This document shows positions 1 to 64,000 of a stretch of DNA of 64,000 nucleotides, piece after piece. The stretch is from Candidatus Acidiferrum sp. GTDB lineage: Bacteria; Acidobacteriota; Terriglobia; Acidiferrales; UBA7541. Under the pieces are notes generated by a model. It saw nothing but the letters and a program-made list of their open reading frames with translations. It was not told where the DNA came from and searched no databases. The stretch covers positions 7,466 to 71,465 of the forward strand of contig DASXPD010000129.1 of the NCBI GenBank assembly GCA_036493835.1, read 5' to 3'. The translations under genes and the position numbers were made by a program. Positions within the stretch are counted from its first letter, which is position 1; every line of letters begins with the position of its first letter.

Positions 1-348
1 ATACACCCCACCCATGAGCAGATAGACGCGGAAGGTTCACTTCCGTTTTGTTTAGGAATACGAAAAGTTTAGGGAAAGGTTTCCCGTAAAGCGAAGAAAG
101 ACAAAGTAGTTACAGAAATTAAGATAAGTATATAAACGGGCTACGGAAATTAAGATAAGAGGGAGCGGTTCGAAACGTTACAGGGATGTGACGGGGACGG
201 TAGGTTCAAGACGAGTGATGAATGTCCCGAAGATATGTGGCCGTCCGACCGTCCATATATATTGACGCTCATTTGGCCCGGACGGTGCTTTCCTTTCGAA
301 AAAACTCCGTCTAACACCAGCAAGTTTGTCTACTGCGTACGGAGAATA

Positions 349-1332
349 ATGATGAAAACCTGGCGAGGCGTGATTTTGGCGCTGGTGTTTGGATTTTGTG
401 TGGTCGGAGTGGGGAGTGCGGAGGCTGCGGGCAAGGACGGAGTGGCAGGCTTCGCCGGTCGAACGGCGGCACGGGCTGAAGATACGGCTGCGGAGCAGGC
501 CAATGCCGCCTGGGAAGCGAAGGATTGGGAGCGCGCGGCGAAATTGTACGACGAGCTTTCGAAGCAGAAGGATGCGCCCCCGCGGGTGTGGTTGCGGCTA
601 GGAGCTTCGTTGCGCGCGCTGGGGAAATACGATCAGGCGCTGGCGGCGTTTCAGAAAGCGACCGAACTGGGAGCGGGTACATTTGCGGAGTATGGAAAGG
701 CCGCAACGTACGTGGGAATGAAAGATACGGACAAAGCATTTACGGCGCTGGCGGCCGCGCTGCAGCAAGGATACAACGACCCAACGGCGCTAAGCGCCGA
801 TCCGAATTTGCAGCCGCTGCACGGAGATGCGCGTTTCGAAAAATTGGTGGAACAGGCAAAACAAAACGCGCGGCCTTGCGCGTACACGAAAGAAAATCGG
901 CAGCTGGATTTCTGGCTGGGCGAATGGGTTGTGAGCACGACGCAGGGCGCGGTGCCGGCGGGAACGAGCAAGATCGAACTGATTCTGGAAGATTGCGTCG
1001 TGCAGGAAAATTGGAAGAGCATGGCGTCGCCATATTCCGGGAAGAGCTACAACATCTATGACGCGGCGTCGAAGCGGTGGGAACAATATTGGGTCGATAA
1101 CGTCGGCGGAAATATTTTCTTTCATGGAGAGCTGGCAAAAGACGGCGTGATGGATTATTGGACGGATGATATTCCGCAGACCGGCGGACCGGCGCTGCGG
1201 AGGCATTTGCAATTTATTCCGCTGGGCGCGGACAAGGTGCGGCAATTCAGTCGCGGGTCGACGGATGGCGGGAAGACTTGGAATGTGGAGTATGACTTCA
1301 CCTATATAAGGAAGGCGAAGAGCGGAAGCTGA
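349..1332 (+). CDS. Secreted TPR-repeat protein with C-terminal beta-rich (DUF1579-like) domain
   Basis: ATG at 349 after GGAG; signal-peptide-like N-terminus; TPR helices (WERAAKLY, YDQALAAFQKA); C-terminal RQLDFWLGEW...WEQYWVDN...DGGKTW pattern. Confidence 0.75.
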   Translation: MMKTWRGVILALVFGFCVVGVGSAEAAGKDGVAGFAGRTAARAEDTAAEQANAAWEAKDWERAAKLYDELSKQKDAPPRVWLRLGASLRALGKYDQALAAFQKATELGAGTFAEYGKAATYVGMKDTDKAFTALAAALQQGYNDPTALSADPNLQPLHGDARFEKLVEQAKQNARPCAYTKENRQLDFWLGEWVVSTTQGAVPAGTSKIELILEDCVVQENWKSMASPYSGKSYNIYDAASKRWEQYWVDNVGGNIFFHGELAKDGVMDYWTDDIPQTGGPALRRHLQFIPLGADKVRQFSRGSTDGGKTWNVEYDFTYIRKAKSGS

Positions 1333-1389
1333 GCTGAGGGATCACGGCTGGGCAAGTTGGGCGCAGCACATCTACGCCCGTACGTGGAG

Positions 1390-3357
1390 CTAGTTTGCGG
1401 CCGCCGCTGTGTCTGCTGATCCGTTTGGCAATACCGACATTTCGATGTGCGACGGATATTGGCTCGAGCGATAGATGCGCTGGGTCGCCTTCTGATAGTC
1501 CGAAGCTTTTGCTTCGAAAATGTTGGGCACGAATTTTTGCGGATTGCGATCGTAGAGCGGAAACCAGGTGCTCTGAACCTGCACCATGATGCGGTGACCC
1601 TTTTTGAAAACGTGGTTCGTGGTGTGCAAGTCGATGGTGAACGGCGTCACGGTATTCGGCGTGATCGGTTCGGGCTTTTCGAACGAGTTGCGATAGCGGC
1701 CGCGGAAAATTTCGTCAGCGATCATCAGTTCGAAACCGGAGAGCTTCCAATCCTGCGGCATGCTCTCGGGATAGACGTCGATTAATTTCACCACCCAGTC
1801 GGAGTCGGAGCCAGTGGTCGAGGCGAAAAGCTTGGCGGTGACTTGGCCGGCGAGCGTGACGTCGTCGGTGAGCCCGTCGGTCTGCCAGGTGAGCACGTCG
1901 GGCCGGTGATCGACGAAGCGTTGATCTTGCACGAGCCACGTGAACCAGCTGCCGGGGTGATCTTCAGGATAGGTCATATCGACGGGGCGATGGCGATTGG
2001 GCACCGGGTGCGCGGGATCGCTGACGTAAGTGTCAAAAGTGGCTTCGGAGGCGGATTTGCTATCAGCTCCGCTCGATGACTTTGCCGCTGGCGCGTTGAA
2101 GGACAGCCCGCCATCCTCCCTCATATATATGTTACGCGTTTGCGCCTGGCGCGGCGGCCAGGAATCGAATTGCGTCCATTTGTCGCTGCCCGTCTGAAAC
2201 GTGAGCGCTTCCTTGAGCGGCAACTGGCCTTTGTCTTTCAACCAATACGCGAACCACGGCGCTTCGATGTTTTGGCGAAAATAGACGCTGGTGTCGCTGC
2301 CGAACGGAATGTCGCCGAGCGAATTGCCGGCGCCGCGTCCCCAACCGCCGTGATTCCACGGGCCGGCGACGAAGTAGTTGAGATTTTTTGTGTCGACTTT
2401 CTCTAGGCGCTCGTAAGTTGCGGTCGGACCGTAAAAATCTTCCTGGTCCCACCAGCCGGCGACGTTGAGATTGGGGACGGTCGGCTGCTTGAGGCCGTAG
2501 GCGACCGCGTGATGCTTCCAGTAGTCGTCATAGCTGGGATGCGCGATGAAATCGTTCCACGTGGGAATTTTGTCGTGAAAATATTTTGCGTTCGCGTTCG
2601 AAAGCGGGCCGAGCCGGAGATACCAGTCGAAGAGATCGAAGCGATCGAACGGGAAGCTGTAATTTTCGGCGGAAGTTTCGAGGAGTGCGGCGTATTCGAA
2701 CGCGTAGCTGAGACGGAACGCTCCGTTGTGAAAGAAATCGTCGCCGAGATAGGTGTCGCCCATGCAGGCTTGCTCGGACGCGGCTTTCAGTGCGGGATGT
2801 GGATTGATCATGCCCATCGTGACGAGGTAGCCGTCGTAAGAGATGCCGTCCATGCCAACGCGGCCGTTGTTGTGCGGAATATTTTTGATGAGCCAGTCGA
2901 TCGTGTCGTAAGTGTCGGTGGCTTCGTCGATGCCTTTGGGATCGGTCGCGGGATCATGGACGGGATGCAGCATCACGAATTTGCCCTGCGAGCCGTAGCG
3001 GCCACGGATGTCCTGAAAGGCGAAGATGTAGCCTTCGGAGATCATTTCGTTGTAACGCGCGAGCATGCTGCTGTAGCCGCCGGGAGTTGCGCTGGAGATT
3101 CCGTAGGGGGTGCGTTCGAAAAGAATGGGGAGCGCGGCGTCGACATTTTTTGGGACGTAGATTTCGGTGTGGAGCTTTACGCCGTCGCGCGCCGGGATCA
3201 TGACCTCGATTTTGTCGAAGAGCGCGGTGTAGTCGCGAGAGGCTTGCTGAGCTTGCGTGGAGAAATGGCGCGAGGTGAGCGGGAAGAGGATTGCGGTGAG
3301 AGTTAGAGTCGCGATGAACAGAATGCGATGACGACGTTGGGTCAGACCTGGGATCAA
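1390..3357 (-). CDS. CocE/NonD family serine hydrolase (alpha-amino acid ester hydrolase-like), copy 1
   Basis: MIPARDGVKLHT, ERTPYG, QDIRGRYGS, nucleophile GISYDG, GWWDQED, GPWNHGGW, C-terminal PepX-like domain. Confidence 0.92.
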   Translation of the reverse strand: MIPGLTQRRHRILFIATLTLTAILFPLTSRHFSTQAQQASRDYTALFDKIEVMIPARDGVKLHTEIYVPKNVDAALPILFERTPYGISSATPGGYSSMLARYNEMISEGYIFAFQDIRGRYGSQGKFVMLHPVHDPATDPKGIDEATDTYDTIDWLIKNIPHNNGRVGMDGISYDGYLVTMGMINPHPALKAASEQACMGDTYLGDDFFHNGAFRLSYAFEYAALLETSAENYSFPFDRFDLFDWYLRLGPLSNANAKYFHDKIPTWNDFIAHPSYDDYWKHHAVAYGLKQPTVPNLNVAGWWDQEDFYGPTATYERLEKVDTKNLNYFVAGPWNHGGWGRGAGNSLGDIPFGSDTSVYFRQNIEAPWFAYWLKDKGQLPLKEALTFQTGSDKWTQFDSWPPRQAQTRNIYMREDGGLSFNAPAAKSSSGADSKSASEATFDTYVSDPAHPVPNRHRPVDMTYPEDHPGSWFTWLVQDQRFVDHRPDVLTWQTDGLTDDVTLAGQVTAKLFASTTGSDSDWVVKLIDVYPESMPQDWKLSGFELMIADEIFRGRYRNSFEKPEPITPNTVTPFTIDLHTTNHVFKKGHRIMVQVQSTWFPLYDRNPQKFVPNIFEAKASDYQKATQRIYRSSQYPSHIEMSVLPNGSADTAAAAN

Positions 3358-5306
3358 TTCATGGCTCCTGAGGATGCGGATGCTGTCGACGCGGTCGCGG
3401 GAAGGATGCTGATCGCCACGCTCGACGGATATTTTTGCGAGCGATAGATGCGCTGCGTCGCCGACTGAAAGTCGGATTCCTTCGCTTCAAAAATATTCGG
3501 CACAAATTTTTGCGGGTTGCGATCGATCAATGGGAACCAGGTGCTTTGTACTTGCACCATGATGCGATGCCCCTTTTTGAAGACATGGTTGGCCGTGTGC
3601 AGATCGACGGTAAACGGCGTGACGGTGTTCGGCTTGATCGGCTCAGGCTTTTCGAACGAATTGCGGAAGCGCCCGCGAAAGACTTCGTCGGCAATCATCA
3701 ACTCGTAGCCGGACAGCTTCCAGTCCTGCGGCATCGATTCGGGATAGACGTCGATGAGCTTGACGATCCAGTCGGCATCGCTGCCGGTCGTCGATGCGAA
3801 AAGTTTTGCGGTGACCTGGCCGGCGAGGGTGACGTCGTCGGTGAGCGTGTCGGTTTGCCAGGTCAGCACGTCGGGACGGCGATCGACGAAGCGCTGATCT
3901 TGCACCAACCACGTGAACCAGCTGCCTGGATGATCTTCCGGATAAGTCATGTCGATGGGGCGCTGGCGGTACGGAACCGGATGCGCGGGATCGCTGACGT
4001 AGGAATCGAAGGCAGCATCGTCCGATTTTCCGGTTACAGACGACGGCGCATCGAAAGAGAGCTTTCCGTCTTCACGGAAATAAAGGTTGCGCGTTTGCGC
4101 TTCACGTGGCGGCCACGCGGTGAAGGAAGACCACGTTTCGCTACCCGTCTGGTAGAGCGTCGCTTCTTTCACGGGAAGCGTGCCTTTGTCCTTCAGCCAG
4201 TACGCAAACCACGGCGCTTCAATTTTCTGGCGGAAATACAGCGCGGTGTCGTTGCCGAAAGGAATTGCCCCAAGAGAATTGCCTTTCCCGCGCGCCCACC
4301 CGCCGTGATTCCACGGACCGGCGACGAGAAAATTGAGATGGTTCGGGTCGTTTTTCTCCATCAGCTCGTAAATTTTCATCGGTCCGTAAAAATCTTCCTG
4401 GTCCCACCATCCCGCGACGTTCAGATTGGGCACTTTTGGTTTGGTAAGGATGTACGGCATCGCCTCTGACTTCCAGAATTCATCGTAGTTCGGGTGCGTG
4501 ACGAAGTTGGTCCACGTCGGAATCGATCCGTGCGTGTATTTCGCGTCGGCGTTCGAAAGCGGACCGAGCCGGAGATACCACTCGTAAGTGTCGAAGCGAT
4601 CGAAGGCGAACGCGAAGTTCGTCTTGTCGGTCTCCATCATCGTCGAATACTCGAATCCATAGCTAAGGCGGAACGCTCCGTTGTGATGGAAATCGTCGCC
4701 AAGAAACATGTCGGCGGGTGAAGCCTGCTCCGAAACGGCTTTCAACGCCGGGTGCGGATCGAGCATGCCCATCACGGCGAGCCAGCCGCCGTAAGATATG
4801 CCGAGTAAGCCCACTCGGCCGTTGTTGCGTGGAACATTTCTTACGAGCCAGTCGATCGTGTCGTAAGTATCGGTGCCTTCGTCGATCGATTTCGAATCCT
4901 TCGGATCGCGGACGGGACGCTGCATTACGAACTTGCCCTCTGAACCATATCGGCCGCGGATGTCCTGAAAAACGAAGATATAGCCTTCGGCGATCATCTC
5001 TTGGTACCGAAAGAGTTTCTCGCTGTATCCGTTTTTATCGTCACTGGTGCCATACGGCGTGCGCTCGAGGATGAATGGGAGCGAGCCGGTGGCGTTTTTG
5101 GGTGTATAGATTTCGGTGTGGAGTTTGATCCCATCGCGCGCTGGGATCATGACTTCGATTTTGTCGAAGAGTTTTGAATAGTCGACGTCGGGGCCCGCAT
5201 TCTCTTGCGCGGTCGCGCCGAGCGGCAGAGTCAGCGCCAGTGCCAACAGAATTGCGACGAAAGAAAATCGCAGCAACGAGCCAAGCTTGATGCGTGTCTG
5301 GTGCAT
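3354..5306 (-). CDS. CocE/NonD family serine hydrolase, copy 2
   Basis: Same motifs with GISYGG; start moved to ATG 5306 (MHQTRIK, signal peptide); overlaps copy 1 start by 4 bp. Confidence 0.92.
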   Translation of the reverse strand: MHQTRIKLGSLLRFSFVAILLALALTLPLGATAQENAGPDVDYSKLFDKIEVMIPARDGIKLHTEIYTPKNATGSLPFILERTPYGTSDDKNGYSEKLFRYQEMIAEGYIFVFQDIRGRYGSEGKFVMQRPVRDPKDSKSIDEGTDTYDTIDWLVRNVPRNNGRVGLLGISYGGWLAVMGMLDPHPALKAVSEQASPADMFLGDDFHHNGAFRLSYGFEYSTMMETDKTNFAFAFDRFDTYEWYLRLGPLSNADAKYTHGSIPTWTNFVTHPNYDEFWKSEAMPYILTKPKVPNLNVAGWWDQEDFYGPMKIYELMEKNDPNHLNFLVAGPWNHGGWARGKGNSLGAIPFGNDTALYFRQKIEAPWFAYWLKDKGTLPVKEATLYQTGSETWSSFTAWPPREAQTRNLYFREDGKLSFDAPSSVTGKSDDAAFDSYVSDPAHPVPYRQRPIDMTYPEDHPGSWFTWLVQDQRFVDRRPDVLTWQTDTLTDDVTLAGQVTAKLFASTTGSDADWIVKLIDVYPESMPQDWKLSGYELMIADEVFRGRFRNSFEKPEPIKPNTVTPFTVDLHTANHVFKKGHRIMVQVQSTWFPLIDRNPQKFVPNIFEAKESDFQSATQRIYRSQKYPSSVAISILPATASTASASSGAMN

Positions 5307-5335
5307 GCGCAGCTCCGCGTTCGGTCTCACGCGAT

Positions 5336-6340
5336 CTATCTCGCGATGGGCCCCGTCTTGATTCCATCTTTCAAATCGAAAATCGCGCCCACTGTGCCGA
5401 CAACACAGTTGTGCCGGCTGAGTCCCATCTTGCGCCGCAGAGCATAAACGCTTTCGATACCGGTGCAATGCGCGCCCATCAGTTGCGCGGTTTGAAATTC
5501 CTTCAACTTCCCAGCAGTCCAGTCGAGCGTTTCGTCGCTCGCGGCGTAAAGGTGAAATCCGCCGATCGCGGCGTCGACGGGAGCCGCCCGAACCTCTTTG
5601 CGCGCGTAAACCAACGTATTGATCAGTCCGGAATGGCCGCAGCCGGCGAGCAAGACGAGTCCGCGATCAGTATTGAACACGAGCGACTGATCGTCGGGAA
5701 CATTGTCCTCGACCCACTTGCCGTTTTCTTTGACTTCAATCCCGCCCGGATAATTTTTCTCGGGATAAACACGCGGCACCGGCCCGGTCAGCCAGATACC
5801 GGGGAAAATCTCGTCGACCTTGTCGTGCTCGATGAATTTCCCGCCCGTCGCCTCGTATTCCGCTTTCACCGCGATCATCGGATTCGTATCTTTGCCCCGC
5901 CGCTCGAGGAAAATTCCCTTCGCCACGTGCACGCGCGACAGCGCGGCCGGATTTTTCTTCGCGTATTCGCGCCGCAGCGTCATCAATCCGGTCGTGTGGT
6001 CGTCGTGAAAATGGCTGAGGACGACATCTTGCACGTCGCTCAAATCAATCTTGAGTTCCTGCGCGTTTCGGAGAACCGTGTCAGGATGCGCTCCGGTATC
6101 GAAGAGAATCTTGCGCCCGTCGGCTTCAACCAACGCCGAAAATCCCCATTCGCCGAGCCCATCATCGGCCAGCATCGTCGACAAAAGCGTAATTTTCAGC
6201 GTTTTGAGCTCTGCGTGGGAATCGGGAGCGGCGGCGCCGGCCGCATTCCGCGACCATGCCCGAGGCGGCGCCGCCGACACCGCGAAACACATGCAAAGAA
6301 CGAAGGCGGATACCCACGCCAAACAGCGTTTGCGGCCCAT
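5336..6340 (-). CDS. MBL-fold metallo-hydrolase, secreted
   Basis: GEWGFSALVE, ILFDTG, LSHFHDDHTTG, GCGHSG, IGGFHL, GAHCTG; start ATG 6340 with signal peptide. Confidence 0.88.
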   Translation of the reverse strand: MGRKRCLAWVSAFVLCMCFAVSAAPPRAWSRNAAGAAAPDSHAELKTLKITLLSTMLADDGLGEWGFSALVEADGRKILFDTGAHPDTVLRNAQELKIDLSDVQDVVLSHFHDDHTTGLMTLRREYAKKNPAALSRVHVAKGIFLERRGKDTNPMIAVKAEYEATGGKFIEHDKVDEIFPGIWLTGPVPRVYPEKNYPGGIEVKENGKWVEDNVPDDQSLVFNTDRGLVLLAGCGHSGLINTLVYARKEVRAAPVDAAIGGFHLYAASDETLDWTAGKLKEFQTAQLMGAHCTGIESVYALRRKMGLSRHNCVVGTVGAIFDLKDGIKTGPIAR

Positions 6341-6585
6341 ATTTAGGCTCCCCTGGGCAACTTCCCCGGCACACCGCGCACCACGTGAAAATTGTGCAAC
6401 ACAGCATACACTCGCTGGCCGCAAATCGCCGTGTCTGTTAAACTAGACCTTGCTCGACCGCACCTAGAGAAGAAGGAGATTCGTCCTGGCTGCTGGTTGT
6501 TTCAGCAGCTATTTTTGTATCTGCTGTCCGCCAGCGCCACGTAGCGCTTTCCCCATCGGAAGCAGCCACTTTGACGTCAATTAAA

Positions 6586-8421
6586 ATGAGCCAAGATATT
6601 CGAAATATTGCAATTATCGCGCACGTCGACCACGGCAAAACCACTCTGGTCGATGCCATGCTGCGACAGAGCGGCATCTTTCGCGCCAACCAGGAACTCG
6701 TCGAGCGCGTGATGGATTCCAACGATCTCGAACGCGAGCGCGGCATCACGATTCTCGCCAAGAACACGGCGCTCTTTTTCCACGACACGAAAATCAACAT
6801 CGTCGACACGCCCGGCCACAGCGATTTCGGCGGCGAAGTCGAGCGCGCATTGCGCATGGTCGACGGCGTGGTCGTCCTCGTCGACGCCAGCGAAGGTCCG
6901 CTGCCGCAGACGCGCTACGTTTTGCAGAAAGCGCTCGCTGCAAAGCTGCCTCCCGTCATCGTGCTGAACAAGATCGATCGCGTTGATGCGCGCGCGGCCG
7001 AAGTCCTCGACGAAATCTACGATCTCTTCATCGATCTCGATGCCACCGAAGATCAACTCGATTTCCCCGTCGTCTATACCAACGCGCGCGACGGCGTGGC
7101 CTATCGCAAGATCGGCGACGATTCGAAAGATTTGCTTCCGCTGTTCGAAGCCATCGTGAAAGCCATTCCTCCGCCGCCGGGCGATCCCGAAGGTACGCTG
7201 CAGATCCAGGTGATGAACCTCGACTACAGCGAATTTCTGGGACGTATCGCGATCGGCCGCGTGTTCAACGGCACCATCAAGCGCGGATCCGATGTTGGCA
7301 TCAGCAAGCTCGACGGCAAGCTCGTCACGACGCGCATCACCAAGCTCTATACGTTCCGCGGACTCGAACGCGATGAAGCCGAAAGCGTCGTCGCGGGAGA
7401 CCTCGTCGCCATCGCCGGCGTTGAAGGCATCCAGATGGGCGAGAGCATCACCGACCCCAACGATCCGAAGCCGCTGGAGCCGTTGCAAATCGACGAGCCG
7501 ACGCTGGCGATGATTTTCACCGTAAACAGCAGCCCCCTGTCTGGCAGAGAAGGCAGCTATCTGACGTCGCGCGACCTGCGCGACCGTTTGCAGAAAGAAT
7601 TGCTCACCAACGTTTCGATTCGCGTCGAAGATACCGACACTCCGGAATCGTTTCGCGTGCTCGGCCGCGGCGAATTGCAGCTGGCGATTTTGATCGAGAC
7701 GATGCGCCGCGAAGGCTTCGAGCTGATGGTCGGAAAGCCGGAAATCGTGGTGCGCAGCGAAAACGGCAAGAAGCTTGAGCCGCTGGAACGGCTCGTCATC
7801 GACGTGCCCGAAAGCTTCATCGGCATCATTTTGGAAACGATCGGCTCGCGCCGCGGCGAAATGCTCAAGATGAGCAATCACAACTCCGGCCGTGTTCGCA
7901 TGGACTTCAAAATCCCGTCACGCGGGCTGATCGGTTTGCGCAGCCAGTTGCTCACCGACACGCGCGGCACCGCGCTGATTCACTCGATTTTCGACGGGTG
8001 GACGGATTACGCGGGAGAAATGGCGCTCCGCCCGACGGGCGCGCTCGTCGCGGATCGCTCTGGTCCATCGACAGCGTTTGCTCTGTGGAACATTCAGGAG
8101 CGCGGCGAACTCTTCATCGGCCCCGCGATCGAAGTTTACGAAGGCATGGTCATCGGTGAGAATTCGCGCGAGCAAGACATGGACGTAAACGTCTGCAAGG
8201 AAAAGAAGCAGACCAACATGCGTTCATCGAGCGCCGACGAAGCGATTCGCCTGATTCCGCATCGCGAGCTGAGCCTTGAGCAGGCGATCGAATTCATTGC
8301 CGACGACGAATTCGTCGAGATCACGCCGAAATCGATCCGCTTGCGCAAGAAAGTGTTGCAGGCCAACAAGCGCCCGCGCCGCTGGCAGGAAATTCGCGCT
8401 AGCCAGGAAACCACGAAGTAA
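6586..8421 (+). CDS. typA: Translational GTPase TypA/BipA
   Basis: [51 protein letters not shown]-terminal KKQTNMRSS. Confidence 0.97.
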
Positions 8422-8629
8422 CGATCGGCAAGAATCGATCAATGTCTCCGAATGGGGTGCAGCTTTATCCTGAAGCCTTTGGCGGAAGGGTTGCTGCGCC
8501 CTCGCCTTTTTAAGTGACGCTCACGACGCAACCCGTAAACCACACACCACTGCCAACCTTCGCGCCGGGGGCTATTCCAAATTTGGGATTCGAATCAGAG
8601 GGGCGATTCTTGCTTGTGGCGGGAAACAA

Positions 8630-8650
8630 GGCCCGGCAATTCGCCGGGCC
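8630..8650. terminator. GC hairpin after typA, possible terminator
   Basis: GGCCCGGC-aattc-GCCGGGCC perfect 8-bp stem; weak U tract. Confidence 0.4.
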
Positions 8651-8771
8651 TCTATACATCTGATACGGTAACACAAAAGCTACCCCTTGTCAAGACCGAT
8701 TTTGAGCTCGCACGGCCCGGATGACCTGCGCCGGCGCTGCGCGGCGCGGCGTTGCCGCCGTAAAAATCCTC

Positions 8772-8828
8772 TTGACACTATATCGCGCCACGCTATAGTT
8801 GCATGCGATATAGCGGTCGACGTCATAG
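8772..8828 (+). promoter_or_regulatory. sigma70 promoter overlapped by putative PadR operators
   Basis: TTGACA(8772)-16-TATAGT(8794); CTATATCGC/GCGATATAG inverted repeat 8778-8813; CTATA-N11-TATAG units with 15-bp period. Confidence 0.7.
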
Positions 8829-8845
8829 CGTTTCGCCATCATCTC

Positions 8846-9205
8846 ATGCCAAAACTTGCCGAACCTTCCACTCCACTCACCCCCGCGATGTTCCACGTGC
8901 TCCTCGCCCTCGCCGGCGACGACCTGCACGGCTACGCCATCTTGAAAGACGTCGAGTTGCGCACCGACGGCGAGGTCAAACTCAGCACCGGCACGCTCTA
9001 CGGCATCATCAAGCGCCTGCTGAGCGACGGCCTGATCGTCGAACGACGCGAACGGCCATCAGCCGCGAACGATGACGAACGCCGCCGTTACTATCACCTG
9101 ACCGCCAAGGGACGCGAAGTGGCGGCCACCGAAGCCGAGCGCCTCGAAAAAGTGGTCGCACTCGCGCGCTCGCGCCGCCTGTTGAAGCGCACACAGACAG
9201 CCTGA
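8846..9205 (+). CDS. padR: PadR family transcriptional regulator
   Basis: HVLLALAGDDLHGYAI, GTLYGIIKRL, RRRYYHLTAKG; start ATG 8846. Confidence 0.93.
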   Translation: MPKLAEPSTPLTPAMFHVLLALAGDDLHGYAILKDVELRTDGEVKLSTGTLYGIIKRLLSDGLIVERRERPSAANDDERRRYYHLTAKGREVAATEAERLEKVVALARSRRLLKRTQTA

Positions 9206-9269
9206 CTCTCTTCGCACCAGGAATGAATCGCGAGGTCCCAGCAGATCCCGGCAGCATCATGAGGCACCC

Positions 9270-11921
9270 ATGAGCACCACGACGCCAAGCAACGATTCGA
9301 AGCAGCGCTCTCGTGTATTGCAAGTTTTGATGCGCCTGCTTCCCGCGGAATTTCGCGGCGACTACGGCCCCGAGATCGAGCAAGTCTTCGCGCAGCAACG
9401 CGAAGAAGCCGCGAAGAGCGGCGACAAACTCGGAATCTTGCGCCTGTGGTGGGAAACCGCGAAGGGCATTTTCACGACCGCGCCCAGCGAACACTGGTCG
9501 ATGCTGAAACAAGACACCGGTTTCGCCATGCGCATGATGCGCAAGAATCTCGGCTTCACGATCGCCGCAATCATCGTGCTGGGTCTCGGAATCGGCGCAA
9601 ACACCGCAATCTTCAGCGTGGTAAATGCCGTGCTCTTAAAGCCGCTGCCGTTCGAACACGGTGAGCGCCTGCTAATGCTCAGCCAGCGGACCGTACCTGG
9701 AGCAGGAGTCGGACGCTCGTCTGTTCCCGAACTCAACGACTATCGCACGCAGAACCGCAGCATGGACGGCATCGTCGAATATCACAACATGCAATTCATC
9801 TTGCTGGGCCGCAGCGAGCCCGAACGCGTGGAGACCGGCGTCGTATCGTGGAATTTCTTCGACGTCTTCGGCGTGAAACCGCTCATCGGACGAATGTTCG
9901 AACCGGCGGACGAAAAACCCGGCGCGCCCGCGGCGCTTTTGTTGAGCTACGAATACTGGCTGCGAAGTTTCGGCGGCGATCCGACGGTCGTCGGAAAAAC
10001 GTTCCGCATGAACGACAAGCCGCACTTGGTGATCGGCGTCCTGCCCCCATTTCCGCAATATCCGCACCAAAACGACGTGTATATGACGTCGTCGGCCTGC
10101 CCGTTTCGCTCCGATCCCGAAATGGTTGCCGACCGGCGAGGACGCATGTTGCGACTCTTCGGTCGTATGAAGCCGGGCGTCACGCCGGGTCAAGCGCAGG
10201 CCGATCTTTCCACCGTCGCCGCAACGATGCAGCGAGAATTTCCAACCGCCTATTCGAAAGACGCCACGCCAAAGATGGAAGTCTCTCCGATGAAAACGGA
10301 GCTGACGCGCGACGCCAAGCCGACAATGCTGTTTCTTTTGGCCGCAGCTGGGTTTGTGCTCTTGATCGCATGCGCCAATGTCGCCAATCTCAATCTGGCG
10401 CGTATGGTGCGCCGCGGACGCGAGATGGGATTACGAGCCGCGATGGGCGCGAGCCGCGTTCGAATATTTCGCCAATTGCTGACGGAAAGTTTCCTGCTCG
10501 CGTTTGGTGGTGGGCTCCTCGGCCTGATTCTCGCCATAAGCGGATTGAAACTGCTCACCACATACGTCGCGCGCTTCACGCCACGCGCCAACGAAATTCA
10601 TGTCGATGCGCAGGTGCTGTTGTTCACGTTGGGAATCGCGGCGCTAGTCAGCGTTCTGACGGGCACGGCTCCGGCGCTCAGTCGTCGCGGAAATCTCGCC
10701 GCCTCGCTGAAGGAAGGCGGCACACAGTCGACGCTTGGCGCGGGACGCAGCAACACGCGGGGCATGCTGATCGTCGCTCAGGTCGCGGTTTCTTTTCTTC
10801 TGTTGATCGGCGCCGGGCTGATGGTCCGCAGCCTGATCAATCTCCAGCGCGTCGATGCCGGTTTTCGACCGGACAATGTCTTGACGGTGCAAATGAGCTT
10901 GGATTTCTCAAAGTACATGAGCAATCCCAGCATGCTGAACTTTTCCGATGCCCTCTTGGAAAAAGTTCGAGCCATGCCTCAGGTGACCGCGGCCGCGATG
11001 TCGGGCGAATTCCCGCTCGATAAATCGCCTGCATTCAACAATGAATTTCTGATCGAGGGTCAGCAGGCGAATCCGAAAGATAAGCCGACTGCGGAGTTTA
11101 ACGCTGTGAGTCCCGACTATTTCCGCACGCTCGGAATCCCGATTCTCAGCGGCAGAGATTTCGACGGCCGCGATCGACCCGACAAATTGCGGGTCGCGGT
11201 CGTGAATCAATCGGTCGTGACCCACTATTTTCACGGTCAGGATCCCGTCGGCCGCCGAGTCTCCTTTGATGACGGCAAGAACTGGACGGAAATCGTCGGT
11301 GTAGCCGGCGATGTCCGCGGACGCGAACTCAGCCAGAGCGCGAAGGACTATATCTGCGTGCCCTACGCGCAATATCCACAGATGGCACCGGGACTCGTCG
11401 CCCGAACGCAAGGCGATCCGATGAATATCGCGCGGACTGTGGTGATGCATCTTTATGAAGTCGATCCCAATCAGCCGGCCGGAAAAATTCAATCGCTCGA
11501 GCAGGTGCGTTCCGAATCGATCGCCGCGCCAAAGCTGACGACAAATTTGCTCGGACTGTTCGCGTTGCTCGCGCTCGCAATCGCGGCGGCCGGTATCGGC
11601 GGCGTGATGGCGCTTTCGGTAAGTCAGCGCGTTCACGAGATCGGCATTCGCATGGCGGTCGGCGCGCGACCCATGGAAATCGTGATGATGATCCTGCGCC
11701 AGGGCATGGCCCTCGCGCTTGCCGGCGTCGCGGTCGGATTGGTCGGCGCATTTGCGTTGACGCAATCGGTCCGCGGCTTGCTCTTTGAAGTCACGCCGAC
11801 CGATCCGGTTACGTTTGTCGGAGTCGCGCTCGTTCTAGCCGCCGCGGCCTGCGCCGCTTGCTACATTCCCGCTCGTCGCGCCGCGCAAGTCGATCCGTTG
11901 CGCGCGCTCCGCGCCGAGTAG
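9270..11921 (+). CDS. ADOP family duplicated ABC-type permease (MacB/FtsX-like)
   Basis: LGLGIGANTAIFSVVNAVLL, LLIACANVANL, EIGIRMAVGA, YIPARRAAQVDPLRALRAE; PadR-linked N-terminal segment. Confidence 0.93.
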   Translation: MSTTTPSNDSKQRSRVLQVLMRLLPAEFRGDYGPEIEQVFAQQREEAAKSGDKLGILRLWWETAKGIFTTAPSEHWSMLKQDTGFAMRMMRKNLGFTIAAIIVLGLGIGANTAIFSVVNAVLLKPLPFEHGERLLMLSQRTVPGAGVGRSSVPELNDYRTQNRSMDGIVEYHNMQFILLGRSEPERVETGVVSWNFFDVFGVKPLIGRMFEPADEKPGAPAALLLSYEYWLRSFGGDPTVVGKTFRMNDKPHLVIGVLPPFPQYPHQNDVYMTSSACPFRSDPEMVADRRGRMLRLFGRMKPGVTPGQAQADLSTVAATMQREFPTAYSKDATPKMEVSPMKTELTRDAKPTMLFLLAAAGFVLLIACANVANLNLARMVRRGREMGLRAAMGASRVRIFRQLLTESFLLAFGGGLLGLILAISGLKLLTTYVARFTPRANEIHVDAQVLLFTLGIAALVSVLTGTAPALSRRGNLAASLKEGGTQSTLGAGRSNTRGMLIVAQVAVSFLLLIGAGLMVRSLINLQRVDAGFRPDNVLTVQMSLDFSKYMSNPSMLNFSDALLEKVRAMPQVTAAAMSGEFPLDKSPAFNNEFLIEGQQANPKDKPTAEFNAVSPDYFRTLGIPILSGRDFDGRDRPDKLRVAVVNQSVVTHYFHGQDPVGRRVSFDDGKNWTEIVGVAGDVRGRELSQSAKDYICVPYAQYPQMAPGLVARTQGDPMNIARTVVMHLYEVDPNQPAGKIQSLEQVRSESIAAPKLTTNLLGLFALLALAIAAAGIGGVMALSVSQRVHEIGIRMAVGARPMEIVMMILRQGMALALAGVAVGLVGAFALTQSVRGLLFEVTPTDPVTFVGVALVLAAAACAACYIPARRAAQVDPLRALRAE

Positions 11922-11996
11922 ACCGGAAACGCTTTCTGCAAGTGAGCGTCTAAGCCCCTTAGCCGTTCCTGTCGCAGAAGACACTGGAGAAATCGC

Positions 11997-12392
11997 GTGC
12001 CGACGTTTACGCAAGGCGCTGTATCCCTGCTTGCGCGCTGGTTGATTAGCATTATTTTCGTCACCAGCGCGTTCAGCAAAATGTTTGGCTGGAGCGTCAA
12101 CGTCGAGTACATGCATTCGAAACACATGCCTGCGGCAACCTTGTTGTTGGCCGCCGCGCTCGTAGTGGAAGCCGTCGGATCGTTTTGTCTGATCACAGGC
12201 TTAGGCGCGCGTGCCGCCGCAACCGCGATGTTCTTCTACATGATTCCGGTGACGTTTCTACTGCACGAATTCATGTCGGTAAATTTCCAGAAAAATCTTG
12301 GATTAATGGGCGGCTTGTTGATGATCGCCGCGTTCGGCCCCGGCAGGATCGCTCTTGAGGCGCGCATCGCCTCTGCGCCCGCAACGAACTAA
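11997..12392 (+). CDS. DoxX family membrane protein
   Basis: LLARWLISIIF...SKMFG, FQKNLGLMGGLL..AAFGPG; four hydrophobic segments. Confidence 0.85.
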   Translation: MPTFTQGAVSLLARWLISIIFVTSAFSKMFGWSVNVEYMHSKHMPAATLLLAAALVVEAVGSFCLITGLGARAAATAMFFYMIPVTFLLHEFMSVNFQKNLGLMGGLLMIAAFGPGRIALEARIASAPATN

Positions 12393-12404
12393 GCCATGCA
12401 GCGA

Positions 12405-13520
12405 TCAGTGCGCCGACTGCTGCAGCAGTTCGGCCATATGATCCTTCCAAATGGCCGCGAAAGTGTGCGTGCCGTGTCCGTGAGTTTGTTCGCTCGCCGG
12501 AATCAAAATAAATTTGCCGTGTTGCAGCCGCTTCACTTCGCGTTCGGCGATGCCTAGGTCGGGCGGGTTGATGAAATCGTCTGCCGAGTTCATCCACATC
12601 ACTTGCGCCTTGATTTTTTCCAGGTTCGCTGACGGATCATAGTCTCGCGACGCGCTTACCTGATAGAGAATATCGTTCGCATCGATTCCCGACGCGCGGT
12701 CGTGAAAATATTTTTCCAAGAATCTGTCCGCATCGTCCCGCGTCGGCATCGACTTCTGCATCGGGATCGGAGCGCTGCCCGCGATGATCAGAAAATCGAG
12801 CGCGATTCGAACGCCTTGCGGCGGCTCGGTGGTGTAGTCGCCGTTTTTCCACTCCGGATCGGTTCGAATGCCGTCGATCAGCATCTTGCGCCACACGCGA
12901 TTGCGTCCCGCGATTTGCACCGGCAGGCAGGCCATCGGCATCAGCGCATCCATGAAATCCGGATACGTCTCTCCCCAAACAAACGAGTGCATGCATCCCA
13001 TCGAAGTCCCAAAAATCAGACGCAGATGGTTTACTCCGAGGCCTTCCGTCAGCAATTTGTAGTGCAGCGCGACCATGTCCGCGTAGTCGTATTGTGGAAA
13101 ATGCGCGTGCAACCCGTCGCTGGGCTTCGATGATTTTCCATGACCGACTCCATCGACCAGAATCAGGTAGTAGCGCGACGCATCCAGAATTTGCCCCGGA
13201 TTGAACAATTCGTTGGCGAAATAAGGCGCGAGAAACTGATGCCCGCTGCCGCCGGTGCCATGAAGGATCAGAACTGCATTCGTCGTGCGCCCTTGGGCGT
13301 CCTTCGCGGGCTTGCCGAGCGTCGTGTAGTGCAGCTTTAGATCGGCCAGCGTTTCTCCCGATTCAAATTTGAAATTGTGAACGACAAAATCGCCCTCGGT
13401 CGTTGGCGGATACTTTGCCTCGACGGCAGCCGTCTGCGATCGCGCGTCCGGCGACGCCACAACGAAAAATGCAACAACCGCGATTGCCGCCACCACGACG
13501 GCGCGCCCCATTCGATTCAT
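12405..13520 (-). CDS. Secreted alpha/beta hydrolase, homoserine O-acetyltransferase-like
   Basis: LHYTTLG, HGTGG, GTSMGCMH nucleophile motif, HGHGTH; signal peptide argues against cytoplasmic MetX function. Confidence 0.85.
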   Translation of the reverse strand: MNRMGRAVVVAAIAVVAFFVVASPDARSQTAAVEAKYPPTTEGDFVVHNFKFESGETLADLKLHYTTLGKPAKDAQGRTTNAVLILHGTGGSGHQFLAPYFANELFNPGQILDASRYYLILVDGVGHGKSSKPSDGLHAHFPQYDYADMVALHYKLLTEGLGVNHLRLIFGTSMGCMHSFVWGETYPDFMDALMPMACLPVQIAGRNRVWRKMLIDGIRTDPEWKNGDYTTEPPQGVRIALDFLIIAGSAPIPMQKSMPTRDDADRFLEKYFHDRASGIDANDILYQVSASRDYDPSANLEKIKAQVMWMNSADDFINPPDLGIAEREVKRLQHGKFILIPASEQTHGHGTHTFAAIWKDHMAELLQQSAH

Positions 13521-13719
13521 CGACCACCTCGGCCCGCGAATCTAGCACAAAGAAATTCACGCTGCGGCGAAAGCTGTAAAATTTCGGCCCGGCGACGCGA
13601 CACGAACTAGAAAAGTCGCCCAACTATTGTGTTCCAGAACCGTGAAACATAAACTCGGCGTCGCGATTGCAGCCTGTCACGGCCGCTTTCGTCCGTTATT
13701 TCGCCACAAGGAGTTTCCG

Positions 13720-15162
13720 ATGCGCGCCCGATTCCTTCTCTTGTGCACAACCTTGCTGCCCACCCTTGCCCCAGCCCAAACCGCAACCCACATCGGCCCG
13801 CGCGTAAAACCTTTCGTTCGCGAAGACGCCGCAACGATCGTCTTAACTCACGTCCGCGTGATCGATGGCACCGGCGCCGCTGCACGCACGGATCAATCGA
13901 TAGTGCTGCGCGACGGAAAAATCCTCGCCGTCGGCGACGCTGCATCGACAAAAGTTCCGGACGGCGCCAAAGTTCTCGATCTCGCCGGCCGCACCGTGAT
14001 CCCCGGCCTCGTCGGCATGCACGACCACATGTATTACCCCGCGCCACTCGGACCGCCCGCGATGTATCCCGAACACGCAACGAGTTTCCCGCGTCTCTAT
14101 CTCGCCGGCGGCGTTACGACCATTCGAACCACCGGCAGCGTCGAACCCTACACCGACCTCGAACTCAAGAAAGCGATCGACTCCGGCGCAGCCATCGGTC
14201 CAAAAATGCATGTCACCGGCCCTTACCTCGAAGGCCTCGGCTCATTCACGCCCCAAATGCACGAACTCAAAGACGCCGACGACGCCCGCCGCACCGTCGA
14301 ATACTGGATCTCCGAAGGCGTCACTTCCTTCAAGGCCTACATGCACATCACCCCCGACGAATTGGCCGCCGCGGTAAAAGCCGCGCACGCTCACAACATA
14401 AAAGTCACCGGTCACCTGTGTTCGATCGGCTTTCGCGAAGCCGCTTCCATCGGCATCGACGACCTCGAGCACGGCATCTTCGCCGATTCGGAATTCGTCG
14501 AAGGACGCAAGCCCGACACATGTCCTGAAGGCCGCGACGCGGTCGAAGATTCGCTGCTGAATCTCGACGCCACATCCGGTCCCCTCCACGACACGATTCG
14601 CGACCTGATCAGCAAGCATGTCGCCGTCACTTCGACCTTGCCGGTTTTCGAAACGATCGTGCCCAATCGCGCTCCGCTCGAACCCCGCGTCCTCGATGCG
14701 ATGTTGCCCGAAGCGCGCATCCAGTATCTGCAACGCCGCTCGACGATTTCCGACAACGCGGCGAAATCCCACTGGCCGGCCCTGCTCAAAAAAGAAATGG
14801 AGTTCGAACGCGAGTTCGCGAAGGAAGGCGGCTTGCTCCTCGCTGGATTGGATCCGACCGGATTCGGCGGCGTCATCGCCGGTTTTGGCGACCAGCGCGA
14901 AGTCGAGCTGCTGGTCGAGGCGGGCTTCACTCCGCTCGAAGCAATTCACATCGCGACCGCAAACGGCGCGGAGTTCCTAGGCGAATCAAATCAGATCGGC
15001 ACGATCGCACCCGGCAAAGCCGCCGACATCGTCGTGATCAACGGCGATCCGTCCGCGAATATCAAAGACATCGAAAACGTCGAAATCGTCTTCAAAGATG
15101 GCGTCGGTTACGATTCCGCAAAAATGATCGAGTCGGTTAAAGGTTTGGTCGGGCTGCGCTAA
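13720..15162 (+). CDS. Amidohydrolase family protein, secreted
   Basis: PGLVGMHDH (HxH), GGVTTIRTTG, AGLDPTG, GKAADIVV; ATG 13720 after AGGAG. Confidence 0.9.
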   Translation: MRARFLLLCTTLLPTLAPAQTATHIGPRVKPFVREDAATIVLTHVRVIDGTGAAARTDQSIVLRDGKILAVGDAASTKVPDGAKVLDLAGRTVIPGLVGMHDHMYYPAPLGPPAMYPEHATSFPRLYLAGGVTTIRTTGSVEPYTDLELKKAIDSGAAIGPKMHVTGPYLEGLGSFTPQMHELKDADDARRTVEYWISEGVTSFKAYMHITPDELAAAVKAAHAHNIKVTGHLCSIGFREAASIGIDDLEHGIFADSEFVEGRKPDTCPEGRDAVEDSLLNLDATSGPLHDTIRDLISKHVAVTSTLPVFETIVPNRAPLEPRVLDAMLPEARIQYLQRRSTISDNAAKSHWPALLKKEMEFEREFAKEGGLLLAGLDPTGFGGVIAGFGDQREVELLVEAGFTPLEAIHIATANGAEFLGESNQIGTIAPGKAADIVVINGDPSANIKDIENVEIVFKDGVGYDSAKMIESVKGLVGLR

Positions 15163-15198
15163 GGCCGTACGCAATCCAAGCCACGACGATACGACGCG

Positions 15199-16635
15199 CT
15201 ACGGCAACATATTCTTGCCATCGGCCGACGGCAGCTCAAGCCCCGCTTCATGCGCCAGCGTCGGCGCGATATTCCGCATATCGATCACGCCCAAATCCTT
15301 AGCCGCGGGCACGCCCGGCCCAACCAGAAAAAACGCCGCGCGCAAATCCGGCACGTCCGGCAATTCGCCATGCGTTCCCCCGACTTTCGTCTTCGTCAGC
15401 AATGCCCCATCCAGATCGTAGCCCGTACGCCACCCCGGCTTCATGCTCACAAAAAACGACGCCGTTGGATATCCACCGCGTTCATGCACCTGCTCCGCAT
15501 CCAACACGCGATCCACGCCATTCGCCGGATCAGCCGCAATCTTCGCCAGCAACTCCTTCACCTGCGAACTCACAGCCGCATCCGTCGGCTCCTTCAGCAC
15601 AATCGCAGCCGACCCACCCGTCACCCACGGAATCGCCCTCCAATCCGTGATTTTCCCCTTCGCATCGACGTCAAACAATTTCGCCTCACGAAACGCCGCA
15701 AACAAATTCAGCTGCGCATCCGTGCGCGCGAACCCGTGATCCGACACCACTGCTACAAACGTATGCTCCGGCGCAAACTTCTCCGCCGCTTCCCACACTC
15801 TACCGATCGCCGCATCAATCCCTTCAAGCACCGCCACCGCCTCAGGACTGAACGGCCCCGTCTCGTGCTCGATATGATCGAGCGCAATCAAGTGCAGCGT
15901 CAGCAGCGCCGGATGCTTTTTCTCCAGAATCCACTCCGCATATTTGCCGCGATTCTTGTCGGCTTCCACCGTCGTATCAATCCCTCCACTGTACGGCCCG
16001 ATCTCCGCCGAAATTTCCGCGATCAGTCCCGGCGTCGACACCGCGCGCAGCAACTTCGCATCGTCCGGCGTATTCGCGCGCCAAAATTCCGGAATCACCC
16101 AATTGATATGCGCGCCCACCGTCACCGGCCACTGAATGCTCGCCGTCGTGCGCCCCGCTTTCGCCGCCGCGTCCCACAACGTCGGCACGCGAATATCTTC
16201 CGCATACCAATACCAGCCCTGAAAATTTTTCTGCAGCGGATCGAATGTCGTATTTGCGTAAATTCCGTGCTCCGCCGGCCACACTCCGGTCATCAACGTG
16301 GTGTGACTTGGATAGGTCACAGTCGGCACGACTCCTTGCACCCCGTCCGCATACGTGCCGAGCTTCATCATCCGGCGCAGGTTCGGAATTTTCGCGCCAT
16401 GCGCGTCGGCTTGCGTCACGTAGTCTGGCCTTAACCCATCGACCGAAATCACCACCAGCAGCGGTGACATCGGCCGGTTCTGTCCCACCGCTCGATCTTG
16501 AACGGCCGCGACGCGCGCTCCGACAATGCTGACGCTAGCGATCGCGCCCGTGCAAGCGATCACCGCAACCAGCTCCAGCGCCAGCCGCCGAAACGAAATG
16601 CGACTTCCACTTCGCACCATCGATCTCCAGCCCAT
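15199..16635 (-). CDS. Nucleotide pyrophosphatase/phosphodiesterase (alkaline phosphatase superfamily)
   Basis: VISVDGLRPD, PTVTYPSHTTLMTG, DHIEH, SDHGF, GTHG; start 16635 or 16620. Confidence 0.9.
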   Translation of the reverse strand: MGWRSMVRSGSRISFRRLALELVAVIACTGAIASVSIVGARVAAVQDRAVGQNRPMSPLLVVISVDGLRPDYVTQADAHGAKIPNLRRMMKLGTYADGVQGVVPTVTYPSHTTLMTGVWPAEHGIYANTTFDPLQKNFQGWYWYAEDIRVPTLWDAAAKAGRTTASIQWPVTVGAHINWVIPEFWRANTPDDAKLLRAVSTPGLIAEISAEIGPYSGGIDTTVEADKNRGKYAEWILEKKHPALLTLHLIALDHIEHETGPFSPEAVAVLEGIDAAIGRVWEAAEKFAPEHTFVAVVSDHGFARTDAQLNLFAAFREAKLFDVDAKGKITDWRAIPWVTGGSAAIVLKEPTDAAVSSQVKELLAKIAADPANGVDRVLDAEQVHERGGYPTASFFVSMKPGWRTGYDLDGALLTKTKVGGTHGELPDVPDLRAAFFLVGPGVPAAKDLGVIDMRNIAPTLAHEAGLELPSADGKNMLP

Positions 16636-17020
16636 CGTCTTCAATCTCCCCCCATCGCCTTCAGTCAGGGTTCGGCTCCGAAACTGGCAGCATACCTCAG
16701 CCCACCTGCACCGTTTCACGGATCCCCATTCGGACTATGAATGCGATATAACAATCCAGCGGGCGCCGCCGAGCCAGCCCTCGTTTCCAAAGGCGCTGTT
16801 TCTCTGCTTTGAGGGTGATAAACTCAATCAATCCAATGCATCGGCCAATGACACCACGGACGTCAACCACCCACTTCAAAACTACCTCCCCGGCCCTAAA
16901 TAATGTAGAGTCTAGGGCCGGCATCGGACAGCTTGAGGGCGCAGCCCAATCCGCAATCACCGTGGCCCTGCCAGTTACGGTGAGCGCTATGTCCGCGCCG
17001 ATCGAGACGGGGGAGCTCCT

Positions 17021-18238
17021 TTGAGCATCGAACACGCATCTGCGGTCGCTTCAGCGTCGCAAACCGCCTCAATCGCGGTGCCACCCAAACGCGCCGCGAC
17101 CGAATATCCCTTCATCCTTGCCAGCGCCACCGCCCTTCCCGAGCACACCATCACGCGCGAAGATGTGAAGTATCAACTGGGACGCGTCTTCGACATCCCA
17201 GAGCGCAAGCTCGAAGCCATGATGTCGATCGTCGATAACGCCCAAGTCCACAAGCGCCACTCGATCTTCCCGGTTGAACACATCGTCCAGCCGCGCGGCC
17301 TCGAAAAAACCAATCAGGAATACATCGAGCACGCCATCAAGCTCGGCCGCGAAGCCGCCGAAAAATGCCTCGAACGCGCACACCTTCGCGCCGATGAAAT
17401 CGACCTCATCATCACCGTCAGCTGCACCGGCTTCATGATTCCGTCACTCGACGCCCACCTTATTAATTTGATGGGCTTCCGCAGCGACGTCCGCCGCATG
17501 CCCTTCACCGAGCTCGGCTGCGCCGCCGGCGCGATGGGACTCTCCCGCGCCGCCGACTATCTCAAGGCCTATCCCGGCGGCAACGCGCTTGTCATCGCCG
17601 TCGAACTCCCGACGCTCACCTTCCAGCGCAAAGACATTTCGCAGGCCAATCTCATTTCATCGATTCTTTTCGGTGACGGCGCCGCCGCCGTCATCGTCAG
17701 CAACAACCCGAAAGCCGTCGCCACTGCGCCACCTTCGAACTCAACCGCCCACGCGAACGGCAACGGCAACTCCAACGGCTCCTCAACCACTTCCAATCAC
17801 AAGCCTCAAATTCTCGTCTCCGAAACCTACACCTTTCCCGACTCCCTCGGCGCCATGGGCTTCGATCTTCGCGACTCCGGCTTCCACATCCTGCTCGACA
17901 AAGGCGTGCCCGACATGATCGGCGCCAAAATCAAATCGCTCGTCGACAGTTTCCTCGGCAGCCATGGCCTGACGCAGCAAGACATCAAAGGTTGGATCCT
18001 GCATCCCGGCGGCGCGCGCCTGCTCGGCAACGTCGAAATCGCCCTCGGCCTCGACAAGTCCCAAACGCAACCGTCGTGGGACGTCCTCGCCAACGTCGGC
18101 AATCTTTCCAGCGCAACCATTCTCTTCATCCTTCAGGAATGGCTCGAGAAGCGCCCGCTCAACCCCGGCGACATCGCGATGGCTGCCGCCTTCGGCCCGG
18201 GCTTCAGCGCTGAATTTCTGCTCCTCCAATGGACCTGA
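17021..18238 (+). CDS. Type III polyketide synthase
   Basis: Catalytic triad Cys (ELGCAAG), His (LHPGG), Asn (GNLSS); FGDGAAA, AFGPGF; TTG start after GGGGAG. Confidence 0.93.
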   Translation: MSIEHASAVASASQTASIAVPPKRAATEYPFILASATALPEHTITREDVKYQLGRVFDIPERKLEAMMSIVDNAQVHKRHSIFPVEHIVQPRGLEKTNQEYIEHAIKLGREAAEKCLERAHLRADEIDLIITVSCTGFMIPSLDAHLINLMGFRSDVRRMPFTELGCAAGAMGLSRAADYLKAYPGGNALVIAVELPTLTFQRKDISQANLISSILFGDGAAAVIVSNNPKAVATAPPSNSTAHANGNGNSNGSSTTSNHKPQILVSETYTFPDSLGAMGFDLRDSGFHILLDKGVPDMIGAKIKSLVDSFLGSHGLTQQDIKGWILHPGGARLLGNVEIALGLDKSQTQPSWDVLANVGNLSSATILFILQEWLEKRPLNPGDIAMAAAFGPGFSAEFLLLQWT

Positions 18239-18801
18239 GTGTCATCGCGTATCTCCTGCTGCTGCTCCTCGTAGCGGCGCTCCGCATCGTCGAACTCCGC
18301 ATCTCGCGCAATCATCAGCGCGCCATGGTTCCGCGCGGCGCCGAAGTCGTCGCCGAGCCGCTCTATCGCTGGATGGTCGCGCTCCACACCTTCGTCATCG
18401 CCGGTTCCGCCGTCGAAGTCGTCGCGCTCAAGCGCCCCTTCATTCCCGTTCTCGCATTCATCATGTTCGGCATTTTCCTCGCCGCAAACATCGTGCGCTG
18501 GTGGGTGATTCGAACGCTCGGCGATCACTGGAACGTTCAAGTGATGGATTCGACCAGCCTCGGCGTGATTACCAGTGGTCCTTTCCGCTTCGTGCGGCAT
18601 CCTAACTATGCGGCGGTTTTTGCGGAGATGATCGCGCTCCCATTGATTCACACGGCTTGGATCACCGCGCTGGTTGGCGCAATCGGCCACGTCGCGGTGC
18701 TCGCGCGTCGTCTCGCCACCGAAGAGCGCGTGCTCTTCGCGAACCCCGACTATCGCGCTGCGATGTCCAGCAAGCCCAGGTTTCTGCCCGGCCTCTTCTG
18801 A
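18229..18801 (+). CDS. Isoprenylcysteine carboxyl methyltransferase family (SrsB/BpsB-like O-methyltransferase)
   Basis: RWWVIRTLG..WN, GPFRFVRHPNY, EERVL; overlaps the PKS stop. Confidence 0.88.
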   Translation: MDLSVIAYLLLLLLVAALRIVELRISRNHQRAMVPRGAEVVAEPLYRWMVALHTFVIAGSAVEVVALKRPFIPVLAFIMFGIFLAANIVRWWVIRTLGDHWNVQVMDSTSLGVITSGPFRFVRHPNYAAVFAEMIALPLIHTAWITALVGAIGHVAVLARRLATEERVLFANPDYRAAMSSKPRFLPGLF

Positions 18802-18818
18802 ACTCTGAAAATTTCTCT

Positions 18819-19724
18819 ATGCGCCGACTCGCTCGCGTCGCCTTTTTAATCGCGCTTCTCGTCGCATCGGCCGCGAATCTCGCGACCGCAGCCGCGACTC
18901 CCGCGCCACCAGACGATCCGTCCCCCGCCTTCAACAAAGACCCCGAACTCGCCAACGGCTTCCACCATCTTTACGCGCAAGATTTCACCGAAGCCCGCGT
19001 CATTTTCACCACTTGGGAAAACGCTCATCCCGACCAGCCCTTCGGACAAGTCGCCATCGCCGCCAGTTACCTTTTCGAAGAGCTCTACCGCCAGCGTGTT
19101 CTAACCAGCGATTTTTTTCTCGACCAGAAGCGCTTCCTCAACGGCATCGAAGGCAAGCCCGATGCCGACCGCATGAACCACTTCCGCGGTGCCGTCGAAC
19201 ACGCGCGCACTCTTTCGAAAGCGCGCCTCAAGAAAAATCCGAAAGATCCCGAAGGCCTCTTCGGCCTGGCGCTCGCCGCCGGAATGGAATCCGACGCCTA
19301 CGCGATTCTCGAGAAAAAACAGGTCGACGCGCTCAAACGCCTGAAGGAAGCCAACGAAAACGCCAAAACGCTTCTCGCCGTCCAACCCGATGCCAACGAC
19401 GCCTGGGTCGCGCTCGGCGCCGCCAACTACATCATCGGCTCGCTCAACGCCGGTTATCGCATGGGCCTCTTTTTTCTCGGCATCCACGGCGACAAAAAAC
19501 TCGGCATGGAGCAACTCGAAAAAACCGCCAACAACGGCCGCTATCTCCAACCCTTCGCAAAAATTCTCCTCGCCTTAAGCGCCCGCCGCGAAAAGCAAAA
19601 CGCCCTCGCCCAAAAACTTCTGCTCGAACTCACCCAGGAATTCCCCGACAACCCCACCTTCGCCTCCGAATACGCCAAATCCATGGGCCGCCCCATCCCC
19701 GCCGAACTAAAACCCACCCCTTAG
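18819..19724 (+). CDS. Secreted helical/TPR-like hypothetical protein
   Basis: Signal peptide, TPR-like helices; C-ending codon usage matches neighbours. Confidence 0.75.
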   Translation: MRRLARVAFLIALLVASAANLATAAATPAPPDDPSPAFNKDPELANGFHHLYAQDFTEARVIFTTWENAHPDQPFGQVAIAASYLFEELYRQRVLTSDFFLDQKRFLNGIEGKPDADRMNHFRGAVEHARTLSKARLKKNPKDPEGLFGLALAAGMESDAYAILEKKQVDALKRLKEANENAKTLLAVQPDANDAWVALGAANYIIGSLNAGYRMGLFFLGIHGDKKLGMEQLEKTANNGRYLQPFAKILLALSARREKQNALAQKLLLELTQEFPDNPTFASEYAKSMGRPIPAELKPTP

Positions 19725-19884
19725 TTCGCCTCCGAACCTTTCACCGCGCACGATTCGCCGAGGTCATGTATGGGCGCAGCACCGCTGCGCCCGATGTCCG
19801 CAAGATGTAATCCGCCACAGTCCGAGCGTAGCTTTCGAATGCCGCTGCTCCGACTCAATTCCCACTTTCATTTCGGCAAAAAAC

Positions 19885-19969
19885 TGTCATCCCGACCGAA
19901 GCGAGCCCACGCCTTTTCTTTCGCGTTCGCGTGTTCGCGAACGCGTGGGCTTGCGCAGTGGAGGGACCT
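19885..19969. repeat. REP-like element, TGTCAT..GGACCT family, copy 1
   Basis: TGTCATCCCGACCGAAGC...internal hairpin...GCAGTGGAGGGACCT. Confidence 0.8.
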
Positions 19970-20071
19970 TGGCGTGATCGCAACCACACCGCCACTCACT
20001 GAGACCCGCAACTCTCGCGCCTCAACCCAATTTCCATTTTCCCTTTTCCTTTTTCCCTCTACACTCCTCCC

Positions 20072-20926
20072 ATGTTCCAACCCACTCTCTTCCACAACCG
20101 CGCCATCCTCATCTCCGGCGGCGGCTCCGGCCTTGGCCGCAGCATGGCCCTCAAATTCGCCGAACTCGGCGCCCAAATCTTTATCATCGGGCGCCGCGAA
20201 CAACCTCTGAAAGACACATGCGAAGAAATCCGCCGCGCCGGAGGCTCGGCCGGATTCGCCACCGCCGACGTCCGCGAACCATCCGCCGTCGAAGCCGCTG
20301 TCGACACCGCCTTCAATCAATTCGGCCGCATCGACACGCTCGTCAACAACGCCGCCGGCAATTTCATGGCCCGCACCGAAACCCTCAGCGCCAACGCTTT
20401 CTCCGCGGTTGTAGGTATCGTGTTAAACGGCTCGTTCAACTGCACGCAAGCCCTCGCCAAACATTGGATCGCCGACAAACAAGGTGGGAACATCCTCAAC
20501 ATCGTCACAACTTACGCCGCCGCAAATTCCGGCTCCGCGTTCGTCGTGCCCTCCGCCTGCGCCAAAGCAGGCGTGCTCGCCATGACCACTTCTCTCGCCG
20601 TCGAGTGGGCAAAATACAAAATCCGCGTCAACGCCATCGCCCCCGGCCCATTTCCCACCGAAGGCGCCTGGTCGCGCCTCATGCCCTCAAAACAATTCGA
20701 GGATCACGCCCGCGAGTCACATCCGATGAAGCGCTTCGGCCGCCACGATGAACTCACCAACCTCGCCGCCTTCCTCCTCAGCAACATGTCCGAATACATC
20801 AACGGCGAATGCGTCGTCATCGACGGCGCCCTCTGGCTCCGCGGCGCCGGCGAATTCAACGATTTGCTGGCCCTACCCGAAAGTGCGTGGCAGGCAATGG
20901 AGTCGTCGCGCTCGAAGAAATCCTGA
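20072..20926 (+). CDS. SDR oxidoreductase, 2,4-dienoyl-CoA reductase-like
   Basis: SGGGSGLG, LVNNAAGNF, SACAKAG, NAIAPGPFPT. Confidence 0.9.
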   Translation: MFQPTLFHNRAILISGGGSGLGRSMALKFAELGAQIFIIGRREQPLKDTCEEIRRAGGSAGFATADVREPSAVEAAVDTAFNQFGRIDTLVNNAAGNFMARTETLSANAFSAVVGIVLNGSFNCTQALAKHWIADKQGGNILNIVTTYAAANSGSAFVVPSACAKAGVLAMTTSLAVEWAKYKIRVNAIAPGPFPTEGAWSRLMPSKQFEDHARESHPMKRFGRHDELTNLAAFLLSNMSEYINGECVVIDGALWLRGAGEFNDLLALPESAWQAMESSRSKKS

Positions 20927-20964
20927 CCGCTCAAATTTCAACGCTTGGCAAAATCTGGAAGGAC

Positions 20965-21047
20965 TGTCATTCCGACCGGAGCAAGCCGACGTCTTTTCTT
21001 CGCATTCACTTCCTGTGAATGCATCGGCTTGTGTAGTGGAGGAACCT
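20965..21047. repeat. REP-like element copy 2
   Basis: TGTCATTCCGACCGGAGC...GTAGTGGAGGAACCT with the same internal architecture. Confidence 0.8.
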
Positions 21048-21133
21048 CTCTTCGATCTCGCCGTCAGGACAGGCGTTGCACAAAAGCTCTGTTTTTTCTT
21101 TGTGTTTGCACAACACGACCGCCGCTAAAAAAT

Positions 21134-21236
21134 TGTCATCCCGACCGAAGCGGGCCGGGCCTTCTCTTTCGCGTTCGCCCGAAGGCCCTGAGCCTCGAAG
21201 GGTGCGAACGCGCCGGTCCGCGCAGCGGAGGGACCT
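21134..21236. repeat. REP-like element copy 3 with expanded loop
   Basis: TGTCATCCCGACCGAAGC...GCAGCGGAGGGACCT. Confidence 0.8.
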
Positions 21237-21302
21237 TGGCTACCTCTCAACACAACTCCCAACCGATGAGACTCGCTTCCATCCTGCCGCTCACGTTCTC
21301 AC

Positions 21303-22751
21303 TCACTCCGGCAGTGCCTTCTTCCTCAACTCCACCTTCATCTTCACCACCCCAATCTCTTTCCCATCCGCTTCCGCCTTCACGCTAACTTCCTTCGCAT
21401 CCTCTCTACTCTTCTTCTCATCCGCCAGCCCAGGCAAATTAATTTCCACCCGCGCCCCAGCAGTCTGCTTTTCCCCAACCACAAATTTCCCGGCACCACT
21501 CGCCACCGTCCACCCCGCTGGCAATTCCGCGCTCAATGTAATTTCTTTTTTCCCCGCCGTCGCATTCCTCACCCACAACGGAATCACCAACGTCGTCCCC
21601 GCCTGCAACGCAACCTCCGGCGGCTCCGGGTGCGGCAAATGCGTCAGCCCATGCGCCGTTCGAAAATCCGCATAAAACTTCCACGGCCCCGCCAATTCCA
21701 CTGACAACTCCGCCGCTCCGCTCGGCAACGCAAACGAAAACGCCTCCCTCCGAAACGGAATCGGATCGCTCGTCACATTTTCGAATATCGGCGCGGTCAC
21801 GTTTCCGCCCACCAACGATTTCCCCGACACAAATCGCTGTTCGTCAGCCCAACCATCCGCCTTCATCATTTTTTCAATCGCCGCGTCATCCATTTTGTCC
21901 AGCTGCTCGGCAAAACTCTTCGCCTGTGTCTGGTGCACTCGAAACGCATCCAGCGAAGCGCGCCAGTACGGCTTCTTCGACGACTTCGAGATCTCTTTCA
22001 CCGAGTACGACGGCCCCTTGCCCTTGAAAATGTCTTCCCGCTCCGCATCCGGAAAATAGAAAATCTTTTTCGGCTGCCACGGCCGCAACCCTTCGAGATA
22101 CGGTTCCAGCCTCTTCAAAGGCTCCGCAACCTGATTCGGAAACACCGTCGGATCGCCCGCAAGATCGAACGCCTCCGTCGCCACAACTCCCGCCGCCTGA
22201 TGATCCCCGTGGTCCTCGCCAATAAATGTCCCTGGCAAAAATGTCAGCACGACTTCCGGACGCGTCAGCCGCACCAGCCGCACAAGTTGTTCGAGCGCCG
22301 CGCCATGCTCCCAGTTCGCCAGCGACACCAGCACGTCCTGCCCCGCCGTATCTTTCCCATCCAGAAACCAAACATTCGTGATCCCCAAAGTCGCATTCGC
22401 TCGGCGCGCCTCAATCTCACGAATCGCCGCCAGCGCCGAAGCCTGCTCCGTCCCGACTTCATTCCCCCCGTTCCCGCCGCGCGTCCCGTACACCACCGCC
22501 ACGCGCTTCCCCTCATCGATCGCCCGCGCCAAATACGCCGTCGCCGCCCCTTCATCGTCCGGATGCGCCACAACCAGAAGAATATCCGCCTTGTATCGAG
22601 TATCCGGCTCCCGCAGTTCCACCGCCGCCGGCGCAGGAGGTGTCTTGCCATCCGCCGCGTTCTGCCCACGCGCCGCCCCTACACCAGTCAGCAGCCAGCA
22701 AGTCACCGCCGCAGTCGCAAAACGCCTTCCACCCATCCGCCCTTTTCTCAT
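21303..22751 (-). CDS. PIG-L family deacetylase, secreted
   Basis: LVVAHPDDE, IREIEARRA, DHGDHQ. Confidence 0.9.
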   Translation of the reverse strand: MRKGRMGGRRFATAAVTCWLLTGVGAARGQNAADGKTPPAPAAVELREPDTRYKADILLVVAHPDDEGAATAYLARAIDEGKRVAVVYGTRGGNGGNEVGTEQASALAAIREIEARRANATLGITNVWFLDGKDTAGQDVLVSLANWEHGAALEQLVRLVRLTRPEVVLTFLPGTFIGEDHGDHQAAGVVATEAFDLAGDPTVFPNQVAEPLKRLEPYLEGLRPWQPKKIFYFPDAEREDIFKGKGPSYSVKEISKSSKKPYWRASLDAFRVHQTQAKSFAEQLDKMDDAAIEKMMKADGWADEQRFVSGKSLVGGNVTAPIFENVTSDPIPFRREAFSFALPSGAAELSVELAGPWKFYADFRTAHGLTHLPHPEPPEVALQAGTTLVIPLWVRNATAGKKEITLSAELPAGWTVASGAGKFVVGEKQTAGARVEINLPGLADEKKSREDAKEVSVKAEADGKEIGVVKMKVELRKKALPE

Positions 22752-22902
22752 TCCGCTCCCCTGAACCGACTCTCCAATTCATCGCCGCGTCGTCTAAAAC
22801 GAAAAAGTGTACCGCGTCTCCGCCAAAAACCGTTTAGTCGGAACACATTACTTCACCGCTCGACTCGCGGTGGCTTCGACAGGTAAGGCTATACTGCCCG
22901 CC

Positions 22903-24306
22903 ATGCGCCGCGCCCTCTCGATCCTGCTTATTCTTTGCCCCCTTGTCGCCGCGCAAAATCCCCCCGCGCCGACTCCAATCGCTCCCGTCCCGGGCCGAGT
23001 CGAGCCCCATCGAATCTGCGCCTCCAAACCCGACCAAACCTACGCCCTCTACCTTCCCTCCAATTACACGCCCACCAAAAAATGGCCCATCGTCTACGCC
23101 TACGACCCTTCCGCCCGCGGCGACCGCCCCGTCGACACCCTGAAAGCCGGCGCCGAAAAATACGGCTACATCGTCGCCGCGTCCAACAACTCCCGCAACG
23201 GCGCCTGGGCTCCCGAACTCGAAGCCGCCCAAGCCGTCTCCGACGACACCCACACCATCCTCTCGATCGACGATCATCGCGTTTATTTCACCGGCTTCTC
23301 CGGCGGCGCCCGCGTAGCAGGACGCATCGCACAACTATGCAAATGCGCCGCAGGCGTCTACCTCAACGGCGCCGGCTTCCCCAGCGGCACGAGCCCGTCG
23401 CCAAAGGACGCCGCTTTCCCGATCTTCGCCGCAGTCGGCAACCTCGACTTCAACTTCCCCGAAGTCACCCGCCTCGACGAAGCTCTAGCCGTCGCCGGCT
23501 ATCCGCATTTTCTCCGCTATTTCGACGGCCCGCATCAATGGGCCCCCGCCGAAGTCGCCGAAGAAGCCCTAGCCTGGTTTCGCCTCTTCGCGATGAAAAA
23601 AAATCTCACGCCGCGGGATCCCGACTTCATAGCCAGCCAGCGCGAAGCCGAAATCGCCCGCGCCAAATCTTTCGAGCAGTCCGGAAATTTGTTCTACGCC
23701 TTCCGCGAGTACAACCAAGCCATCGCAATTTTCGACGGCCTCGCCGATGTCGCGCCGTTCCGCAAAGCCGCCGATGCCCTCGCCTCGCAAAAAGCTGTCC
23801 GCGACGGCCCCAAGCGCCAGCAGCGCGACTTCGAAGAGCAAAAAAACCTCATCGCCGACATCACCACTTCCATGGCGAACTTCCGCACGAACACTCCCGA
23901 CCTCGCCGGCGACGTCAGCGCCACAAAACTGAAAGTCGCCAGTCTCCGCGAAGCCTCCACCCACGAAAAGAAACCCGAAAAGGCGATCATCCTGAAACGC
24001 GCCGTCGCCGACGTCTTCGTCCAAGCCATGGAAACCGGCAGCGACCGCCTCGACGCCAAGGAATATTCCCTCGCCAAAAATTATTACGTTCTCGCCACCG
24101 AGGCCATGCCCGACAGCCCAAACGCTTTCCGCACCCTCGCCATCTGCCAAGCCATGAACAACAACCGAAAAGCCGCCCTCGAATCCCTCCGCGAAGCCAA
24201 ATCCAAAGTGAAAGACATGCCCCCCTTCCTCGAATGGCTCCAGTCCGAACCCGCCTTCGCCCCCTTCCACGACGACCCCTCGTTCAAAGCCATCCTCGCC
24301 AACTAA
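22903..24306 (+). CDS. Secreted alpha/beta hydrolase (esterase-like) with C-terminal TPR region
   Basis: YALYLPSNY, nucleophile FTGFSGGA, FDGPHQW; helical C-terminus; ATG 22903. Confidence 0.8.
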   Translation: MRRALSILLILCPLVAAQNPPAPTPIAPVPGRVEPHRICASKPDQTYALYLPSNYTPTKKWPIVYAYDPSARGDRPVDTLKAGAEKYGYIVAASNNSRNGAWAPELEAAQAVSDDTHTILSIDDHRVYFTGFSGGARVAGRIAQLCKCAAGVYLNGAGFPSGTSPSPKDAAFPIFAAVGNLDFNFPEVTRLDEALAVAGYPHFLRYFDGPHQWAPAEVAEEALAWFRLFAMKKNLTPRDPDFIASQREAEIARAKSFEQSGNLFYAFREYNQAIAIFDGLADVAPFRKAADALASQKAVRDGPKRQQRDFEEQKNLIADITTSMANFRTNTPDLAGDVSATKLKVASLREASTHEKKPEKAIILKRAVADVFVQAMETGSDRLDAKEYSLAKNYYVLATEAMPDSPNAFRTLAICQAMNNNRKAALESLREAKSKVKDMPPFLEWLQSEPAFAPFHDDPSFKAILAN

Positions 24307-24411
24307 CTGTCCAGCTCGATTTGGTGGCCTCGGCTTCCAGCCGGCGTCTTTGCCGCCCACAACGGAAAGCTCAATCGTCGACCATAGATCCCGTCATTCG
24401 CATACATCCTC

Positions 24412-24487
24412 TTGACTTTTCCACAGCCTTGTGGTAGACTGATCTGCATTGAAAGTTGTCACCCAAAGCGCCCAAAAGGCGCTTTTT
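24412..24487 (+). promoter_or_regulatory. sigma70 promoter with DnaA-box-like spacer, followed closely by a terminator-like hairpin
   Basis: TTGACT(24412)-17-TAGACT(24435); TTTTCCACA at 24417; AAAGCGCC-caaaa-GGCGCTTT+TT at 24465-24487. Confidence 0.6.
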
Positions 24488-24501
24488 CCATTTTAGGCCA
24501 C

Positions 24502-24608
24502 CTGTAACCGCCTGATTCCAAAGCACCTACACACTCTCATTTTACGCCTCTGTAAGCCACTGATTTCGCACAACTTGCGCACTCTGCACAAAACAACCCG
24601 GGGGTACC
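24502..24608 (+). repeat. Non-coding repeat element, two 33-bp GTAA...CACTC units plus CACAAAACAACCCGGGGGT tail
   Basis: Units at 24504-24536 and 24552-24584; matches the reverse complement of 60683-60795. Confidence 0.75.
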
Positions 24609-24686
24609 CTGGCTTTCATACAGGTATAGCTATCGATATGCTGTTTGTAATATAATATGGCTATCGATCTGCTTTATGACATACAC

Positions 24687-24932
24687 ATGAGCGATCGAAC
24701 CCAAAGCAAGAGGTCCCCCGTGGAAACCGTAAAAGTCTCTCCCAAATTTCAAATCGTGATCCCCAAGACCGTTCGCGAATCCCTAAAGCTTGAGCCGGGC
24801 CAGGAACTCTATATTTACGCCGTCGACGGCTCAATCCGTGTCAGTCGGCCCCGTTCCATCAAAGATCTCCGCGGCATGGCCAGGGGGCTGAAGTGGAAGG
24901 ATGACTACCGTGATCGAAACGACCGCTTCTAA
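24687..24932 (+). CDS. AbrB/MazE/SpoVT family antitoxin
   Basis: VKVSPKFQIVIPKTVRESLKLEPG; overlaps downstream PIN gene; start 24687 or GTG 24720. Confidence 0.88.
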   Translation: MSDRTQSKRSPVETVKVSPKFQIVIPKTVRESLKLEPGQELYIYAVDGSIRVSRPRSIKDLRGMARGLKWKDDYRDRNDRF

Positions 24933-25299
24933 TTCCGTCGTTATCGACTCCTCCGGCTGGCTCGAATACATCACCGGCGATCAGAAGGCCGATCTCTTCG
25001 CGCCCTACTTCGAGACCGACGTACGCATTCTCGTGCCCGTCATAGTCTTGTATGAAGTACGGAAAGTCTTGCTCAGGAGCTTCTCCGAAACGATGGCCGA
25101 CATTTTTCAGTCCAACGCGCTTCGGCACGAAGTCATCAACATCGACGAATACATCGCAATGTCAGCGGCGACGCTCAGCCTGAAATACAAACTCGCCATG
25201 GCAGACGCGCTAATTTGCGCAACAGCACAACGCTATGAGGCACAGCTGGTTACCTCCGACGCACACTTCGACAACGTTCCCGGAGTCACACTTTTGTAG
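24901..25299 (+). CDS. vapC: PIN-domain toxin (VapC family)
   Basis: VVIDSSGWLEY, VLYEV, ADALICATA, LVTSDAHF; start may be GTG 24910. Confidence 0.9.
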   Translation: MTTVIETTASNSVVIDSSGWLEYITGDQKADLFAPYFETDVRILVPVIVLYEVRKVLLRSFSETMADIFQSNALRHEVINIDEYIAMSAATLSLKYKLAMADALICATAQRYEAQLVTSDAHFDNVPGVTLL

Positions 25300-25445
25300 A
25301 GGCACGGCACCGCCTTGCCCGTCTTTACGCTCATAAGCACAGGTTCTGTCCAACACGCGACGCTTGGACAAATACCTCCGCTGCCTTGACCGTCGTGGAT
25401 GTGGCCTTTAAGCTTGGTGTTTCTTACTTCGGGTGAACTCACAGC

Positions 25446-27473
25446 ATGGCGTCGATTCAAATTACTTTGCCGGATGGTTCAGTGCAGGAAGTGCCCCAGG
25501 GCACAACTCCGGCGGATATCGCGCGCAAGATTTCGCCGCGTCTCGCCGACGCCGCTCTCGTCGCGCGCATCTCCGATCCATCGGCATCCAGCGCAAACGC
25601 GCAAGCAACCGGCGCAAACGCTACCGCACTCGGCACCGACGACGGCTACCAGAGCAACAACGCCGGCGAGCTGATCGACCTCCGCCGCCCGCTCGACCAC
25701 AACGTCAAACTCCAGATCCTCACTGAAAAAGATCCCGACTCGCTCTACGTTTTCCGCCACTCCGCCGCGCATCTTCTCGCCGCCGCCGTGATGGAGCTTT
25801 ACCCCAATGTAAAACTCGGCATCGGCCCGCCGATCGACACCGGCTTCTTCTACGAATTTCTTCGCGAACAGCCGTTCACTCCCGAAGATCTCGAAAAAAT
25901 CGAAAAGAAAATGCACGAGCTCGCCGCTCAGGATCTCCCGAACGAGCGCAAACTCGTCCCGAAACCCGAAGCCGTCGAGCTCTACAAAAAATCCGACCAG
26001 ATTTTCAAATGCGAGCTGGTAGAAGAAAAAGCCACCGACCCGATGGTCTCCTTCTACACCACCGGAAAATTCATCGACTTCTGCCGCGGCCCGCACATTC
26101 CTTCCACCAAGCGCATCCAGGCCTTCAAATTGATGAGCGTCGCCGGCGCCTACTGGAAAGGCCGCGAAGGCAATCCGCAGCTCCAGCGCATTTACGCCGC
26201 CTGCTTCTACACACAAAAAGAACTCGACGCGTATCTCCATCGCCTCGAAGAAGCGAAGCGCCGCGATCATCGCAAGCTTGGCGCCGAACTCGATCTTTTC
26301 AGCATCGAGGACGAAGCCGGCCCCGGCCTGATTTTTTGGCATCCCAAAGGCGGCTTGATCCGCACCATCGTCGAAGACTGGCTGCGCGCCGAACTCTTCA
26401 AGCGCGGCTACGATATCGTCTACACACCGCACATCATGCGCCGCGAACTCTGGAACACCAGCGGCCACACCGGCTTTTACAAAGACAATATGTTCGGCCC
26501 CGTGGAAGTCGAAAAAGCCGAATACCAGCTCAAGCCGATGAATTGCCCCGGCCACATCCTGATTTACAAATCAAAGTTGCGCAGCTATCGCGATCTGCCA
26601 GTGCGCCTCGCCGAACTCGGCACCGTGTATCGCTACGAACGCAGCGGCGTTCTCCATGGATTGCTCCGCGTCCGCGGTTTTACTCAGGACGACGCCCACA
26701 TCTTCTGCATGCCGTCGCAAATCGAAAGTGAGGTCGAAGCCTGCATCGACTTCGCCTTCGCCGTCATGAAAAATTTCGGCTTCGAGCAATTCGAGGTCGA
26801 ACTTTCCGACTGGGACGAATCGCATCCCGAAAATTACGCGGGCAAGCCCGAAGACTGGCATCGCGCGACCAACGCGCTCGCCGAAACCATGACGCGCATC
26901 AAGGTCCCGTTCAAGCGCATCGCCGGCGAAGCCGCATTCTACGGCCCCAAAATCGACGTCAAATTGATCGACGCCATCGGCCGCTCGTGGCAGCTCACTA
27001 CCGTGCAGTTTGATTTCAATTTGCCCGCGCGCTTCAAACTCGAATACGTCGGCGAAGACGGCGCTCGCCATCAACCTTTGATGGTCCACCGCGCGCTGCT
27101 CGGTTCCGTCGAGCGCTTCTTCGGCATTCTCGTCGAGCACTACGCCGGCGCATTTCCGCTCTGGCTCGCTCCGGTGCAGGTGCAAGTCTGCCCCGTCAGC
27201 GAAAAAGTCATCGACTACGCCAAGCATGTCACCGACACGCTGAAGCGTCACGGCACACGCGTCCATCTCGACGAGCGCAACGAAAAGCTGCCGGCGAAAA
27301 TTCGCGACGCGCAGCTGCAAAAAATTCCCTACATGCTCGTGGTCGGCGGCAAAGAAGCCGAAGCCGGAACCGTTTCCGTCCGCCACCGCACCAAGGGCGA
27401 CCTCGGCCCCAAGCCGCTCGCGGAATTCCTTGCGTCCCTCCAAACCGAAATCGACTCGCGCACGATCGCGTAA
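25446..27473 (+). CDS. thrS: Threonine--tRNA ligase
   Basis: TGS domain, RHSAAH, DFCRGPH, RDHRKLG, KPMNCPGH, LRVRGFTQDDAH, anticodon domain. Confidence 0.98.
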   Translation: MASIQITLPDGSVQEVPQGTTPADIARKISPRLADAALVARISDPSASSANAQATGANATALGTDDGYQSNNAGELIDLRRPLDHNVKLQILTEKDPDSLYVFRHSAAHLLAAAVMELYPNVKLGIGPPIDTGFFYEFLREQPFTPEDLEKIEKKMHELAAQDLPNERKLVPKPEAVELYKKSDQIFKCELVEEKATDPMVSFYTTGKFIDFCRGPHIPSTKRIQAFKLMSVAGAYWKGREGNPQLQRIYAACFYTQKELDAYLHRLEEAKRRDHRKLGAELDLFSIEDEAGPGLIFWHPKGGLIRTIVEDWLRAELFKRGYDIVYTPHIMRRELWNTSGHTGFYKDNMFGPVEVEKAEYQLKPMNCPGHILIYKSKLRSYRDLPVRLAELGTVYRYERSGVLHGLLRVRGFTQDDAHIFCMPSQIESEVEACIDFAFAVMKNFGFEQFEVELSDWDESHPENYAGKPEDWHRATNALAETMTRIKVPFKRIAGEAAFYGPKIDVKLIDAIGRSWQLTTVQFDFNLPARFKLEYVGEDGARHQPLMVHRALLGSVERFFGILVEHYAGAFPLWLAPVQVQVCPVSEKVIDYAKHVTDTLKRHGTRVHLDERNEKLPAKIRDAQLQKIPYMLVVGGKEAEAGTVSVRHRTKGDLGPKPLAEFLASLQTEIDSRTIA

Positions 27474-28206
27474 TGCCAAGCGAGCCTCGGCCGCGCCTTC
27501 GGCGAAAGCCAAACTTGTACAGCCATCGCCCGAGCAAATTCACGCAACGGCCTCTGCTCCGCTCATCCACGTAACCGAGGAATTTTTCGCCGAAGCCGTC
27601 CGCGAACTCACCGAGCGCGACACCGATCTAAAACGCGTCGTCGAAAAATACGGCGTCCCGCCGCTCTGGGTCCGCGAACCCGGTTTTCCCACGCTCGTCT
27701 ACATCATTCTCGAGCAGCAAGTCTCGCTCGCTTCAGCCCGCGCTCTATACCAAAAACTCGAAAAGACCGTTCGCCCCTTCACTCCCGAAAAATTCCTCAA
27801 GCTCACGGAAGTCGAAATGCGCCAGCTGGGCTTCAGCCGCCAGAAAGCGCACTACACGCGCCTGCTCGCCGACGCCATCGAGCAAAACCAATTCGATCTT
27901 GATGCGCTGCCCGCACTCCACGACGATCACGCCCGCGAAAAATTAGTCGCTCTAAAAGGAATCGGCCGCTGGACCTCCGACATTTATCTCCTCAGCGCCC
28001 TCCGCCGTCCCGACATCTGGCCCGTCGGCGATCTCGCACTCGCCACCGCCGTGCAAGAAGTAAAACAACTCCGCAAGCGCCCCAGCCCTGAAAAACTCGA
28101 AAAAATGAGCGCTCCCTGGAAACCATTCCGCGCCATCGCCGCCCGCCTCTTCTGGCACGCCTACCTCTGCAAACGCGGCCAAAACTCCGCGACCATCAGC
28201 TTGTAG
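27430..28206 (+). CDS. DNA-3-methyladenine glycosylase II (AlkA/HhH-GPD family); start uncertain
   Basis: IILEQQVSLASA, GFSRQK, LKGIGRWT, DIWPVGDL, WKPFRAIA. Confidence 0.88.
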   Translation: MRPSKPKSTRARSRNAKRASAAPSAKAKLVQPSPEQIHATASAPLIHVTEEFFAEAVRELTERDTDLKRVVEKYGVPPLWVREPGFPTLVYIILEQQVSLASARALYQKLEKTVRPFTPEKFLKLTEVEMRQLGFSRQKAHYTRLLADAIEQNQFDLDALPALHDDHAREKLVALKGIGRWTSDIYLLSALRRPDIWPVGDLALATAVQEVKQLRKRPSPEKLEKMSAPWKPFRAIAARLFWHAYLCKRGQNSATISL

Positions 28207-28340
28207 CGCGCGCAAAATTCGCTTGTGAATTTGACCAAAGTCGCCGGCAAGGATTCCAGCACTACCAGCGCAACGAATCTAACGACCTCAACTCCACGTG
28301 ACGCTGGCACATACTCCATCGCTCGTGATAGCTTCGCGGA

Positions 28341-29060
28341 ATGCAGCATCTTTCGCGACGACGATTCCTTTTCACAGCGAGTGCCGCACTCGCAGCAGCG
28401 CGCATCTCACGAGCAGCGCCACAGGAGATCGTTCCCAAATTGCTCGACCATATTTTGGTCGGTAGCCCCGACCTCGACGCCGGTATCAAATTCGTCGAAG
28501 AGCGCACCGGCGTCCGCGCCGCATTCGGCGGCGTCCATCCCGGCGCCGGCACGCGAAACGCGCTGCTCTCGCTCGGCAAAAATCGCTATCTCGAAATCAT
28601 CGCGCCCGATCCGAAGCAGCCCGCTTCCGCCGACGTCCGCGATCTTCGCAAACTCGAAGAGCCCGTCTTGATCGGCTGGGCGCAGCATCCCGGAGATATC
28701 GAAGCGTTCGCGCAACGCCTCAAATCCGAAGGAGTCGAAGTAATCGGCCCCAAGCCCGGTTCGCGCAAACGTCCCGACGGCCGCGTCCTGAACTGGAAAA
28801 CACTCGCACTAAAAGATGACGCCGGCGGCCTTTTCCCGTTCTTTATCGAATGGAGCGCAGGTACAATTCATCCCTCGGTCGACGCGCCGCAAGGCTGCAC
28901 CCTCGAACTTTTCGAAGCCATCGCGACCGAGCAAACCCTCGTCCCGCTGCGCCACCGAGCCGGCCAGCTCAATCTCGACCTCAAGCTAACTTCCGGCCGC
29001 ACCCCTCATCTCCACGCCATCGTCGCCGGCCCCAAAGGCCTCCTAGAAATCACGTTTTAG
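28341..29060 (+). CDS. VOC/glyoxalase-like protein with twin-arginine signal
   Basis: SRRRFLF; LDHILVG, GGVHPGAGTRNALLSLG, PFFIEW. Confidence 0.85.
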   Translation: MQHLSRRRFLFTASAALAAARISRAAPQEIVPKLLDHILVGSPDLDAGIKFVEERTGVRAAFGGVHPGAGTRNALLSLGKNRYLEIIAPDPKQPASADVRDLRKLEEPVLIGWAQHPGDIEAFAQRLKSEGVEVIGPKPGSRKRPDGRVLNWKTLALKDDAGGLFPFFIEWSAGTIHPSVDAPQGCTLELFEAIATEQTLVPLRHRAGQLNLDLKLTSGRTPHLHAIVAGPKGLLEITF

Positions 29061-29157
29061 TGTCCGGACGGCCAGTTGATTGTTTCGAGCGGCTGCTATT
29101 ACTAAGTACGTAAAGGGCTATATCCACTAACTTGGTACCCGTGATATCTTCCGCACC

Positions 29158-29988
29158 ATGTTAGACACGACGGGGAAATCTGCCCCACAGTTTGGAACTG
29201 TGGAATACGCCGGTGGCGCGGGCGCCGAACGCTGCAAGACGTGCGGACAGTCGCTCGGCTCGCAATACTATCGCGTCAATGGCGCGGTCACTTGTAATTA
29301 CTGCGGCGAACAAGCGCTCTTACGCAAACCACTCGACTCGCACCAGATTTTCGTGCGCGGCCTTCTCTTCGGCGTTGGCGGCGCCATCATCGGCCTCATC
29401 ATCTACGCAGGATTTGGAATCATTACCGGCCTGATGCTGGGCTACATCTCGCTGGCAGTCGGCTACATCGTCGGCAAAGCGATCATGAAGGGCACCGACG
29501 GAATTGGCGGACGCCGTTATCAGATCGCAGCTGTACTTCTTACCTACGCCGCCGTGTCGTTGTCGGCGATTCCCATTGGCATTTCGCAAGTCATCAAGCA
29601 TCAGCAAGAACGGCACCGCAACATCGCCGCTCATGCGACTTCGCCCGCAACGCGGGCCGCACCGCCGATACCAGACGGCTCTGCCACCGATCATTCAGCC
29701 GACACAACGACGACAGTGACTCCGGATGATCCGCAAGACGAACCGCAGACTGAGACGCGCGCGCCAGGGAAGGCGCCAATGAACCTGGGCGCCGTGATCG
29801 GCTCATTGCTCTTCGCGGGGCTCGCATCTCCATTTCTCGAGTTGCAAGATCCGATCCACGGAGCGATCGGTTTGATCATTCTCTTCGTTGGACTTCGTAT
29901 CGCCTGGCAACTTACGGCCGCAAAGGAGCTCGACATTCTGGGTCCTTTTAGCAAATCATCGTCCGCCAACAACGACGCGAAATCCTGA
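29158..29988 (+). CDS. Membrane protein with N-terminal CxxC...CxxC motif
   Basis: CKTC...CNYC then several TM segments and a Pro/Thr-rich loop. Confidence 0.7.
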   Translation: MLDTTGKSAPQFGTVEYAGGAGAERCKTCGQSLGSQYYRVNGAVTCNYCGEQALLRKPLDSHQIFVRGLLFGVGGAIIGLIIYAGFGIITGLMLGYISLAVGYIVGKAIMKGTDGIGGRRYQIAAVLLTYAAVSLSAIPIGISQVIKHQQERHRNIAAHATSPATRAAPPIPDGSATDHSADTTTTVTPDDPQDEPQTETRAPGKAPMNLGAVIGSLLFAGLASPFLELQDPIHGAIGLIILFVGLRIAWQLTAAKELDILGPFSKSSSANNDAKS

Positions 29989-29997
29989 GCCCAGCGC

Positions 29998-30993
29998 GTG
30001 TCCACTCTCTCCACCGCAGTCCTTCGTTCCTGCAAGAATTGCTCACGCGAAGTCGCGGCCGATGCGCTGGTCTGCAAACAGTGCCACACGCTGGTGCATG
30101 CCACGGAGCTTGAGCAAATCTCCGCCGGCGCGCAAATGTTCGAGGAACACGGAGAGCCGCGAAAGGCGCTCGAAGCCTGGCAGCGCGCACTTCCGCTGAT
30201 TCCAGAAGACGCCGAGCAGAAAAAGTGGGTCCGCGACAAAATCCGAAACCTTGAAGCGGCCTCGTCGGTGGCGGGCGAAAAACAGAACGCCTGGGCGAAA
30301 AAATTGGGCCCCCTCGCGCCGATCGCTGTCCTGCTGGCCAAGGGCAAATTCCTCCTCACGCTGTTCAAGCTGAAATCGCTGCTGAGCCTCGCGACCTTCG
30401 TGGCATTTTACTGGGCGATCTACGGGATGAAGTTCGGCATCGGGTTCGCCATTCTCATCCTCGTTCACGAGATGGGGCATTACATCGACATCAAGCGCCG
30501 CGGGCTGCCCGCGGAAATGCCGATGTTCTTGCCGGGCTTCGGCGCGTACGTGAAATGGTCCGCCATGGGCGTTTCGAAGGCGACCCAGGCGGCTGTAAGC
30601 CTTGCCGGCCCGTTGGCCGGGCTGATCGGTGCCGCCGTCTGCGGCCTGATCTGGTGGCAGACAGGAAGCGGCTTGTGGGCGGCCTTGGCCAGTTCGTCGG
30701 CGATTCTAAACGTGCTCAACCTGACGCCAGTTTGGGTACTGGACGGCGGCAAAGCGATTGAGGCGCTCGACAAAACCGAGCGAATCGTGATTTTGGCAGC
30801 CGCCGTGGTGCTCTGCTTCTTCCTGGAAGAGAAGATCTTCCTGGCCGTCGCCGCAGGCGCGACGTACCGCCTGTTCACCAAGGATCTGCCTCCGCAACCC
30901 AGCCGGCCAACCCTGGTGTATTTTCTAGCCGTGATGGTGGGCCTAGGACTCGTCCTGTATCTCATGCCTGGGCAAGTTATCGGACCACGTTGA
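29998..30993 (+). CDS. Site-2 protease (M50) with N-terminal zinc ribbon and TPR-like helices
   Basis: CKNC...CKQC; HEMGH; SLAGP; NLTPVWVLDGG. Confidence 0.88.
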   Translation: MSTLSTAVLRSCKNCSREVAADALVCKQCHTLVHATELEQISAGAQMFEEHGEPRKALEAWQRALPLIPEDAEQKKWVRDKIRNLEAASSVAGEKQNAWAKKLGPLAPIAVLLAKGKFLLTLFKLKSLLSLATFVAFYWAIYGMKFGIGFAILILVHEMGHYIDIKRRGLPAEMPMFLPGFGAYVKWSAMGVSKATQAAVSLAGPLAGLIGAAVCGLIWWQTGSGLWAALASSSAILNVLNLTPVWVLDGGKAIEALDKTERIVILAAAVVLCFFLEEKIFLAVAAGATYRLFTKDLPPQPSRPTLVYFLAVMVGLGLVLYLMPGQVIGPR

Positions 30994-31252
30994 AACAATC
31001 GGCCAGCCTTTACGTCCCAATATTTAATGATGGCGTTTGCCGAGGACCCTGCGGCGCAGATTTTGCGCTACCCGGGCCGCCGGCGGGCATCTAACCCTTG
31101 CTGTTGCAAGGTGCCTACGTGCTATACTTTGAAGCCCGTCGCTGTATCTTTTTCAGCTGTTGCGGGTGCGCAGGTCTCTCGCAGCGCATGTAGTCGATTC
31201 AGGGCAGTGCCCGGCGAGGCGGGTATCTGGCGCCTTAAATTTGTTAGGGGGA

Positions 31253-31840
31253 ATTATCGCAGAACGTAACTTCCGGCAGCAGAGCGACCGCACTCGCGTC
31301 AACGAACGAATCCGGGCTCGTGAAGTTCGAGTAATCGATGAAGAAGGCGGCCAGCTGGGCGTCATGCAACCGTACGAAGCGGTGCGAATGGCGCGCGAAA
31401 AGGGACTCGATCTGGTGGAAATTTCACCGACGGCCGATCCTCCGGTTTGCAAAATCACGGATTACGGCAAGTTTCTTTATCAGCAAAACAAGAAAGCGCA
31501 CGAGCAGCGCAAAAGCAGCCGCGGCTCGCAGTTGAAAGAAGTCAAGTTTCGGCCGGCAACCGCTGAACACGACTACAACGTGCGCAAGAATCAGATCATC
31601 CGTTTTCTAGGTGAAGGTCACAAAGTGCGCGCGATGATTTTCCATCGCGGACGCGAAATGGCGCACCAGGAAGTAGGCCGCGCGAAGATGACGCGGCTGT
31701 TGGGAGAAATCACCGAGTTCTGCCAGATCGAAACGATGCCGCGCATGGAAGGCAACGTGTTGGTCGCATTGCTCGCGCCGAAGAAGGGCGTGCCAGTGGC
31801 CGCCAAACCTGCGTCGCAGACAGCGCAGCAAGCTTCGTAA
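31253..31840 (+). CDS. infC: Translation initiation factor IF-3 (non-AUG start, ATT 31253 or ATC 31256)
   Basis: NERIRAREVRVI, LDLVEISP, VCKITDYGKF, KEVKFRP; AGGGGGA SD directly before ATT ATC. Confidence 0.96.
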   Translation: MIAERNFRQQSDRTRVNERIRAREVRVIDEEGGQLGVMQPYEAVRMAREKGLDLVEISPTADPPVCKITDYGKFLYQQNKKAHEQRKSSRGSQLKEVKFRPATAEHDYNVRKNQIIRFLGEGHKVRAMIFHRGREMAHQEVGRAKMTRLLGEITEFCQIETMPRMEGNVLVALLAPKKGVPVAAKPASQTAQQAS

Positions 31841-31916
31841 GGCAAACCGAAATCGTTCGAATTTTGGGGATTCAGAATCAATGCGCGGCGTGGCCGTGTG
31901 ACGAGGGGATTTAGAA

Positions 31917-32138
31917 ATGCCGAGAAACAGATCGAAACCAAAACTGAAGTTGAAAACTCACCGCGGCGCCGCAAAGCGATTTAAGGTGACGGCCAGCGGC
32001 AAAATCATTCGCTCGCACGCGGGCAAGCGCCACATCCTGGGCACGAAAGCTCCAGGCCGCATGCGCAAGCTGAAGAAGCTGACGCTGGTCAGCAAGGCGG
32101 ACATGCTGAAGACGAAGCAGATGTTGCCGTACGCCTGA
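31917..32138 (+). CDS. rpmI: 50S ribosomal protein L35
   Basis: KLKTHRGAAKRFKVTASGK, KRHIL, MLPY. Confidence 0.97.
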   Translation: MPRNRSKPKLKLKTHRGAAKRFKVTASGKIIRSHAGKRHILGTKAPGRMRKLKKLTLVSKADMLKTKQMLPYA

Positions 32139-32248
32139 GCGATTCTTCGCGATCATCGGCGAGCGATTTTGCTTTGAAAAGTTTTTAGTTTCGCTTTCGA
32201 GCACCACCCTAACGCGGTTAGATTGAGAGCGAAGCTGAAATGCAAGAC

Positions 32249-32506
32249 GCAGAGCGCAAGCTCTGCCGCGGGGCTTCGGCCTCGCAACGCGGGATGAAAG
32301 TCCCGCACATCGAGCCAGGCAGTGCTACACGGGTGCCTGCCGGCCGATTCTGCTGCAGCGATCGATTCGTTTTCGCTCTGCGAAAGAGAACGATCTAGCC
32401 GCGGCGGTGCAATACCCCCGGAGACAAACCCGTTGCGTTACGCGTGTATCCTCTTTTTCGTGAGGTGCGCGCCCGCATCGTGTTGTCTCCCTAAACAGAA
32501 AAGGAG
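32249..32506 (+). ncRNA. Candidate structured cis-regulatory RNA in the rpmI-rplT spacer
   Basis: Consecutive GCAA, UUCG and GAAA tetraloop hairpins; 8-bp pairing 32420-32427 with 32483-32490 that competes with the rplT SD. Confidence 0.55.
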
Positions 32507-32512
32507 AAACCC

Positions 32513-32899
32513 ATGGCTCGCGTAAAACGCGGCACAAAGCGCCGTGCACGGCGCAAGAAGTACCTCAAGAGGACCAAAGGCTTTTTCCTCACAAAGAGCA
32601 AGCTGTACCAATCCGCACAGGAAGCGGCGAATCGAGCGGACCGTTATGCGTTTCGCGATCGTCGCGTCAAGAAACGGCAATATCGCCGGTTGTGGATTCA
32701 GCGTATCGGCGCGGCTGCCCGTCTGAACGGCATCACGTACGGTCACCTGATTCACGGATTGAAAGTGGCTGGCGTGGAACTCGACCGCAAAGTGTTGGCT
32801 GACATCGCGGTGAAGGAGCCGGCGACGTTCACGAGCCTGGTGGCGACGGCGAAGGCTGCTGTTCCGGCTCCGAAAAAAGCGGTTCGCGCGAAAGAGTAG
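32513..32899 (+). CDS. rplT: 50S ribosomal protein L20
   Basis: [38 protein letters not shown]. Confidence 0.98.
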
Positions 32900-32982
32900 T
32901 TCTTCGGCTGCGGCGCCTCGCGTCTTGACGGCGCTTGCGGCTGTTCTGGTTGCTGCCGTTCTGGTTGAATGAGACGGAAGAC

Positions 32983-33006
32983 GGGCACGGCGTGCCGTGC
33001 CCCTAC
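32983..33006. repeat. GTAG-type REP palindrome
   Basis: GGGCACGGC-gt-GCCGTGCCC-CTAC; relatives at 1359, 8455, 19768, 25296. Confidence 0.7.
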
Positions 33007-33018
33007 CGGATTTCGATC

Positions 33019-34152
33019 ATGACTTCTTCGGACAATAAAGCTGCGCAAACGCTGGCCGCGCTCGGCGCGACCGAGCCTGCGCGTGTTTCCGCGCTGTTCG
33101 CCGAAATTCTGGCGCGGTTCGACGGTGAAGTGTCCGCGGTACACGACGAAGCGGCGTGGAAGCAATTCCGCGATGCGTGGCTCGGCCGCAAGTCTGGCGT
33201 CCTCACGCTCGTCACCGATAACTGGCTGAAACCGGCGACGCCGGAACTGAAACGCGTTGTCGGCGCCGAACTGAACAAGCTGCGCGGACACGTCGAAGCG
33301 CAGATCGAAACGCGCCGCGTGGCGATCGAAGCAGGCGCGGATGAAGCATCGCTGGCGCGCGAACGCGTCGACCTGTCTCTCCCCGGCGTGACGCGGCCGG
33401 TCGGCTCCCACCATCTGATTCGCCAGGTTTTCCAGGAAATTGAAGATATTTTCGTGTCGATCGGATTCTCCGTCGTCGAAGGTCCGGAAATCGAGACGCC
33501 TTACTACAATTTTGAGGCGCTCAACATTCCGGAGTTCCATCCCGTCCGCGACGACATGGACACCTTCTATCTAGAAGTTCCGAAGGGCGCGCCATCGCCG
33601 CTGCTGCTGCGCACGCACACTTCGCCGATGCAGATTCGCACGATGGAAAAGCGCCAGCCGCCGATCCGCGTGATCGTTCCCGGCAAGGTGTATCGCCGCG
33701 ACAATCCCGACGCCACGCATTCCTTCGCGTTTCATCAGGTCGAAGGGCTCGCCGTCGACACCGACATCACGTTCTGCGATTTCACCGGCACGATCGAATA
33801 TTTCGTGAAGCAATTTTTCGGTCCCGGCGTGAAGACGCGCTTCCGGCCGAGTTATTTTCCGTTCACCGAGCCTTCGGTGGAGTTCGACGTGACGTGTGTG
33901 TTCTGCGGCGGCAGCGGCGTTTCAGCGGGCGGCGGAACGTGCTCGAAGTGCAAGGGCGCGGGCTGGATTGAGCTTTTCGGCGCGGGCATGGTCGATCCGG
34001 CGGTGTACGGATTCGTCGGATACGACGCGAAAAAAGTGAGTGGCTTCGCGTTCGGTATCGGCATCGACCGGCTGGCGATGCTCAAATACGGCATCGACGA
34101 CATTCAGGTTTTCTTTCAGAGTGACGTGAGATTTTTACGGCAATTTCCGTGA
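33019..34152 (+). CDS. pheS: Phenylalanine--tRNA ligase alpha subunit
   Basis: YNFEALNIP, LLRTHTSP, FHQVEG, FRPSYFPFTEPS, GFAFGIGIDRL. Confidence 0.98.
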   Translation: MTSSDNKAAQTLAALGATEPARVSALFAEILARFDGEVSAVHDEAAWKQFRDAWLGRKSGVLTLVTDNWLKPATPELKRVVGAELNKLRGHVEAQIETRRVAIEAGADEASLARERVDLSLPGVTRPVGSHHLIRQVFQEIEDIFVSIGFSVVEGPEIETPYYNFEALNIPEFHPVRDDMDTFYLEVPKGAPSPLLLRTHTSPMQIRTMEKRQPPIRVIVPGKVYRRDNPDATHSFAFHQVEGLAVDTDITFCDFTGTIEYFVKQFFGPGVKTRFRPSYFPFTEPSVEFDVTCVFCGGSGVSAGGGTCSKCKGAGWIELFGAGMVDPAVYGFVGYDAKKVSGFAFGIGIDRLAMLKYGIDDIQVFFQSDVRFLRQFP

Positions 34153-34940
34153 CGTTTACGGACTCCAAGCAACGATTCTCGTCGCGCGTAGCCGACTATG
34201 TGCGTTACCGGCCCGGATATCCGCATGACGCTCTGACGCTGCTGAAAAATGATTGCGGGCTGCGCTCGGGGCATGTGATCGCCGACGTCGGCTCGGGCAC
34301 CGGATTTTTGAGTGAGTTGTTTTTGAAAAACGGCAATCGCGTTTACGGCGTCGAGCCGAACAAGGAAATGCGCGACGCCGGCGAAGAATATCTCGCGGCG
34401 TACGATTCGTTTGGCAGCATCGACGCCTCGGCCGAAGCGACGACGCTGGAAGATGCGACCATCGATTTCGTCACGGTGGGGCAGGCGTTTCACTGGTTTG
34501 ATCCGGCGGCAGCACGGCGCGAATTTGTGAGAATTCTGAAGCCGGAAGGCTGGGTCGTGGTGATGTGGAACGACCGCGAGATGAATTCGGCGTTCGCGAC
34601 GGCGTATGAAGATGTGCTGGTGAGGTTTGGGAACGATTACAAGCTCGTGCGCGAGTCGTATCCGGAAATGGCAGCAATGCAGGAATTTTTCGCCGGCGGA
34701 TCGGTGGAGCAGCGCAGCGTGCCAAACGCGCAGATTTTGGATTGGGACGGGCTTGTCGGGCGATTGCGCAGCAGTTCGTATGCGCCGCTGGAAGGGCAGC
34801 CGAATTACGCGCCGATGATGGCGGCACTCGACGAATTGTTTCGCGCGAACCAGGTCGACGGGCGCGTGAAGATGGAATACGCGACGCACGTGTATTACGG
34901 GCGATTGCCGAAGCAGAATGAATTGATGCAGCGACAGTGA
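34149..34940 (+). CDS. Class I SAM-dependent methyltransferase
   Basis: YVRYRPGYP, IADVGSGTG, VEPN, GQAFHWF; GTG start overlaps pheS stop. Confidence 0.9.
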   Translation: MTFTDSKQRFSSRVADYVRYRPGYPHDALTLLKNDCGLRSGHVIADVGSGTGFLSELFLKNGNRVYGVEPNKEMRDAGEEYLAAYDSFGSIDASAEATTLEDATIDFVTVGQAFHWFDPAAARREFVRILKPEGWVVVMWNDREMNSAFATAYEDVLVRFGNDYKLVRESYPEMAAMQEFFAGGSVEQRSVPNAQILDWDGLVGRLRSSSYAPLEGQPNYAPMMAALDELFRANQVDGRVKMEYATHVYYGRLPKQNELMQRQ

Positions 34941-34951
34941 GCAGATAGCGA

Positions 34952-37051
34952 ATGAAGGTTGTTTACAACTGGCTGAAGGACTTTGTAGACGTGACGGCGA
35001 CACCGGACGATCTCGCGTCGCGGCTCGCGCTTTCGGGCACGAATATCGGCGGCGTGGAAAAAGGCGCGCATGGCGCGGTGATCGACGCGGAAGTTTCGTC
35101 GAACCGGCCGGATAGTTTGTCGCATTACGGAATCGCGCGCGAAATTGGCGCGGTGTATAAGCTGCCGCTGAAGGCGGTGCCGCAGCCGAAGCTTGCGGAA
35201 TCGGCGGCGGGAAAAGTCGGCGACGCGGTGCGCGTCGAGATTCAATCGCCGGAATTATGCGGGCGGTTTACGGCGCGCGTGATTCGCGGCGTGAAGATTG
35301 CTCCTTCGCCGGCGTGGTTGCGCGAGCGGCTCGAAGCCAGCGGTGTGGCGAGCATCAGCAACGTGGTTGACGCGACGAACTACGTGATGCTTGAGCTGGG
35401 GCAGCCGACGCACGCATACGACTACGACAAGATTCGCGATCACCGGATTGTTGTGCGCACGTCGCGCGCCGGCGAAAAGACGCGCACACTCGACGGCATC
35501 GAGCGAACGATTGACGCGGGAATTTGCATGATTGCGGACGGCGATGGCGCGCGCGCTGTCGGCATCGGCGGAATCATGGGTGGCGCCGACACGGAGATTT
35601 CATTCTCGACGAAGAACATTTTGATTGAGGCGGCGTGGTTCGAGCCGATTGCGGTGCGGCGCGGCGCACGTACTCTGCGGCTGCACACCGAGGCTTCGAC
35701 GCGATTCGGGCGCGGCGGGGATCCAGAGATTGCCGAGATTGCTTCACGGCGCGTGGCGGAATTGGTTTTGCAGCTGGCAGGCGGGGAATTGCTCGCGGGC
35801 GTCATCGATGTGTATCCGCGTAAGCGGGCGCCGAAGAAAATTCGCGTGACGCGCGCGGAGATTTTGCGTGTGATGGGCGCCGACGTGCCCGATAAAGAAG
35901 TCGAATCGGCGCTGAGCGCGCTGGGATTTGCGCCGGTGCGTGTCGATCAGAATCGCGGCGCGGAAGGCTCGCTGCTCGCGACGTGGGAATGCACGCAGCC
36001 GTCGTGGCGCGCGGAAGTGGAGCGCGAGATTGATTTGATCGAAGAGATCGCGCGGATTTATGGGATGGACAAATTCACGCCACGATTTCCGGTGGCGCGG
36101 CAAGGTGCGGCGCGATTGCAGCATTACGATTCGCAGACGCGCGTGCGCGAGCGGCTCGTCGGGCTGGGCTATCAGGAGATTTTGACGATTCCGCACGTCG
36201 ATGAGGCGCGCGATGCGTTGTTTCGCGCGAGCGATGCGCAGCCGGCGCGCATGGCGAATCCGCTGTCGGAAGAAGCGGGCGTGCTGCGCTCGACCGGGCT
36301 CGTGACGATGGCGGCGGCGCTGGAATGGAATTTGAATCATGGGCAGCGCAATGTGCGGCTGTTTGAAATTGGGCGGCAGTATCGATTGAACGGAGCTTCG
36401 CCAGTCGAGACGCGAGTGCTGACGATCGGCGCGACAGGCGATGCGAGAGAGAAAAATTTGTACGATGGTGCGCGGGCGTATTCGTTCGCGGATCTGAAGG
36501 GCGATCTCGATGCGGTCGGCGAGTTGTCCGGCGGATTCACGTGGAGCGCGCATTCGGCATCGGCGAATGATTGGGCGCACGCGGCTCGCAACGGGGGAGT
36601 TTCGCTTGGCGGGGAAAAAATCGGCACGGCGGCGCAGCTGGCGCGGCGCGTTGCCGATCGTTTGAAGCTGCGGCAGGACGTGTTCCTCGCGGAAATTGTG
36701 ATCGATCCCGTATACGTGGCGATCGAGGAACTGAAAGATTCGCGGCGTTACGAGCCGTTGCCTCGGTTTCCAGCCGTCGAGCGCGATTTTTCGCTGCTGC
36801 TGAGCGATGGAACGAGTTTCGACGCGGTAAAAAAGGCGATCGAGTCGCTGAAGATTGCGGAAGTTGTGACCGTCGAGGCCGGCGATTTGTATCGCGGCAA
36901 AAATGTTCCAGCTGGAAAATATTCGCTGATGGTGCGCGTCGTGTTTCAGAGCCGGGAGGCGACGCTGACCGATGCGCAGACAACCGACTTTTCGTCGCGC
37001 ATCGTTGCCGCGCTGCAAAAGCAAGTCGGCGCCCAACTGCGCGCGAGCTAA
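34952..37051 (+). CDS. pheT: Phenylalanine--tRNA ligase beta subunit (short form)
   Basis: NRPDSLSHYGIARE, NVVDATNYVMLELGQPTHAYD, PSWR, DLIEEIARIYG, ferredoxin-fold C-terminus. Confidence 0.97.
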   Translation: MKVVYNWLKDFVDVTATPDDLASRLALSGTNIGGVEKGAHGAVIDAEVSSNRPDSLSHYGIAREIGAVYKLPLKAVPQPKLAESAAGKVGDAVRVEIQSPELCGRFTARVIRGVKIAPSPAWLRERLEASGVASISNVVDATNYVMLELGQPTHAYDYDKIRDHRIVVRTSRAGEKTRTLDGIERTIDAGICMIADGDGARAVGIGGIMGGADTEISFSTKNILIEAAWFEPIAVRRGARTLRLHTEASTRFGRGGDPEIAEIASRRVAELVLQLAGGELLAGVIDVYPRKRAPKKIRVTRAEILRVMGADVPDKEVESALSALGFAPVRVDQNRGAEGSLLATWECTQPSWRAEVEREIDLIEEIARIYGMDKFTPRFPVARQGAARLQHYDSQTRVRERLVGLGYQEILTIPHVDEARDALFRASDAQPARMANPLSEEAGVLRSTGLVTMAAALEWNLNHGQRNVRLFEIGRQYRLNGASPVETRVLTIGATGDAREKNLYDGARAYSFADLKGDLDAVGELSGGFTWSAHSASANDWAHAARNGGVSLGGEKIGTAAQLARRVADRLKLRQDVFLAEIVIDPVYVAIEELKDSRRYEPLPRFPAVERDFSLLLSDGTSFDAVKKAIESLKIAEVVTVEAGDLYRGKNVPAGKYSLMVRVVFQSREATLTDAQTTDFSSRIVAALQKQVGAQLRAS

Positions 37052-37121
37052 CAGGCAGCACTACCAATCCCACCGCGCTGCGCTACAATGCCCGAGGCGG
37101 CTTGCCGCAGCGGAGATTTCG

Positions 37122-37412
37122 ATGAGCGGACCGGTCAAAGTACAAATTTTCGGGCAGACCTACACGATCCACGGCGATCTGGATCCTACTTACGTCCAGA
37201 AGCTCGCCACCTTCGTCGACGAAAAGATGCGCGCCATCTCCGACGCGACCGCGACCGTCGATACCCACAAGATCGCAGTGCTCGCCGCGCTTTCGGTTGC
37301 CGACGAGTTGCACAGCGCGCAGCGCGACCTCGGCGAAAACAACGAGCTAATTCGCGAACAGGCCGAGCGCTGCCTGATGCTTGTCGAACGCGCGCTCAAA
37401 CAAACCGCTTAG
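37122..37412 (+). CDS. zapA: Cell division protein ZapA
   Basis: VKVQIFGQTYTI, VDEKMR, KIAVLAALSVADEL; GGAG SD. Confidence 0.92.
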   Translation: MSGPVKVQIFGQTYTIHGDLDPTYVQKLATFVDEKMRAISDATATVDTHKIAVLAALSVADELHSAQRDLGENNELIREQAERCLMLVERALKQTA

Positions 37413-37887
37413 CTCCCACCGCAGGACGATTCGCCGCGGCCTCAGAATTTCGCCACATCTCCGCCAACCCAGGAAATTTCTTTTTGACCGCAGCGATGAT
37501 TTCGTTCGCCTGCGCGGCGTCGACATGAGGAAGTACGACGGGCTCGCCTGTAGCCGTCACCGCGTAAAGCCCCTGACCGCCCGATTCGTGCTCCTGAAAC
37601 TCCAACCGATAAATTTTTGCAGTCGGCAGCGATGAACTACCGATTTGAAATTCAAGACCTGTGACCGTCACCCGCGCCGTCATTTGACGAAACAGTGCGA
37701 AGACGCAGACTCCGCCAGCAATCGCCAAACCGGAGCGCATCGGACTCGGCAGATGCGTGCCGATGACGAACCAAACGAGCCATCCGGCAAATCCGCCGCA
37801 CGCGACGCGTAGAAATAGCGAGATCTCGTTGCGAACGCGAATTTCAAGAGCGTCGCCCGACTCTTGAATCGTGTAGTGAACGGCCAC
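37396..37887 (-). CDS. Hypothetical two-TM membrane protein
   Basis: Two hydrophobic segments and a soluble C-terminus; starts 7 bp after the AKR stop. Confidence 0.6.
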   Translation of the reverse strand: MAVHYTIQESGDALEIRVRNEISLFLRVACGGFAGWLVWFVIGTHLPSPMRSGLAIAGGVCVFALFRQMTARVTVTGLEFQIGSSSLPTAKIYRLEFQEHESGGQGLYAVTATGEPVVLPHVDAAQANEIIAAVKKKFPGLAEMWRNSEAAANRPAVGAKRFV

Positions 37888-37893
37888 TTCGCG

Positions 37894-38865
37894 CTACTGG
37901 CTCCACTTTGTGGGCTTGCGATCCCAGCGATGCTTGCGAAGTTCAGTGTGAAGCGGCGCAGGCAACGGGCCTTTGTCACTGGCGGCGCAATTGGTCTCGA
38001 CGTTCTTTATCTTGCGCATGCCCGGAATGATTGTGCTGACGTCCTGATGGTTGAGAATAAAGCGCAACGCCATTTCCGGCATCGTCATTCCATCTTTCAG
38101 CAACGGCTTGAGCTTTTCCGCATGCTCGACGCTGGTCTTCAAATTTTCCGGCACAAAATATGTGCTGCGCCAATCGCTCGCAGGCCACGTGCTGTCGAGC
38201 GTCAGCGTTCCGGTCAGCGTGCCTTCGTCGAACGGCACGCGCGCGATGACCGCGACGTCTTTTTCGCGGCACGCGGGGAATAATTCGTCCTCGGGATTCT
38301 GATCGAAGATGTTGTAGATCACCTGCACCGCGTCGAATAATCCTGCGCGTACCCCTTTCACACCGTTGTTCGGCTCCCAGCGATTGATGCTGATGCCGAC
38401 GGCCCGCACTTTTCCATTCGCGACAACTTTTTCCAGCAGGCGCGGCAAGCGCTCGTCCGCGAGCCAAGCGTCTTCCCACGTGTGCAGCTGAATCAGGTCG
38501 AGCGTGGGCACGCCGATGTTGGTCAAGCTCTTGTCGATATATTCCTCGATATATTCCGGCGGATAGCAATCTTCGAGCGTGAATTCCGCGCGGCTCGGCC
38601 ACTTGCGATTTTTCGGCGGGACTTTCGTCGCCGTGTAAAGCGTTTTGCCTCGATTGGCGCGCAGAATTTTGCCGAGCAGTTCTTCGCTGTGGCCGTCACC
38701 ATAGGCCCACGCAGTGTCGAAAAAATTGCAGCCGAGGTCGATCGATTTCTGCAGCGAGTCGAGCGACTGCTGATCGTCCGAGCCGCTCCACCCTCCCATG
38801 CCCCACATTCCGTATCCAATTTCGCTGACGTTCCAAGCGGTGCGACCAAAGCGGCGATATTTCAT
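37894..38865 (-). CDS. Aldo/keto reductase
   Basis: SEIGYGMWG, FFDTAWAYG, DLIQLH, QVIYNIFDQ, TIIPGMR. Confidence 0.93.
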   Translation of the reverse strand: MKYRRFGRTAWNVSEIGYGMWGMGGWSGSDDQQSLDSLQKSIDLGCNFFDTAWAYGDGHSEELLGKILRANRGKTLYTATKVPPKNRKWPSRAEFTLEDCYPPEYIEEYIDKSLTNIGVPTLDLIQLHTWEDAWLADERLPRLLEKVVANGKVRAVGISINRWEPNNGVKGVRAGLFDAVQVIYNIFDQNPEDELFPACREKDVAVIARVPFDEGTLTGTLTLDSTWPASDWRSTYFVPENLKTSVEHAEKLKPLLKDGMTMPEMALRFILNHQDVSTIIPGMRKIKNVETNCAASDKGPLPAPLHTELRKHRWDRKPTKWSQ

Positions 38866-38958
38866 GAAGGTCCTCTCAAATGAAGAGTGGACATTATAGC
38901 GAGGGAGGGGCGAGTTGAAAGTCGCGAATTGAAGATTGCCGTCGAGGAATCGCCAGCG

Positions 38959-39198
38959 TCAGCCTTCGACGCATTTCGCGCAGGCAAGTTCTGCGTCGAT
39001 GCGCGACGCGCGGCCTTCCGGCGTCGTCATCCACGGACGACTCTGCCAGGGCGGATCGTGCCGCACATGCTGCGAATGGCCGCATTCGAGATCGGCGACC
39101 CAATCGCCGCCATCGTCTTGATGGAATCCGACGATTTTGCGATTTGGCCGCGCTGGCGTTGCGGATTTACTCAATTTTGATGCGGGTTTCGGTTCCAT
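38959..39198 (-). CDS. DUF3565 family small protein
   Basis: IVGFHQD..DWVADLECGHSQHVRHDPPW..RPW...CAKC. Confidence 0.85.
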   Translation of the reverse strand: MEPKPASKLSKSATPARPNRKIVGFHQDDGGDWVADLECGHSQHVRHDPPWQSRPWMTTPEGRASRIDAELACAKCVEG

Positions 39199-39332
39199 TT
39201 AGTGGAAAGGTTGACTACAGTATCTTACGTCAAATCCCAGCGACCCACCTTCAAGATCGGGCTGGGCGTAAGCACGATTTCAAACTTTTCAGACAGCGGA
39301 TCGACCGTCGAATCCCGCTCGGAGGATCACTA

Positions 39333-40943
39333 GTGAACGTCCCCAAAAATTTTGTTCTGGCGTGCGGACTTGCCGCGGCATTGGTTTCTGCCGCCGCAGT
39401 CGCGCCACGAGCGCAAGCCTTTCCCGCCACGCCGGGCAGCGACCCGCAGACGGCGACGACTTCGCGTTCGCTGAAAGCGCTGGATTATCGGCGCGCCGGA
39501 AAATCGGTGGATATTTATTTTGTCGCCACCGATCAAGGATCGGGCGCGTCGGGCTCGGCGAAAGTCGCGACGAAGTCCAATCGCATCGAGATCGACTCGA
39601 AGTTCACCGGGCTGCCGGATTCGTCGAAGTTCGGCCTCGAATATCTCACGTACGTACTCTGGGCGATTTCGCCGCAGGGGCGCGCGGTGAATCTCGGCGA
39701 GTTGGTGAGCAAGAACGGCAACGCGCAGCTCAAGGCCAGCGTGGATATGCAAACGTTCGGCATGATTGTAACCGCCGAGCCGTATTACGCCGTCGCGCAG
39801 CCAAGCGACGAAGTCGTGCTGGAAAATGCGCTTCCCGAGAAAATGTTGAATCGCGTCGAGAATATCGACGCGAAGTACACGCTGATCAGCCGCGGCAGCT
39901 ATTCGCAGTCGAACACGCCGATCGAGAACGCGATTTTTGGCGTCGATCGCAAAGCACCGCTCGAGTTGTTCGAAGCGCGGAACTCGGTGCGCATCGCGCG
40001 AAACGCGCACGCCGACACCTACGCGGCATCGACATTTACGAAAGCGACGGACCAGCTGCAACAGGCGGAAACCGCGTACCAGAATCGCAAAGACAAGAAG
40101 CTCGTCATCGCGGCGGCACGCAACGCGATTGATCGCGCGGAAGAAGCGCGCGTGATTGCGATCCAGAAAAAGACGGAAGAAGACGCACAACACGCGGCGG
40201 AAGCCGAGCGACAGGCTGCTGCGGCGCGCCAGGCGAAGGCGGAGGCCGACGCGGCTGCGCAGGCTGCGGCTCGTGCGCAGGCCGACGCAGAACGCCAGGC
40301 GGCGGATCAAGCTCGTTCGGAAGCCGAAAAGGCGAAAGCACAAGCTAACGCAGCAGCGGCAGCGGCATTGGCGCAGCAAAAGGAAGCCGAAGCGGCGCGC
40401 GCGGCGGCTCTGGCTCAGCAGCAGCAAGCGGAAGCGGCGGCAGCACAAGCGAACCAAGCCGCGGCGCAGGCCGAGAAAGACAAAGCGGACATGCGCGCGC
40501 AACTTTTGGCCCAGCTCAACGCCGTTTTGCAGACGCAAGACACGGCGCGCGGCTTGATCGTAAATATGTCGGACGTTTTGTTCGACACCGGCAAATACAC
40601 ATTGAAGCCGCCGACGCAGGTGAAGCTGGCGAAAATTTCCGGCATCTTGCTCTCGCATCCGGGATTGACGATGCAGATCGAAGGTCACACCGACAGTGTC
40701 GGCAGCGATGAAATGAATCAGCGGCTTTCGGAACAGCGCGCTGACGCGGTGCGCGACTTCCTTGCGTCGCAAGGCGTTGCCGCCTCGTCGATGACCGCGA
40801 AGGGTTTCGGCAAGACCGATCCGATTGCGAGCAACGACACGGCGGAAGGCCGGCAAAAGAATCGCCGCGTCGAACTCGTCGTGAACGGCGCCGCGATCGG
40901 CAAAGCTGCTCCCGGAGCGCCGGCTGAAGCTCAACCCCAGTGA
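39333..40943 (+). CDS. OmpA family protein with Ala/Gln-rich coiled coil
   Basis: DVLFDTGK, IEGHTDSVG, LSEQRA, NRRVELVV; GTG 39333 after GGAGG. Confidence 0.92.
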   Translation: MNVPKNFVLACGLAAALVSAAAVAPRAQAFPATPGSDPQTATTSRSLKALDYRRAGKSVDIYFVATDQGSGASGSAKVATKSNRIEIDSKFTGLPDSSKFGLEYLTYVLWAISPQGRAVNLGELVSKNGNAQLKASVDMQTFGMIVTAEPYYAVAQPSDEVVLENALPEKMLNRVENIDAKYTLISRGSYSQSNTPIENAIFGVDRKAPLELFEARNSVRIARNAHADTYAASTFTKATDQLQQAETAYQNRKDKKLVIAAARNAIDRAEEARVIAIQKKTEEDAQHAAEAERQAAAARQAKAEADAAAQAAARAQADAERQAADQARSEAEKAKAQANAAAAAALAQQKEAEAARAAALAQQQQAEAAAAQANQAAAQAEKDKADMRAQLLAQLNAVLQTQDTARGLIVNMSDVLFDTGKYTLKPPTQVKLAKISGILLSHPGLTMQIEGHTDSVGSDEMNQRLSEQRADAVRDFLASQGVAASSMTAKGFGKTDPIASNDTAEGRQKNRRVELVVNGAAIGKAAPGAPAEAQPQ

Positions 40944-41164
40944 GGACGTAGCCGATCATCGGCCGTCGTCGGCCACAACAATTGAATAGTCGGAAATTCG
41001 AGGCGCGCAACGATCTTTGATCGGCGCGCCTCGAGTCATTTGGGACGCGCAAATAGCCATAAACATTGAATTATTCTTAGGAATAACCAGCAACCATTCC
41101 GCCGCCGCATCCGTCTAAGGTGCTAGAATGGGTGTCTGCGAAGTCTTCGGGATTTAACTTTTTA

Positions 41165-41470
41165 ATGCAACGTTTCTCACTAACCCGGTTCTTCACCGCA
41201 AAGCTCACGCGCCAAGCGCTCGCGATTCTCGGCTGCCTGGTGCTTCTCTATGTAGTGTCGGGCGTTGCGTTTTTGCACCATCACTCCAAGGGACCCGAGA
41301 CGACTTGCCACGTTTGCCAGGTGCTTCACGCGCCCGCTCTCGCCTTTTCTCCGCATGACTTGATTCCGGCAGCGCACCAGGTTGCGCGCTACAGCTCGAC
41401 GCTTGAGAGTTTCAACGCAGAGAATTTCGTTGCATCACACCGCACGCCCCGCGCCCCTCCTGTAGCGTAA
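41165..41470 (+). CDS. DUF2946/CruR-like uORF (TM, HHH, CxxC, C-terminal RAPP)
   Basis: LAILGCLVLLYVVSGVAFL-HHH...CHVC...RTPRAPPVA-stop directly upstream of a TonB receptor. Confidence 0.8.
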   Translation: MQRFSLTRFFTAKLTRQALAILGCLVLLYVVSGVAFLHHHSKGPETTCHVCQVLHAPALAFSPHDLIPAAHQVARYSSTLESFNAENFVASHRTPRAPPVA

Positions 41471-41642
41471 TCCATTCTCCTGAATCGTTAATGAAGTTCG
41501 CGCCATCTGCGCTCGACCTGCATTTGCATCCATTGCATTTCTGAGCGCCACGCGCATCCGCTGATTTTCCAGCGGCTCTATTCACTCATCCGCACCGTCG
41601 CTACGCGCGACATTCGTCCCTCTCGATGGGACAGGAGAAAAA

Positions 41643-44279
41643 ATGCCACGGAATTTCTGCAGCTTTCTGCATTTGCATCGGAACAAATCTGTCTGGACGC
41701 GGATTTCGCTTTTAGTGGCCGCAGTGTTGCTTCTGGCGGCGTCGAGTTTCGCGCAGGGAAATTCGGGATCGATCGACGGTGTCGTGAAAGATCCGTCCGG
41801 CTCCTCCATCGCGGGCGCGACGGTCGAAATCACTTACGCCGTCAGCGGTTTTCATCGCGAAACGACCACCGGAACCGATGGCGCTTTTCGCTTCACAAAC
41901 ATCCCATTCAATCCGTATCACATGGTTGTGACCGCGACGGGTTTCAATTCGTTCACGCAGGATGTCGAGGTGCGCTCGACAGTTCCGACCAGCGTGCAGA
42001 TTTCGCTGAAGCTCGGCACGGCGAACACGAGTGTCACCGTCGAAGCGAACGGCGGCGACCTCGTCGAAAACGATTCGACGTTTCACACCGACGTCGATCA
42101 GGGAATCATGGACCGACTCCCGCTCGAAAGCGCGTCCTCTTCCGTGACTTCGCTGGTGACGCTGGTTTCGCCCGGCGTTGCCGCTGACTCCAACGGCAAC
42201 ATGCACGGACTCGGCGACCACGCGCAGAACTCCTTCTCGGTCGACGGCCAGCCGATCACCGATCAAACCAGCAAAGTTTTCTCGAACCAGATTCCGTCGG
42301 ACTCGATTCAATCTCTTGAAGTGATTTCCGGCGCGCCACCAGCCGAATTTGGCGACAAGACGAGTCTCGTCATTAAAGTGACGACAAAGTCGGGCCTCGG
42401 AGTCACCAAGCCTACCGGCAGCATCACGACGTCATACGGCAGCTTTGGCACGTCGAACGTCGCCTTCGACCTGGCCTACGGCAACGAAAAGTGGGGAAAT
42501 TTTATTTCAGCCAGCGGACTGAACAGCGGCCGTTTCCTCGATCCGCCGGAATTTCAGCCCATTCACGACAAGGGCAACGAAGGAAATATTTTTGATCGCG
42601 TCGATTACCAGATCTCGCAGAAAGATACGATTCACGGAAATTTCCAGTACACGCGCTCGTGGTTTCAGACACCGAACACGTTCGACAATCTCAACGTGCT
42701 CGATCCAACCGGCGCAAACATTGGCGAAACCGATCAGCGCTCGAAAATCGGAACCTTCAACATCGCGCCGACATGGACGCGCCTGATGGGACCAAATGCG
42801 GTCTTCACGCTCGGCGCTTACGTTCGCCAGGATCAATACAACTATTACCCGAGCAACGATCTCTTCGCCGATCTCGGCCCGATCAACTCCGAAACCATCT
42901 CGCAAAGCCGCCGCCTGACCAACGCGGGCCTGCACTCCGACTATTCGTGGGTGAAAGGCATTCACAACGTCAAAGCCGGCATCACGTATCAGCAAACGTA
43001 TCTCAACGAAAACGACAGCTTCGGCATCATCGATCCGACGGTTCTTCCGTCGACGCTCGATGCGGCTGGCAATCCGTGCTTCAACACCGGCACCGGCATG
43101 GCCGCGCCGGGAACGCCGTGCGCGACACTGCTTCCCATCGACCTGACGCGCGGCGGAAGCCTCTTCGGTTTCCGCGGCAGCACCGACGTCAAAGAACTTT
43201 CGATGTATGTGCAGGACACGATCACGAAAGGCGCGTGGTCGTTCAATCTCGGCATTCGCGGCGATCTTTACGATGGCCTCTCGACCGCGCGTCAGGCTGA
43301 GCCGCGCGTCGGTATCGCGTACAACATCAAGCCGACCAACACCGTGCTGCGCGTTTCGTACGCGCGCACGCTCGAGACTCCATTCAACGAAAATCTCATC
43401 ATCGCGACGACCGGTTGCAACGTGCCGGTGATCGCTGCGCTGATTCCGTGCGTGCCGGCAAATTCTCCCGCGGGTTATCGCAACGAGTTTCACGCCGGCT
43501 TGCAGCAGGCCTTCGGTAAACATCTTGTGATCGACGGCGAGTACATCTGGAAATACACGCACAACGCGTATGACTTCAGCGTGCTCGGCAATACGCCGAT
43601 CACGTTTCCGATCGACTGGCACAATTCCAAAATTCCAGGATTCCTGCTACGCGCCAGCGTGCCCAACTGGCACGGCTTCAGCGCGCTCGTCGTGATGTCG
43701 AGCGTTGCCGCGCGTTATTTCCCACCACAGACCGGCGGACTCGGCGTGACCGTCGGGCAAAGCGGCGGCGTCTTCCGCATCGACCACGACGAAAAATTCA
43801 ACCAGACCACGCACCTGCAATATCAACCGCTCAAGCGCGGCCCTTGGGTCGGCTTCAACTGGCGCTATGACAGCGGCCTCGTCGCCGGCGCGGTGACCGA
43901 CTACGCCACCGCGTTGACCTTCGACGCCGACCAGCAAGCCGCGATCGGATTGTTCTGCGGCAACACTTTTGCCACGCCGACGAGCCCGATTTTGAGCTGC
44001 CCCGCCGGCACAAATCGCGGCGCCACGCGCGTTAACATTCCTGCCGACGGCACCGAGAACGACGACAAGAATCCGCCGCGTATCGCTCCGCGCAATCTTT
44101 TCGACTTGGCCGTCGGCCAGGACAACCTGTTCCGCGGCGACCGCTACAAGTGGAGCCTGCGCTTCACCGTCGTCAACCTGACCAACAAGGAATCGCTATA
44201 CAACTTCCTCTCAACGTTCAGCGGCACCCACTTCGTCAGCCCACGCGCCGAATCCGTCGAACTCGGCTTCCACTTCTAG
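41643..44279 (+). CDS. TonB-dependent outer membrane receptor
   Basis: Signal peptide, carboxypeptidase-regulatory-like N-domain, plug (SVDGQPITDQ, PAEFGDK), beta-barrel, terminal F. Confidence 0.93.
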   Translation: MPRNFCSFLHLHRNKSVWTRISLLVAAVLLLAASSFAQGNSGSIDGVVKDPSGSSIAGATVEITYAVSGFHRETTTGTDGAFRFTNIPFNPYHMVVTATGFNSFTQDVEVRSTVPTSVQISLKLGTANTSVTVEANGGDLVENDSTFHTDVDQGIMDRLPLESASSSVTSLVTLVSPGVAADSNGNMHGLGDHAQNSFSVDGQPITDQTSKVFSNQIPSDSIQSLEVISGAPPAEFGDKTSLVIKVTTKSGLGVTKPTGSITTSYGSFGTSNVAFDLAYGNEKWGNFISASGLNSGRFLDPPEFQPIHDKGNEGNIFDRVDYQISQKDTIHGNFQYTRSWFQTPNTFDNLNVLDPTGANIGETDQRSKIGTFNIAPTWTRLMGPNAVFTLGAYVRQDQYNYYPSNDLFADLGPINSETISQSRRLTNAGLHSDYSWVKGIHNVKAGITYQQTYLNENDSFGIIDPTVLPSTLDAAGNPCFNTGTGMAAPGTPCATLLPIDLTRGGSLFGFRGSTDVKELSMYVQDTITKGAWSFNLGIRGDLYDGLSTARQAEPRVGIAYNIKPTNTVLRVSYARTLETPFNENLIIATTGCNVPVIAALIPCVPANSPAGYRNEFHAGLQQAFGKHLVIDGEYIWKYTHNAYDFSVLGNTPITFPIDWHNSKIPGFLLRASVPNWHGFSALVVMSSVAARYFPPQTGGLGVTVGQSGGVFRIDHDEKFNQTTHLQYQPLKRGPWVGFNWRYDSGLVAGAVTDYATALTFDADQQAAIGLFCGNTFATPTSPILSCPAGTNRGATRVNIPADGTENDDKNPPRIAPRNLFDLAVGQDNLFRGDRYKWSLRFTVVNLTNKESLYNFLSTFSGTHFVSPRAESVELGFHF

Positions 44280-44308
44280 CGCGCTCCAACGAACACGGCC
44301 ACGCGAAG

Positions 44309-44355
44309 GCCGCGAGACAGAATTCCTCAACGGGGTTTTGTTCTCGCGGCTTTTT
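44309..44355 (+). terminator. Intrinsic terminator after the TonB receptor
   Basis: GCCGCGAGA...TCTCGCGGC followed by TTTTT. Confidence 0.7.
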
Positions 44356-44547
44356 CGCGTCGATTCGCTTGCTTTTCCAACCAAACTCGGCCGTCTTTGC
44401 ACGCGCTCTCACAATGTTATTGATTTCGTATATTGGCGTTGACTTGACTCCGTTTCGTCAATATAAAGCAGCGCAGAGAGCACGCCTAACGCCGTATTCG
44501 CAAGAAATGATTGCGAGCTGATCGACGGAGCGTCGAAGGAGTTCCAC

Positions 44548-47358
44548 GTGTCCACATTTCAACAAGTGCAGGCGGAAGAGAAACAGGCCGTGCGGGCACC
44601 TGCGGCTGCCAGTGTGCTTAGCGCACGCTCGGCCACCGCCGAAGCCACCCAGGAACAATCCTACGGCTTAGCTTTTTCGGGAGGCGGAATCCGCAGCGCA
44701 ACGTTCAATCTCGGCATTCTCCAGGGACTCGCGCAGGCCAAGTTACTTCCGCATATGAAGTTCATCTCGACGGTTTCCGGAGGCGGATACATCGGTGGCT
44801 GGCTGGTGAGTTGGATCAAACGCGCCCCTCGCGGATTGATGGAAGTGCAGGAAAAGTTGGGCGACTACGAAAATCATCGAGACGACGATGGTGGCATCGC
44901 AGAACCCCGCCAGGTTAATTTTCTGCGCGACTACAGCAACTACATGACACCCCGGAAAGGTTTGGTCGGCGCCGACACATGGACGGGCATCGCTACGTAC
45001 TTCCGAAACGTTCTGCTGAATCAATGCATCTTGATTCCAGTTCTCGCCGCCTTGGTTCTCTTGCCATGGTTGCTCGGTTCCGTCGCAATTCGGCTGCGAT
45101 GGATAGGGCATCACCATCATGGCGTGTGGATTGCCGTGATCGCTGCGTTCTCCCTTCTACTCCTGTCGATGTTCATGGCGTCGCGCTACTGCGCCTATGC
45201 GGCGATCACAAAGCAAGCTCACACCGCCACAGCAACGCACGACACGCAACATGGCGCTAGCCAGGCACGCGTTCTATGGTTCGTCGGAGTTCCACTTTTT
45301 GTCTGTGCCGTATTTGCCGCGCTTACGTTTTGGCTCTGGCCCGCCGCGCAAGACGAGCCGTACTGGCGTTGGGCAGCCGTTGGGAGCCTGGTCTACGGCG
45401 TCTGCCACCTGATCGGACTGCCTGGACGAATCTCGGTCCTTCGCTCTGTTCAAGAGCAAAACAAAGTAACCGTCGCGCAACAGCTTGGAATTCCACTGAC
45501 AGCCGCTATTTCCGGCGCCGTTGGAGGACTATTCCTGAAGGTCTGCCATCAAGCAATCACCAACTGGAACTCTTGGGGCTCGAGTCAGGGAAGCGCGTGG
45601 TACGTAATTGCGTGGGGCCCACCGATTCTTGTCGTCGCGTTCCTCTTGGTCGGCACGCTGCACATCGGACTTCTCAAGCTGATCATTGGTCCCGAAGAAC
45701 AGGAATGGTGGGGACGCTTGGGCGGATTGCTGATGCTGGGAGTGCTTGCGTGGGTCGCAATTTTTGGCCTGGCGATCTTCGCGCCATGGGTCGCGGAAAC
45801 GGAAAGCCCTTGGGTGAAGACGAAAGCCGGTCTGCTCCTCGGCTGGATCGCGACTACGATTTTCGGTCTTCTCTCGGGTAAGAGCGGGCGCACATCCGGC
45901 GGCGCAGGCGCACAGGTCTCGGGCGATTCGGCAAACAGTTCTACGATGGAGTTGATTGGAGCCGTGGCGCCGTACGTTTTCATTCTCGGCATGCTGATCC
46001 TGCTCTCCATAGGCATTCACGCGCTAGTGATTTTGCACAGCGGGTATTCAACGACCATCGAAAATTATTGGGAGAAAGTGAGAGCGATACCGCCGGCGTG
46101 GCCTCTCATTGCCATGTTCATCTTGGCCGCGATCGCGGCCGTCTTGGCTCTCAGGGTCGACGTGAATATTTTCTCGATGAACCTTCTGTATCGAAACCGG
46201 CTCATCCGCTGTTACCTCGGCGCCAGCAGAAACGTCGGAGAGCGCCAGCCCAATCGCTTCACGGGATTCGATCCCACCGATGATCTGTTGCTGACGGAGT
46301 TCGACGGCACCACCGCTCAAACCGAATATCCGGATTTGCCCGCGTACATTGGTCCGTATCCGATCATTTGTGCCGCCCTCAACGTGACGCACGGCGAGCG
46401 CCTGGCGTGGCAGGAACGCAAAGCGGAATCCTTTGTCTTCACGCCGAAATTCTGCGGCTACGAATATCCAGAAATGAAGTACGAGCCCAATCCGCCGGCC
46501 GAAGGGACTTATCGTGCGACGGACGAATATGCCTATCCGCAAAATCCGACAAGTGCTTTGCATCTTGAGGCGGGCGGCGTACATCTCGGCACCGCCATCT
46601 CGATTTCTGGCGCGGCCGCGTCACCCAACATGGGTTTTCACACATCGCCGCCTCTCGCTTTTCTGATGACTCTCTTTGACGTTCGTCTGGGATGGTGGCT
46701 GCCCAATTCGCGATACGACAACAACCAGCTTTCCAGAAATTATACGGAAGGTGGTCCGCCGTGGTCGCTGTTGTACCTGCTGAAGGAGCTGCTCGCTTCG
46801 ACGACCGATGAGTCGAAGTACATCTACCTTTCGGATGGGGGACATTTTGAAAATCTCGCAATCTACGAACTCGTTCGGCGTCGATGCAGATACATCATTG
46901 CGTCCGATGCCGACGCTGACTTCGGTATGGCATTTGGAGACTTGGGCAACGCCATCCGCAAATGTCGCAGCGACTTCGGAGTGGAAATCACCATCGATCC
47001 AACGCCGGTGCAATTGCCGCCGGGTGGCTTTGCCCGGGCTCACGGCGTCGTCGGAACGATTCGCTACCCTAACACTCCGACAGAAGAGGGGTTTTTCGGC
47101 GAGATCCTTTACATCAAGCCCACGATAACTCCTGACACGCCGCGAGACGTTCTCGCGTACCGCTCAAGCCACACAGAATTTCCAGATCAGTCCACCGCTG
47201 ACCAATGGTTTGACGAATCGCAGTTCGAGAGTTACCGGCGACTGGGCCTGTACACAATGCAGATGCTCGCAGGGATGCTCGGCAACCCTTCCCCTGATCC
47301 GCCCCCTTCCGTTGCAGAACTTTTTGCAAGGGTGCGCGCGAACGCGCAGCGCACATAA
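44548..47358 (+). CDS. Large membrane-embedded patatin/cPLA2-like phospholipase
   Basis: GLAFSGGGIRSA, STVSGGGY (nucleophile Ser), LSDGGHFEN (Asp); about 10 hydrophobic segments between catalytic halves. Confidence 0.88.
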   Translation: MSTFQQVQAEEKQAVRAPAAASVLSARSATAEATQEQSYGLAFSGGGIRSATFNLGILQGLAQAKLLPHMKFISTVSGGGYIGGWLVSWIKRAPRGLMEVQEKLGDYENHRDDDGGIAEPRQVNFLRDYSNYMTPRKGLVGADTWTGIATYFRNVLLNQCILIPVLAALVLLPWLLGSVAIRLRWIGHHHHGVWIAVIAAFSLLLLSMFMASRYCAYAAITKQAHTATATHDTQHGASQARVLWFVGVPLFVCAVFAALTFWLWPAAQDEPYWRWAAVGSLVYGVCHLIGLPGRISVLRSVQEQNKVTVAQQLGIPLTAAISGAVGGLFLKVCHQAITNWNSWGSSQGSAWYVIAWGPPILVVAFLLVGTLHIGLLKLIIGPEEQEWWGRLGGLLMLGVLAWVAIFGLAIFAPWVAETESPWVKTKAGLLLGWIATTIFGLLSGKSGRTSGGAGAQVSGDSANSSTMELIGAVAPYVFILGMLILLSIGIHALVILHSGYSTTIENYWEKVRAIPPAWPLIAMFILAAIAAVLALRVDVNIFSMNLLYRNRLIRCYLGASRNVGERQPNRFTGFDPTDDLLLTEFDGTTAQTEYPDLPAYIGPYPIICAALNVTHGERLAWQERKAESFVFTPKFCGYEYPEMKYEPNPPAEGTYRATDEYAYPQNPTSALHLEAGGVHLGTAISISGAAASPNMGFHTSPPLAFLMTLFDVRLGWWLPNSRYDNNQLSRNYTEGGPPWSLLYLLKELLASTTDESKYIYLSDGGHFENLAIYELVRRRCRYIIASDADADFGMAFGDLGNAIRKCRSDFGVEITIDPTPVQLPPGGFARAHGVVGTIRYPNTPTEEGFFGEILYIKPTITPDTPRDVLAYRSSHTEFPDQSTADQWFDESQFESYRRLGLYTMQMLAGMLGNPSPDPPPSVAELFARVRANAQRT

Positions 47359-47388
47359 CGCCCGCGAAGAACGTTCTCCTGACGCGGT

Positions 47389-47417
47389 TTGGCCACCACC
47401 CAACCTCACGCTACAAT
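47389..47417 (+). promoter_or_regulatory. sigma70 promoter of the 6S RNA
   Basis: TTGGCC(47389)-17-TACAAT(47412). Confidence 0.6.
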
Positions 47418-47424
47418 ATTCCCC

Positions 47425-47681
47425 GAGCGGCACTTCGAAGCAGGTGAGGGGACGAAAGCTGTTTGAACCAATGCAGAATCTCTGAGGAGCTGCGGATAGC
47501 CAGCCTGTGTGCACGGCCTGTCCCTTTGGCTTCCCGGCCGATGGCCGAAGCCAAACCTCGCGCCAATCGCGCGTAGCGGGAACGGGAAGCGAACGGGGCA
47601 GGAAAGCCTGATGGTTGGCTCGTGGCGCCCACTTAGTCCAGAGGTTCACGGCCTAGTTTCCCACGGCTAAGCAGTCCGCTC
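47425..47681 (+). ncRNA. ssrS: 6S RNA
   Basis: Ends pair (GAGCGGCACT with AGTCCGCTC); 6S-type motifs TTTGAACC, TGTGTGCAC, GCCCACTT, AGGTTCA; U tract follows; lies before ymdB. Confidence 0.8.
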
Positions 47682-47828
47682 GTTTTTGTGCTCGGGCATC
47701 TCGCGGGTCATCGCACCCGGGCCATCGCAGTTCAGCGGTTGGGCGCCCGCACCACGCGCCTGTCTTTCGTTAAGTCGGGGACGGCGGCCAACAATGCCGT
47801 CGGCAATCGAACTTCGCTTCATCCATCT

Positions 47829-48632
47829 ATGCGCATACTTTTCATCGGTGACATCGTAGGTTCGCCCGGGCGCCAGATCGTGCGTGATCGTCTGGCCGAC
47901 CTCGTCACGCATCGCCAGATCGATCTCGTCATCGCCAACGGCGAAAACTCCGCCTCCGGCTTCGGCATCACGCCGAAAATCGCCGACGACCTCCTCAGCA
48001 ACGGCGTCGACGTCGTCACCGGCGGAAATCACAGCTGGGACCGCAAGGAAATCCTGGAATACATGCCACACCAGCCGCGCCTATTGAGGCCGGGAAATTT
48101 CCCCGAAGGCAGCCCCGGCAGCGGTACGTACGTAGGAAGCGCGAAGAACGGCGTCAAATTCGCCGTCCTCAATCTGCAGGGTCGCATCTTTCTGCCCGCG
48201 ATCGACGACCCTTTCCGTAAAGTCGATGCCGAATTGGGAAAGCTGCCGGACGACGTCGCGTTCGTCTTCGTCGACATGCACGCCGAGACCACCAGCGAGA
48301 AAATCGCGCTCGGCTGGTATCTCGACGGCCGCGCCTCCGTCGTCGTCGGCACGCACACCCACGTCACCACCGCCGACGAGCGCGTCTTGCCGCAGGGCAC
48401 CGCCTACATCACCGACGTCGGCATGACGGGGCCGCATGACGGCGTCATCGGCATGGACCGAAATGGGATTATCAAGCGCTTCCTCGATGGCCTCCCGGCC
48501 CGCTTTGAGGTCACGGCTGGCGATATCCAGATGAATTGCGTTTTGATCGAGACCGACGACGACGGCCAGCGCAATCAGGCGGGCCGGTTGAAGGCTAAGT
48601 CCATTGAGCGGCTGCGTTTACGCGCCGACTGA
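47829..48632 (+). CDS. ymdB: YmdB-like metallophosphoesterase (TIGR00282 type)
   Basis: ILFIGDIVG, NGENSA, TGGNHSWD, DMHAETTSEK, GTHTHV, TDVGMTG. Confidence 0.93.
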   Translation: MRILFIGDIVGSPGRQIVRDRLADLVTHRQIDLVIANGENSASGFGITPKIADDLLSNGVDVVTGGNHSWDRKEILEYMPHQPRLLRPGNFPEGSPGSGTYVGSAKNGVKFAVLNLQGRIFLPAIDDPFRKVDAELGKLPDDVAFVFVDMHAETTSEKIALGWYLDGRASVVVGTHTHVTTADERVLPQGTAYITDVGMTGPHDGVIGMDRNGIIKRFLDGLPARFEVTAGDIQMNCVLIETDDDGQRNQAGRLKAKSIERLRLRAD

Positions 48633-48729
48633 TGCACCGACGCCGCTGGCAGGAACGCCCGCTACTTGGTGCTCGCAACTGCTGCAACGTGGGGCAACCT
48701 TCAGCCGTCCAATTACAATCTGAAAGCAC

Positions 48730-49851
48730 ATGCAAAAAAAGAAGTCCCAGCTTCTGACAATTGCAGCCTCGTTGTGTCTCCCGGTAGCCATCGCCATTGC
48801 CGCCGGTTCGGCGCACGCGGGCCCGCAGCCGTCGTCGCAGCCGCACTCCAACCATAACGTCGCTCTTCGACCCAACGCGCCTGCGCCTCAGGACCGCAAC
48901 TTCGTCCAAACCGAAGGCGACATGACCGCCAAAACGCGCCTCTTCGGTCCGATCGGCCCAGGACTGCGAGCCGTGCGGCGATCCTCAGATGGCCGCACCT
49001 ACATTCTCGCGTCCCCGTCCCCCGGCTTGGTGGTCTACGACGCGAAAGGCAAGCAAGTCTTCACCGTAGCCGAAACCGCCGCGACTCCCGGCGCGAAGCC
49101 GACCACCTCCGGCATCACGTTCGGCGAAGACTGCGACATCGACTCCGAAGGCCGCACTTACGTCGCCGATCGCGGCTCCAGCATGGTCGATATCATCGGT
49201 CCCGACGGCACCTTCGCCAACTCGTTCGCGGCGCCCGCGCCGGTTTCGATCGCCTGGCTCGGTGACGGCGAAATAGCCGTCGCAACGCTCCGCGAAGACC
49301 ACCTTGTCATCGTCTACGACAAGCGCGGCCGCGTGACGCGCGACTTCGGCGATCCCGAGCAAATCTCCGAACGCGAAGACCTGAACCGCTTCCTCAACGT
49401 CGGCGAGCTGGCCACCGACGCCGCGCACCACGTTTACTACGGCTTCAGCTATACGCCCGAGCCGACCGTCCGCCAATTCGACCGCAACGGCTACGGCATC
49501 GGGCCCGACATTCAGTACGTGGCGCTCGAAGCGGCATCCGAAGCCCAAGCAATCCGCCGCGAGATCGTCAAGCAGGAGAAAAATCGCAAGACGCCGTCCT
49601 TTAAGCGCATTCTCACCGGCGTCGGCGTCGATCCGATAACCGGTGAAGTCTGGATGGCCGTCGGAAACACGTTGTTGCACTTCGACAAAGACGGCAACCG
49701 CCGCGCCAGCTATCAGATGTACACACCCGAAGGCGCGCGCCTGGAAGCCAACACGATTTTGATCGAGCCCGACCGCATGATCATCGGCGGCGACCCCATC
49801 GGCATCTACGAATTCGCCAGACCCGACAAGAAGCTTCCCGCCGCAAAATAA
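48730..49851 (+). CDS. Secreted NHL/beta-propeller-like protein
   Basis: Signal peptide; repeats such as DIDSEGRTYVAD, VGVDPITGEVWMA. Confidence 0.7.
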   Translation: MQKKKSQLLTIAASLCLPVAIAIAAGSAHAGPQPSSQPHSNHNVALRPNAPAPQDRNFVQTEGDMTAKTRLFGPIGPGLRAVRRSSDGRTYILASPSPGLVVYDAKGKQVFTVAETAATPGAKPTTSGITFGEDCDIDSEGRTYVADRGSSMVDIIGPDGTFANSFAAPAPVSIAWLGDGEIAVATLREDHLVIVYDKRGRVTRDFGDPEQISEREDLNRFLNVGELATDAAHHVYYGFSYTPEPTVRQFDRNGYGIGPDIQYVALEAASEAQAIRREIVKQEKNRKTPSFKRILTGVGVDPITGEVWMAVGNTLLHFDKDGNRRASYQMYTPEGARLEANTILIEPDRMIIGGDPIGIYEFARPDKKLPAAK

Positions 49852-49975
49852 AAATTCAGTTTTCCTCAGGACGTTTTGTGCCTTCGTGCGTCGCGATGAG
49901 GCGCGCGAAGCAAATTTGTCGTAAAATTTCCTTTCGAATCATCACGTCTCAACTTTGTCGTGTCAGAATTCGTGT

Positions 49976-50236
49976 TGTGGAAAAACTGTGAGCGGTGTGT
50001 GAAACGCGTTCCTTGCGGTACTCTGTCTTCGCACACTTTTCGCTTGCGGGGCACGCTTCAATCAGAGACAATCCCGCGCTGTCCTGAAACGACGGTGACT
50101 CGGCTGAGGGCAACTCCGAGGTCGGTTCGGGAGCATCAGGGGCACGGCAGTACATTCCATCGAGGGTTAAACCCCGAAGTCTAAAGAAGGACGTAAACGG
50201 CCCGCTTTCCCACAGCATATTCACATCTGTGGAAAT
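49976..50236. promoter_or_regulatory. DnaA boxes in the dnaA upstream region
   Basis: TGTGGAAAA 49976 (consensus); TTTCCCACA 50206, ATATTCACA 50217, TGTGGAAAT 50228 (one mismatch each to TTWTNCACA or its complement). Confidence 0.75.
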
Positions 50237-50263
50237 TGCTGAGGCCTCTTATTCTCTCCGCAA

Positions 50264-51622
50264 ATGTCGACTGCTACTCAAACCGGGCGCGAACCGTTCA
50301 ACTCTTGGGACAAATTTCTGGACCGCGTAAAGTCCAGAGTCAGCATCAACACATTCACCACCTGGTTTCAGCCTACGCGCTTGAATCGCGCCGAGGGCGA
50401 CACGCTCTTCATTCAGATTCCGAGCACGGTGTTCCGCAACGTGCTGACGCGCACGTACGGCGAGATCGTCAAAGCCGTTTTCCACGAGCTCGGCACGCCG
50501 AATACGCGCGTGCAGTATGTCTGCACCGAAGAAGAGGCTGCTGCCGTCGTTCCCGCCGCGCCCGCGGTGCCCATCAAGCAGTCGAAACTCGATTTTGAGA
50601 GCAGCGACCACCAGCTGAATCCGCGCTACACGTTTGATTCGTTCGTCGTCGGCAAGTCCAATGAATTTGCGCACGCCGCGGCAAGAGCCGTGGCCGAGCA
50701 GCCCTCGAAGTCCTACAACCCGCTCTTTCTGTACGGTGGCGTGGGCATGGGCAAGACGCACTTGATGCACGCCATCGGGCACACCATCAAGAAGCGCAAT
50801 CCCGCGATGCGGCTCAGCTACGTCAGCGCCGAAAAATTCACCATCGAAGTCATCAATTCGCTGCGCTTCGATCGCATGATCACCTTCCGCGATCGGTTCC
50901 ACACAGTTGACGTTCTGCTCGTCGACGACATTCAGTTCATCGCCGGCAAGGAACGCACGCAGGAAGAGTTCTTCCACACCTTCAACGCACTCTACGAACA
51001 GCAGAAGCAGATCGTCATTTCTTCCGACTGCCTGCCGAAAGACATCAACTCGATCGAAGAGCGGCTGCGCTCGCGTTTCGAGTGGGGCTTGATTGCTGAT
51101 ATTCAGCCGCCCGATCTCGAAACGAAGATCGCGATTTTGCAGAAGAAAGCGGAGAACGATCGCTTTCCGCTGCCTGATGACGTCGCCGAGTACATCGCGC
51201 GCGCCATCAAGTCCAACGTGCGCGAGCTCGAGGGCGCGCTAACCCGTTTGATGGCTTACGCGTCGCTGACCGGCGCGGTCGTATCGCTCGCCACTGCGCA
51301 GCAGGTTTTGCGCAACATCATCGCGTCGCAGGAAAAGCGCGTCACGATCGATCTGATTCAGAAGCGCGTCAGCGAACACTTCAATTTGCGCGAGCAGGAT
51401 CTGAAGGTCCGCAGCAATACCCGCGCAATCGCGTTCCCGAGGCAGGTGGCGATGTATATCGTCAAGCAGCTCACCACCGCTTCGCTGCCGGAGATCGGGC
51501 GCCAATTCGGCGGCAAACATCACACGACGGTGCTGCACTCGATCCATAAGATCGAAGAGATGCGCCGCTCCGACAAAGACCTCAACCGCACGATCACGCG
51601 GCTGATGGACGCTCTTCAGTAG
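50264..51622 (+). CDS. dnaA: Chromosomal replication initiator DnaA
   Basis: YTFDSFVVG, YNPLFLYGGVGMGKTHL, DDIQF, RLRSRFEWG, GGKHHTTV. Confidence 0.99.
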   Translation: MSTATQTGREPFNSWDKFLDRVKSRVSINTFTTWFQPTRLNRAEGDTLFIQIPSTVFRNVLTRTYGEIVKAVFHELGTPNTRVQYVCTEEEAAAVVPAAPAVPIKQSKLDFESSDHQLNPRYTFDSFVVGKSNEFAHAAARAVAEQPSKSYNPLFLYGGVGMGKTHLMHAIGHTIKKRNPAMRLSYVSAEKFTIEVINSLRFDRMITFRDRFHTVDVLLVDDIQFIAGKERTQEEFFHTFNALYEQQKQIVISSDCLPKDINSIEERLRSRFEWGLIADIQPPDLETKIAILQKKAENDRFPLPDDVAEYIARAIKSNVRELEGALTRLMAYASLTGAVVSLATAQQVLRNIIASQEKRVTIDLIQKRVSEHFNLREQDLKVRSNTRAIAFPRQVAMYIVKQLTTASLPEIGRQFGGKHHTTVLHSIHKIEEMRRSDKDLNRTITRLMDALQ

Positions 51623-52315
51623 TTTTCGAAATTCCCCAATAGCTTGTTGTCTACGCTGGTGCGACCCGATCCTCCCGTCGGGTCGCGCAGGCAATCGCCG
51701 CATCATCCCTCGCGAAATACTGTTCTCCGCTTCAACTCCTCCGCCCCAATGTTGCAAACTTTCGTTCACTAAAACTCGCGTGCGAACCCGAGCGATTATT
51801 TTTGTTGCTGCTTACCCAAGCGTGCGAAAAAAATTCACTCGCACTCGACAAAAGTTCTCTGTGGAGAAAACTTGCGTAACTGTTCGGATTTACTGTGGAC
51901 GCCTGTGAGCGAAATCACGTCTCACGTGAGACCACGGCGCGATCGACAAAGTTTTCCTCTGTTCCCACAAATCGCCACTCGGACACCACACGCCATTCAC
52001 GCGCCAAAACAAAGGCGACAAAATCTTTTCCACGTTTCCACACCGATCATCACAACAACAAGGCTCCAATTTTTTTCTAAATCAAAATCTCTTGTCTTGA
52101 TGATGGTTTGCCCTTGCCTGTGAAAAATCCAAACACGCACGACTCGTGAAGCAACGCACGACCAGCACGAAACGAAATCCTCACATTTCCTCAACCCTGA
52201 CCGCTCGGCCAGGCCTCGTTCCGCTTTGTTCTTTCCTCAAAACCGAGTAGAGTACGGCAACAGAGTTACAATTAAAGAAGGAGGCGGCTGTCCGTCCCCC
52301 AGGGCCGCGTAAACA
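51623..52315. other. Probable oriC (dnaA-dnaN spacer)
   Basis: DnaA boxes at 51860, 52026, 52034, 52119; NAN trios 52045-52062; AT-rich tract about 52068-52095. Confidence 0.75.
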
Positions 52316-53467
52316 ATGAGCGCACCTGCAACCGCACGCGAGGATCACCAAGCGATGGAATTCAGCGTATCGAAGTCGGCGCTGCTGAACGAACTTAGCA
52401 CCACGCAGGGTGTCGTCGAACGCAAAACGACGATCCCGATTCTGTCGAACTTGCTGGTCGAAGCGAAGGGCGACAAGCTCAACATCACCGCCACCGACCT
52501 CGAGCTCAGCATTCGCACTTCGTGCGATGCCAAGGTGAAAAAAGAAGGCGCCGGCACGATCCCGGCGAAAAAACTTCTAGAACTCGTTCGCCTGCTTCCC
52601 GAAGGCGAAATCAAATTCAAGCTACTCGAAAATCACTGGGTCGAAATCGTCAGCGACAAAAAGAAATATAAGCTCGTCGGTATGGCGAAAGAGAATTTCC
52701 CAGCTCTCCCGGCGATGCCGCACACCCTGGTAAAGATCTCCGCTCCCGTGATGGAGAGCCTCATCAGCAAGACGAAATTTGCGATCTCGATGGAAGAGTC
52801 GCGCTACACGCTCAACGGCGGCCTGCTGATCCTCAAGCCCGACACGCTCGCCATGGTCGCCACCGACGGCCATCGCCTCGCGCTCGCCGAAACCGATCAG
52901 AAACTCGCCGGACTCAACGGCGAAATGAAAGTGCTCATTCCGAAAAAGGCGATGGACGAAGTCTCCAAGCTCGCCAGCTCGGCCGACTCCGACGCGCAGA
53001 TCGAATTTGCCAAGGACGAAAGCCACCTGTTCTTCCAGGTTGGCCATCGCCTGCTGATTTCGCGGATTCTCACCGGCCAATTCCCGAACTATGAAGCCGT
53101 ACTGCCGCGCGATAACAACAAGACCGTCACCATCGAGCGCGGAGAGCTCTGCGACGCAGTGAAGCGCGTCTCGCAGCTTGCCGACCAGCGCTCACACGCC
53201 GTAAAGCTCGCCGTCTCTCGCGACGGCATCGAAATCTCCGCGTCGAGCCCCGAATACGGCGAAGCGAAAGAAAATATCGAGAAGGACTACAAAGGCGATC
53301 CGATTTCGATTGGCTTCAACTCCAGCTACATGCTCGATTTCCTCGCCGCCGCGGCCGATGGCCCAATCAGCATCGAGCTGAAAGACGAACAGTCCGCCGG
53401 CCAGATGCGCCCACTCGCCGATGAAAGCTATCGCTACCGCTACATCATCATGCCGATGCGCATCTGA
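52316..53467 (+). CDS. dnaN: DNA polymerase III beta clamp
   Basis: TTIPILSN, ATDLE, VATDGHRL, GQFPNY, IGFN, YIIMPMRI; alternative start 52355. Confidence 0.99.
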   Translation: MSAPATAREDHQAMEFSVSKSALLNELSTTQGVVERKTTIPILSNLLVEAKGDKLNITATDLELSIRTSCDAKVKKEGAGTIPAKKLLELVRLLPEGEIKFKLLENHWVEIVSDKKKYKLVGMAKENFPALPAMPHTLVKISAPVMESLISKTKFAISMEESRYTLNGGLLILKPDTLAMVATDGHRLALAETDQKLAGLNGEMKVLIPKKAMDEVSKLASSADSDAQIEFAKDESHLFFQVGHRLLISRILTGQFPNYEAVLPRDNNKTVTIERGELCDAVKRVSQLADQRSHAVKLAVSRDGIEISASSPEYGEAKENIEKDYKGDPISIGFNSSYMLDFLAAAADGPISIELKDEQSAGQMRPLADESYRYRYIIMPMRI

Positions 53468-53504
53468 CGGTTGATTTTCCTCGTGTTCACAATATAATTG
53501 ATAT

Positions 53505-54050
53505 GTGAATAGCAAACTAAGTATTCTTGGCCCGTCGACACCACTCGTGGCAACCAAGATTCGCATCATCCGCGACGTTAGGGTGATACTCGACGCCGAC
53601 ATTGCGAACCTCTACGGCATCACGACCTTCAATTTGAACAAAGCAGTCGCGCGAAACAGAGATCGGTTTCCAAGAGACTTCATGTTTCGGCTGACTGCGA
53701 AAGAGCGTGGAAACTTGATATTCCAATCTGGAATATCAAGTTCGCGTCGTTGGGGAGGCGCCCGCCACTCACCCTACGCATTCACCGAACAAGGTGTGTC
53801 AATGCTTTCGAGCGTTCTTCGCAGTGAGCGTGCAGTCAACGTGAATATCGCAATTATGCGTGCCTTCGTAGAGCTGCGGCGAGCGTTGGCTACGCACGAA
53901 GAGCTCCGAAAGAAGATTGAGCAAATGGAGCGGCGCTACGACGCGAAATTCGAGGTAGTATTTAGCGCAATCAAACAGATGCTTGAACCGCCGCCGAGGA
54001 CGAAATCGACAATTGGTTTTCATCCTGCCACGAAGCAACTCAAACCTTGA
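53505..54050 (+). CDS. ORF6N domain DNA-binding protein
   Basis: RDVRVILDADIANLYG, VARNRDRFPRDFMFRLT, PYAFTEQGVSMLSSVLRS, NIAIMRAFV, coiled-coil tail. Confidence 0.92.
   Translation: MNSKLSILGPSTPLVATKIRIIRDVRVILDADIANLYGITTFNLNKAVARNRDRFPRDFMFRLTAKERGNLIFQSGISSSRRWGGARHSPYAFTEQGVSMLSSVLRSERAVNVNIAIMRAFVELRRALATHEELRKKIEQMERRYDAKFEVVFSAIKQMLEPPPRTKSTIGFHPATKQLKP
53712..53742. repeat. Perfect palindrome inside ORF6N
   Basis: AACTTGATATTCCA-atc-TGGAATATCAAGTT. Confidence 0.95.
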
Positions 54051-54093
54051 GTGAGGTCAAATTTCCCGGCCGGTTTGCGGATTCACTTCGATC

Positions 54094-54124
54094 AACTTGA
54101 TATTCCAGTTTGGAATATCAAGTT
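54094..54124. repeat. Second copy of the same palindrome, intergenic
   Basis: AACTTGATATTCCA-gtt-TGGAATATCAAGTT. Confidence 0.95.
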
Positions 54125-54597
54125 CACTTATTTCGCCAAATTCACGCATATTTTTCGCAGGCTTCAGTACGCAAAGGAATATTCCAAGTAATTGAAAAAT
54201 AAGGCGTTAGCCGTTAGCCGACATGTTCGATTTGTTTGGGATTTCTGCCTAAATCAGTTAGAATGCCTGAGTAGCTTGTTTGCTGTTCGTTCCTCCTGTT
54301 TTTCGGTCCGCCTCGCGCAATCGAGGCACGTCCGCCAAGCCAGCGAAGTTCAGTTTTCAGCCCTGCGCCAGGGGCCGGAACATCGCGCTTGGAAATGAAA
54401 CCTTTCGAGCGCAAACACGTTCGTTAGGTTGACAAGTCTTCGCCACGTCTCGCTGCGCGAGATGGGATGGAGCAGGGGCCCTACGAGTTCCCGACGCATG
54501 CGTTCGCGCCTGCATTCGGAGCCAAAGGGTTAAGGCGACGCACGGAGAAGTCCGCACTCAGCCTTTCCTCGCTTCAAAGAATTTGAATCAGTCATAG

Positions 54598-57132
<2,535 letters not shown>

Positions 57133-57148
57133 TCGCGCCGAGCCATTG

Positions 57149-57394
57149 ATGATCTATCAGCTTGGATGGACGACGTTGCCAGGACTGCGCGGATTGAGTT
57201 GTAGCGATTTTCGCGCAACGCCGACGGATGCGCCCGACATGAATCGCGGCGTAGCGGTTGAGTTTGCAAGCGAAGCAGAACGTGACGAGTTTTTGCGGCG
57301 AGCGGAAGAACATTTCGCCGCGAGACGTTTCACCAACGCGGCCGACGCCTTTGACACAGTGAAGGCGTACGTAATCGAACGAGTTGCGGAGTAA
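57149..57394 (+). CDS. Small hypothetical protein
   Basis: About 81-aa ORF right after gyrB with protein-like composition. Confidence 0.55.
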   Translation: MIYQLGWTTLPGLRGLSCSDFRATPTDAPDMNRGVAVEFASEAERDEFLRRAEEHFAARRFTNAADAFDTVKAYVIERVAE

Positions 57395-57402
57395 TCGACG
57401 TT

Positions 57403-57630
57403 TTAGAGAAGTTCGAGGAATTCCTCGAGCTTCAAACCGCACTGTTTGAGGATGTCGGACAGCGTGCCTTTTGCTAATTCGGAATGGAGCGGAACTACGG
57501 TTTTGAAGACAGTGTCGCCAATCCTTCGTTCCAGGGAGACGTGGCTTCCTTTTTGGCGCAATTCGACAAAGCCCGTACGCTTCAGGGCGCGGATGACGCG
57601 CTCGCCAGAAACGCTTGGTAGCTTTGGCAT
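57403..57630 (-). CDS. hicA: HicA family mRNA interferase toxin
   Basis: MPKLPSVSG, GFVELRQKGSHV, VVPLHSELAKGTL..ILKQ. Confidence 0.9.
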   Translation of the reverse strand: MPKLPSVSGERVIRALKRTGFVELRQKGSHVSLERRIGDTVFKTVVPLHSELAKGTLSDILKQCGLKLEEFLELL

Positions 57631-57631
57631 G

Positions 57632-57847
57632 TCAACGGGAGACTTCGACGGTTGTCCAGAACGATTCAGGTTCGGTGCTGGTGCCTTCGGGGATGCCCCA
57701 CGTTTCAAGGTAGAGCTCGATGGCCTCGCTCAAATTGCCGCGAGCGCTCTCGACGTCCTTGCCTTGAGACGTGACGCTCAGCTCAGGGCAGCGAGCCACG
57801 TACCAGCTGTCTTCCTTGGTTATCAAGGCGGAGAAGCGGTAAGTCAT
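57632..57847 (-). CDS. hicB: HicB family antitoxin (short, no DNA-binding tail)
   Basis: YVARCPELSVTSQGKDVESARGNLSEAIELYLE. Confidence 0.9.
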   Translation of the reverse strand: MTYRFSALITKEDSWYVARCPELSVTSQGKDVESARGNLSEAIELYLETWGIPEGTSTEPESFWTTVEVSR

Positions 57848-57882
57848 ACAACGATGCTAACCAATATCCTGGCAGCAGGCAA
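57848..57882 (-). promoter_or_regulatory. Promoter predicting a leaderless hicB mRNA
   Basis: TTGCCT-17-TAGCAT-6-ATG on the minus strand. Confidence 0.6.
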
Positions 57883-57903
57883 TACGGAGTAGACAGAGGA
57901 CAA

Positions 57904-60567
57904 ATGGCAGACGAGAAGAATACATCGATACTATTGCCGATCGATATTGAAGCCGAGATGCGGAAATCGTATCTCGACTATGCGATGAGCGTGATCATCG
58001 CGCGCGCTCTACCCGACGTGCGCGACGGCCTGAAGCCGGTGCAGCGCCGCATCCTGGTCGCGATGAACGATCTCGGCCTCGCGTCGAATCGCGGCTACCG
58101 CAAGTGCGCCAAGATCTGCGGCGACACTTCCGGCAACTATCACCCGCACGGTGAAGCCGTCATCTACCCCGCGCTCGTGCGCCTCGCTCAAGAATTCAAC
58201 CTCCGCTACATGTTGATCGACGGCCAGGGAAACTTCGGCTCCGTCGATGGCGATCCACCGGCGGCCATGCGGTACACCGAAGCGCGCTTGGCGAAAATCA
58301 CCGAAGACATTCTCGCCGACCTCGAAAAAGACACCGTCGATTACATTCCGAACTTCGATCAGACCCGCGAAGAACCCACGGTGCTGCCATCGCGCATCCC
58401 GAACCTTCTGGTCAACGGCGCGAGCGGCATCGCGGTCGGCATGGCGACGAACATCCCGCCGCACAATTTGCGCGAAATCGTGGACGCCGCGATTTTGCTG
58501 ATCGAAAAGCCAGACACGCCGTTGAAAGAAGTGATGAAGCTCGTGCCCGGCCCGGATTTCCCGACGGGCGCGTACATCGCCGGCCGCGAAGGAATTGAAG
58601 CTGCCTACCGTACTGGTCGCGGCAGCTTTGTGATGCGCGCGAAGGCCGCGATCGAAGAAGTCGGCAAGGATCGCGAAAACATCGTCATCACCGAAATCCC
58701 GTACCAGGTAAACAAGGCGCGCCTCATCGAGCGCATCGCCGACCTGGTCCAGAATAAAAAACTCGAAGGCATCGCTGATGTTCGCGACGAGTCCTCGCGC
58801 GAAGGCATGCGCATCGTCATCGAAATCAAGCGCGGCGAAGAATCGCAGCTCATCCTCAACAATCTGTTCAAGCAGACGCAGATGCAGGAATCGTTCGGCA
58901 TGATTCTGCTCTCGATCGTCGCCGGTCAGCCGCGCGAACTCGGCTTGATCCCGATGATCAAGCTGTTCATCGATCACCGCATCGAAGTCGTTCGCCGGCG
59001 TTCCGCGTACGAATTGCGCAAGGCACGCGAGCGCGAACACATTTTGATCGGTTACCAGATCGCGCTCGATTATCTCGACGACGTGATCCGCATCATCCGC
59101 GGTTCATCGAGCCGCGCACAGGCACGTGAAAACTTGCTCGCGTTTTTCACCGAGCAAGACGTCACCATCACCGAGAACGGCAAGCCGAAGAAAGTCGCGG
59201 GCGTGAAGCTCGACGGCCGCAAATACAAAATCGGCCCGCTGGAAGGCGAAGCCGTCGCGGTTCGCGGCAATGTTGTTGGCCTGACGCCGGTGCAGGTCGA
59301 TGCGATCCTCGAATTGCAGTTGCATCGCCTGACGCAGCTCTCGGTCGACGAAATTCTCAAAGAATTGAAGTCGATCCGCGAAACGATCGCGGAACTCGAA
59401 GAAATCCTATCGAACGATCGCAAGCTCAAAGCCGTCATCACCGCCGAGCTGAAGGAAGTCCACAAAGCCTACGGCGATGATCGCCGCACGCAAATCGTCG
59501 ACAAGGTCGATGAAATCAAGCTGGAAGACCTGATCGCCGACACCGAAATGCTGATCACGGTCAGCCATGCCGGCTACATCAAGCGCACTGCGGCGGAAAC
59601 GTATCGCCACCAATCGCGCGGCGGCAAGGGACGTATCGGCGCGAAGACGAAGGAAGAAGACTTCGTCGAGCATCTCTTCATCGCGTCGGCGCACAGCTAT
59701 ATTTTGCTGTTCACGTCGAAGGGGCGCGTCTACTGGCTCAAGGTGTATGAGCTGCCCGAAGCCGCGGCCGCTACGCGTGGCAAATCGATCTCGAGTCTTG
59801 TGAAATTCTCCGAGGACGAAAAGCTCACCGCACTCGTCGCCGCGCGCAACCTCGAAGAAGATGGCCGCTTCGTCTTCATGGCGACCAAAAACGGCACGGT
59901 GAAAAAGTCAACGCTCAACGAATTCTCGAATCCGCGTTCATCGGGAATCATCGCTATTAACTTGGAAGCGAAAGATGAACTCATCGGCGCCAAGCTCACC
60001 GATGGAAAGAAGATGATTTTCCTCGCGAGCCACGAAGGTCAGGCGATCCTCTTCCGCGAAACAGAAGTGCGCCCGATGGGACGCAATGCCGGCGGCGTCA
60101 ACGGCATGGATCTCGACGAAACGGATCACGTCGTCAGCATGGACGCGGTGCAGCCCGATTTCGAGATCATCAAAAAGGAACACAAAAAAGAAACGCAAAA
60201 CCTTGAAGAACTCGAGAACGAGGACATCAAGGATTCGCTCACCACGCTGATGCTGACCGTCGCCGAAAAGGGCTACGGCAAGCGCACACCGCTGGCGGAA
60301 TATCGCATCACGTCGCGCGGCGGCAAGGGCGTGGTCAACATGAAGACGACGGATCGCAACGGCTCGGTGATCGCGACGTTGCAAGTCACGGAAGAGTCGG
60401 ATGTGATGATCATTACGCACAACGGCAAAGTCATCCGCGTCCACGCCAACGAAATTCGCGAAGCGGGCCGCTCGACGCAGGGCGTGCGCTTACTGCGGCT
60501 CGACGACGACGATCACGTAGCCGCGGCTGCGGTACTCCAGGAAGAAAGCGAAGAAGAAAAGAAGTAG
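57904..60567 (+). CDS. gyrA: DNA gyrase subunit A
   Basis: [38 protein letters not shown], GyrA-box-like QSRGGKG. Confidence 0.99.
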
Positions 60568-60682
60568 CGTCGAGAAGTAACTTCGCCCAGTCACCCCGCG
60601 CAGCAACTTCGTGTATCGCGTACTGCGACTCGCGCCGGCGTCGAATTTCTCGCTGGCGCGAGTTTCATTTTGGGAACCTGAG

Positions 60683-60795
60683 GTACACCCACCCCCGGGT
60701 TGTTTTGTGAAGAGTGCGTATGTCTAGGCGAATGAGCGGCTTACGCAGGCCCGCTTTTGAGGAGTGAGAATGTCGCGTGTTTTGAGCGACTTACG
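60683..60795 (-). repeat. Second copy of the tandem 33-bp-unit element
   Basis: GAGTG...TTAC units at 60712-60744 and 60762-60794; tail ACCCCCGGGTTGTTTTGTG. Confidence 0.75.
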
Positions 60796-61064
60796 ATTTA
60801 GATTTCTTCGCTTTTCGTTTGCTTTGGGCTCGTTCCGGCTCGTTGCGCGAGCCAAGTTCCACGAAGAGGCCGTATTGCGAATGAAAAAGTGTGTCGGGTA
60901 AGTCGAGGCGTGGTTTTCTACGAGCGGATTATAGCACACCGAAAATTGGTGGATTCGCAGTGGCGCTTGTGTCGTCCCAACTTGCAGCGGCGATTGTGGC
61001 GTCCGGATTTGAGGTGGCGAGTGTTGGCGTCGGGATTCGCGCGTAGTGCTAGAATGCCAGCCCT

Positions 61065-62318
61065 ATGAAAAATTCACGGCGTAGTTTTCTATCGTGGTGC
61101 CTTCCTGCGGTCATAGCGCTTGGCGCTCTGATCGCGCTCCCCGGATGGGCGCGACATTCTGACAGTGCATCTCTCACGGCGACGAAGTCCGCGACGCAAT
61201 CCGCCGCGGCGCCCGCGAAACCGGCCGACAAAGGGCCGTTCTATCTCGTGTACGTCGGTACGTACACCACGAAGCAGGAAAGCAAAGGCATCTACGCCTA
61301 CAATTTCAATCCCGCCACCGGCGAGTTCACGTCGATCGGCCTCGCCGCCGAGACGAAAGACCCGTCCTTCGTCGCCGTGCATCCCGACGGAAAACATTTG
61401 TATGCCGTGAACGAAATTGGCGACTACAACGGTGACAAGAGCGGCGCGATCAGTTCTTTCGAGATCGATCGCAAAAGCGGGAAGCTGAAATTTCTGAATC
61501 AGGTTTCGACGCACGGCGCAGGTCCGTGCCTTGTGTCGCTCGACAAAACGAATCGCTTCGTCCTCGTCGCGAACTACGACGGCGGCAGCGTCGCCACATT
61601 TCAGATCGAGCCCGACGGCAGCCTCAGCGTCGCGCGCGGTTTCGTGCAGCACTCCGGCAACGGACTAGACAAAGTGCGCCAGGAAGGCCCGCACGCGCAT
61701 TGGATTGGCACGTCGCCTGACAATCGGTTCGCGCTCGTCGCCGATCTCGGTCTCGACGACGTGCTCGTCTATAAATTTGACGACGTGCAGGGAAAACTGA
61801 CGCCGAACTCGCCGCCGTACGCGCAGGTGAAGGCTGGCTCGGGTCCGCGGCATCTCGCGTTCGCGCCCAACGGAAAATTTGCATATCTCGTCACCGAAAT
61901 GGCCTCGACGGTCGTCGCGTTTTCGTACAACGCTGAAAAAGGCACGCTGCAAACGCTACAAACGTTGCCGATGCTTCCCAAGGATTACAACGGAGTGAAA
62001 GAAGCGGCCGAAATCACCGTGCATCCCAACGGGAAATTCGTTTACGCATCGAATCGCGGCTCCGCCAACAGCATCGCCGCTTACAAAGTCGACGGAGCGA
62101 AGGGAACCCTGACGCCAATCGGAATTTATCCGACCGGCGGAAAAATTCCGCGGCACTTTACGATCGATCCCACGGGAAAATTTCTGATTGCTGCCAACGC
62201 CGACTCGAATAATCTCGTCACGCTGAAGATCGACGAAACGACCGGCGCTCTCACGCCGACCGGCAAGGAAGTTTCGGTTCCGTCGCCGCAGTGCATCGTC
62301 TTCGCCGGCACGGAGTAA
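61065..62318 (+). CDS. Lactonase family beta-propeller (6-phosphogluconolactonase-like), exported
   Basis: YVGTYT, VANYDGGS, GPHAHW, GSGPRHLAF, YASNRG, PRHFTIDPTG; SRRSFL N-terminus. Confidence 0.9.
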   Translation: MKNSRRSFLSWCLPAVIALGALIALPGWARHSDSASLTATKSATQSAAAPAKPADKGPFYLVYVGTYTTKQESKGIYAYNFNPATGEFTSIGLAAETKDPSFVAVHPDGKHLYAVNEIGDYNGDKSGAISSFEIDRKSGKLKFLNQVSTHGAGPCLVSLDKTNRFVLVANYDGGSVATFQIEPDGSLSVARGFVQHSGNGLDKVRQEGPHAHWIGTSPDNRFALVADLGLDDVLVYKFDDVQGKLTPNSPPYAQVKAGSGPRHLAFAPNGKFAYLVTEMASTVVAFSYNAEKGTLQTLQTLPMLPKDYNGVKEAAEITVHPNGKFVYASNRGSANSIAAYKVDGAKGTLTPIGIYPTGGKIPRHFTIDPTGKFLIAANADSNNLVTLKIDETTGALTPTGKEVSVPSPQCIVFAGTE

Positions 62319-62450
62319 GTCGCCGTTCGCCGAATCCGACTTCGCGCTGACCGCCCGCGAAACAAAAAACAGAAAAATCGCATGCGAGGATGCCGCGGCA
62401 CAGCGTCTGGGGTACAATCCCGCTGTTTTGACTGCGTAAGGGAGAAACAG

Positions 62451-64000
62451 ATGATGCATTGGGCTCGGGTGGCGAAGTGCGTTTGTGCGGCGACGTTGCT
62501 GGCGGCTGCGGTCGGTAGCGCAGCCTGGGCCGGAGACGGCGAGACGCAGCCTGCGCGTGGCGCGAATCAGCCTGTCGATGAGGCCTACTCCGCGAAGATC
62601 AAGAAATACACGACCGAGCCGTATTTCACATCGCCGCTCGTTGAATATTTGCCCGCATCGAAAAATGTTCCTACGCCGGAAGTTGTGCTTGGCGACGTGT
62701 CGGGCGCGCCCGGGATTCTGCCGTACGCGGAAGATGTCTACAAATATATGCGGCTGCTCGAGAAGGCCTCGCCGCGCGTGAAAGTTTTCACCATTGGCCA
62801 CACGGAAGAAGGCCGCGAAATGATCGCGGTAGCGGTTTCGTCGGAAGCGAACCTGAAAAATCTGGAATCGAATCGCGCGGAGCTCGCGAAACTTGCCGAT
62901 CCGCGCACGATCAAGCTCAACGACGCTGAGGCCGACAAGATCGTGGCGCGCACGACGCCGATCTATTACATCACCGGCACGATTCACTCGCCCGAAACCG
63001 GCGCGCCGACCGCGCTGATGGAACTGGCGTATCGCCTCGCGGTCGATGAGAGTCCTTACGTGAAGGAAATTCGCGATGGCGTCGTGACGCTGATCACGCC
63101 GGTTGTCGAAGTCGACGGGCGCGATCGCATGGTCGACATTTACAAATGGCATTTGTCGCACCCGAAAGATTTTTATCCGCCACTGATTTACTGGGGCAAG
63201 TACGTGGCGCACGACAACAATCGCGACGCGATGGGCGTGACGCTAGACCTGACGCAGAACGTGTTGAACACCTACACCGGGTGGAAGGCGCAGGTGCTGC
63301 ACGATCTGCATGAGTCGGTGCCGTATCTCTACGACAACACGGTCGGCGACGGTCCTTATAATGCGTGGATCGACCCGATTCTCGCCGACGAGTGGCAGAT
63401 GATCGGCGCGCGCAACGTGGCCGACATGACGAAGTTTGGAATGCCTGGCGTTTTCACGCACGGAGATTTCGATACGTGGTCGCCGGGCTATCTTATGTTC
63501 ATCGCGGCGATGCACAACGGGATCAGCCGGCTCTACGAAACATTTGGAAACGGCGGCGCCGATACGAAAGAGCGCACGCTCGAGCCGGAAGAGTACGCGC
63601 GCACCTGGTACAAGCAGAATCCGCCGCTGCCGAAGACGCTATGGTCGCAGCGCGACAACAACAATTACGAAGAAACCGGCCTGATCACTTCGCTCCATTA
63701 CTTCAACGAAAATAAGCGGATGTTTCTGAAGAATTTTTATCTGAAGGCGAAGCGCTCGACGCTGAAGCCGACGGCGGAAGGTCCTGCGGCGTATGTTTTG
63801 CCGGGCGACGATCCGCGATCGGAACTGCAAGCAGAACTGCTGCAGGTGATGGACAAGCAGAAGGTGGAAATTTCTCGAGCGACATCGGCGTTCACGGTGA
63901 CGTTCCCGCCGAAAAAGAAAGAAGACGACAGCAAGCGCGGCCGCGATGGCGCGAAGGCATCGGACAAAGACAAATCCGAGAAAGACACCCAGCCGACCAC
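62451..64000 (+). CDS. M14 family zinc carboxypeptidase, 3' truncated by the window (absent from the ORF track)
   Basis: Own translation from ATG 62451: signal peptide, IGHTEEGREM, TGTIHSPE, HDNNRD, VLHDLHES; frame appears open to 64000. Confidence 0.88.
   Translation, partial: MMHWARVAKCVCAATLLAAAVGSAAWAGDGETQPARGANQPVDEAYSAKIKKYTTEPYFTSPLVEYLPASKNVPTPEVVLGDVSGAPGILPYAEDVYKYMRLLEKASPRVKVFTIGHTEEGREMIAVAVSSEANLKNLESNRAELAKLADPRTIKLNDAEADKIVARTTPIYYITGTIHSPETGAPTALMELAYRLAVDESPYVKEIRDGVVTLITPVVEVDGRDRMVDIYKWHLSHPKDFYPPLIYWGKYVAHDNNRDAMGVTLDLTQNVLNTYTGWKAQVLHDLHESVPYLYDNTVGDGPYNAWIDPILADEWQMIGARNVADMTKFGMPGVFTHGDFDTWSPGYLMFIAAMHNGISRLYETFGNGGADTKERTLEPEEYARTWYKQNPPLPKTLWSQRDNNNYEETGLITSLHYFNENKRMFLKNFYLKAKRSTLKPTAEGPAAYVLPGDDPRSELQAELLQVMDKQKVEISRATSAFTVTFPPKKKEDDSKRGRDGAKASDKDKSEKDTQPT

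What the first reader, a model, noticed from the sequence alone, without database searches (positions are those of the whole stretch)
24502..24608. Dispersed non-coding element of tandem 33-bp units with a G-run tail (copies at 24.5 kb and 60.7 kb)
Seen: both copies carry two units that each span exactly 33 bp (GTAA...ACNTDC-DCACTC; periods 48 and 50 bp). Both share CGCACTCTKCACAAAACAACCCGGGGGT while the unit interiors diverge. The window start (1-190: ATACACCCCACCC, GTAA...TTAC, and GAAATTAAGATAAG twice) looks like a diverged relative. Conserved ends with variable cores and fixed length resemble tyrosine-recombinase or other protein-binding sites more than a simple MITE. I do not recognise the family.
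Basis: partly seen in the sequence, partly recalled or inferred. Interest (0 to 1): 0.65.

Follow-up and report, generated by a model that had tools for sequence, protein, structure and literature searches.

The report
Degenerate copies of an acidobacterial interspersed repeat
The two look-alike non-coding stretches are real, and they are worn, low-copy members of a large family of small repeated DNA elements that is very abundant in some soil and peat Acidobacteriota; this is an ordinary kind of bacterial "junk/mobile" repeat, though the family itself seems undescribed.

Summary
Both copies are real: A at 24502-24612 (+) and B at 60684-60796 (-). Each has two exact 33-nt GTAA..CACTC units (periods 48 and 50) and a shared 28-nt tail. 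The proposed third relative at window 1-190 is not one.

In the soil metagenomes that hold this genome, at least five more contigs of similar depth carry the 33-37-nt tail, and another holds a full two-unit copy.

A related copy in a peat acidobacterial contig (L013) is very high-copy. About 53-67 contigs per run pile on it, at roughly 30-70 times the depth of its flanks. Translations of that peat-type element appear as about 43 spurious "protein" clusters. The peat form folds strongly into three hairpins (z about -7). The window copies have lost that folding.

B is absent from the closest GyrA relative. A has an ortholog in a sister genome, where its units are better conserved than nearby silent sites.

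Nothing matches Rfam, phages, plasmids or viral contigs. There are no terminal inverted repeats, target-site duplications or nearby recombinase genes.

Best reading: a modular REP/REPIN- or MITE-like interspersed repeat. How it spreads was not shown. Interest is modest.

The parts
24502..24612 (+). Copy A of the repeat: two units, an A-rich linker and a degenerate G/C hairpin.
   Evidence: An orthologous copy lies in L031 at 9070-9183.
24504..24536 (+). Unit A1 (33 nt): GTAACCGCCTGATTCCAAAGCACCTACACACTC.
   Evidence: It is 82% identical to its ortholog in L031, against 45-76% at nearby four-fold sites.
24552..24584 (+). Unit A2 (33 nt): GTAAGCCACTGATTTCGCACAACTTGCGCACTC.
   Evidence: It is 76% identical to its L031 ortholog. 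It aligns to unit H1 of the peat copy with p=0.002.
24577..24612 (+). Tail, GCGCACTCTGCACAAAACAACCCGGGGGTACCC..., the segment most widely repeated in this genome.
   Evidence: Extra contigs match 24570-24606 with 3 mismatches. Only 57% identical to the L031 ortholog.
60684..60796 (-). Copy B of the repeat, in the opposite orientation. It starts about 12 nt after the T-tract of the gyrA terminator.
   Evidence: The gyrA-lactonase spacer is 497 nt here, 93 nt in L035 and 116 nt in L028-L030.
60762..60794 (-). Unit B1 (33 nt). It contains a small hairpin GTCGC-N9-GCGAC, which corresponds to GTTG-N8-CAAC in the peat copy.
   Evidence: It aligns to L013 2981-3007 with p=0.002.
60712..60744 (-). Unit B2 (33 nt).
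60684..60719 (-). Tail of B, ACGCACTCTTCACAAAACAACCCGGGGGTGGGTGTA. The hairpin is interrupted by TGGGTG.
   Evidence: Two further contigs match 60684-60720 and 60693-60725 with 3 mismatches.
24412..24487 (+). Context, not part of the repeat: a promoter-like TTGACT-17-TAGACT followed by a hairpin and T-tract, upstream of copy A.
   Evidence: It is 86% identical in L031.
60629..60671 (+). Context: the gyrA intrinsic terminator that abuts copy B.

Best explanation
Copies A and B are two degenerate, low-copy members of a family of small non-coding interspersed repeats found in Acidobacteriota (the Ca. Acidiferrum / Sulfotelmatobacter lineage and peat Terriglobia).

The family is modular. It has one to three units of about 50 nt (head GTAAGYC, end GCGCACTCT), then a linker CACAAAACAAC, then a G/C hairpin around a TA-rich centre. 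Copies share the 3' tail and vary towards the 5' side.

The family spreads, or has spread, as non-autonomous selfish DNA into intergenic regions just beyond gene ends, in either orientation.

In this genome it is sparse, with at least 7 loci. Copy B is a lineage-specific gain. Copy A is older and has been kept.

Shown: repetition, family membership, lineage-specific presence, hairpin conservation, and absence of coding or known-RNA signal.

Inferred only: the way it moves. My best guess is mobilisation in trans by a single-strand-DNA (HUH/Y1, RAYT/TIRYT-like) transposase that reads the hairpins, as for REP/REPIN elements.
For: Repetition in the window's own genome.
- The tail occurs twice in the window against 0.01 expected.
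- In soil run X1, five further contigs at depth 6.4-13.9 match the tail (33-37 nt, 3 mismatches) and then diverge; the host contigs have depth 8.8-11.1.
- A contig in run X5 carries a full two-unit copy with period 50, the tail and GGGGTATACCCCCC.

The peat relative and its family.
- L013 2950-3106 shares the exact 20-nt tail.
- With the tail excluded, its upstream part still aligns to A and to B, each with p=0.002.
- A profile built from A, B and A's L031 ortholog alone hits it at E=1e-4; that match includes the tail used to find L013.
- 53-67 contigs per run pile on that copy in X17-X19 (24 in X20). Summed depth is about 2700-3200 in X17 and X18, against 37-107 in its flanks. Depth rises in steps on the 5' side and falls sharply at the hairpin on the 3' side.
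- Its translation finds 44 protein clusters. 43 are taken to be spurious ORFs (the nine of these scanned have no Pfam domain), several carrying two copies; the other is a real Ig-domain protein.

Structure.
- The peat consensus folds into three hairpins with z about -7.
- Majority variants at 2977 and 2983 turn G-T wobbles into perfect pairs of a 14-bp inverted repeat.
- The terminal hairpin keeps its pairing with different sequences: GGGGG/CCCCC against CGGTG/CACCG.

Presence and absence in relatives.
- The B spacer is 497 nt here but 93-116 nt in relatives with 93-97% GyrA identity.
- A is present at the same site in L031 and absent in L032 and L033.

Orientation and negatives.
- A points the same way as its flanking genes; B points the opposite way.
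- No match in Rfam, plasmids, phages or viral contigs.
- Acidobacteria do encode their own group of Y1 tyrosine transposases flanked by repeat families (PMC3733652).
Against: - No transposase or partner gene was seen.
- A and B do not fold better than shuffled sequence (z +0.45 and -0.8; similar). They lack the hairpins that the proposed mechanism needs.
- No clean empty site was found. The spacers of relatives are too diverged to place exact insertion boundaries.
- A's units are better conserved than nearby silent sites (52 of 66 positions, against about 55-60% expected; my estimate p about 0.001). That points to a local function rather than pure junk.
- The link to the peat family was found through an exact 17-mer, so tail identity with L013 is ascertainment-biased.
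- A translated-profile test does not place A or B in the family, probably because frameshifts break the reading frame.
- Summed contig depth in a metagenome is not a per-genome copy number.
Confidence: 0.55

Rival explanations
1. It is an element that works at the RNA or transcription level. It could act as a terminator or insulator, as a 3' hairpin that stabilises upstream mRNA as REPs do, or as a family of small RNAs with a shared single-stranded CACAAAACAAC segment next to a hairpin. Under this reading the copies persist because they function where they sit.
For: - All three fully read loci lie 117-200 nt beyond a stop codon.
- On the reverse strand the hairpin is followed by GGGUUGUUUUGUG. 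In B and in the peat copy H this faces the end of a co-oriented gene (gyrA; the 312-aa gene in L044).
- The hairpin stem covaries.
- The forward strand is C-rich and G-poor (C/G 1.9-3.0), which is rut-like.
- Promoter-like sequences lie upstream of A and B on the element's strand, and each is conserved in a relative.
- A's units are conserved above the neutral level.
Against: - The terminator scan does not call the tail on either strand. Three G residues separate the stem from the U-rich run, and on the forward strand there is no U-tract at all.
- A and B have opposite orientations relative to their flanking genes. For A, no gene runs into the element on the reverse strand.
- A and B have no stable fold.
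- No Rfam match.
- No RNA runs could be found, so transcription is untested.
Confidence: 0.2
2. It is an array of protein-binding sites on double-stranded DNA. Each unit would carry an IHF-like bend site plus a second conserved motif (GCGCACTCT), and the tail would be the core site of a site-specific recombinase, or another anchor for a nucleoid protein.
For: - Unit heads and ends sit at a fixed distance from each other and are the parts conserved both between paralogs and between orthologs.
- Read in reverse, both units of A read AATCAGNNNNTTA, a perfect WATCARNNNNTTR. By my own reading of the sequences, most other units have 1-2 mismatches.
- IHF sites are known inside BIME-1/RIP and Correia repeats (my own knowledge, not checked here).
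Against: - No integrase, Xer or transposase gene appears in the gene tables for about 27 kb of the window's own contig or for the relative L031 over about 15.5-37.5 kb.
- There is no 11-6-11 dif-like or attC-like symmetry.
- The hairpin arms change by compensatory substitution. That argues for a folded single strand, not a sequence-specific dimer site.
- Unit length is not fixed across the family (34, about 26, and possibly about 27 nt).
- vapBC predates copy A, so the element does not delimit that cassette.
- The IHF resemblance is a consensus match only.
Confidence: 0.1
3. It has no family-level biology in this genome. A and B would be relics of an extinct repeat, or patches homogenised by gene conversion, now drifting, and any conservation would be due to neighbouring signals.
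For: - The hairpins are lost in A and B.
- The tail is only 57% and the inter-unit spacer only 47% identical between the A orthologs, close to the neutral level.
- Only two copies occur in about 80 kb of the window's own contig.
Against: - The tails of A and B are 27/28 identical, and the other genomic tails are about 91% identical. Orthologous A copies in sister genomes have diverged to 57% in the same segment. Either recent copying or active constraint is needed within this lineage.
- B is a gain since the split from a 97%-GyrA relative.
Confidence: 0.15

Closest known systems
REP / REPIN elements with RAYT (and the TIR-flanked TIRYT variant described in Acidobacteria, PMC3733652)
   Same: - Short intergenic repeats that occur in both orientations and are often clustered.
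- Hairpins are kept by compensatory change.
- The peat consensus has a 14-bp perfect inverted pair separated by 48 nt, which resembles a REPIN doublet.
- There are no target-site duplications.
- A short conserved head (GTAAG here, GTAG in REPs) precedes a palindrome in the peat form (GTAAGT-N14-ACTTAC).
   Different: - The head is GTAA[GC], not GTAG or CGTC.
- The window copies have direct units and no palindromes.
- The element is longer and modular (units, linker, terminal hairpin).
- No RAYT/TIRYT gene has been linked to it.
- The GGGGWSAS motif reported for some TIRs does not fit the tail.
BOX elements of Streptococcus pneumoniae and MIRUs of mycobacteria
   Same: These are dispersed loci built from a variable number of tandem modules of about 45-55 nt with conserved end modules. 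They are intergenic. The module period of 48-50 nt seen here also appears in the short form seen in the spurious ORFs (16 codons between SPLF motifs).
   Different: BOX elements have boxA and boxC ends that pair as inverted repeats. MIRUs sit inside operons in one orientation and overlap start and stop codons. Neither feature is seen here, and there is no sequence similarity.
Correia/NEMIS and BIME-1 (RIP) repeats
   Same: These are small structured intergenic repeats that carry an IHF consensus site and lie near gene ends.
   Different: Correia elements have 26-bp terminal inverted repeats and a TA duplication. BIME-1 consists of two inverted REPs around the IHF site. The window copies have neither, and IHF binding is untested.
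IS200/IS605-derived PATEs
   Same: There are no terminal inverted repeats and no target duplication. The features are strand-specific, and a hairpin sits near the 3' end.
   Different: No matching left-end hairpin and no cleavage tetranucleotide has been defined. No related tnpA was found.

Membership tests
REP/REPIN-RAYT | The unit is a short imperfect palindrome with a conserved 5' tetranucleotide (GTAG). | tested here: inconclusive
   Window units start with GTAA[GC] but do not fold. The peat copy has GTAAGT-N14-ACTTAC and other hairpins.
REP/REPIN-RAYT | Two inverted REPs form a long hairpin (a REPIN). | tested here: inconclusive
   Not met in A or B, whose units are direct. Met in the peat consensus: GCAAAAGAGTGCGC ... 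GCGCACTCTTTTGC, 14 bp, z about -7.
REP/REPIN-RAYT | A single-copy RAYT/TIRYT (Y1 HUH) gene flanked by the same repeats in the same genome. | not testable with these tools
None appears in the gene tables of the loci fetched.
MITE (DDE-transposase derived) | Terminal inverted repeats and a target-site duplication. | tested here: not met
   No inverted partner of the tail occurs in the window at up to 3 mismatches. The flanks of A, B and H show no direct duplication.
Modular tandem-unit repeats (BOX / MIRU type) | Dispersed loci made of a variable number of tandem modules of about 50 nt. | tested here: met
   Periods are 48 and 50 in A and B and 50 in the X5 copy. Depth on the peat copy rises in steps on the 5' side. 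Long and short forms both appear in the ORF translations.
Known RNA families (Rfam 15) | A match to a covariance model. | tested here: not met
   No hit at gathering score in the window. Nothing meaningful at E up to 10 around A, B or H.
Tyrosine-recombinase sites (dif/pdif, attC, attI/attP) | Inverted binding arms around a short central region, with a recombinase gene nearby or a cassette bounded by the sites. | tested here: not met
   No such symmetry is present. No integrase appears in the gene tables. vapBC is present without the element in L033.
Intrinsic terminator | A G+C-rich hairpin followed directly by a U-tract. | tested here: not met
   The scans call the neighbouring gene terminators but not the tail. 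GGG separates the stem from UUGUUUUGUG on the reverse strand.
IHF-binding site | WATCARNNNNTTR consensus, and binding. | tested here: inconclusive
   Read directly from the sequences: units A1 and A2 match perfectly and the others have 1-2 mismatches. Binding cannot be tested here.

The most novel reading that the evidence does not exclude
The family is a still-undescribed, Acidobacteriota-wide mobile element that grows by adding units of about 50 nt on the 5' side of a constant hairpin end. It would be moved by the Acidobacteria-specific group of Y1 tyrosine transposases. Old copies such as A would be taken over by the host as conserved protein-binding or leader sequence in front of housekeeping operons (vapBC-thrS).
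Probability: 0.2. Interest if true: 0.55.

Novelty: new member of a known kind. Interest (0 to 1): 0.33.

Why it matters
Small interspersed repeats are well known in Proteobacteria and Firmicutes. They are hardly described in Acidobacteriota, a dominant but poorly studied soil phylum.

This family has three practical consequences.
- It breaks metagenome assemblies at the repeat (short contigs ending inside it).
- It seeds dozens of false "hypothetical protein" clusters in protein databases.
- It marks lineage-specific gains next to core genes such as gyrA and thrS, which could serve as strain markers.

If a partner transposase is found, the family would extend the REPIN-RAYT type of long-lived host-element relationship to a new phylum. 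For this window itself, the two copies are worn relics, so the finding is of modest interest.

Tried and rejected
I could therefore not test whether the sister genome's variant tail is also multi-copy.

Searches that found little or nothing.
- The genome-contig scan with the 18-mer gave only 2 chance hits; the window's genome is not in that collection.
- The metagenome-contig scan with the 17-mer gave 24 loci, of which only L013 is a true relative.
- The viral-contig scan gave chance hits only.
- Plasmid and phage BLAST found nothing relevant.
- Rfam found nothing.
- No RNA runs were found.
- The word-indexed protein search with the translated element found no candidates.
- The literature search found no description of the family.

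Ideas considered and rejected.
- Conserved small ORFs: ATGs with a Shine-Dalgarno sequence occur in B but not in A.
- Sigma-70, sigma-54 or ECF promoter inside the unit: no fit on reading the sequence.
- Group II intron domain V, attC and dif: no fit.
- Window start as a third copy.
- L027 as a clean ortholog of B: only a short patch is alignable.
- Orientation relative to replication: GC skew in the window follows gene orientation and cannot place both copies.
- A translated-profile test of A and B against the family: not significant because of frameshifts.

Full report
**1. The observation**

Copy A lies at 24502-24612 on the + strand and copy B at 60684-60796 on the - strand. A pattern scan finds four units in the window, all exactly 33 nt. 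They lie at 24504-24536 and 24552-24584 (period 48) and at 60794-60762 and 60744-60712 (period 50).

The 19-mer CACAAAACAACCCGGGGGT occurs exactly twice, against 0.01 expected. The two copies form the longest inverted pair in the window, 60 nt at 78% identity.

Paralogous units share 18-23 of 33 positions. Their interiors share 8-11 of 19, against 5.1 expected from composition. Tandem Repeats Finder does not call the arrays.

The suggested third relative at window 1-190 fails. No profile built from the copies hits it. The window's own contig upstream (L036) shows a Trans_reg_C gene starting just before the window, with no tail there.

**2. Context**

A lies between a 499-aa gene with its own terminator and the promoter/operator region of a vapB-vapC pair that precedes thrS. 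B starts about 12 nt after the T-tract of the gyrA terminator, in the gyrA-lactonase spacer, and points the opposite way relative to its neighbours.

Neither copy matches Rfam. Neither folds better than shuffled sequence on either strand. Neither holds a conserved ORF: B has ATGs with Shine-Dalgarno sequences but A has none. The forward strand is C-rich and G-poor, with C/G of 2.3-3.0.

**3. More copies in the same genome**

In run X1 the host contigs have depth 8.8 and 11.1. Five other contigs, at depth 6.4-13.9 and 711-4162 nt long, match only the 33-37-nt tail with 3 mismatches and then run on into unrelated sequence. Together with A and B this gives at least seven tail-bearing loci at about the genome's depth.

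Their flanks show that the G-run is normally the left arm of a hairpin (GGGGGTA-TACCCCC, GGGG-TACA-CCCCC). Some copies have a GTAAC- or CTAAC-headed unit of the right length in front of the tail. Others have unrelated C/A-rich sequence there.

A contig in run X5 holds a full copy. It has two A2-like units with period 50, the tail, and GGGGTATACCCCCC.

About 80 kb of the window's own contig (the window plus L034 and L036) holds only A and B.

**4. Relatives elsewhere**

The genome-contig scan gave only chance hits. Of 24 metagenome hits to the 17-mer, only L013 (peat contig Ga0326728_10000127) is related. It has GCGCACTCT, then TTAAG- and GTAAG-headed units, the identical 20-nt tail, and GGGGGTATATGTACCCCC.

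That hit was selected by the tail, so I tested the upstream parts alone. A-upstream and B-upstream each align to L013-upstream with p=0.002 against shuffles, colinearly, and not to the reverse complement. The model built from A, B and A's L031 ortholog alone hits L013 at E=1e-4, though that match includes the tail by which L013 was found.

Laying peat metagenomes on L013 2940-3140 gave the key result.
- 53-67 contigs per run pile on it in X17-X19 (24 in X20).
- Summed depth is about 2700-3200 at 3031-3072 in X17 and X18, against 37-107 in the flanks.
- Depth rises in steps on the 5' side, at about 2961, 3010 and 3024-3031.
- Depth falls between 3080 and 3101 on the 3' side.
- Many contigs end inside the element.

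The translated element (49 aa) finds 44 clusters among 1.84 billion representatives. One is a real Ig-domain protein. The other 43 are ORFs of 99-353 aa; the nine of them scanned have no Pfam domain, so I take all 43 to be translations of the repeat. Several carry two copies.

A short form in those ORFs has 16 codons (48 nt) between successive SPLF motifs. That is the same period as in A and B.

So the window copies belong to a large family that is high-copy in peat Acidobacteriota.

**5. Structure of the family**

The peat consensus is L013 with the majority variants. It folds into three hairpins with z about -7 on either strand.
- A 14-bp perfect inverted pair, GCAAAAGAGTGCGC / GCGCACTCTTTTGC, encloses an inner stem.
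- A second hairpin is GTAAGT-N14-ACTTAC.
- The third is the terminal G/C hairpin.

The majority variants at 2977 (A) and 2983 (C) turn the two wobble pairs of L013 into Watson-Crick pairs. Terminal hairpins in other copies keep their pairing with different letters, for example CGGTG...CACCG instead of GGGGG...CCCCC. Pairing is therefore under selection, on single-stranded DNA or on RNA.

A and B align to the part of L013 from about 2981 to 3040 plus the tail. They lack the left arm and the second short unit, which is why they do not fold.

**6. History in this lineage**

For B, the gyrA-lactonase spacer is 497 nt here. It is 93 nt in the closest GyrA relative (L035, 97.1%) and 116 nt in L028-L030 (93-94%). 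In L027 it is 568 nt of only patchily related sequence. B is therefore a lineage-specific gain, but the spacers are too diverged to give exact junctions.

For A, L031 (ThrRS 97%) has an ortholog at the same site. L033 (88%) has vapB without the element. L032 (95%) lacks the 499-aa gene, the element and vapBC altogether.

Identity between the window and L031 by segment:

| Segment | Identity |
|---|---|
| Four-fold sites of neighbouring genes | 45-76% |
| Upstream promoter plus terminator | 86% |
| Unit 1 | 82% |
| Unit 2 | 76% |
| Inter-unit spacer | 47% |
| Tail | 57% |

The units are thus conserved above the local neutral level. The tail is not. Yet within the window genome the tails of A and B are 27/28 identical, and the other tails are about 91% identical to them. 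This combination needs either recent copying or conversion among paralogs, or lineage-specific constraint on the tail.

**7. What it most likely is**

The following features fit a modular interspersed repeat of the REP/REPIN, BOX/MIRU or MITE kind:
- repetition;
- a shared 3' end with variable 5' extent;
- both orientations;
- positions just beyond gene ends;
- hairpins kept by compensatory change;
- no coding or known-RNA signal;
- gain and loss between close relatives.

There are no terminal inverted repeats and no target duplications. That argues against a DDE-type MITE and, by analogy, for single-strand (HUH/Y1) mobilisation.

Di Nocera et al. describe an Acidobacteria-specific group of Y1 tyrosine transposases flanked by repeats that can form families (PMC3733652). 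The GGGGWSAS motif they report does not fit this tail. No such gene could be looked for in these genomes, so this step is inference only.

**8. Rivals**

- An RNA-level role is possible. The hairpin followed by a U-rich run on the reverse strand faces the end of gyrA and of the 312-aa gene in L044. However, the terminator scan does not call it, the orientation of A does not fit, and no RNA data were available.
What remains is a lead: the reversed unit heads resemble the IHF consensus, perfectly in A1 and A2.
- The copies may also be plain relics.

**9. Verdict**

The family is real and much larger than the window suggests. The kind of thing is known, though this particular family seems undescribed. 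The window copies are worn members, one of which may have been taken over by the host for a local function.

Noticed in passing
window 24412-24487: A promoter-like TTGACT-17-TAGACT, with a CCACAG..CTGTGG palindrome in its spacer, is followed about 20 nt later by a strong hairpin and T-tract. The whole block is 86% identical in the sister genome L031, far above neighbouring intergenic DNA, so it is probably functional (a tiny transcript or an attenuator in front of vapBC-thrS).
   Followed up: partly
window 24620-24656: Two copies of a TAGCTATCGATA-type palindrome overlap a TATAAT box just upstream of vapB. They are likely VapB operators. The same arrangement occurs in L031 and L033.
   Followed up: no
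window 57403-57847: A hicA-like toxin gene and a partner ORF sit on the minus strand between the small gene after gyrB and gyrA. No gene is called on that strand between gyrB and gyrA in relatives L027-L029 and L035. This would be another small toxin-antitoxin cassette gained next to core replication genes.
   Followed up: no
window 60759-60936: Inside the B spacer, a 43-codon ORF (ATG at 60770) has a strong GAGGAG ribosome-binding site. A TGCTATAAT extended -10 box on the opposite strand (60936-60928) is conserved as TGGTATAAT in L027. The convergent arrangement recalls a type I toxin-antisense pair, but the ORF is not conserved in L027.
   Followed up: partly
window 1-190: GAAATTAAGATAAG occurs twice as a direct repeat in the divergent promoter region between a Trans_reg_C (OmpR-type) regulator gene just upstream of the window and a TPR gene. 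These are likely binding sites for that regulator and are unrelated to the repeat studied here.
   Followed up: partly
window 19878-21276: A different repeat family (TGTCATCCCGACCGAAGCG... / ...GGAGGGACCTTGGC) has three copies around the SDR gene. Its translation (…SEPRAGRVEGS…) also turns up inside the spurious ORFs that carry the peat repeat, so the two families often lie together in acidobacterial intergenic DNA.
   Followed up: no
P0262-P0305 (protein clusters): About 43 clusters of 'hypothetical proteins' (99-353 aa) in the public protein collections are taken to be translations of this non-coding repeat (the nine scanned have no Pfam domain). This is an annotation artefact worth flagging.
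   Followed up: partly
window 14000-28000: GC skew is unusually strongly negative (-0.2 to -0.3) over about 14 kb, although most genes here lie on the + strand. The cumulative skew reaches its minimum near 56-62 kb, close to dnaA-gyrA.
   Followed up: no
L032 1530-1869, compared with window 22751-25446: A 95%-ThrRS relative lacks the 499-aa gene, the element and vapBC altogether. PIG-L abuts thrS with a 338-nt spacer that keeps the first bases of the 499-aa gene region, which suggests a 2.5-kb deletion or insertion polymorphism.
   Followed up: partly

What the first reader, a model, noticed from the sequence alone, without database searches (positions are those of the whole stretch)
41165..44279. 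CruR/DUF2946-like RAPP arrest-peptide uORF gating a TonB-dependent receptor
Seen: a 101-aa ORF with one TM segment, HHH, CHVC and a terminal RAPP two codons before the stop. A C/T-rich 172-bp spacer follows, with a GTCCC/GGGAC hairpin abutting the receptor SD. Established: RAPP/RGPP motifs stall ribosomes (ApdA/ApdP), and Bordetella CruR (DUF2946, CxxC + RAPP) controls a downstream TonB receptor in response to copper. Inference: an acidobacterial metal-sensing translational or Rho-coupled switch whose metal and cargo are unknown; the extra His cluster could shift selectivity.
Basis: partly seen in the sequence, partly recalled or inferred. Interest (0 to 1): 0.72.

Follow-up and report, generated by a model that had tools for sequence, protein, structure and literature searches.

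The report
Metal-sensing arrest-peptide leader before TonB receptor
A 101-codon leader gene ending in the ribosome-stalling motif RAPP sits in front of an outer-membrane import gene in an acidobacterial genome; by comparison it is a distant relative of the copper-sensing CruR/CutF leader peptides, so it is a new member of a known kind whose metal is still unknown.

Summary
In detail: a 101-aa ORF (41165-41470) has a TM helix, HHH, CHVC and RAPP two codons before the stop. A 172-nt C/T-rich spacer and a GTCCC/GGGAC hairpin abutting the SD of an 878-aa TonB-dependent receptor (41643-44279) follow.

The peptide belongs to a family of at least 85 clusters, almost all Acidobacteriota. C48, C51, R96, P98 and P99 are invariant. 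The CxxC-RAPP gap is 44 residues in 61/61 loci (CruR: 45). RAPP codons vary synonymously, so the peptide is under selection. In 64 of 65 loci, all but one cut 149 nt after the stop, a homologous receptor follows after 104-182 nt.

Pfam DUF2946 is matched only below threshold (12.7 bits; 40/66 members, same register), so this is a remote CruR/CutF-like branch. The leader 3' end plus spacer is C>G in all 62 distinct loci, as at the CruR Rho terminator. The spacer also holds two covarying hairpins, and the receptor SD is predicted paired. Modelling a stalled ribosome does not free it.

In 37 related loci a second, divergent RAPP leader heads a CusA/CzcA-type efflux operon.

The parts
41090..41129 (+). 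Conserved promoter-like block upstream of the leader: GCAAC (41090-41094), a 17-nt spacer, CGTCTAAG (41112-41119), then TGCTAGAAT (41121-41129, which reads as an extended -10, TGnTAnnnT).
   Evidence: MAFFT of the upstream regions of 61 loci. GCAWC-N16-18-CGWC is present in 37 of 61 and TGnTAnnnT in 51 of 61, at fixed positions. The same GCAAC-N17-CGTC motif precedes the divergent efflux leader in 31 of 34 related loci. Which sigma factor reads it is not established. The simple sigma-70 scan found nothing here.
41165..41470 (+). Leader ORF (uORF), 101 aa: MQRF...HRTPRAPPVA*
   Evidence: Selection acts on the peptide: residues are conserved while codons vary synonymously.
41216..41275 (+). Hydrophobic segment (aa 18-37), either a signal peptide or a signal anchor. 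It is preceded by 4 basic residues.
   Evidence: The family has an uncharged run of median 20 residues that ends exactly 10 residues before CxxC in most members. AlphaFold2 models a helix at 7-36. Whether it is cleaved could not be tested.
41276..41335 (+). Putative metal-binding cluster H38-H39-H40 ... C48-H-V-C51 ... H55-A-P57
   Evidence: C48 and C51 are invariant. H38, H55 and P57 are at least 90% conserved across 66 sequences at 21-81% identity. H40 is invariant in the close family.
41450..41461 (+). RAPP arrest motif (CGC GCC CCT CCT). By analogy, the stall would have Pro98 (41456-41458) in the P site and Pro99 (41459-41461) in the A site.
   Evidence: R96, P98 and P99 are invariant, and A97 is A or G. 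There are always 44 residues after CxxC and 2 before the stop. The stall geometry comes from PMC10951233 and PMC12992588. Both prolines prefer the rare codon CCT.
41410..41620 (+). C>G region covering the leader 3' end and most of the spacer (a candidate rut/Rho-loading region)
   Evidence: C-G is +10 to +19 points in 78-nt windows and +17.1 over the region. It is positive in all 62 distinct related loci, with a mean of +11.8.
41475..41481 (+). Anti-SD segment TTCTCCT, 5 nt after the stop codon. It is complementary to AGGAGAA (41633-41639).
   Evidence: In the MFE and the partition function of the window, the SD is unpaired with probability about 0.02 and pairs mostly with this segment. TCTCC is common at this position in the family, but covariation is weak (56% paired in register).
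41509..41548 (+). Conserved hairpin 1 (GCGCTC ... GAGCGC)
   Evidence: RNAalifold and pair counts: 93% of cells paired, with compensatory changes at 3 of 5 pairs.
41558..41575 (+). Conserved hairpin 2 (CCGCTG-loop-CAGCGG)
   Evidence: 96% of cells paired. The closing pair is C-G in 30 sequences and U-A in 15. No U-run follows, so it is not an intrinsic terminator.
41576..41585 (+). Conserved motif CTCTATTCAC (family consensus CYCTATCCACA)
   Evidence: Near-invariant in alignment A3. In the clade with a 125-nt spacer it pairs with GGATGGAG, which is the SD. In the window's own clade that pairing is not possible, so its conservation is not fully explained.
41616..41632 (+). Hairpin 3 (GTCCC-TCTCGAT-GGGAC), abutting the SD
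   Evidence: Read directly from the sequence. Equivalent CCC..GGG hairpins occur in 55 of 60 loci against 13% of shuffles. The same GTCCC..GGGAC hairpin precedes the SD of the efflux operon behind the second leader in related loci.
41633..41639 (+). Shine-Dalgarno region of the receptor gene (AGGAGAA), 3 nt before the ATG at 41643
41643..44279 (+). TonB-dependent receptor, 878 aa, with a signal peptide (…SSFA/QG), a CarboxypepD_reg domain and a Plug domain
   Evidence: Pfam: PF13620 at 4.4e-17, and PF07715 at 29.8 bits against a cut-off of 23.9. Orthologues at 62-93% identity follow the leader in the related loci. There was no match to a solved structure by sequence and no specific NCBIfam subfamily.
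44331..44356 (+). Terminator-like hairpin plus T-run after the receptor gene; the likely end of a two-gene operon

Best explanation
The 101-codon ORF is a regulatory leader peptide of the CruR/CutF (DUF2946-like) kind, and it forms a two-gene operon with the TonB-dependent receptor.

Proposed mechanism:
1. While the leader is translated, its N-terminal hydrophobic segment targets the nascent chain to the membrane.
2. [quoted passage not shown] The arrest falls 2 codons before the stop.
3. At that moment the His/Cys cluster (H38, H40, C48, C51, H55) lies a fixed 44-47 residues from the peptidyl-transferase centre. That puts it just outside the exit tunnel or translocon.
4. Binding of a transition metal to the cluster changes how long the arrest lasts.
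5. The length of the arrest decides whether the receptor gene is expressed.

The most likely read-out is the CruR one. The arrested ribosome covers the C-rich 3' end of the leader and keeps Rho off the transcript, so RNA polymerase reads on into the receptor gene. Metal-induced release of the arrest exposes the C>G leader and spacer, and transcription terminates before the receptor. Import is therefore shut off when the metal is plentiful.

The receptor SD is additionally held in a paired state by C/U-rich anti-SD segments. This would keep untranslated receptor mRNA open to Rho.

What is shown here: the anatomy, its conservation, the synteny, the fixed spacing, the C>G skew and the RNA hairpins.
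What is inferred: the stalling itself, metal binding, which metal, the polarity of the response, and Rho dependence.
For: Architecture and conservation:
- C48, C51, R96, P98 and P99 are invariant in 66 sequences at 21-81% identity.
- The CxxC-RAPP gap is 44 residues in 61 of 61 loci and 43-45 residues in 84 of 84 proteins. CruR has 45, conserved within 1-2 residues, and changing the spacing impairs regulation (PMC9426467).
- RAPP codons vary synonymously, with 5, 4, 3 and 4 codons for R, A, P and P.

Family link:
- 40 of 66 members match PF11162 below threshold. The match is always the C-terminal ~62 residues against profile positions 54-117 of 117.

Synteny:
- In 64 of 65 loci a homologous receptor follows after 104-182 nt. 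The remaining locus is cut at a contig end 149 nt after the leader stop. This includes loci whose outer flanks differ.

Rho-type features:
- C exceeds G in the leader 3' end plus spacer in 62 of 62 distinct loci.
- No intrinsic terminator lies between the two genes.

Literature:
- RAPP and RGPP arrest ribosomes in many sequence contexts.
- CruR arrests in a PURE system, with Pro3 and Pro4 of the motif in the P and A sites.
- RAPP uORFs upstream of TonB-dependent receptors are widespread in Gram-negative phyla (PMC12992588; PMC10951233).

Metal context:
- In 37 related loci a second leader of the same design heads a CusA/CzcA-type heavy-metal efflux operon, back to back with this module.
Against: - No experiment exists for this family.
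- The Pfam gathering score is not reached (12.7 bits here and at most about 20-22 in the family, against 23.7). Homology to CruR therefore rests on motif, spacing and sub-threshold hits.
- The spacer carries two stable, covarying hairpins. Classical rut regions are unstructured.
- The C>G skew is only in the top 7% of tiles of the window.
- The window's own locus has no metal gene next to it. Its neighbours are an OmpA-family gene and a patatin-like gene.
- The receptor matches no copper-specific (OprC-type) or other substrate-specific model.
- In CruR the signal peptide is dispensable, so the 'ruler through the translocon' idea need not apply.
Confidence: 0.68

Rival explanations
1. A translational switch of the CutF/SecM type. 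The receptor SD is locked in a helix, and the ribosome on the end of the leader melts that helix. Depending on geometry, the ribosome either arrests at RAPP or must reach the stop codon. Metal sets the arrest time, and so sets translation initiation of the receptor. Rho plays no part.
For: - The SD is predicted paired in almost all loci, with a mean unpaired probability of 0.10-0.15.
- In the window, the whole spacer is closed by TTCTCCT (41475-41481) pairing with AGGAGAA (41633-41639).
- The RAPP proline codons are CCT in 50 of 61 and 35 of 61 loci, although CCT is the rarest Pro codon at 9-15%. This creates CCUCC, an anti-SD sequence that a stalled ribosome would cover.
- The second leader in related loci has a short 85-nt spacer of the same design, as in cutF-cutO (PMC9973294).
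Against: - Constraining the footprint of a ribosome arrested at RAPP (P site -12 to +15) raises SD accessibility only from 0.10 to 0.14. The gain exceeds 0.2 in 5 of 62 loci. A terminating ribosome gives 0.18.
- The anti-SD segments are redundant, and most lie outside the footprint.
- Covariation for the long-range helices is weak (72% and 56% paired, few compensatory changes).
- Spacers of 125-172 nt are longer than those thought compatible with direct melting (PMC9973294).
Confidence: 0.17
2. The small ORF encodes a stable membrane-anchored or periplasmic metal-binding protein, for example a chaperone or accessory factor of the receptor. It is simply co-transcribed, and RAPP is a structural or slow-translation feature with no regulatory role.
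For: - The whole peptide is conserved, not only its C-terminus.
- It has a TM helix and a Cys2His2-3 cluster typical of metal sites.
- It is strictly co-located with the receptor.
Against: - RAPP/RGPP is among the most avoided tetrapeptides in bacterial proteomes. It is enriched near the C-terminus of small exported proteins that act as arrest peptides (PMC12992588).
- The gap between CxxC and RAPP has an invariant length but poorly conserved, disordered sequence: pLDDT 54-57 and no insertions or deletions in 61 loci. This fits a ruler in a nascent chain better than a folded domain.
- The position of RAPP, 2 residues before the stop, is fixed.
- CruR and CutF are not detectable as stable proteins (PMC9426467, PMC9973294).
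Confidence: 0.09
3. Control lies elsewhere: in the conserved promoter (an ECF-type or other metal-responsive sigma factor or regulator) and in the structured spacer RNA acting as a ligand-sensing or protein-binding leader. The uORF is incidental.
For: - A conserved promoter block is shared with the divergent efflux operon.
- Two covarying hairpins and a near-invariant CTATCCACA motif lie in the spacer.
- A MarR gene follows the receptor in 39 loci.
Against: - No Rfam family matches.
- The hairpins are small, with no multi-helix junction typical of a ligand pocket.
- This reading does not explain peptide-level selection on RAPP or the fixed 44-residue ruler.
- Transcriptional control and leader-peptide control are not mutually exclusive.
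Confidence: 0.06

Closest known systems
CruR (Bp2923) with BfrG of Bordetella pertussis (Pfam DUF2946; PMC9426467)
   Same: - A small first gene with a hydrophobic N-terminus, an invariant CxxC, and RAPP a few residues before the stop.
- A CxxC-RAPP gap of 44 residues here against 45 in CruR.
- A long spacer (172 nt here, 162 nt in CruR) with C>G.
- A TonB-dependent transporter gene downstream.
- A peptide predicted to be largely unstructured.
   Different: - The phylum is Acidobacteriota. It is absent from their Table S1.
- The sequence scores below the Pfam threshold.
- There is an extra conserved His set (H38, H40, H55).
- The peptide is 101 aa, against 145 aa for CruR.
- The receptor is of the CarboxypepD_reg-Plug type, and no PepSY_TM gene follows.
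- The spacer holds conserved hairpins and SD-occluding segments.
- The metal is unknown.
CutF with CutO of Rhodobacter capsulatus, and 'CutF-like' proteins (PMC9973294; bioRxiv 10.1101/2025.02.05.636593)
   Same: [quoted passage not shown]
- It has a Cys/His metal motif.
- The SD of the downstream gene is predicted to be shielded.
- The fixed distance from the motif to the arrest site is compatible with sensing across the translocon.
   Different: - CutF has CxxxC and a PPP motif, a short spacer with a single stem-loop, and a detoxifying oxidase as its target. Copper induces the stall.
- Here the target is an importer and the spacer is long.
- Modelling does not show SD release by the stalled ribosome.
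RAPP/RGPP uORFs upstream of TonB-dependent receptors, found in a survey of GTDB genomes (PMC12992588)
   Same: It belongs to the same class by definition: a small exported protein with a C-terminal RAPP, encoded upstream of a TonB-dependent receptor gene. The survey reports this class as universal in Gram-negative phyla.
   Different: The survey describes the class in bulk. It does not describe this family, its His/Cys signature, its 44-residue ruler, its spacer RNA, or its pairing with an efflux-operon leader.
Sec/YidC monitoring arrest peptides with RAPP-like motifs (ApdA, ApdP, SecM; PMC7897499, PMC10951233)
   Same: A C-terminal R-A-P-P arrest module in an exported small protein that controls the next gene.
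   Different: In those systems the downstream gene belongs to the protein-localisation machinery, and the arrest is released by the pulling force of export. They have no metal-binding motif.

Membership tests
Pfam PF11162 DUF2946 (CruR/CutF family) | HMM score at or above the gathering threshold (23.7 bits) | tested here: not met
   The window peptide scores 12.7 bits, E 0.23. Of 66 family members, 40 match at E<=1, with a best E of 2.8e-4. The sampled members score 10.6-19.8 bits. All matches are in the same register: the C-terminal ~62 residues against profile positions 54-117 of 117.
Pfam PF11162 DUF2946 (CruR/CutF family) | Conserved CxxC motif | tested here: met
   CHVC is at aa 48-51. 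C48 and C51 are invariant in 66 sequences.
Pfam PF11162 DUF2946 (CruR/CutF family) | C-terminal RAPP a few residues before the stop | tested here: met
   RAPP is at aa 96-99, with 2 residues before the stop in 60 of 61 loci. R, P and P are invariant, and A is A or G.
Pfam PF11162 DUF2946 (CruR/CutF family) | Spacing between CxxC and RAPP conserved at about 45 residues (+/-1-2) | tested here: met
   The spacing is 44 residues in 61 of 61 loci, and 43-45 in 84 of 84 proteins. The reference value comes from PMC9426467.
Pfam PF11162 DUF2946 (CruR/CutF family) | N-terminal export signal | tested here: inconclusive
   There are basic residues, then a ~20-residue uncharged run with small residues before the His cluster, and AlphaFold2 models a helix at 7-36. 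No signal-peptide predictor was available, so a cleavable signal cannot be told from a signal anchor.
Pfam PF11162 DUF2946 (CruR/CutF family) | First gene of an operon, a long spacer, then a TonB-dependent transporter or a copper-homeostasis gene | tested here: met
   A receptor follows in 64 of 65 loci, after 104-182 nt. The remaining locus ends 149 nt after the leader stop. A promoter-like block lies upstream and a terminator-like site lies after the receptor.
Pfam PF11162 DUF2946 (CruR/CutF family) | Ribosome arrest at RAPP, modulated by metal binding to the nascent chain | not testable with these tools
   This needs in vitro translation or toeprinting, and reporters.
CruR-type output (Rho-dependent attenuation) | C>G bubble from the leader 3' end into the spacer | tested here: met
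   The skew is +17 points over 41410-41620, and it is positive in 62 of 62 distinct loci.
CruR-type output (Rho-dependent attenuation) | Termination depends on Rho (bicyclomycin-sensitive, reproduced in vitro) | not testable with these tools
   This is an experiment. The conserved hairpins in the spacer are atypical for a rut site.
CutF-type output (stalled ribosome melts an SD-shielding stem) | SD of the downstream gene is sequestered | tested here: met
   The mean predicted unpaired probability is 0.10-0.15 across 62 loci, and 0.02 in the window. This is a thermodynamic prediction only.
CutF-type output (stalled ribosome melts an SD-shielding stem) | The shielding stem lies within reach of the arrested ribosome | tested here: not met
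   Masking P site -12 to +15 changes SD accessibility from 0.10 to 0.14, with a gain above 0.2 in 5 of 62 loci. The window's anti-SD starts 19 nt 3' of the first P-site base.
Sec/YidC monitoring substrates (ApdA/ApdP/SecM) | Downstream gene encodes a Sec/YidC component | tested here: not met
   The downstream gene is a TonB-dependent receptor.
TonB-dependent receptor | Plug domain with an N-terminal signal peptide; an outer-membrane barrel | tested here: met
   PF07715 Plug scores 29.8 bits against a cut-off of 23.9, and CarboxypepD_reg scores 62.6 bits. The signal peptide can be read directly from the sequence. No barrel model (PF00593) was listed, which is common for this divergent acidobacterial class.
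OprC/NosA-type copper TonB receptors | Match to the subfamily model, or to the copper-site residues | tested here: not met
   No NCBIfam subfamily reached its cut-off. Only weak generic hits of at most 33 bits were found. There was no PDB sequence match.

The most novel reading that the evidence does not exclude
The family is one half of a two-sided metal rheostat. In its main clade, two back-to-back arrest-peptide leaders share one promoter motif. One gates a TonB-dependent importer and the other gates a CusA/CzcA-type efflux pump. Both read the same periplasmic metal with opposite polarity. The invariant 44-residue CxxC-RAPP ruler is the distance from the peptidyl-transferase centre to the outer face of the translocon, so sensing happens across the membrane on the nascent chain. 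With its His-rich Cys2His3 site and a Czc/Ncc-like partner, the metal sensed may be zinc, cobalt or nickel rather than copper. The window carries a copy of the import half that has moved away from its efflux partner.
Probability: 0.2. Interest if true: 0.75.

Novelty: new member of a known kind. Interest (0 to 1): 0.5.

Why it matters
Only two metal-sensing leader peptides, CruR and CutF, have been studied experimentally, and both come from Proteobacteria and both sense copper. This family extends the principle to Acidobacteriota, a dominant but poorly tractable soil phylum, and it has several useful properties:

- Its anatomy is very regular: the TM segment ends 10 residues before CxxC, 44 residues then lead to RAPP, and 2 more to the stop. 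This makes the 'ruler' hypothesis directly testable by insertions and deletions.
- It has a richer His/Cys ligand set and no obligatory link to copper genes.
- In related genomes an importer leader and an exporter leader sit side by side. That gives a natural pair in which to ask how the same arrest module can produce opposite responses.

It also flags about 85 protein clusters that the Pfam threshold currently misses.

Tried and rejected
- **Reaching true DUF2946 members.** Two searches with family alignments in the search for homologous proteins, meant to reach bona fide DUF2946 proteins carrying precomputed Pfam labels, failed or timed out. No profile-profile comparison with true DUF2946 members could therefore be made. 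A tblastn of the peptide against 72,556 plasmids gave only a chance hit.
- **Receptor substrate.** The receptor has no sequence match in the PDB and no specific NCBIfam subfamily, so no cargo can be inferred. Conserved His and Asp residues in the plug were listed but not interpreted.
- **Known RNA families.** A permissive Rfam scan of 40900-41800 found nothing credible.
- **A single conserved SD-occluding helix.** Two candidates were tested on alignment A3: the post-stop TCTCC segment and the CTCTATCC motif. They were 56% and 72% paired, with few compensatory changes, so I rejected either as a universal helix. A stem enclosing the stop codon, seen in some MFE folds, is not conserved.
- **SD unmasking by the arrested ribosome.** This was modelled and is not supported.
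- **An ECF sigma or anti-sigma gene in the window.** None was found among the 17 ORFs scanned across, but the window was not scanned exhaustively.
- **The 149-aa ORF upstream of the leader in related loci.** I rejected it. Codon-position conservation points to the opposite strand, where the second RAPP leader lies.
- **A ZAS-type anti-sigma reading of H...CxxC.** I rejected it because the motif lies after the TM segment, not in an N-terminal cytoplasmic domain.

Full report
**1. The observation**

- An ATG at 41165 opens a 101-codon ORF that ends at TAA 41468-41470.
- The product has four basic residues and then a 20-residue uncharged segment (aa 18-37).
- HHH follows at aa 38-40, CHVC at 48-51, His55-Ala-Pro57, a 44-residue stretch, and RAPP at 96-99. 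Val, Ala and the stop come after RAPP.
- The 172-nt spacer (41471-41642) is 33% C, 26% T and 21% G.
- GTCCC (41616-41620) and GGGAC (41628-41632) form a hairpin that ends one base before the SD AGGAG (41633-41637).
- The next gene (41643-44279) encodes an 878-aa protein. It has a signal peptide, a CarboxypepD_reg domain and a TonB-dependent-receptor Plug domain.
- A terminator-like site follows at 44331-44356, and none lies between the two genes.

**2. The ORF is a real, widespread and tightly constrained gene**

- A word-indexed search found 22 homologues of 47-92% identity. All are from metagenomes or acidobacterial MAGs.
- A profile search of 1.84 billion representative proteins found 85 clusters at E<1e-3.
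- A scan of one genome per species found it in 59 genomes. Nearly all are Acidobacteriota (Acidoferrum, Terriglobales, one Solibacter), with two Dormiibacterota MAGs and one Udaeobacter MAG.
- In 66 sequences that share 21-81% identity with the window peptide, C48, C51, R96, P98 and P99 are invariant. H38, H55, P57 and A97 are at least 90% conserved.
- The hydrophobic run ends 10 residues before CxxC in most members.
- The CxxC-RAPP gap is 44 residues in 61 of 61 distinct loci, and 43-45 in all 84 proteins that carry both motifs. RAPP is followed by exactly 2 residues in 60 of 61 loci.
- The four RAPP codons vary synonymously (5, 4, 3 and 4 codons), so the peptide is under selection, not only the RNA.
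- AlphaFold2 models a confident helix at 7-36 and a short helix at the CxxC. The rest is coil, with pLDDT 54-57 for residues 61-90. A segment of fixed length but loose sequence and no predicted fold is what a nascent-chain spacer would look like.

**3. Synteny**

- In 64 of 65 loci a homologous receptor follows the leader after 104-182 nt, with a mode near 125. Full-length copies are 62-93% identical to the window's receptor.
- The remaining locus (L040) is cut at a contig end 149 nt after the leader stop, so it cannot be scored.
- The outer flanks differ between clades, so the conserved unit is leader plus receptor.
- Part of the locus set was retrieved with patterns that include the RAPP end, which biases that motif. 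However, loci found through the CQxLHAPAL pattern, and the homologues from the independent searches, also keep RAPP.

**4. Relation to known families**

- Pfam DUF2946 (PF11162) is the family of CruR and CutF. The window peptide matches it at only 12.7 bits, against a cut-off of 23.7.
- 40 of 66 family members give sub-threshold hits. Each aligns its last ~62 residues to profile positions 54-117 of 117.
- CruR has CxxC and RAPP separated by 45 residues. That spacing is conserved within 1-2 residues in more than 2000 DUF2946 proteins, and changing it impairs regulation (PMC9426467). This family has 44.
- CruR also precedes a 162-nt C>G spacer and a TonB-dependent transporter gene.
- Acidobacteria are absent from the published DUF2946 table and are not mentioned in the CutF-like survey.
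- A later survey of GTDB genomes reported RAPP/RGPP uORFs upstream of TonB-dependent receptors as universal in Gram-negative phyla. It also showed that CruR arrests in a PURE system with the two Pro codons in the P and A sites (PMC12992588).

I therefore file this as a remote, previously unlisted branch of a known kind. It is not a formal Pfam member.

**5. The spacer RNA**

- C exceeds G from about 41410 to 41620 by 10-19 points. Within this window that is only in the top 7% of tiles, but the same region is C>G in all 62 distinct loci, with a mean of +11.8.
- An alignment of 48 spacers shows two hairpins with covariation. Hairpin 1 (window 41509-41548) is 93% paired. Hairpin 2 (41558-41575) is 96% paired, and its closing pair is C-G in 30 sequences and U-A in 15.
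- A near-invariant CYCTATCCACA motif follows (41576-41585).
- A short CCC...GGG hairpin abuts the SD in 55 of 60 loci, against 13% of shuffles.
- No Rfam family matches.
- The SD is predicted paired almost everywhere, with a mean unpaired probability of 0.10-0.15. The partner varies: the RAPP codons themselves (CCUCC), a TCTCC segment just after the stop, or the CTCTATCC motif.
- In the window, TTCTCCT (41475-41481) pairs with AGGAGAA (41633-41639) and closes the whole spacer.
- Covariation for these long-range helices is weak.
- Constraining the footprint of a ribosome arrested at RAPP barely frees the SD (0.10 to 0.14). A terminating ribosome does somewhat better (0.18 overall, and 0.39 in the window).

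A simple SecM/CutF-type melting model is therefore not supported in silico. The CruR-type Rho model fits the C>G skew, but it has to accommodate the conserved hairpins, which might act as pause sites. This step remains open.

**6. An unexpected codon bias**

- The two RAPP prolines use CCT in 50 of 61 and 35 of 61 loci.
- CCT is the rarest proline codon in these genomes: 12% in the receptor genes, 15% at other prolines of the same leaders, and 9% in the window's genes.
- The sequences are related, so the nominal P-values overstate the effect, but the bias is large.
- It could reflect an RNA role, because CCUCC is an anti-SD sequence. It could equally reflect a tRNA effect on the arrest. I could not separate the two.

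**7. Context in related genomes**

- In 37 of 65 loci a second ORF of the same design lies back to back with the leader. It is 91 aa and has a TM segment, FHFC, H-x-CxxC, then 42 residues, RAPP, two residues and the stop.
- It heads an operon for an outer-membrane efflux protein, a CzcB/NccB-like adaptor, and a CusA/CzcA-family heavy-metal RND pump. The pump's 323-aa fragment scores 243 bits against TIGR00914, and about 100 bits against multidrug pump models.
- The two leader families align profile to profile, with H...CxxC...RAPP in register (82% probability, E 1e-5).
- 9 of 14 of the second leaders also touch DUF2946 below threshold.
- Its 85-nt spacer has the same TTCTCC segments, the same GTCCC...GGGAC hairpin and a GAGGAG SD.
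- Both leaders are preceded by the same motif, GCAAC-N17-CGTC: 31 of 34 loci for the second leader and 37 of 61 for the first. It resembles ECF-type promoters, which from general knowledge carry AAC in the -35 and CGT in the -10. Sigma-70 readings are also possible: TGnTAnnnT in 51 of 61 loci for the first leader, and TTGACC-N17-TAAGCT for the second.
- A MarR gene follows the receptor in 39 loci.
- The window lacks the efflux partner. Its neighbours are an OmpA-family gene and a patatin-like gene, and no other CxxC...RAPP ORF occurs in the 64 kb.

This context supports a role in transition-metal homeostasis. It does not name the metal.

**8. Mechanism**

My best explanation is the following. 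Steps 1 and 5 are inferred from the anatomy shown here; steps 2 to 4 are inferred by analogy.

1. The nascent leader is targeted to the membrane by its N-terminal segment.
2. The ribosome arrests at RAPP.
3. At that moment the His/Cys cluster is 44-47 residues from the catalytic centre. That is roughly the length of the exit tunnel plus a translocon channel.
4. Metal binding changes the force or fold acting on the chain, and so changes the arrest time.
5. The arrest time sets receptor expression. Most probably the arrest shields the C-rich leader end from Rho, as in CruR. The paired SD keeps the receptor message untranslated and exposed when the arrest is short.

For an importer, the expected logic is repression when the metal is plentiful.

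I give 0.68 to the general model: a CruR/CutF-type arrest-peptide leader that controls the receptor in response to a metal. A purely translational switch gets 0.17, a stable accessory protein 0.09, and control by promoter and RNA alone 0.06.

**9. Novelty and score**

The kind is known: CruR from 2022, CutF from 2023, and a bulk survey from 2025. New here are:

- the acidobacterial family itself, which falls below the Pfam threshold;
- its strict geometry;
- its His-rich site;
- the conserved spacer hairpins;
- the CCT bias;
- the importer-exporter pair of leaders in related genomes.

I rate it a new member of a known kind, with interest 0.5. The pairing of leaders and the ruler idea give it some upside.

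Noticed in passing
L043:3581-3901 (-) and the equivalent position in 36 other related loci (not in the window): A second CxxC...RAPP leader ORF (91 aa; ...FLAAQFHFCAD...SHPCQLCS-42 aa-RAPPAL*) is transcribed divergently from the receptor leader. It heads an OEP / CzcB-like adaptor / CusA-CzcA-type RND efflux operon. An importer leader and an exporter leader therefore sit back to back.
   Followed up: yes
window 41090-41129; L043 about 3905-3950 (-): The conserved motif GCAAC-N17-CGTCT(A/T)AG lies upstream of both the receptor leader and the efflux leader. It is ECF-promoter-like. Extended -10 (TGnTAnnnT) and TTGACC-N17-TAAGCT readings overlap it. No sigma factor gene was identified.
   Followed up: partly
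window 41456-41461 and the same codons in 61 loci: The two prolines of RAPP are encoded by CCT in 82% and 57% of loci, although CCT is the rarest Pro codon (9-15%). This creates CCUCC, which is complementary to the downstream SD. The cause, RNA pairing or tRNA choice, is unresolved.
   Followed up: partly
window 41509-41585: Two covarying hairpins and a near-invariant CYCTATCCACA motif lie in the spacer, with no Rfam match. In the 125-nt-spacer clade the motif pairs with the SD, but in the window's clade it cannot. Its conservation there is unexplained.
   Followed up: partly
window 41071-41086: A perfect 16-nt palindrome, TTATTCTTAGGAATAA, lies just upstream of the promoter block. Its core ATTCTTAGGA is conserved in the window's clade of 10 loci. 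It may be an operator.
   Followed up: partly
window 41002-41030: A GC-rich inverted repeat (GGCGCGC...GCGCGCC) follows the OmpA-family gene and is conserved in the clade. It is probably the terminator that separates that gene from the leader operon, although it has no clear T-run.
   Followed up: no
related loci, for example L043:7267-7824 (+): A MarR-family regulator gene follows the receptor gene in 39 of 65 loci. It is absent from the window, where a patatin-like gene follows.
   Followed up: partly
window 52316-60567: dnaN (52316-53467), gyrB (54706-57132) and gyrA (57904-60567) lie close together, so the window is probably near the replication origin. An ORF6N-domain gene (53505-54050) sits between dnaN and gyrB.
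   Followed up: no
window 39144-40943 and 44548-47358: The upstream neighbour is a 599-aa OmpA-family protein with a long Ala/Gln/Glu-rich repeat region and a weak RskA_C-like N-terminal part. The downstream neighbour is a 936-aa multi-TM patatin-like protein containing an HHHH run. Neither is linked to the leader in other clades.
   Followed up: no
L058; proteins P0017 and P0022: A few copies of the leader are frameshifted: they lose CxxC or RAPP while the flanking sequence is kept. In L058 the receptor match also stops early. These are either decaying loci or assembly errors.
   Followed up: no

What the first reader, a model, noticed from the sequence alone, without database searches (positions are those of the whole stretch)
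53712..54124. ORF6N gene contains a perfect palindrome that is duplicated just downstream
Seen: a perfect 14+3+14 palindrome (53712-53742) reads in frame as NLIFQSGISS. A copy with identical arms and a different 3-nt centre lies 44 bp past the stop (54094-54124). Read in the same register it gives NLIFQFGISS; the inverted readings give QI or QT variants. A fused half-site GGAATATTCCA follows at 54176, and a TTGATAT..ATAGCAA near-palindrome covers the start codon. From memory (unverified), this segment is hypervariable in ORF6N proteins (e.g. LRSQFVTS), and such variants can also be written as palindromes. Inference: (a) the protein binds the palindrome that encodes part of itself, coupling site and specificity; (b) the outside copy is a donor for inversion or gene conversion; or (c) it is a mobile palindromic element tolerated in frame.
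Basis: partly seen in the sequence, partly recalled or inferred. Interest (0 to 1): 0.85.

Follow-up and report, generated by a model that had tools for sequence, protein, structure and literature searches.

The report
DNA-binding gene carrying its own operator
A small DNA-binding protein gene (ORF6N family, a candidate anti-phage defence gene) carries a perfect 31-bp palindrome inside its own coding sequence. This holds family-wide across bacterial phyla, and the palindrome co-evolves with the protein's predicted DNA-reading helix, so it is most likely the protein's own binding site written into the gene.

Summary
Perfect 14+3+14 palindromes lie at 53712-53742 (codons 70-79 of an ORF6N gene, 53505-54050) and at 54094-54124.

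It is not a one-off:
- In 83 homologous genes chosen without reference to this segment, the segment averages 12.2 of 14 paired positions, against 6.0 under synonymous-codon resampling.
- 242 of 286 distinct genes carry the palindrome.
- Both arms change together (TTCCA/TGGAA, TCACA/TGTGA, TCGCA/TGCGA, TGCCA/TGGCA), and this dictates the "hypervariable" peptide.
- One subfamily keeps the palindrome in a different reading frame.

Residues 42, 43 and 46 of the predicted recognition helix track the palindrome's nucleotides, including in the frame-shifted genes. There is no G-U signature of an RNA hairpin.

Throughout an acidobacterial clade that keeps this gene between dnaN and gyrB, the outside copy stays identical to the in-gene type while its flanks diverge. 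One relative lost the gene but kept the outside copy.

Best reading: an operator for the protein's own dimer, embedded in the wing-coding part of the gene, with auxiliary cognate sites outside. Binding has not been shown. Programmed inversion and a recent mobile-palindrome insertion are not supported. The mechanism appears undescribed, though comparable cases are known (lacO2, purR, parS in spo0J, lambda O/ori).

The parts
53471..53498 (+). Promoter-like site of the ORF6N gene: TTGATT, 16-nt spacer, TATAAT. It begins 3 nt after the dnaN stop codon.
   Evidence: 10 of 12 consensus matches. It is conserved in L114.
53498..53515 (.). Weak near-palindrome TTGATAT-GTGA-ATAGCAA over the start codon. 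It may be a decayed upstream operator (P0) and is not established.
   Evidence: Relatives of group B, L051 and L291 have a perfect cognate palindrome at the equivalent 5' position, 216-287 nt before the in-gene centre. In L114 this stretch is no more palindromic.
53505..54050 (+). ORF6N-domain gene (181 aa from GTG; the start codon is uncertain, and a database entry begins at residue 15). Predicted layout: winged helix-turn-helix N-terminal domain followed by a long C-terminal helix. It belongs to the PADLOC candidate defence family PDC-S05.
53625..53654 (+). Codons 41-50, the predicted recognition helix. F42, N43 and K46 are the positions that track the palindrome type. Here they read F/N/K, the combination seen with TA at arm positions 8-9 and TTCCA at the inner arm.
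53712..53742 (.). P1: the in-gene perfect 14+3+14 palindrome (codons 70-79, NLIFQSGISS). It lies in the segment between strands 60-62 and 91-94, the 'wing' of the predicted fold. Proposed role: cognate operator.
53826..53984 (+). Codons 108-160: long predicted helices, the proposed dimerisation region (inference).
   Evidence: H108-144, H147-160.
54094..54124 (.). P2: the extragenic perfect palindrome of the same type, with centre GTT. Proposed role: auxiliary cognate operator.
   Evidence: All 22 core bases are identical in WIN, L114, L089, L056 and L084, with one mismatch in L035, inside flanks that otherwise cannot be aligned. It is retained in L084, where the gene is deleted.
54176..54186 (.). 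GGAATATTCCA 'fused half-site'. It is present but not conserved, so it is probably not part of the system.

Best explanation
The 31-bp palindrome is the cognate DNA site (operator) of the ORF6N protein itself, written into the part of the gene that encodes the 'wing' of its winged helix-turn-helix domain.

Proposed mechanism:
- The protein dimerises through its C-terminal helices.
- Each subunit places helix 41-50 in the major groove of one half-site, yTTGA-nn-T-nn-CA.
- Residues 42, 43 and 46 read arm positions 8-9 and 11-12.
- The 3-nt centre is not read.

Because the site is inside the ORF, the nucleotides the protein needs to recognise dictate residues 71-78. That is why this peptide looks hypervariable, and why gene and site are inherited as one unit.

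In the window's acidobacterial clade, a second site of the same type (P2, 54094-54124) is kept just past the stop codon. Sister groups instead keep one in the 5' untranslated region. These probably act as auxiliary operators. Binding at P1, with or without P0 or P2, probably represses the gene's own transcription by roadblock and/or looping.

Shown: the existence of the palindrome, its family-wide conservation, the covariation of its arms, its independence from reading frame, its covariation with the helix, and the purifying selection on P2.
Inferred: the binding itself, dimerisation, and the regulatory outcome.
For: 1. Family-wide excess of palindromy.
- 83 genes from loci chosen through other peptide motifs average 12.2 of 14 pairs. 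Synonymous resampling gives 6.0 and other in-frame windows of the same genes give 3.4. Twelve are perfect.
- 242 of 286 distinct genes have at least 9 of 10 pairs, nearly all at profile positions 70-79.
- The exact window-type core was found in at least 120 loci of many phyla: 94 of 125 sites lie at the homologous spot in ORF6N genes and 18 lie just outside such genes.

2. Both arms change together.
- Pair types at arm positions 8/24, 9/23, 11/21 and 12/20 are GC/TA/AT, GC/AT, CG/TA/GC and CG/AT/GC.

3. A subfamily (…EVVANCDHL…, …ELVTNCDQL…) keeps GTCGCA-N3-TGCGAC or GTCACA-N3-TGTGAC at the same place in another reading frame.

4. Covariation with the helix.
- Pairs 46-73, 46-76 and 43-73 are among the strongest coupled pairs in the protein (z = 12.3, 10.3, 9.7).
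- TTCCA goes with N43/K46 in 170 of 187 genes.
- TCACA goes with [V/A]43/Q46 in 31 of 39.
- TGCCA goes with x43/R46 in 19 of 21.
- TCGCA goes with R43/E46 in 9 of 10.
- GG at positions 8-9 goes with K42 in 62 of 72.
- The frame-shifted genes follow the nucleotides: TCACA with [A/V]Q in 6 of 6, TCGCA with RE in 2 of 2, GG with K42 in 4 of 4.
- On a tree built with these columns masked, 33 changes of palindrome class fall on the same branch as a change at 43/46 (7.2 expected). For GG and K42 the figures are 27 against 3.4.
- Variable columns lying between the helix and the palindrome do not covary: normalised MI is 0.09-0.25, against 0.51-0.59 for columns 43 and 46.
- The pairings fit ordinary amino-acid/base preferences (Lys or Arg with G, Gln or Asn with A, Glu with C). 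This rests on established knowledge.

5. Evidence for double-stranded DNA rather than RNA.
- G-T pairs are almost absent at the covarying columns and are not enriched overall: A-C 39 against G-T 25 in genes, and 34 against 17 at 111 extragenic sites on the sense strand.
- The centre is free and A/T-rich, and the outermost 2 pairs are loose, as at the edges of a binding site.

6. P2 is an island of 22 of 22 identity within diverged non-coding DNA and matches the P1 type. Groups with another P1 type have an external copy of that type.

7. Family-type palindromes are about 50-fold enriched next to ORF6N genes. They lie mostly between promoter and start codon, or 19-36 nt after the stop.

8. The AF2 model has the order strand-strand-helix-turn-helix-strand-[insert]-strand. 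The best structural matches are the winged-helix DNA-binding domains of Ski and Dachshund. PHROGs labels relatives as anti-repressors or regulators.
Against: - No binding data exist for any member.
- The structural model is of moderate confidence (mean pLDDT 72.6, about 57-60 over residues 71-90), and its PDB matches are weak (E 0.2-0.5).
- Covariation between the helix and the palindrome-encoded residues could partly reflect contacts within the protein. The frame-shift argument against that rests on 8 genes.
- The neighbour-joining tree used to count co-transitions is rough, and modular recombination cannot be fully excluded.
- Outside the window's clade most extragenic copies are of a different type from the adjacent gene. 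The inner-core match is 18 of 31 against 11.2 expected, and this is inflated by related sequences. Some of the non-cognate copies counted there are the in-gene sites of an adjacent ORF6N paralogue.
- Arrays of up to 9 different palindromes (L028) are not explained by simple autoregulation.
- Only about 27% of genes have an upstream copy and about 6% a downstream copy.
- The hairpins would be stable as RNA, at -17 to -23 kcal/mol.
- P2 is picked up by a crude terminator scan.
Confidence: 0.55

Rival explanations
1. The palindromes act through structure, as a DNA hairpin or cruciform. They would serve recombination, replication or movement of the ORF6N cassette, or be recognised by some other structure-specific factor. 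The ORF6N protein would not read their sequence.
For: - Most copies are perfect rather than merely consensus-like, and every arm position pairs.
- The 3-nt centres have flipped to their reverse complement with the arms untouched: P2 is GTT in WIN, L114 and L089 but AAC in L056 and L084; L277 changed AAA to TTT. This points to hairpin or template-switch events.
- Some loci carry arrays of many different palindromes, and some genes carry extra in-frame units.
- ORF6N genes often sit alone between housekeeping genes.
Against: - This model does not explain why helix residues 42, 43 and 46 track the nucleotide identity of the arms.
- It does not explain why P2 keeps exactly the P1 sequence rather than just any palindrome.
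- No recombinase, HUH nuclease or replication gene accompanies the genes examined.
- The gene loss in L084 has endpoints beside the palindrome, not in it.
- In the acidobacterial clade the gene is inherited vertically at one locus.
Confidence: 0.13
2. The palindromes act as RNA hairpins in the ORF6N transcript: P0 in the 5' UTR, P1 in the coding region and P2 as a 3' end or terminator. They would control stability, translation or termination.
For: - The predicted RNA hairpins are stable: -23.2 and -17.0 kcal/mol, with z-scores of about -6.
- P2 is listed by the terminator-like scan, with a 14-bp stem and a T-containing tail.
- The copies lie at positions in the 5' UTR, coding region and 3' UTR of a single transcript.
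Against: - G-U pairs are not enriched, and are nearly absent at the covarying columns. On the sense strand, A-C mismatches outnumber G-T by 39 to 25 in genes and by 34 to 17 at extragenic sites.
- The unrelated conserved element upstream of gyrB does show G-U/A-U exchanges, so such exchanges are detectable in this material.
- The T-tract after P2 is not conserved in L089, L056 or L035, and only 4 of the 14 stem pairs are G-C.
- A hairpin need not keep the same sequence at P1 and P2.
- This model does not explain the covariation with the helix.
Confidence: 0.1
3. The palindrome is a binding site, but for a different protein, such as a host factor or a protein of a competing phage or element. 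ORF6N genes would merely carry it.
For: - Many extragenic copies are of another type than the adjacent gene.
- Solitary copies exist with no ORF6N gene nearby: 13 of 125 exact hits, including L084, where the gene was lost.
Against: - The palindrome type covaries with the ORF6N recognition helix encoded in the same gene.
- No second conserved partner gene is seen in the neighbourhoods examined.
- Non-cognate sites can be explained by other ORF6N or RhuM paralogues.
Confidence: 0.1
4. The palindrome has no function. An ancestral quasi-palindrome in a permissive loop is kept perfect by template-switch mutation, or it is a selfish in-frame palindromic element that is tolerated. P2 is a local duplication.
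For: - The encoded peptide lies in a region of low model confidence, probably a flexible region.
- That region tolerates very different sequences, a frame shift and extra units.
- Centre flips show that template-switch-like events do happen.
- In-frame palindromic elements are known in Rickettsia (established knowledge).
Against: - The palindrome is kept at one codon position across many phyla, using codons that are rare in high-G+C genomes.
- P2 is perfectly conserved amid diverged flanks.
- Copies are about 50-fold enriched next to ORF6N genes.
- The covariation with the helix remains unexplained.
- The window holds only two copies, so the palindrome is not dispersed.
Confidence: 0.07
5. Programmed DNA switch: recombination between P1 and P2 inverts or deletes the 3' two-thirds of the gene, or P2 donates sequence to P1 by gene conversion.
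For: - P1 and P2 are at once direct and inverted repeats of each other.
- The centres differ and have flipped in evolution.
- The L035 P2 centre, GAT, is the reverse complement of its P1 centre, ATC.
Against: - All relatives have the intervening 351-382 nt in the same orientation with an intact ORF.
- Inversion would read ...GISS followed by a stop codon (read from the sequence).
- No recombinase gene lies nearby. The neighbours are dnaN and gyrB.
- Most family members have no second copy at all.
Confidence: 0.03

Closest known systems
Auxiliary or autoregulatory operators inside coding regions: lac O2 within lacZ, and purR operator O2 within the purR coding region (established knowledge, not tested here)
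   Same: A dimeric helix-turn-helix repressor is proposed to bind a palindromic site downstream of the promoter and inside an ORF. It would work together with a second site a few hundred bp away (here 247-265 nt or 362-382 nt) by roadblock and/or looping.
   Different: Here the site lies in the regulator's own ORF at a fixed codon position throughout a huge family. It is a perfect palindrome, it dictates 8-10 residues of the protein, and it changes type together with the recognition helix. Binding and repression have not been shown.
Lambdoid phage O protein and ori: iterons inside the O gene, type-specific among lambdoid phages (established knowledge)
   Same: The protein binds inverted-repeat DNA that encodes part of that same protein. 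Site and binding domain co-vary between relatives. The site-encoding segment is a tolerant linker.
   Different: Lambda has four iterons plus an A/T-rich unwinding region and acts as a replication origin. Here there is one palindrome per gene, no initiator domain and no unwinding element. In the acidobacterial clade the gene is a vertically inherited chromosomal gene.
parS within spo0J/parB (established knowledge)
   Same: A perfect palindrome recognised by the product of the gene that contains it, located near the replication origin region.
   Different: ParB is a CTP-dependent clamp with many parS sites that acts in chromosome segregation. ORF6N shows no ParB domain, has only two sites in 64 kb, and elsewhere occurs in unrelated genomic contexts.
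Rickettsia palindromic elements: in-frame selfish palindromes (established knowledge)
   Same: Palindromic DNA is read in frame and tolerated in a surface or loop region. Some ORF6N genes carry extra in-frame units.
   Different: Rickettsia elements are about 100-150 bp, dispersed through many unrelated genes, and polymorphic between orthologues. This palindrome is 31 bp, sits at the homologous codon of one family, and covaries with the protein.
PADLOC candidate defence system PDC-S05 and the RhuM family
   Same: The window protein matches PDC-S05 profiles over its full length (E = 5e-48). One PDC-S05 representative, which carried a RhuM domain, reduced plating of T7 and T5 about 1000-fold in E. 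coli (bioRxiv 10.1101/2024.09.26.614923). In the RhuM gene examined and its N-terminal homologues, 3 of 4 also carry a 10+3+10 palindrome at codon ~65.
   Different: No mechanism or DNA site has been described for PDC-S05 in the papers found. The window gene lacks the RhuM C-terminal domain. Its defence function is untested.

Membership tests
Pfam ORF6N (PF10543) | Profile match above the curated gathering score | tested here: met
   98.7 bits against a cut-off of 27.8, E = 2.4e-28, residues 18-104 matching profile positions 2-86 of 86.
PADLOC PDC-S05 (candidate single-gene phage defence) | Match to the PDC-S05 profiles | tested here: met
   PDLC04856 E = 4.9e-48 (profile positions 11-166 of 177); PDLC04869 E = 6.4e-50 (N-terminal half of a 306-position profile).
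PADLOC PDC-S05 (candidate single-gene phage defence) | Confers phage resistance | not testable with these tools
   Only one representative, which contained a RhuM domain, was tested by others. The window gene sits between dnaN and gyrB, not in a defence island.
Self-regulated helix-turn-helix repressor with an intragenic operator (lacO2 / purR type) | Helix-turn-helix or winged-helix DNA-binding domain | tested here: inconclusive
   The AF2 secondary-structure order and the weak Foldseek matches to Ski/Dachshund winged-helix domains are consistent with this. No solved relative was found by sequence.
Self-regulated helix-turn-helix repressor with an intragenic operator (lacO2 / purR type) | Dyad-symmetric site in the transcribed region whose sequence matches the regulator's specificity | tested here: met
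   The palindrome type covaries with helix residues 42, 43 and 46, also in the frame-shifted subfamily.
Self-regulated helix-turn-helix repressor with an intragenic operator (lacO2 / purR type) | Demonstrated binding and repression | not testable with these tools
   Needs EMSA, DAP-seq or ChIP, and reporter assays.
Self-regulated helix-turn-helix repressor with an intragenic operator (lacO2 / purR type) | Second, promoter-proximal or distal operator of the same type | tested here: met
   P2 in the window, L114, L089, L056 and L035; P0 in L121-L123, L051 and L291. This is not general across the family.
Initiator with in-gene origin (lambda O/ori type) | Several iterons plus an A/T-rich unwinding region inside the gene, on a replicon that depends on it | tested here: not met
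   There is one palindrome per gene. The gene is chromosomal and syntenic, dnaA-dnaN-ORF6N-gyrB-gyrA.
In-frame mobile palindromic element (Rickettsia RPE type) | Many dispersed copies in unrelated genes; presence or absence polymorphism among orthologues | tested here: not met
   There are two copies in 64 kb. Elsewhere the count is 5 per 372 kb away from ORF6N genes. The palindrome sits at the homologous codon in 242 of 286 genes.
Intrinsic terminator (applies to P2 only) | G+C-rich stem followed by a conserved U-tract | tested here: not met
   Only 4 of the 14 stem pairs are G-C. The tail CACTTATTTC is weak, and no T-tract is conserved in L089, L056 or L035.
Invertible or recombinational DNA switch (hix or shufflon type) | Dedicated recombinase nearby; both orientations of the flanked segment found | tested here: not met
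   The neighbours are dnaN and gyrB. All relatives share one orientation. Only the 3-nt centres flip.
Structured cis-regulatory RNA hairpin | Pairing kept through G-U intermediates on the transcribed strand | tested here: not met
   G-T pairs are nearly absent at the covarying columns, and A-C mismatches outnumber G-T.

The most novel reading that the evidence does not exclude
ORF6N and RhuM-N proteins form a very large family of repressor-like proteins with a self-contained specificity cassette. The operator is embedded in the wing-coding DNA and is read by helix residues 42, 43 and 46 through a simple, swappable code:
- N43/K46 reads TTCCA.
- [A/V]43/Q46 reads TCACA.
- R43/E46 reads TCGCA.
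- x43/R46 reads TGCCA.
- K42 reads GG at arm positions 8-9.

The several resulting specificity types would then work like immunity groups. A resident copy silences any incoming phage or mobile element whose own ORF6N or RhuM gene, or whose promoters, carry the same palindrome. Arrays of foreign-type palindromes in front of some genes would be cross-regulatory inputs or decoys. This would give a mechanism for the anti-phage activity reported for PDC-S05.
Probability: 0.2. Interest if true: 0.92.

Novelty: new variant of a known kind. Interest (0 to 1): 0.82.

Why it matters
If the reading is right, four consequences follow:

1. It explains a puzzling "hypervariable" segment of a very common domain. 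More than 7,900 relatives were scored in a single capped search. The segment would be the protein-level shadow of a DNA site: the DNA constraint, not protein function, sets those residues.

2. It gives a directly testable recognition code for a domain family with no solved structure and no known target. It also gives a first mechanistic handle on the candidate defence system PDC-S05 and on RhuM.

3. It shows a compact way for a regulator and its operator to stay linked through horizontal transfer, because the site cannot be separated from the gene.

4. Gene annotation and selection analyses of this family should allow for a non-coding constraint inside the ORF: rare codons, suppressed synonymous change and paired amino-acid substitutions.

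Tried and rejected
- **Integron attC resemblance** (AAC...GTT ends). The site is too short, has no extrahelical bases, and the outer 2 pairs are the least conserved.
- **Origin iterons, and proximity to oriC.** There is a single site per gene, and the family occurs in unrelated contexts elsewhere.
- **P2 as a terminator.** The T-tract is not conserved.
- **L084 as an empty insertion site, or as the product of P0 x P2 recombination.** Alignment with L056 shows a plain deletion, with endpoints about 14 nt after the dnaN stop and about 12 nt before P2.
- **The fused half-site at 54176.** It is not conserved in L114.
- **Other copies or half-sites in the window.** None beyond chance.
- **PDB sequence search.** Nothing found.
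- **Rfam and tRNA scans of 53400-54800.** Nothing relevant found.
- **NCBIfam.** No family matched.
- **Cultured-phage records.** Only 5 weak, unannotated hits.
- **Whole-replicon scans for a network of matching sites.** A 117-kb Bacteroides ovatus plasmid with three ORF6N genes and one rhuM, and a 36.5-kb B. finegoldii record, showed no cross-matching extragenic sites.
- **RhuM relatives in viral contigs, searched with a single protein.** One locus only.
- **Literature searches for ORF6N, PDC-S05 and RhuM with palindrome.** No description of this feature was found.
Full report
**1. The observation**

Positions 53712-53742 read AACTTGATATTCCA-ATC-TGGAATATCAAGTT, and positions 54094-54124 read AACTTGATATTCCA-GTT-TGGAATATCAAGTT. 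Both are perfect 14+3+14 palindromes with identical arms. The arm occurs nowhere else in the 64-kb window, even with two mismatches allowed. That gives 4 hits against 0.18 expected, and 0 of 100 shuffles reach 4.

The first copy is codons 70-79 (NLIFQSGISS) of ORF 53505-54050. This ORF is a clear ORF6N-domain protein (PF10543, E = 2.4e-28). The second copy begins 44 nt after the stop codon.

The gene lies between dnaN (52316-53467) and gyrB (54706-57132), downstream of dnaA.

The palindrome uses codons that are rare in this 58% G+C genome: ATA is 5% of Ile codons, and TCA and TCT are each 5% of Ser codons. Given the peptide, these exact codons have probability 1.9e-9. Synonymous resampling gives 5.6 pairs on average and never reaches 14 in 200,000 trials.

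- GGAATATTCCA (54176-54186) is not conserved in the closest relative.
- The near-palindrome over the start codon (53498-53515) is weak.

**2. It is a property of the family, not of this gene**

These came from Bacteroidota, Verrucomicrobiota, Acidobacteriota, Planctomycetota, Elusimicrobiota, Ignavibacteriota, Melainabacteria, Patescibacteria, Spirochaetota, Firmicutes and others. Of the 125 exact sites:
- 94 lie inside ORF6N genes at the homologous position;
- 18 lie just outside an ORF6N gene;
- 13 lie in loci with no detectable ORF6N gene.

That sample was selected by the palindrome itself. I therefore took 80 metagenomic loci found through two other peptide motifs (EQG[VI][AS]MLSS and VN[IV][AE]IMR[AT]F). 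In their 83 ORF6N genes, the 31 nt aligned to the window's codons 70-79 have on average 12.2 of 14 complementary positions. Twelve are perfect and 61 have at least 12 pairs. Resampling synonymous codons gives 6.0, and other in-frame windows of the same genes give 3.4.

Over all loci held, 242 of 286 distinct genes have a 10+3+10 palindrome with at least 9 pairs, and nearly all of these sit at profile positions 70-79.

**3. The sequence varies, and both arms vary together**

The consensus half-site is yTTGA-nn-T-nn-CA. Arm positions 8, 9, 11 and 12 change, and their partners change with them:
- 8/24: GC 43, TA 15, AT 9;
- 9/23: GC 45, AT 25;
- 11/21: CG 37, TA 29, GC 6;
- 12/20: CG 42, AT 27, GC 9.

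At the protein level this shows up as coupled substitutions: I..I, R..T, K..I, and F..G, S..V, S..A, C..G. So the "hypervariable" LIFQSGIS / LRSQFVTS / LRFQxGTS segment is the translation of different palindromes.

One subfamily (…EVVANCDHL…, …ELVTNCDQL…) has a different wing peptide. It still keeps GTCGCA-AAT-TGCGAC or GTCACA-AAT-TGTGAC at the same place, read in another frame. The conserved object is therefore the DNA, not the peptide.

**4. DNA or RNA?**

As RNA the hairpins would be stable, at -17 to -23 kcal/mol. However, G-T (G-U) pairs are almost absent at the covarying columns and are not enriched overall:
- in genes, A-C 39 against G-T 25;
- at 111 distinct extragenic sites, read on the sense strand of the adjacent gene, A-C 34 against G-T 17.

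By contrast, a conserved element upstream of gyrB in the same loci does show G-U/A-U exchanges. The 3-nt centre is free and A/T-rich, and the two outermost pairs are loose. That is the pattern expected for a duplex site read by a symmetric dimer.

**5. The protein co-evolves with the palindrome**

The AF2 model (mean pLDDT 72.6) has the following order of elements: two strands, helix 30-37, helix 41-50, strand 60-62, an insert (helix 65-75 plus a low-confidence loop to residue 90), strand 91-94, helix 95-105, and then long helices 108-160. Its best PDB matches, though weak, are the winged-helix DNA-binding domains of Ski and Dachshund. On that reading, helix 41-50 is the recognition helix, and the palindrome encodes part of the wing. 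This is an inference from a model of moderate confidence.

Corrected mutual information over 230 non-redundant sequences puts pairs 46-73, 46-76 and 43-73 among the strongest in the protein. Their z-scores are 12.3, 10.3 and 9.7, alongside 73-76 itself at 11.1. The classes are clean:

| Palindrome feature | Helix residues | Count |
|---|---|---|
| TTCCA | N43/K46 | 170 of 187 |
| TCACA | [V/A]43/Q46 | 31 of 39 |
| TGCCA | x43/R46 | 19 of 21 |
| TCGCA | R43/E46 | 9 of 10 |
| GG at positions 8-9 | K42 | 62 of 72 |

In the frame-shifted subfamily the encoded amino acids differ, yet the helix residues follow the nucleotides: TCACA goes with [A/V]Q in 6 of 6, TCGCA with RE in 2 of 2, and GG with K42 in 4 of 4. 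That argues against a purely protein-internal contact.

Two controls address relatedness and linkage:
- On a neighbour-joining tree built with the helix and wing columns masked, 33 changes of palindrome class fall on the same branch as a change at 43/46, against 7.2 expected. For GG and K42 the figures are 27 against 3.4.
- Highly variable columns that lie physically between the helix and the palindrome do not covary. Their normalised MI is 0.09-0.25, against 0.51-0.59 for columns 43 and 46. A simple linkage block is therefore unlikely.

The pairings are chemically ordinary (Lys or Arg with G, Gln or Asn with A, Glu with C). That statement rests on general knowledge, not on a test made here.

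The window protein has F42, N43 and K46, the combination expected for its TA/TTCCA site.

**6. The outside copy**

At least 14 acidobacterial loci share the dnaN-ORF6N-gyrB context. Their DnaN proteins are 89-98% identical, while the ORF6N proteins are only 61-89% identical. Three more homologues, looked up separately, sit in dnaA-dnaN-ORF6N-gyrB-gyrA. In this clade the gene is therefore a long-standing resident.

Palindrome types differ by group, and the external copy always matches the in-gene type:
- **Group A** (window, L114, L035, L056, L089, and L286 decaying): TTGATATTCCA in the gene, plus a copy 362-382 nt downstream.
- **Group B** (L121-L123, L291): TTGAGGTTCCA in the gene, plus a copy 246-247 nt upstream, between a promoter-like site and the start codon.
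- **L051**: an upstream copy of its own type.
- **Group C** (L124, L125, L127): only the in-gene copy.

P2 is an island of 22 of 22 identical core bases in non-coding DNA that otherwise cannot be aligned. Its centre varies (GTT, AAC, GAT). No T-tract is conserved after it.

In L084 the gene has been deleted. The endpoints are about 14 nt after the dnaN stop and about 12 nt before the palindrome, and the closest relative is L056. P2 is intact there.

The window gene has a strong promoter-like site at 53471-53498 (TTGATT, 16-nt spacer, TATAAT).

**7. Across the family, outside copies are common but mostly of other types**

In the unselected sets, 25 of 91 genes have a family-type palindrome within 400 nt upstream, mostly 20-45 nt before the start of the domain. 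Six of 93 have one 19-36 nt after the stop. Far from ORF6N genes there are only 5 per 372 kb, so the enrichment next to ORF6N genes is about 50-fold.

Most of these copies are not of the adjacent gene's type. Some of the non-cognate "upstream" copies are the in-gene sites of an adjacent ORF6N paralogue. Some loci hold arrays:
- L028 (Hanamia) has nine different palindromes, two of them degenerate, in the 440 bp before its ORF6N gene. That gene sits between two methionine-synthase ORFs.
- Some genes carry extra in-frame units in the wing: L033 has three, 36 nt apart.

A network of paralogues regulating one another would explain this. I could not test that idea: two replicons scanned in full showed no matching pairs. 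It remains unexplained.

**8. What the protein is**

PHROGs labels relatives as anti-repressors or transcriptional regulators, and NCBIfam has no model.

The protein matches PADLOC candidate defence family PDC-S05 over its full length (E = 5e-48). A preprint reports that one PDC-S05 representative, which carried a RhuM domain, lowered plating of T7 and T5 about 1000-fold in E. coli (10.1101/2024.09.26.614923). No mechanism or DNA target is given there, or in the other papers found.

Some ORF6N genes carry a RhuM C-terminal domain. In the RhuM gene examined and its N-terminal homologues, 3 of 4 have a 10+3+10 palindrome at codon ~65, again just after the helix-turn-helix. The B. ovatus rhuM also has two more palindromes upstream.

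**9.

- **(a) Supported, with two corrections.** The specificity-tracking residues are mainly in the recognition helix, and a matching neighbour copy is a feature of this clade rather than of the family.
- **(b) Not supported as a switch.** No recombinase is present, the orientation is fixed, and an inversion would place a stop codon right after GISS. The centre has flipped to its reverse complement at least twice with the arms untouched: P2 is GTT in some relatives and AAC in others, and L277 changed AAA to TTT among genes whose flanks are 93% identical, turning SQNV into SHFV. This is best seen as a mutational by-product of palindromy. It also explains the coupled Q/H74-x75 variants.
- **(c) Does not fit this copy.** The palindrome is ancestral at a fixed codon.

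**10. Verdict**

- The most likely mechanism is a self-encoded operator, at 0.55 confidence. The regulatory outcome (autorepression by roadblock or looping) is inferred only.
- Operators inside coding regions, and proteins that bind DNA encoding themselves, are known (lacO2, purR, parS in spo0J, lambda O/ori). This is therefore a new variant of a known kind.
- The family-wide fixed position, the perfect symmetry, the dictated peptide and the readable helix-to-base code appear to be undescribed, and they are directly testable.

Noticed in passing
window 54327-54580 (strongest block 54435-54491); homologous stretches in L114, L084, L089, L056, L121, L125 and others: A non-coding element upstream of gyrB is nearly invariant across 14 acidobacterial genomes, while the DNA around it diverges. 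Its consensus fold has an energy of -51 kcal/mol, and several pairs change G-C to G-U or A-U to G-U on one side. It has no Rfam, tRNA or tmRNA match. It may be a gyrB leader or an undescribed small RNA.
   Followed up: partly
window 50264-57132; L286, L291, L294 and others: The gene order dnaA-dnaN-ORF6N-gyrB(-gyrA) is conserved across a broad acidobacterial clade. The ORF6N gene occupies the slot where many bacteria have recF (from general knowledge). I did not check whether recF lies elsewhere in the genome.
   Followed up: partly
L284 (NZ_CP041396.1 104065-104934), L105, L285: In the RhuM gene examined and its N-terminal homologues, 3 of 4 carry a near-perfect 10+3+10 palindrome at codon ~65, just after the helix-turn-helix. 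The sequence differs in each gene. The B. ovatus rhuM also has two other palindromes about 320 and 370 nt upstream. The trait therefore seems to extend beyond the ORF6N Pfam family.
   Followed up: partly
L028 3674-4082; also L001 4805-4873, L021 2275-3319, L083, L066, L187, L080: Arrays of 2-9 different family-type palindromes lie almost back to back (spacing 27-85 nt), in most cases directly next to an ORF6N gene; L021 has no detectable one. In L028 the array and gene sit between two methionine-synthase ORFs. Whether these are cross-regulatory inputs, decoys or relics is unknown.
   Followed up: partly
L033 gene 638-1355; L145, L158, L182: Some ORF6N genes carry two or three tandem in-frame palindrome units of different types within the wing-coding segment. 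The units are 36 or 54 nt apart.
   Followed up: no
window 54108-54110 (P2 centre) compared with L056 and L084; L277 compared with L222-L267: The 3-nt centre has been replaced by its reverse complement while the arms stayed identical (GTT/AAC at P2; AAA/TTT in a gut-phage gene, changing SQNV to SHFV). This looks like hairpin or template-switch flipping. It accounts for the linked Q/H74 and residue-75 variants in the family.
   Followed up: partly
L084 about 4330-4392 (reverse strand): This relative has lost the whole ORF6N gene and its promoter by a clean deletion of about 600 bp. It retains a perfect P2 palindrome 25 nt after the dnaN stop.
   Followed up: yes
L153 (dnaN-gyrB spacer): The ORF6N gene is split into two ORFs just before the palindrome, and its upstream copy is degenerate (TTGAGGGTCCA-ATC-CGGAACCTCAA). 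It is probably a decaying pseudogene or a sequencing error.
   Followed up: no
L003 5146, L117 4445, L111 1128, L109 1841, L005 6947: Solitary window-type palindromes occur with no ORF6N gene within several kb. One lies 66 nt after a Bro-N/DinD-like ORF (by eye, not scanned; L003), and another beside a toxin-antitoxin-like pair (L117). They may be relics of lost genes or sites for a protein acting in trans.
   Followed up: no
L101, L209, L210, L218, L026: In these loci the ORF6N domain is followed by a RhuM-type C-terminal domain, matching the long PDC-S05 profile. The window gene is the short form, with only a helical tail.
   Followed up: no
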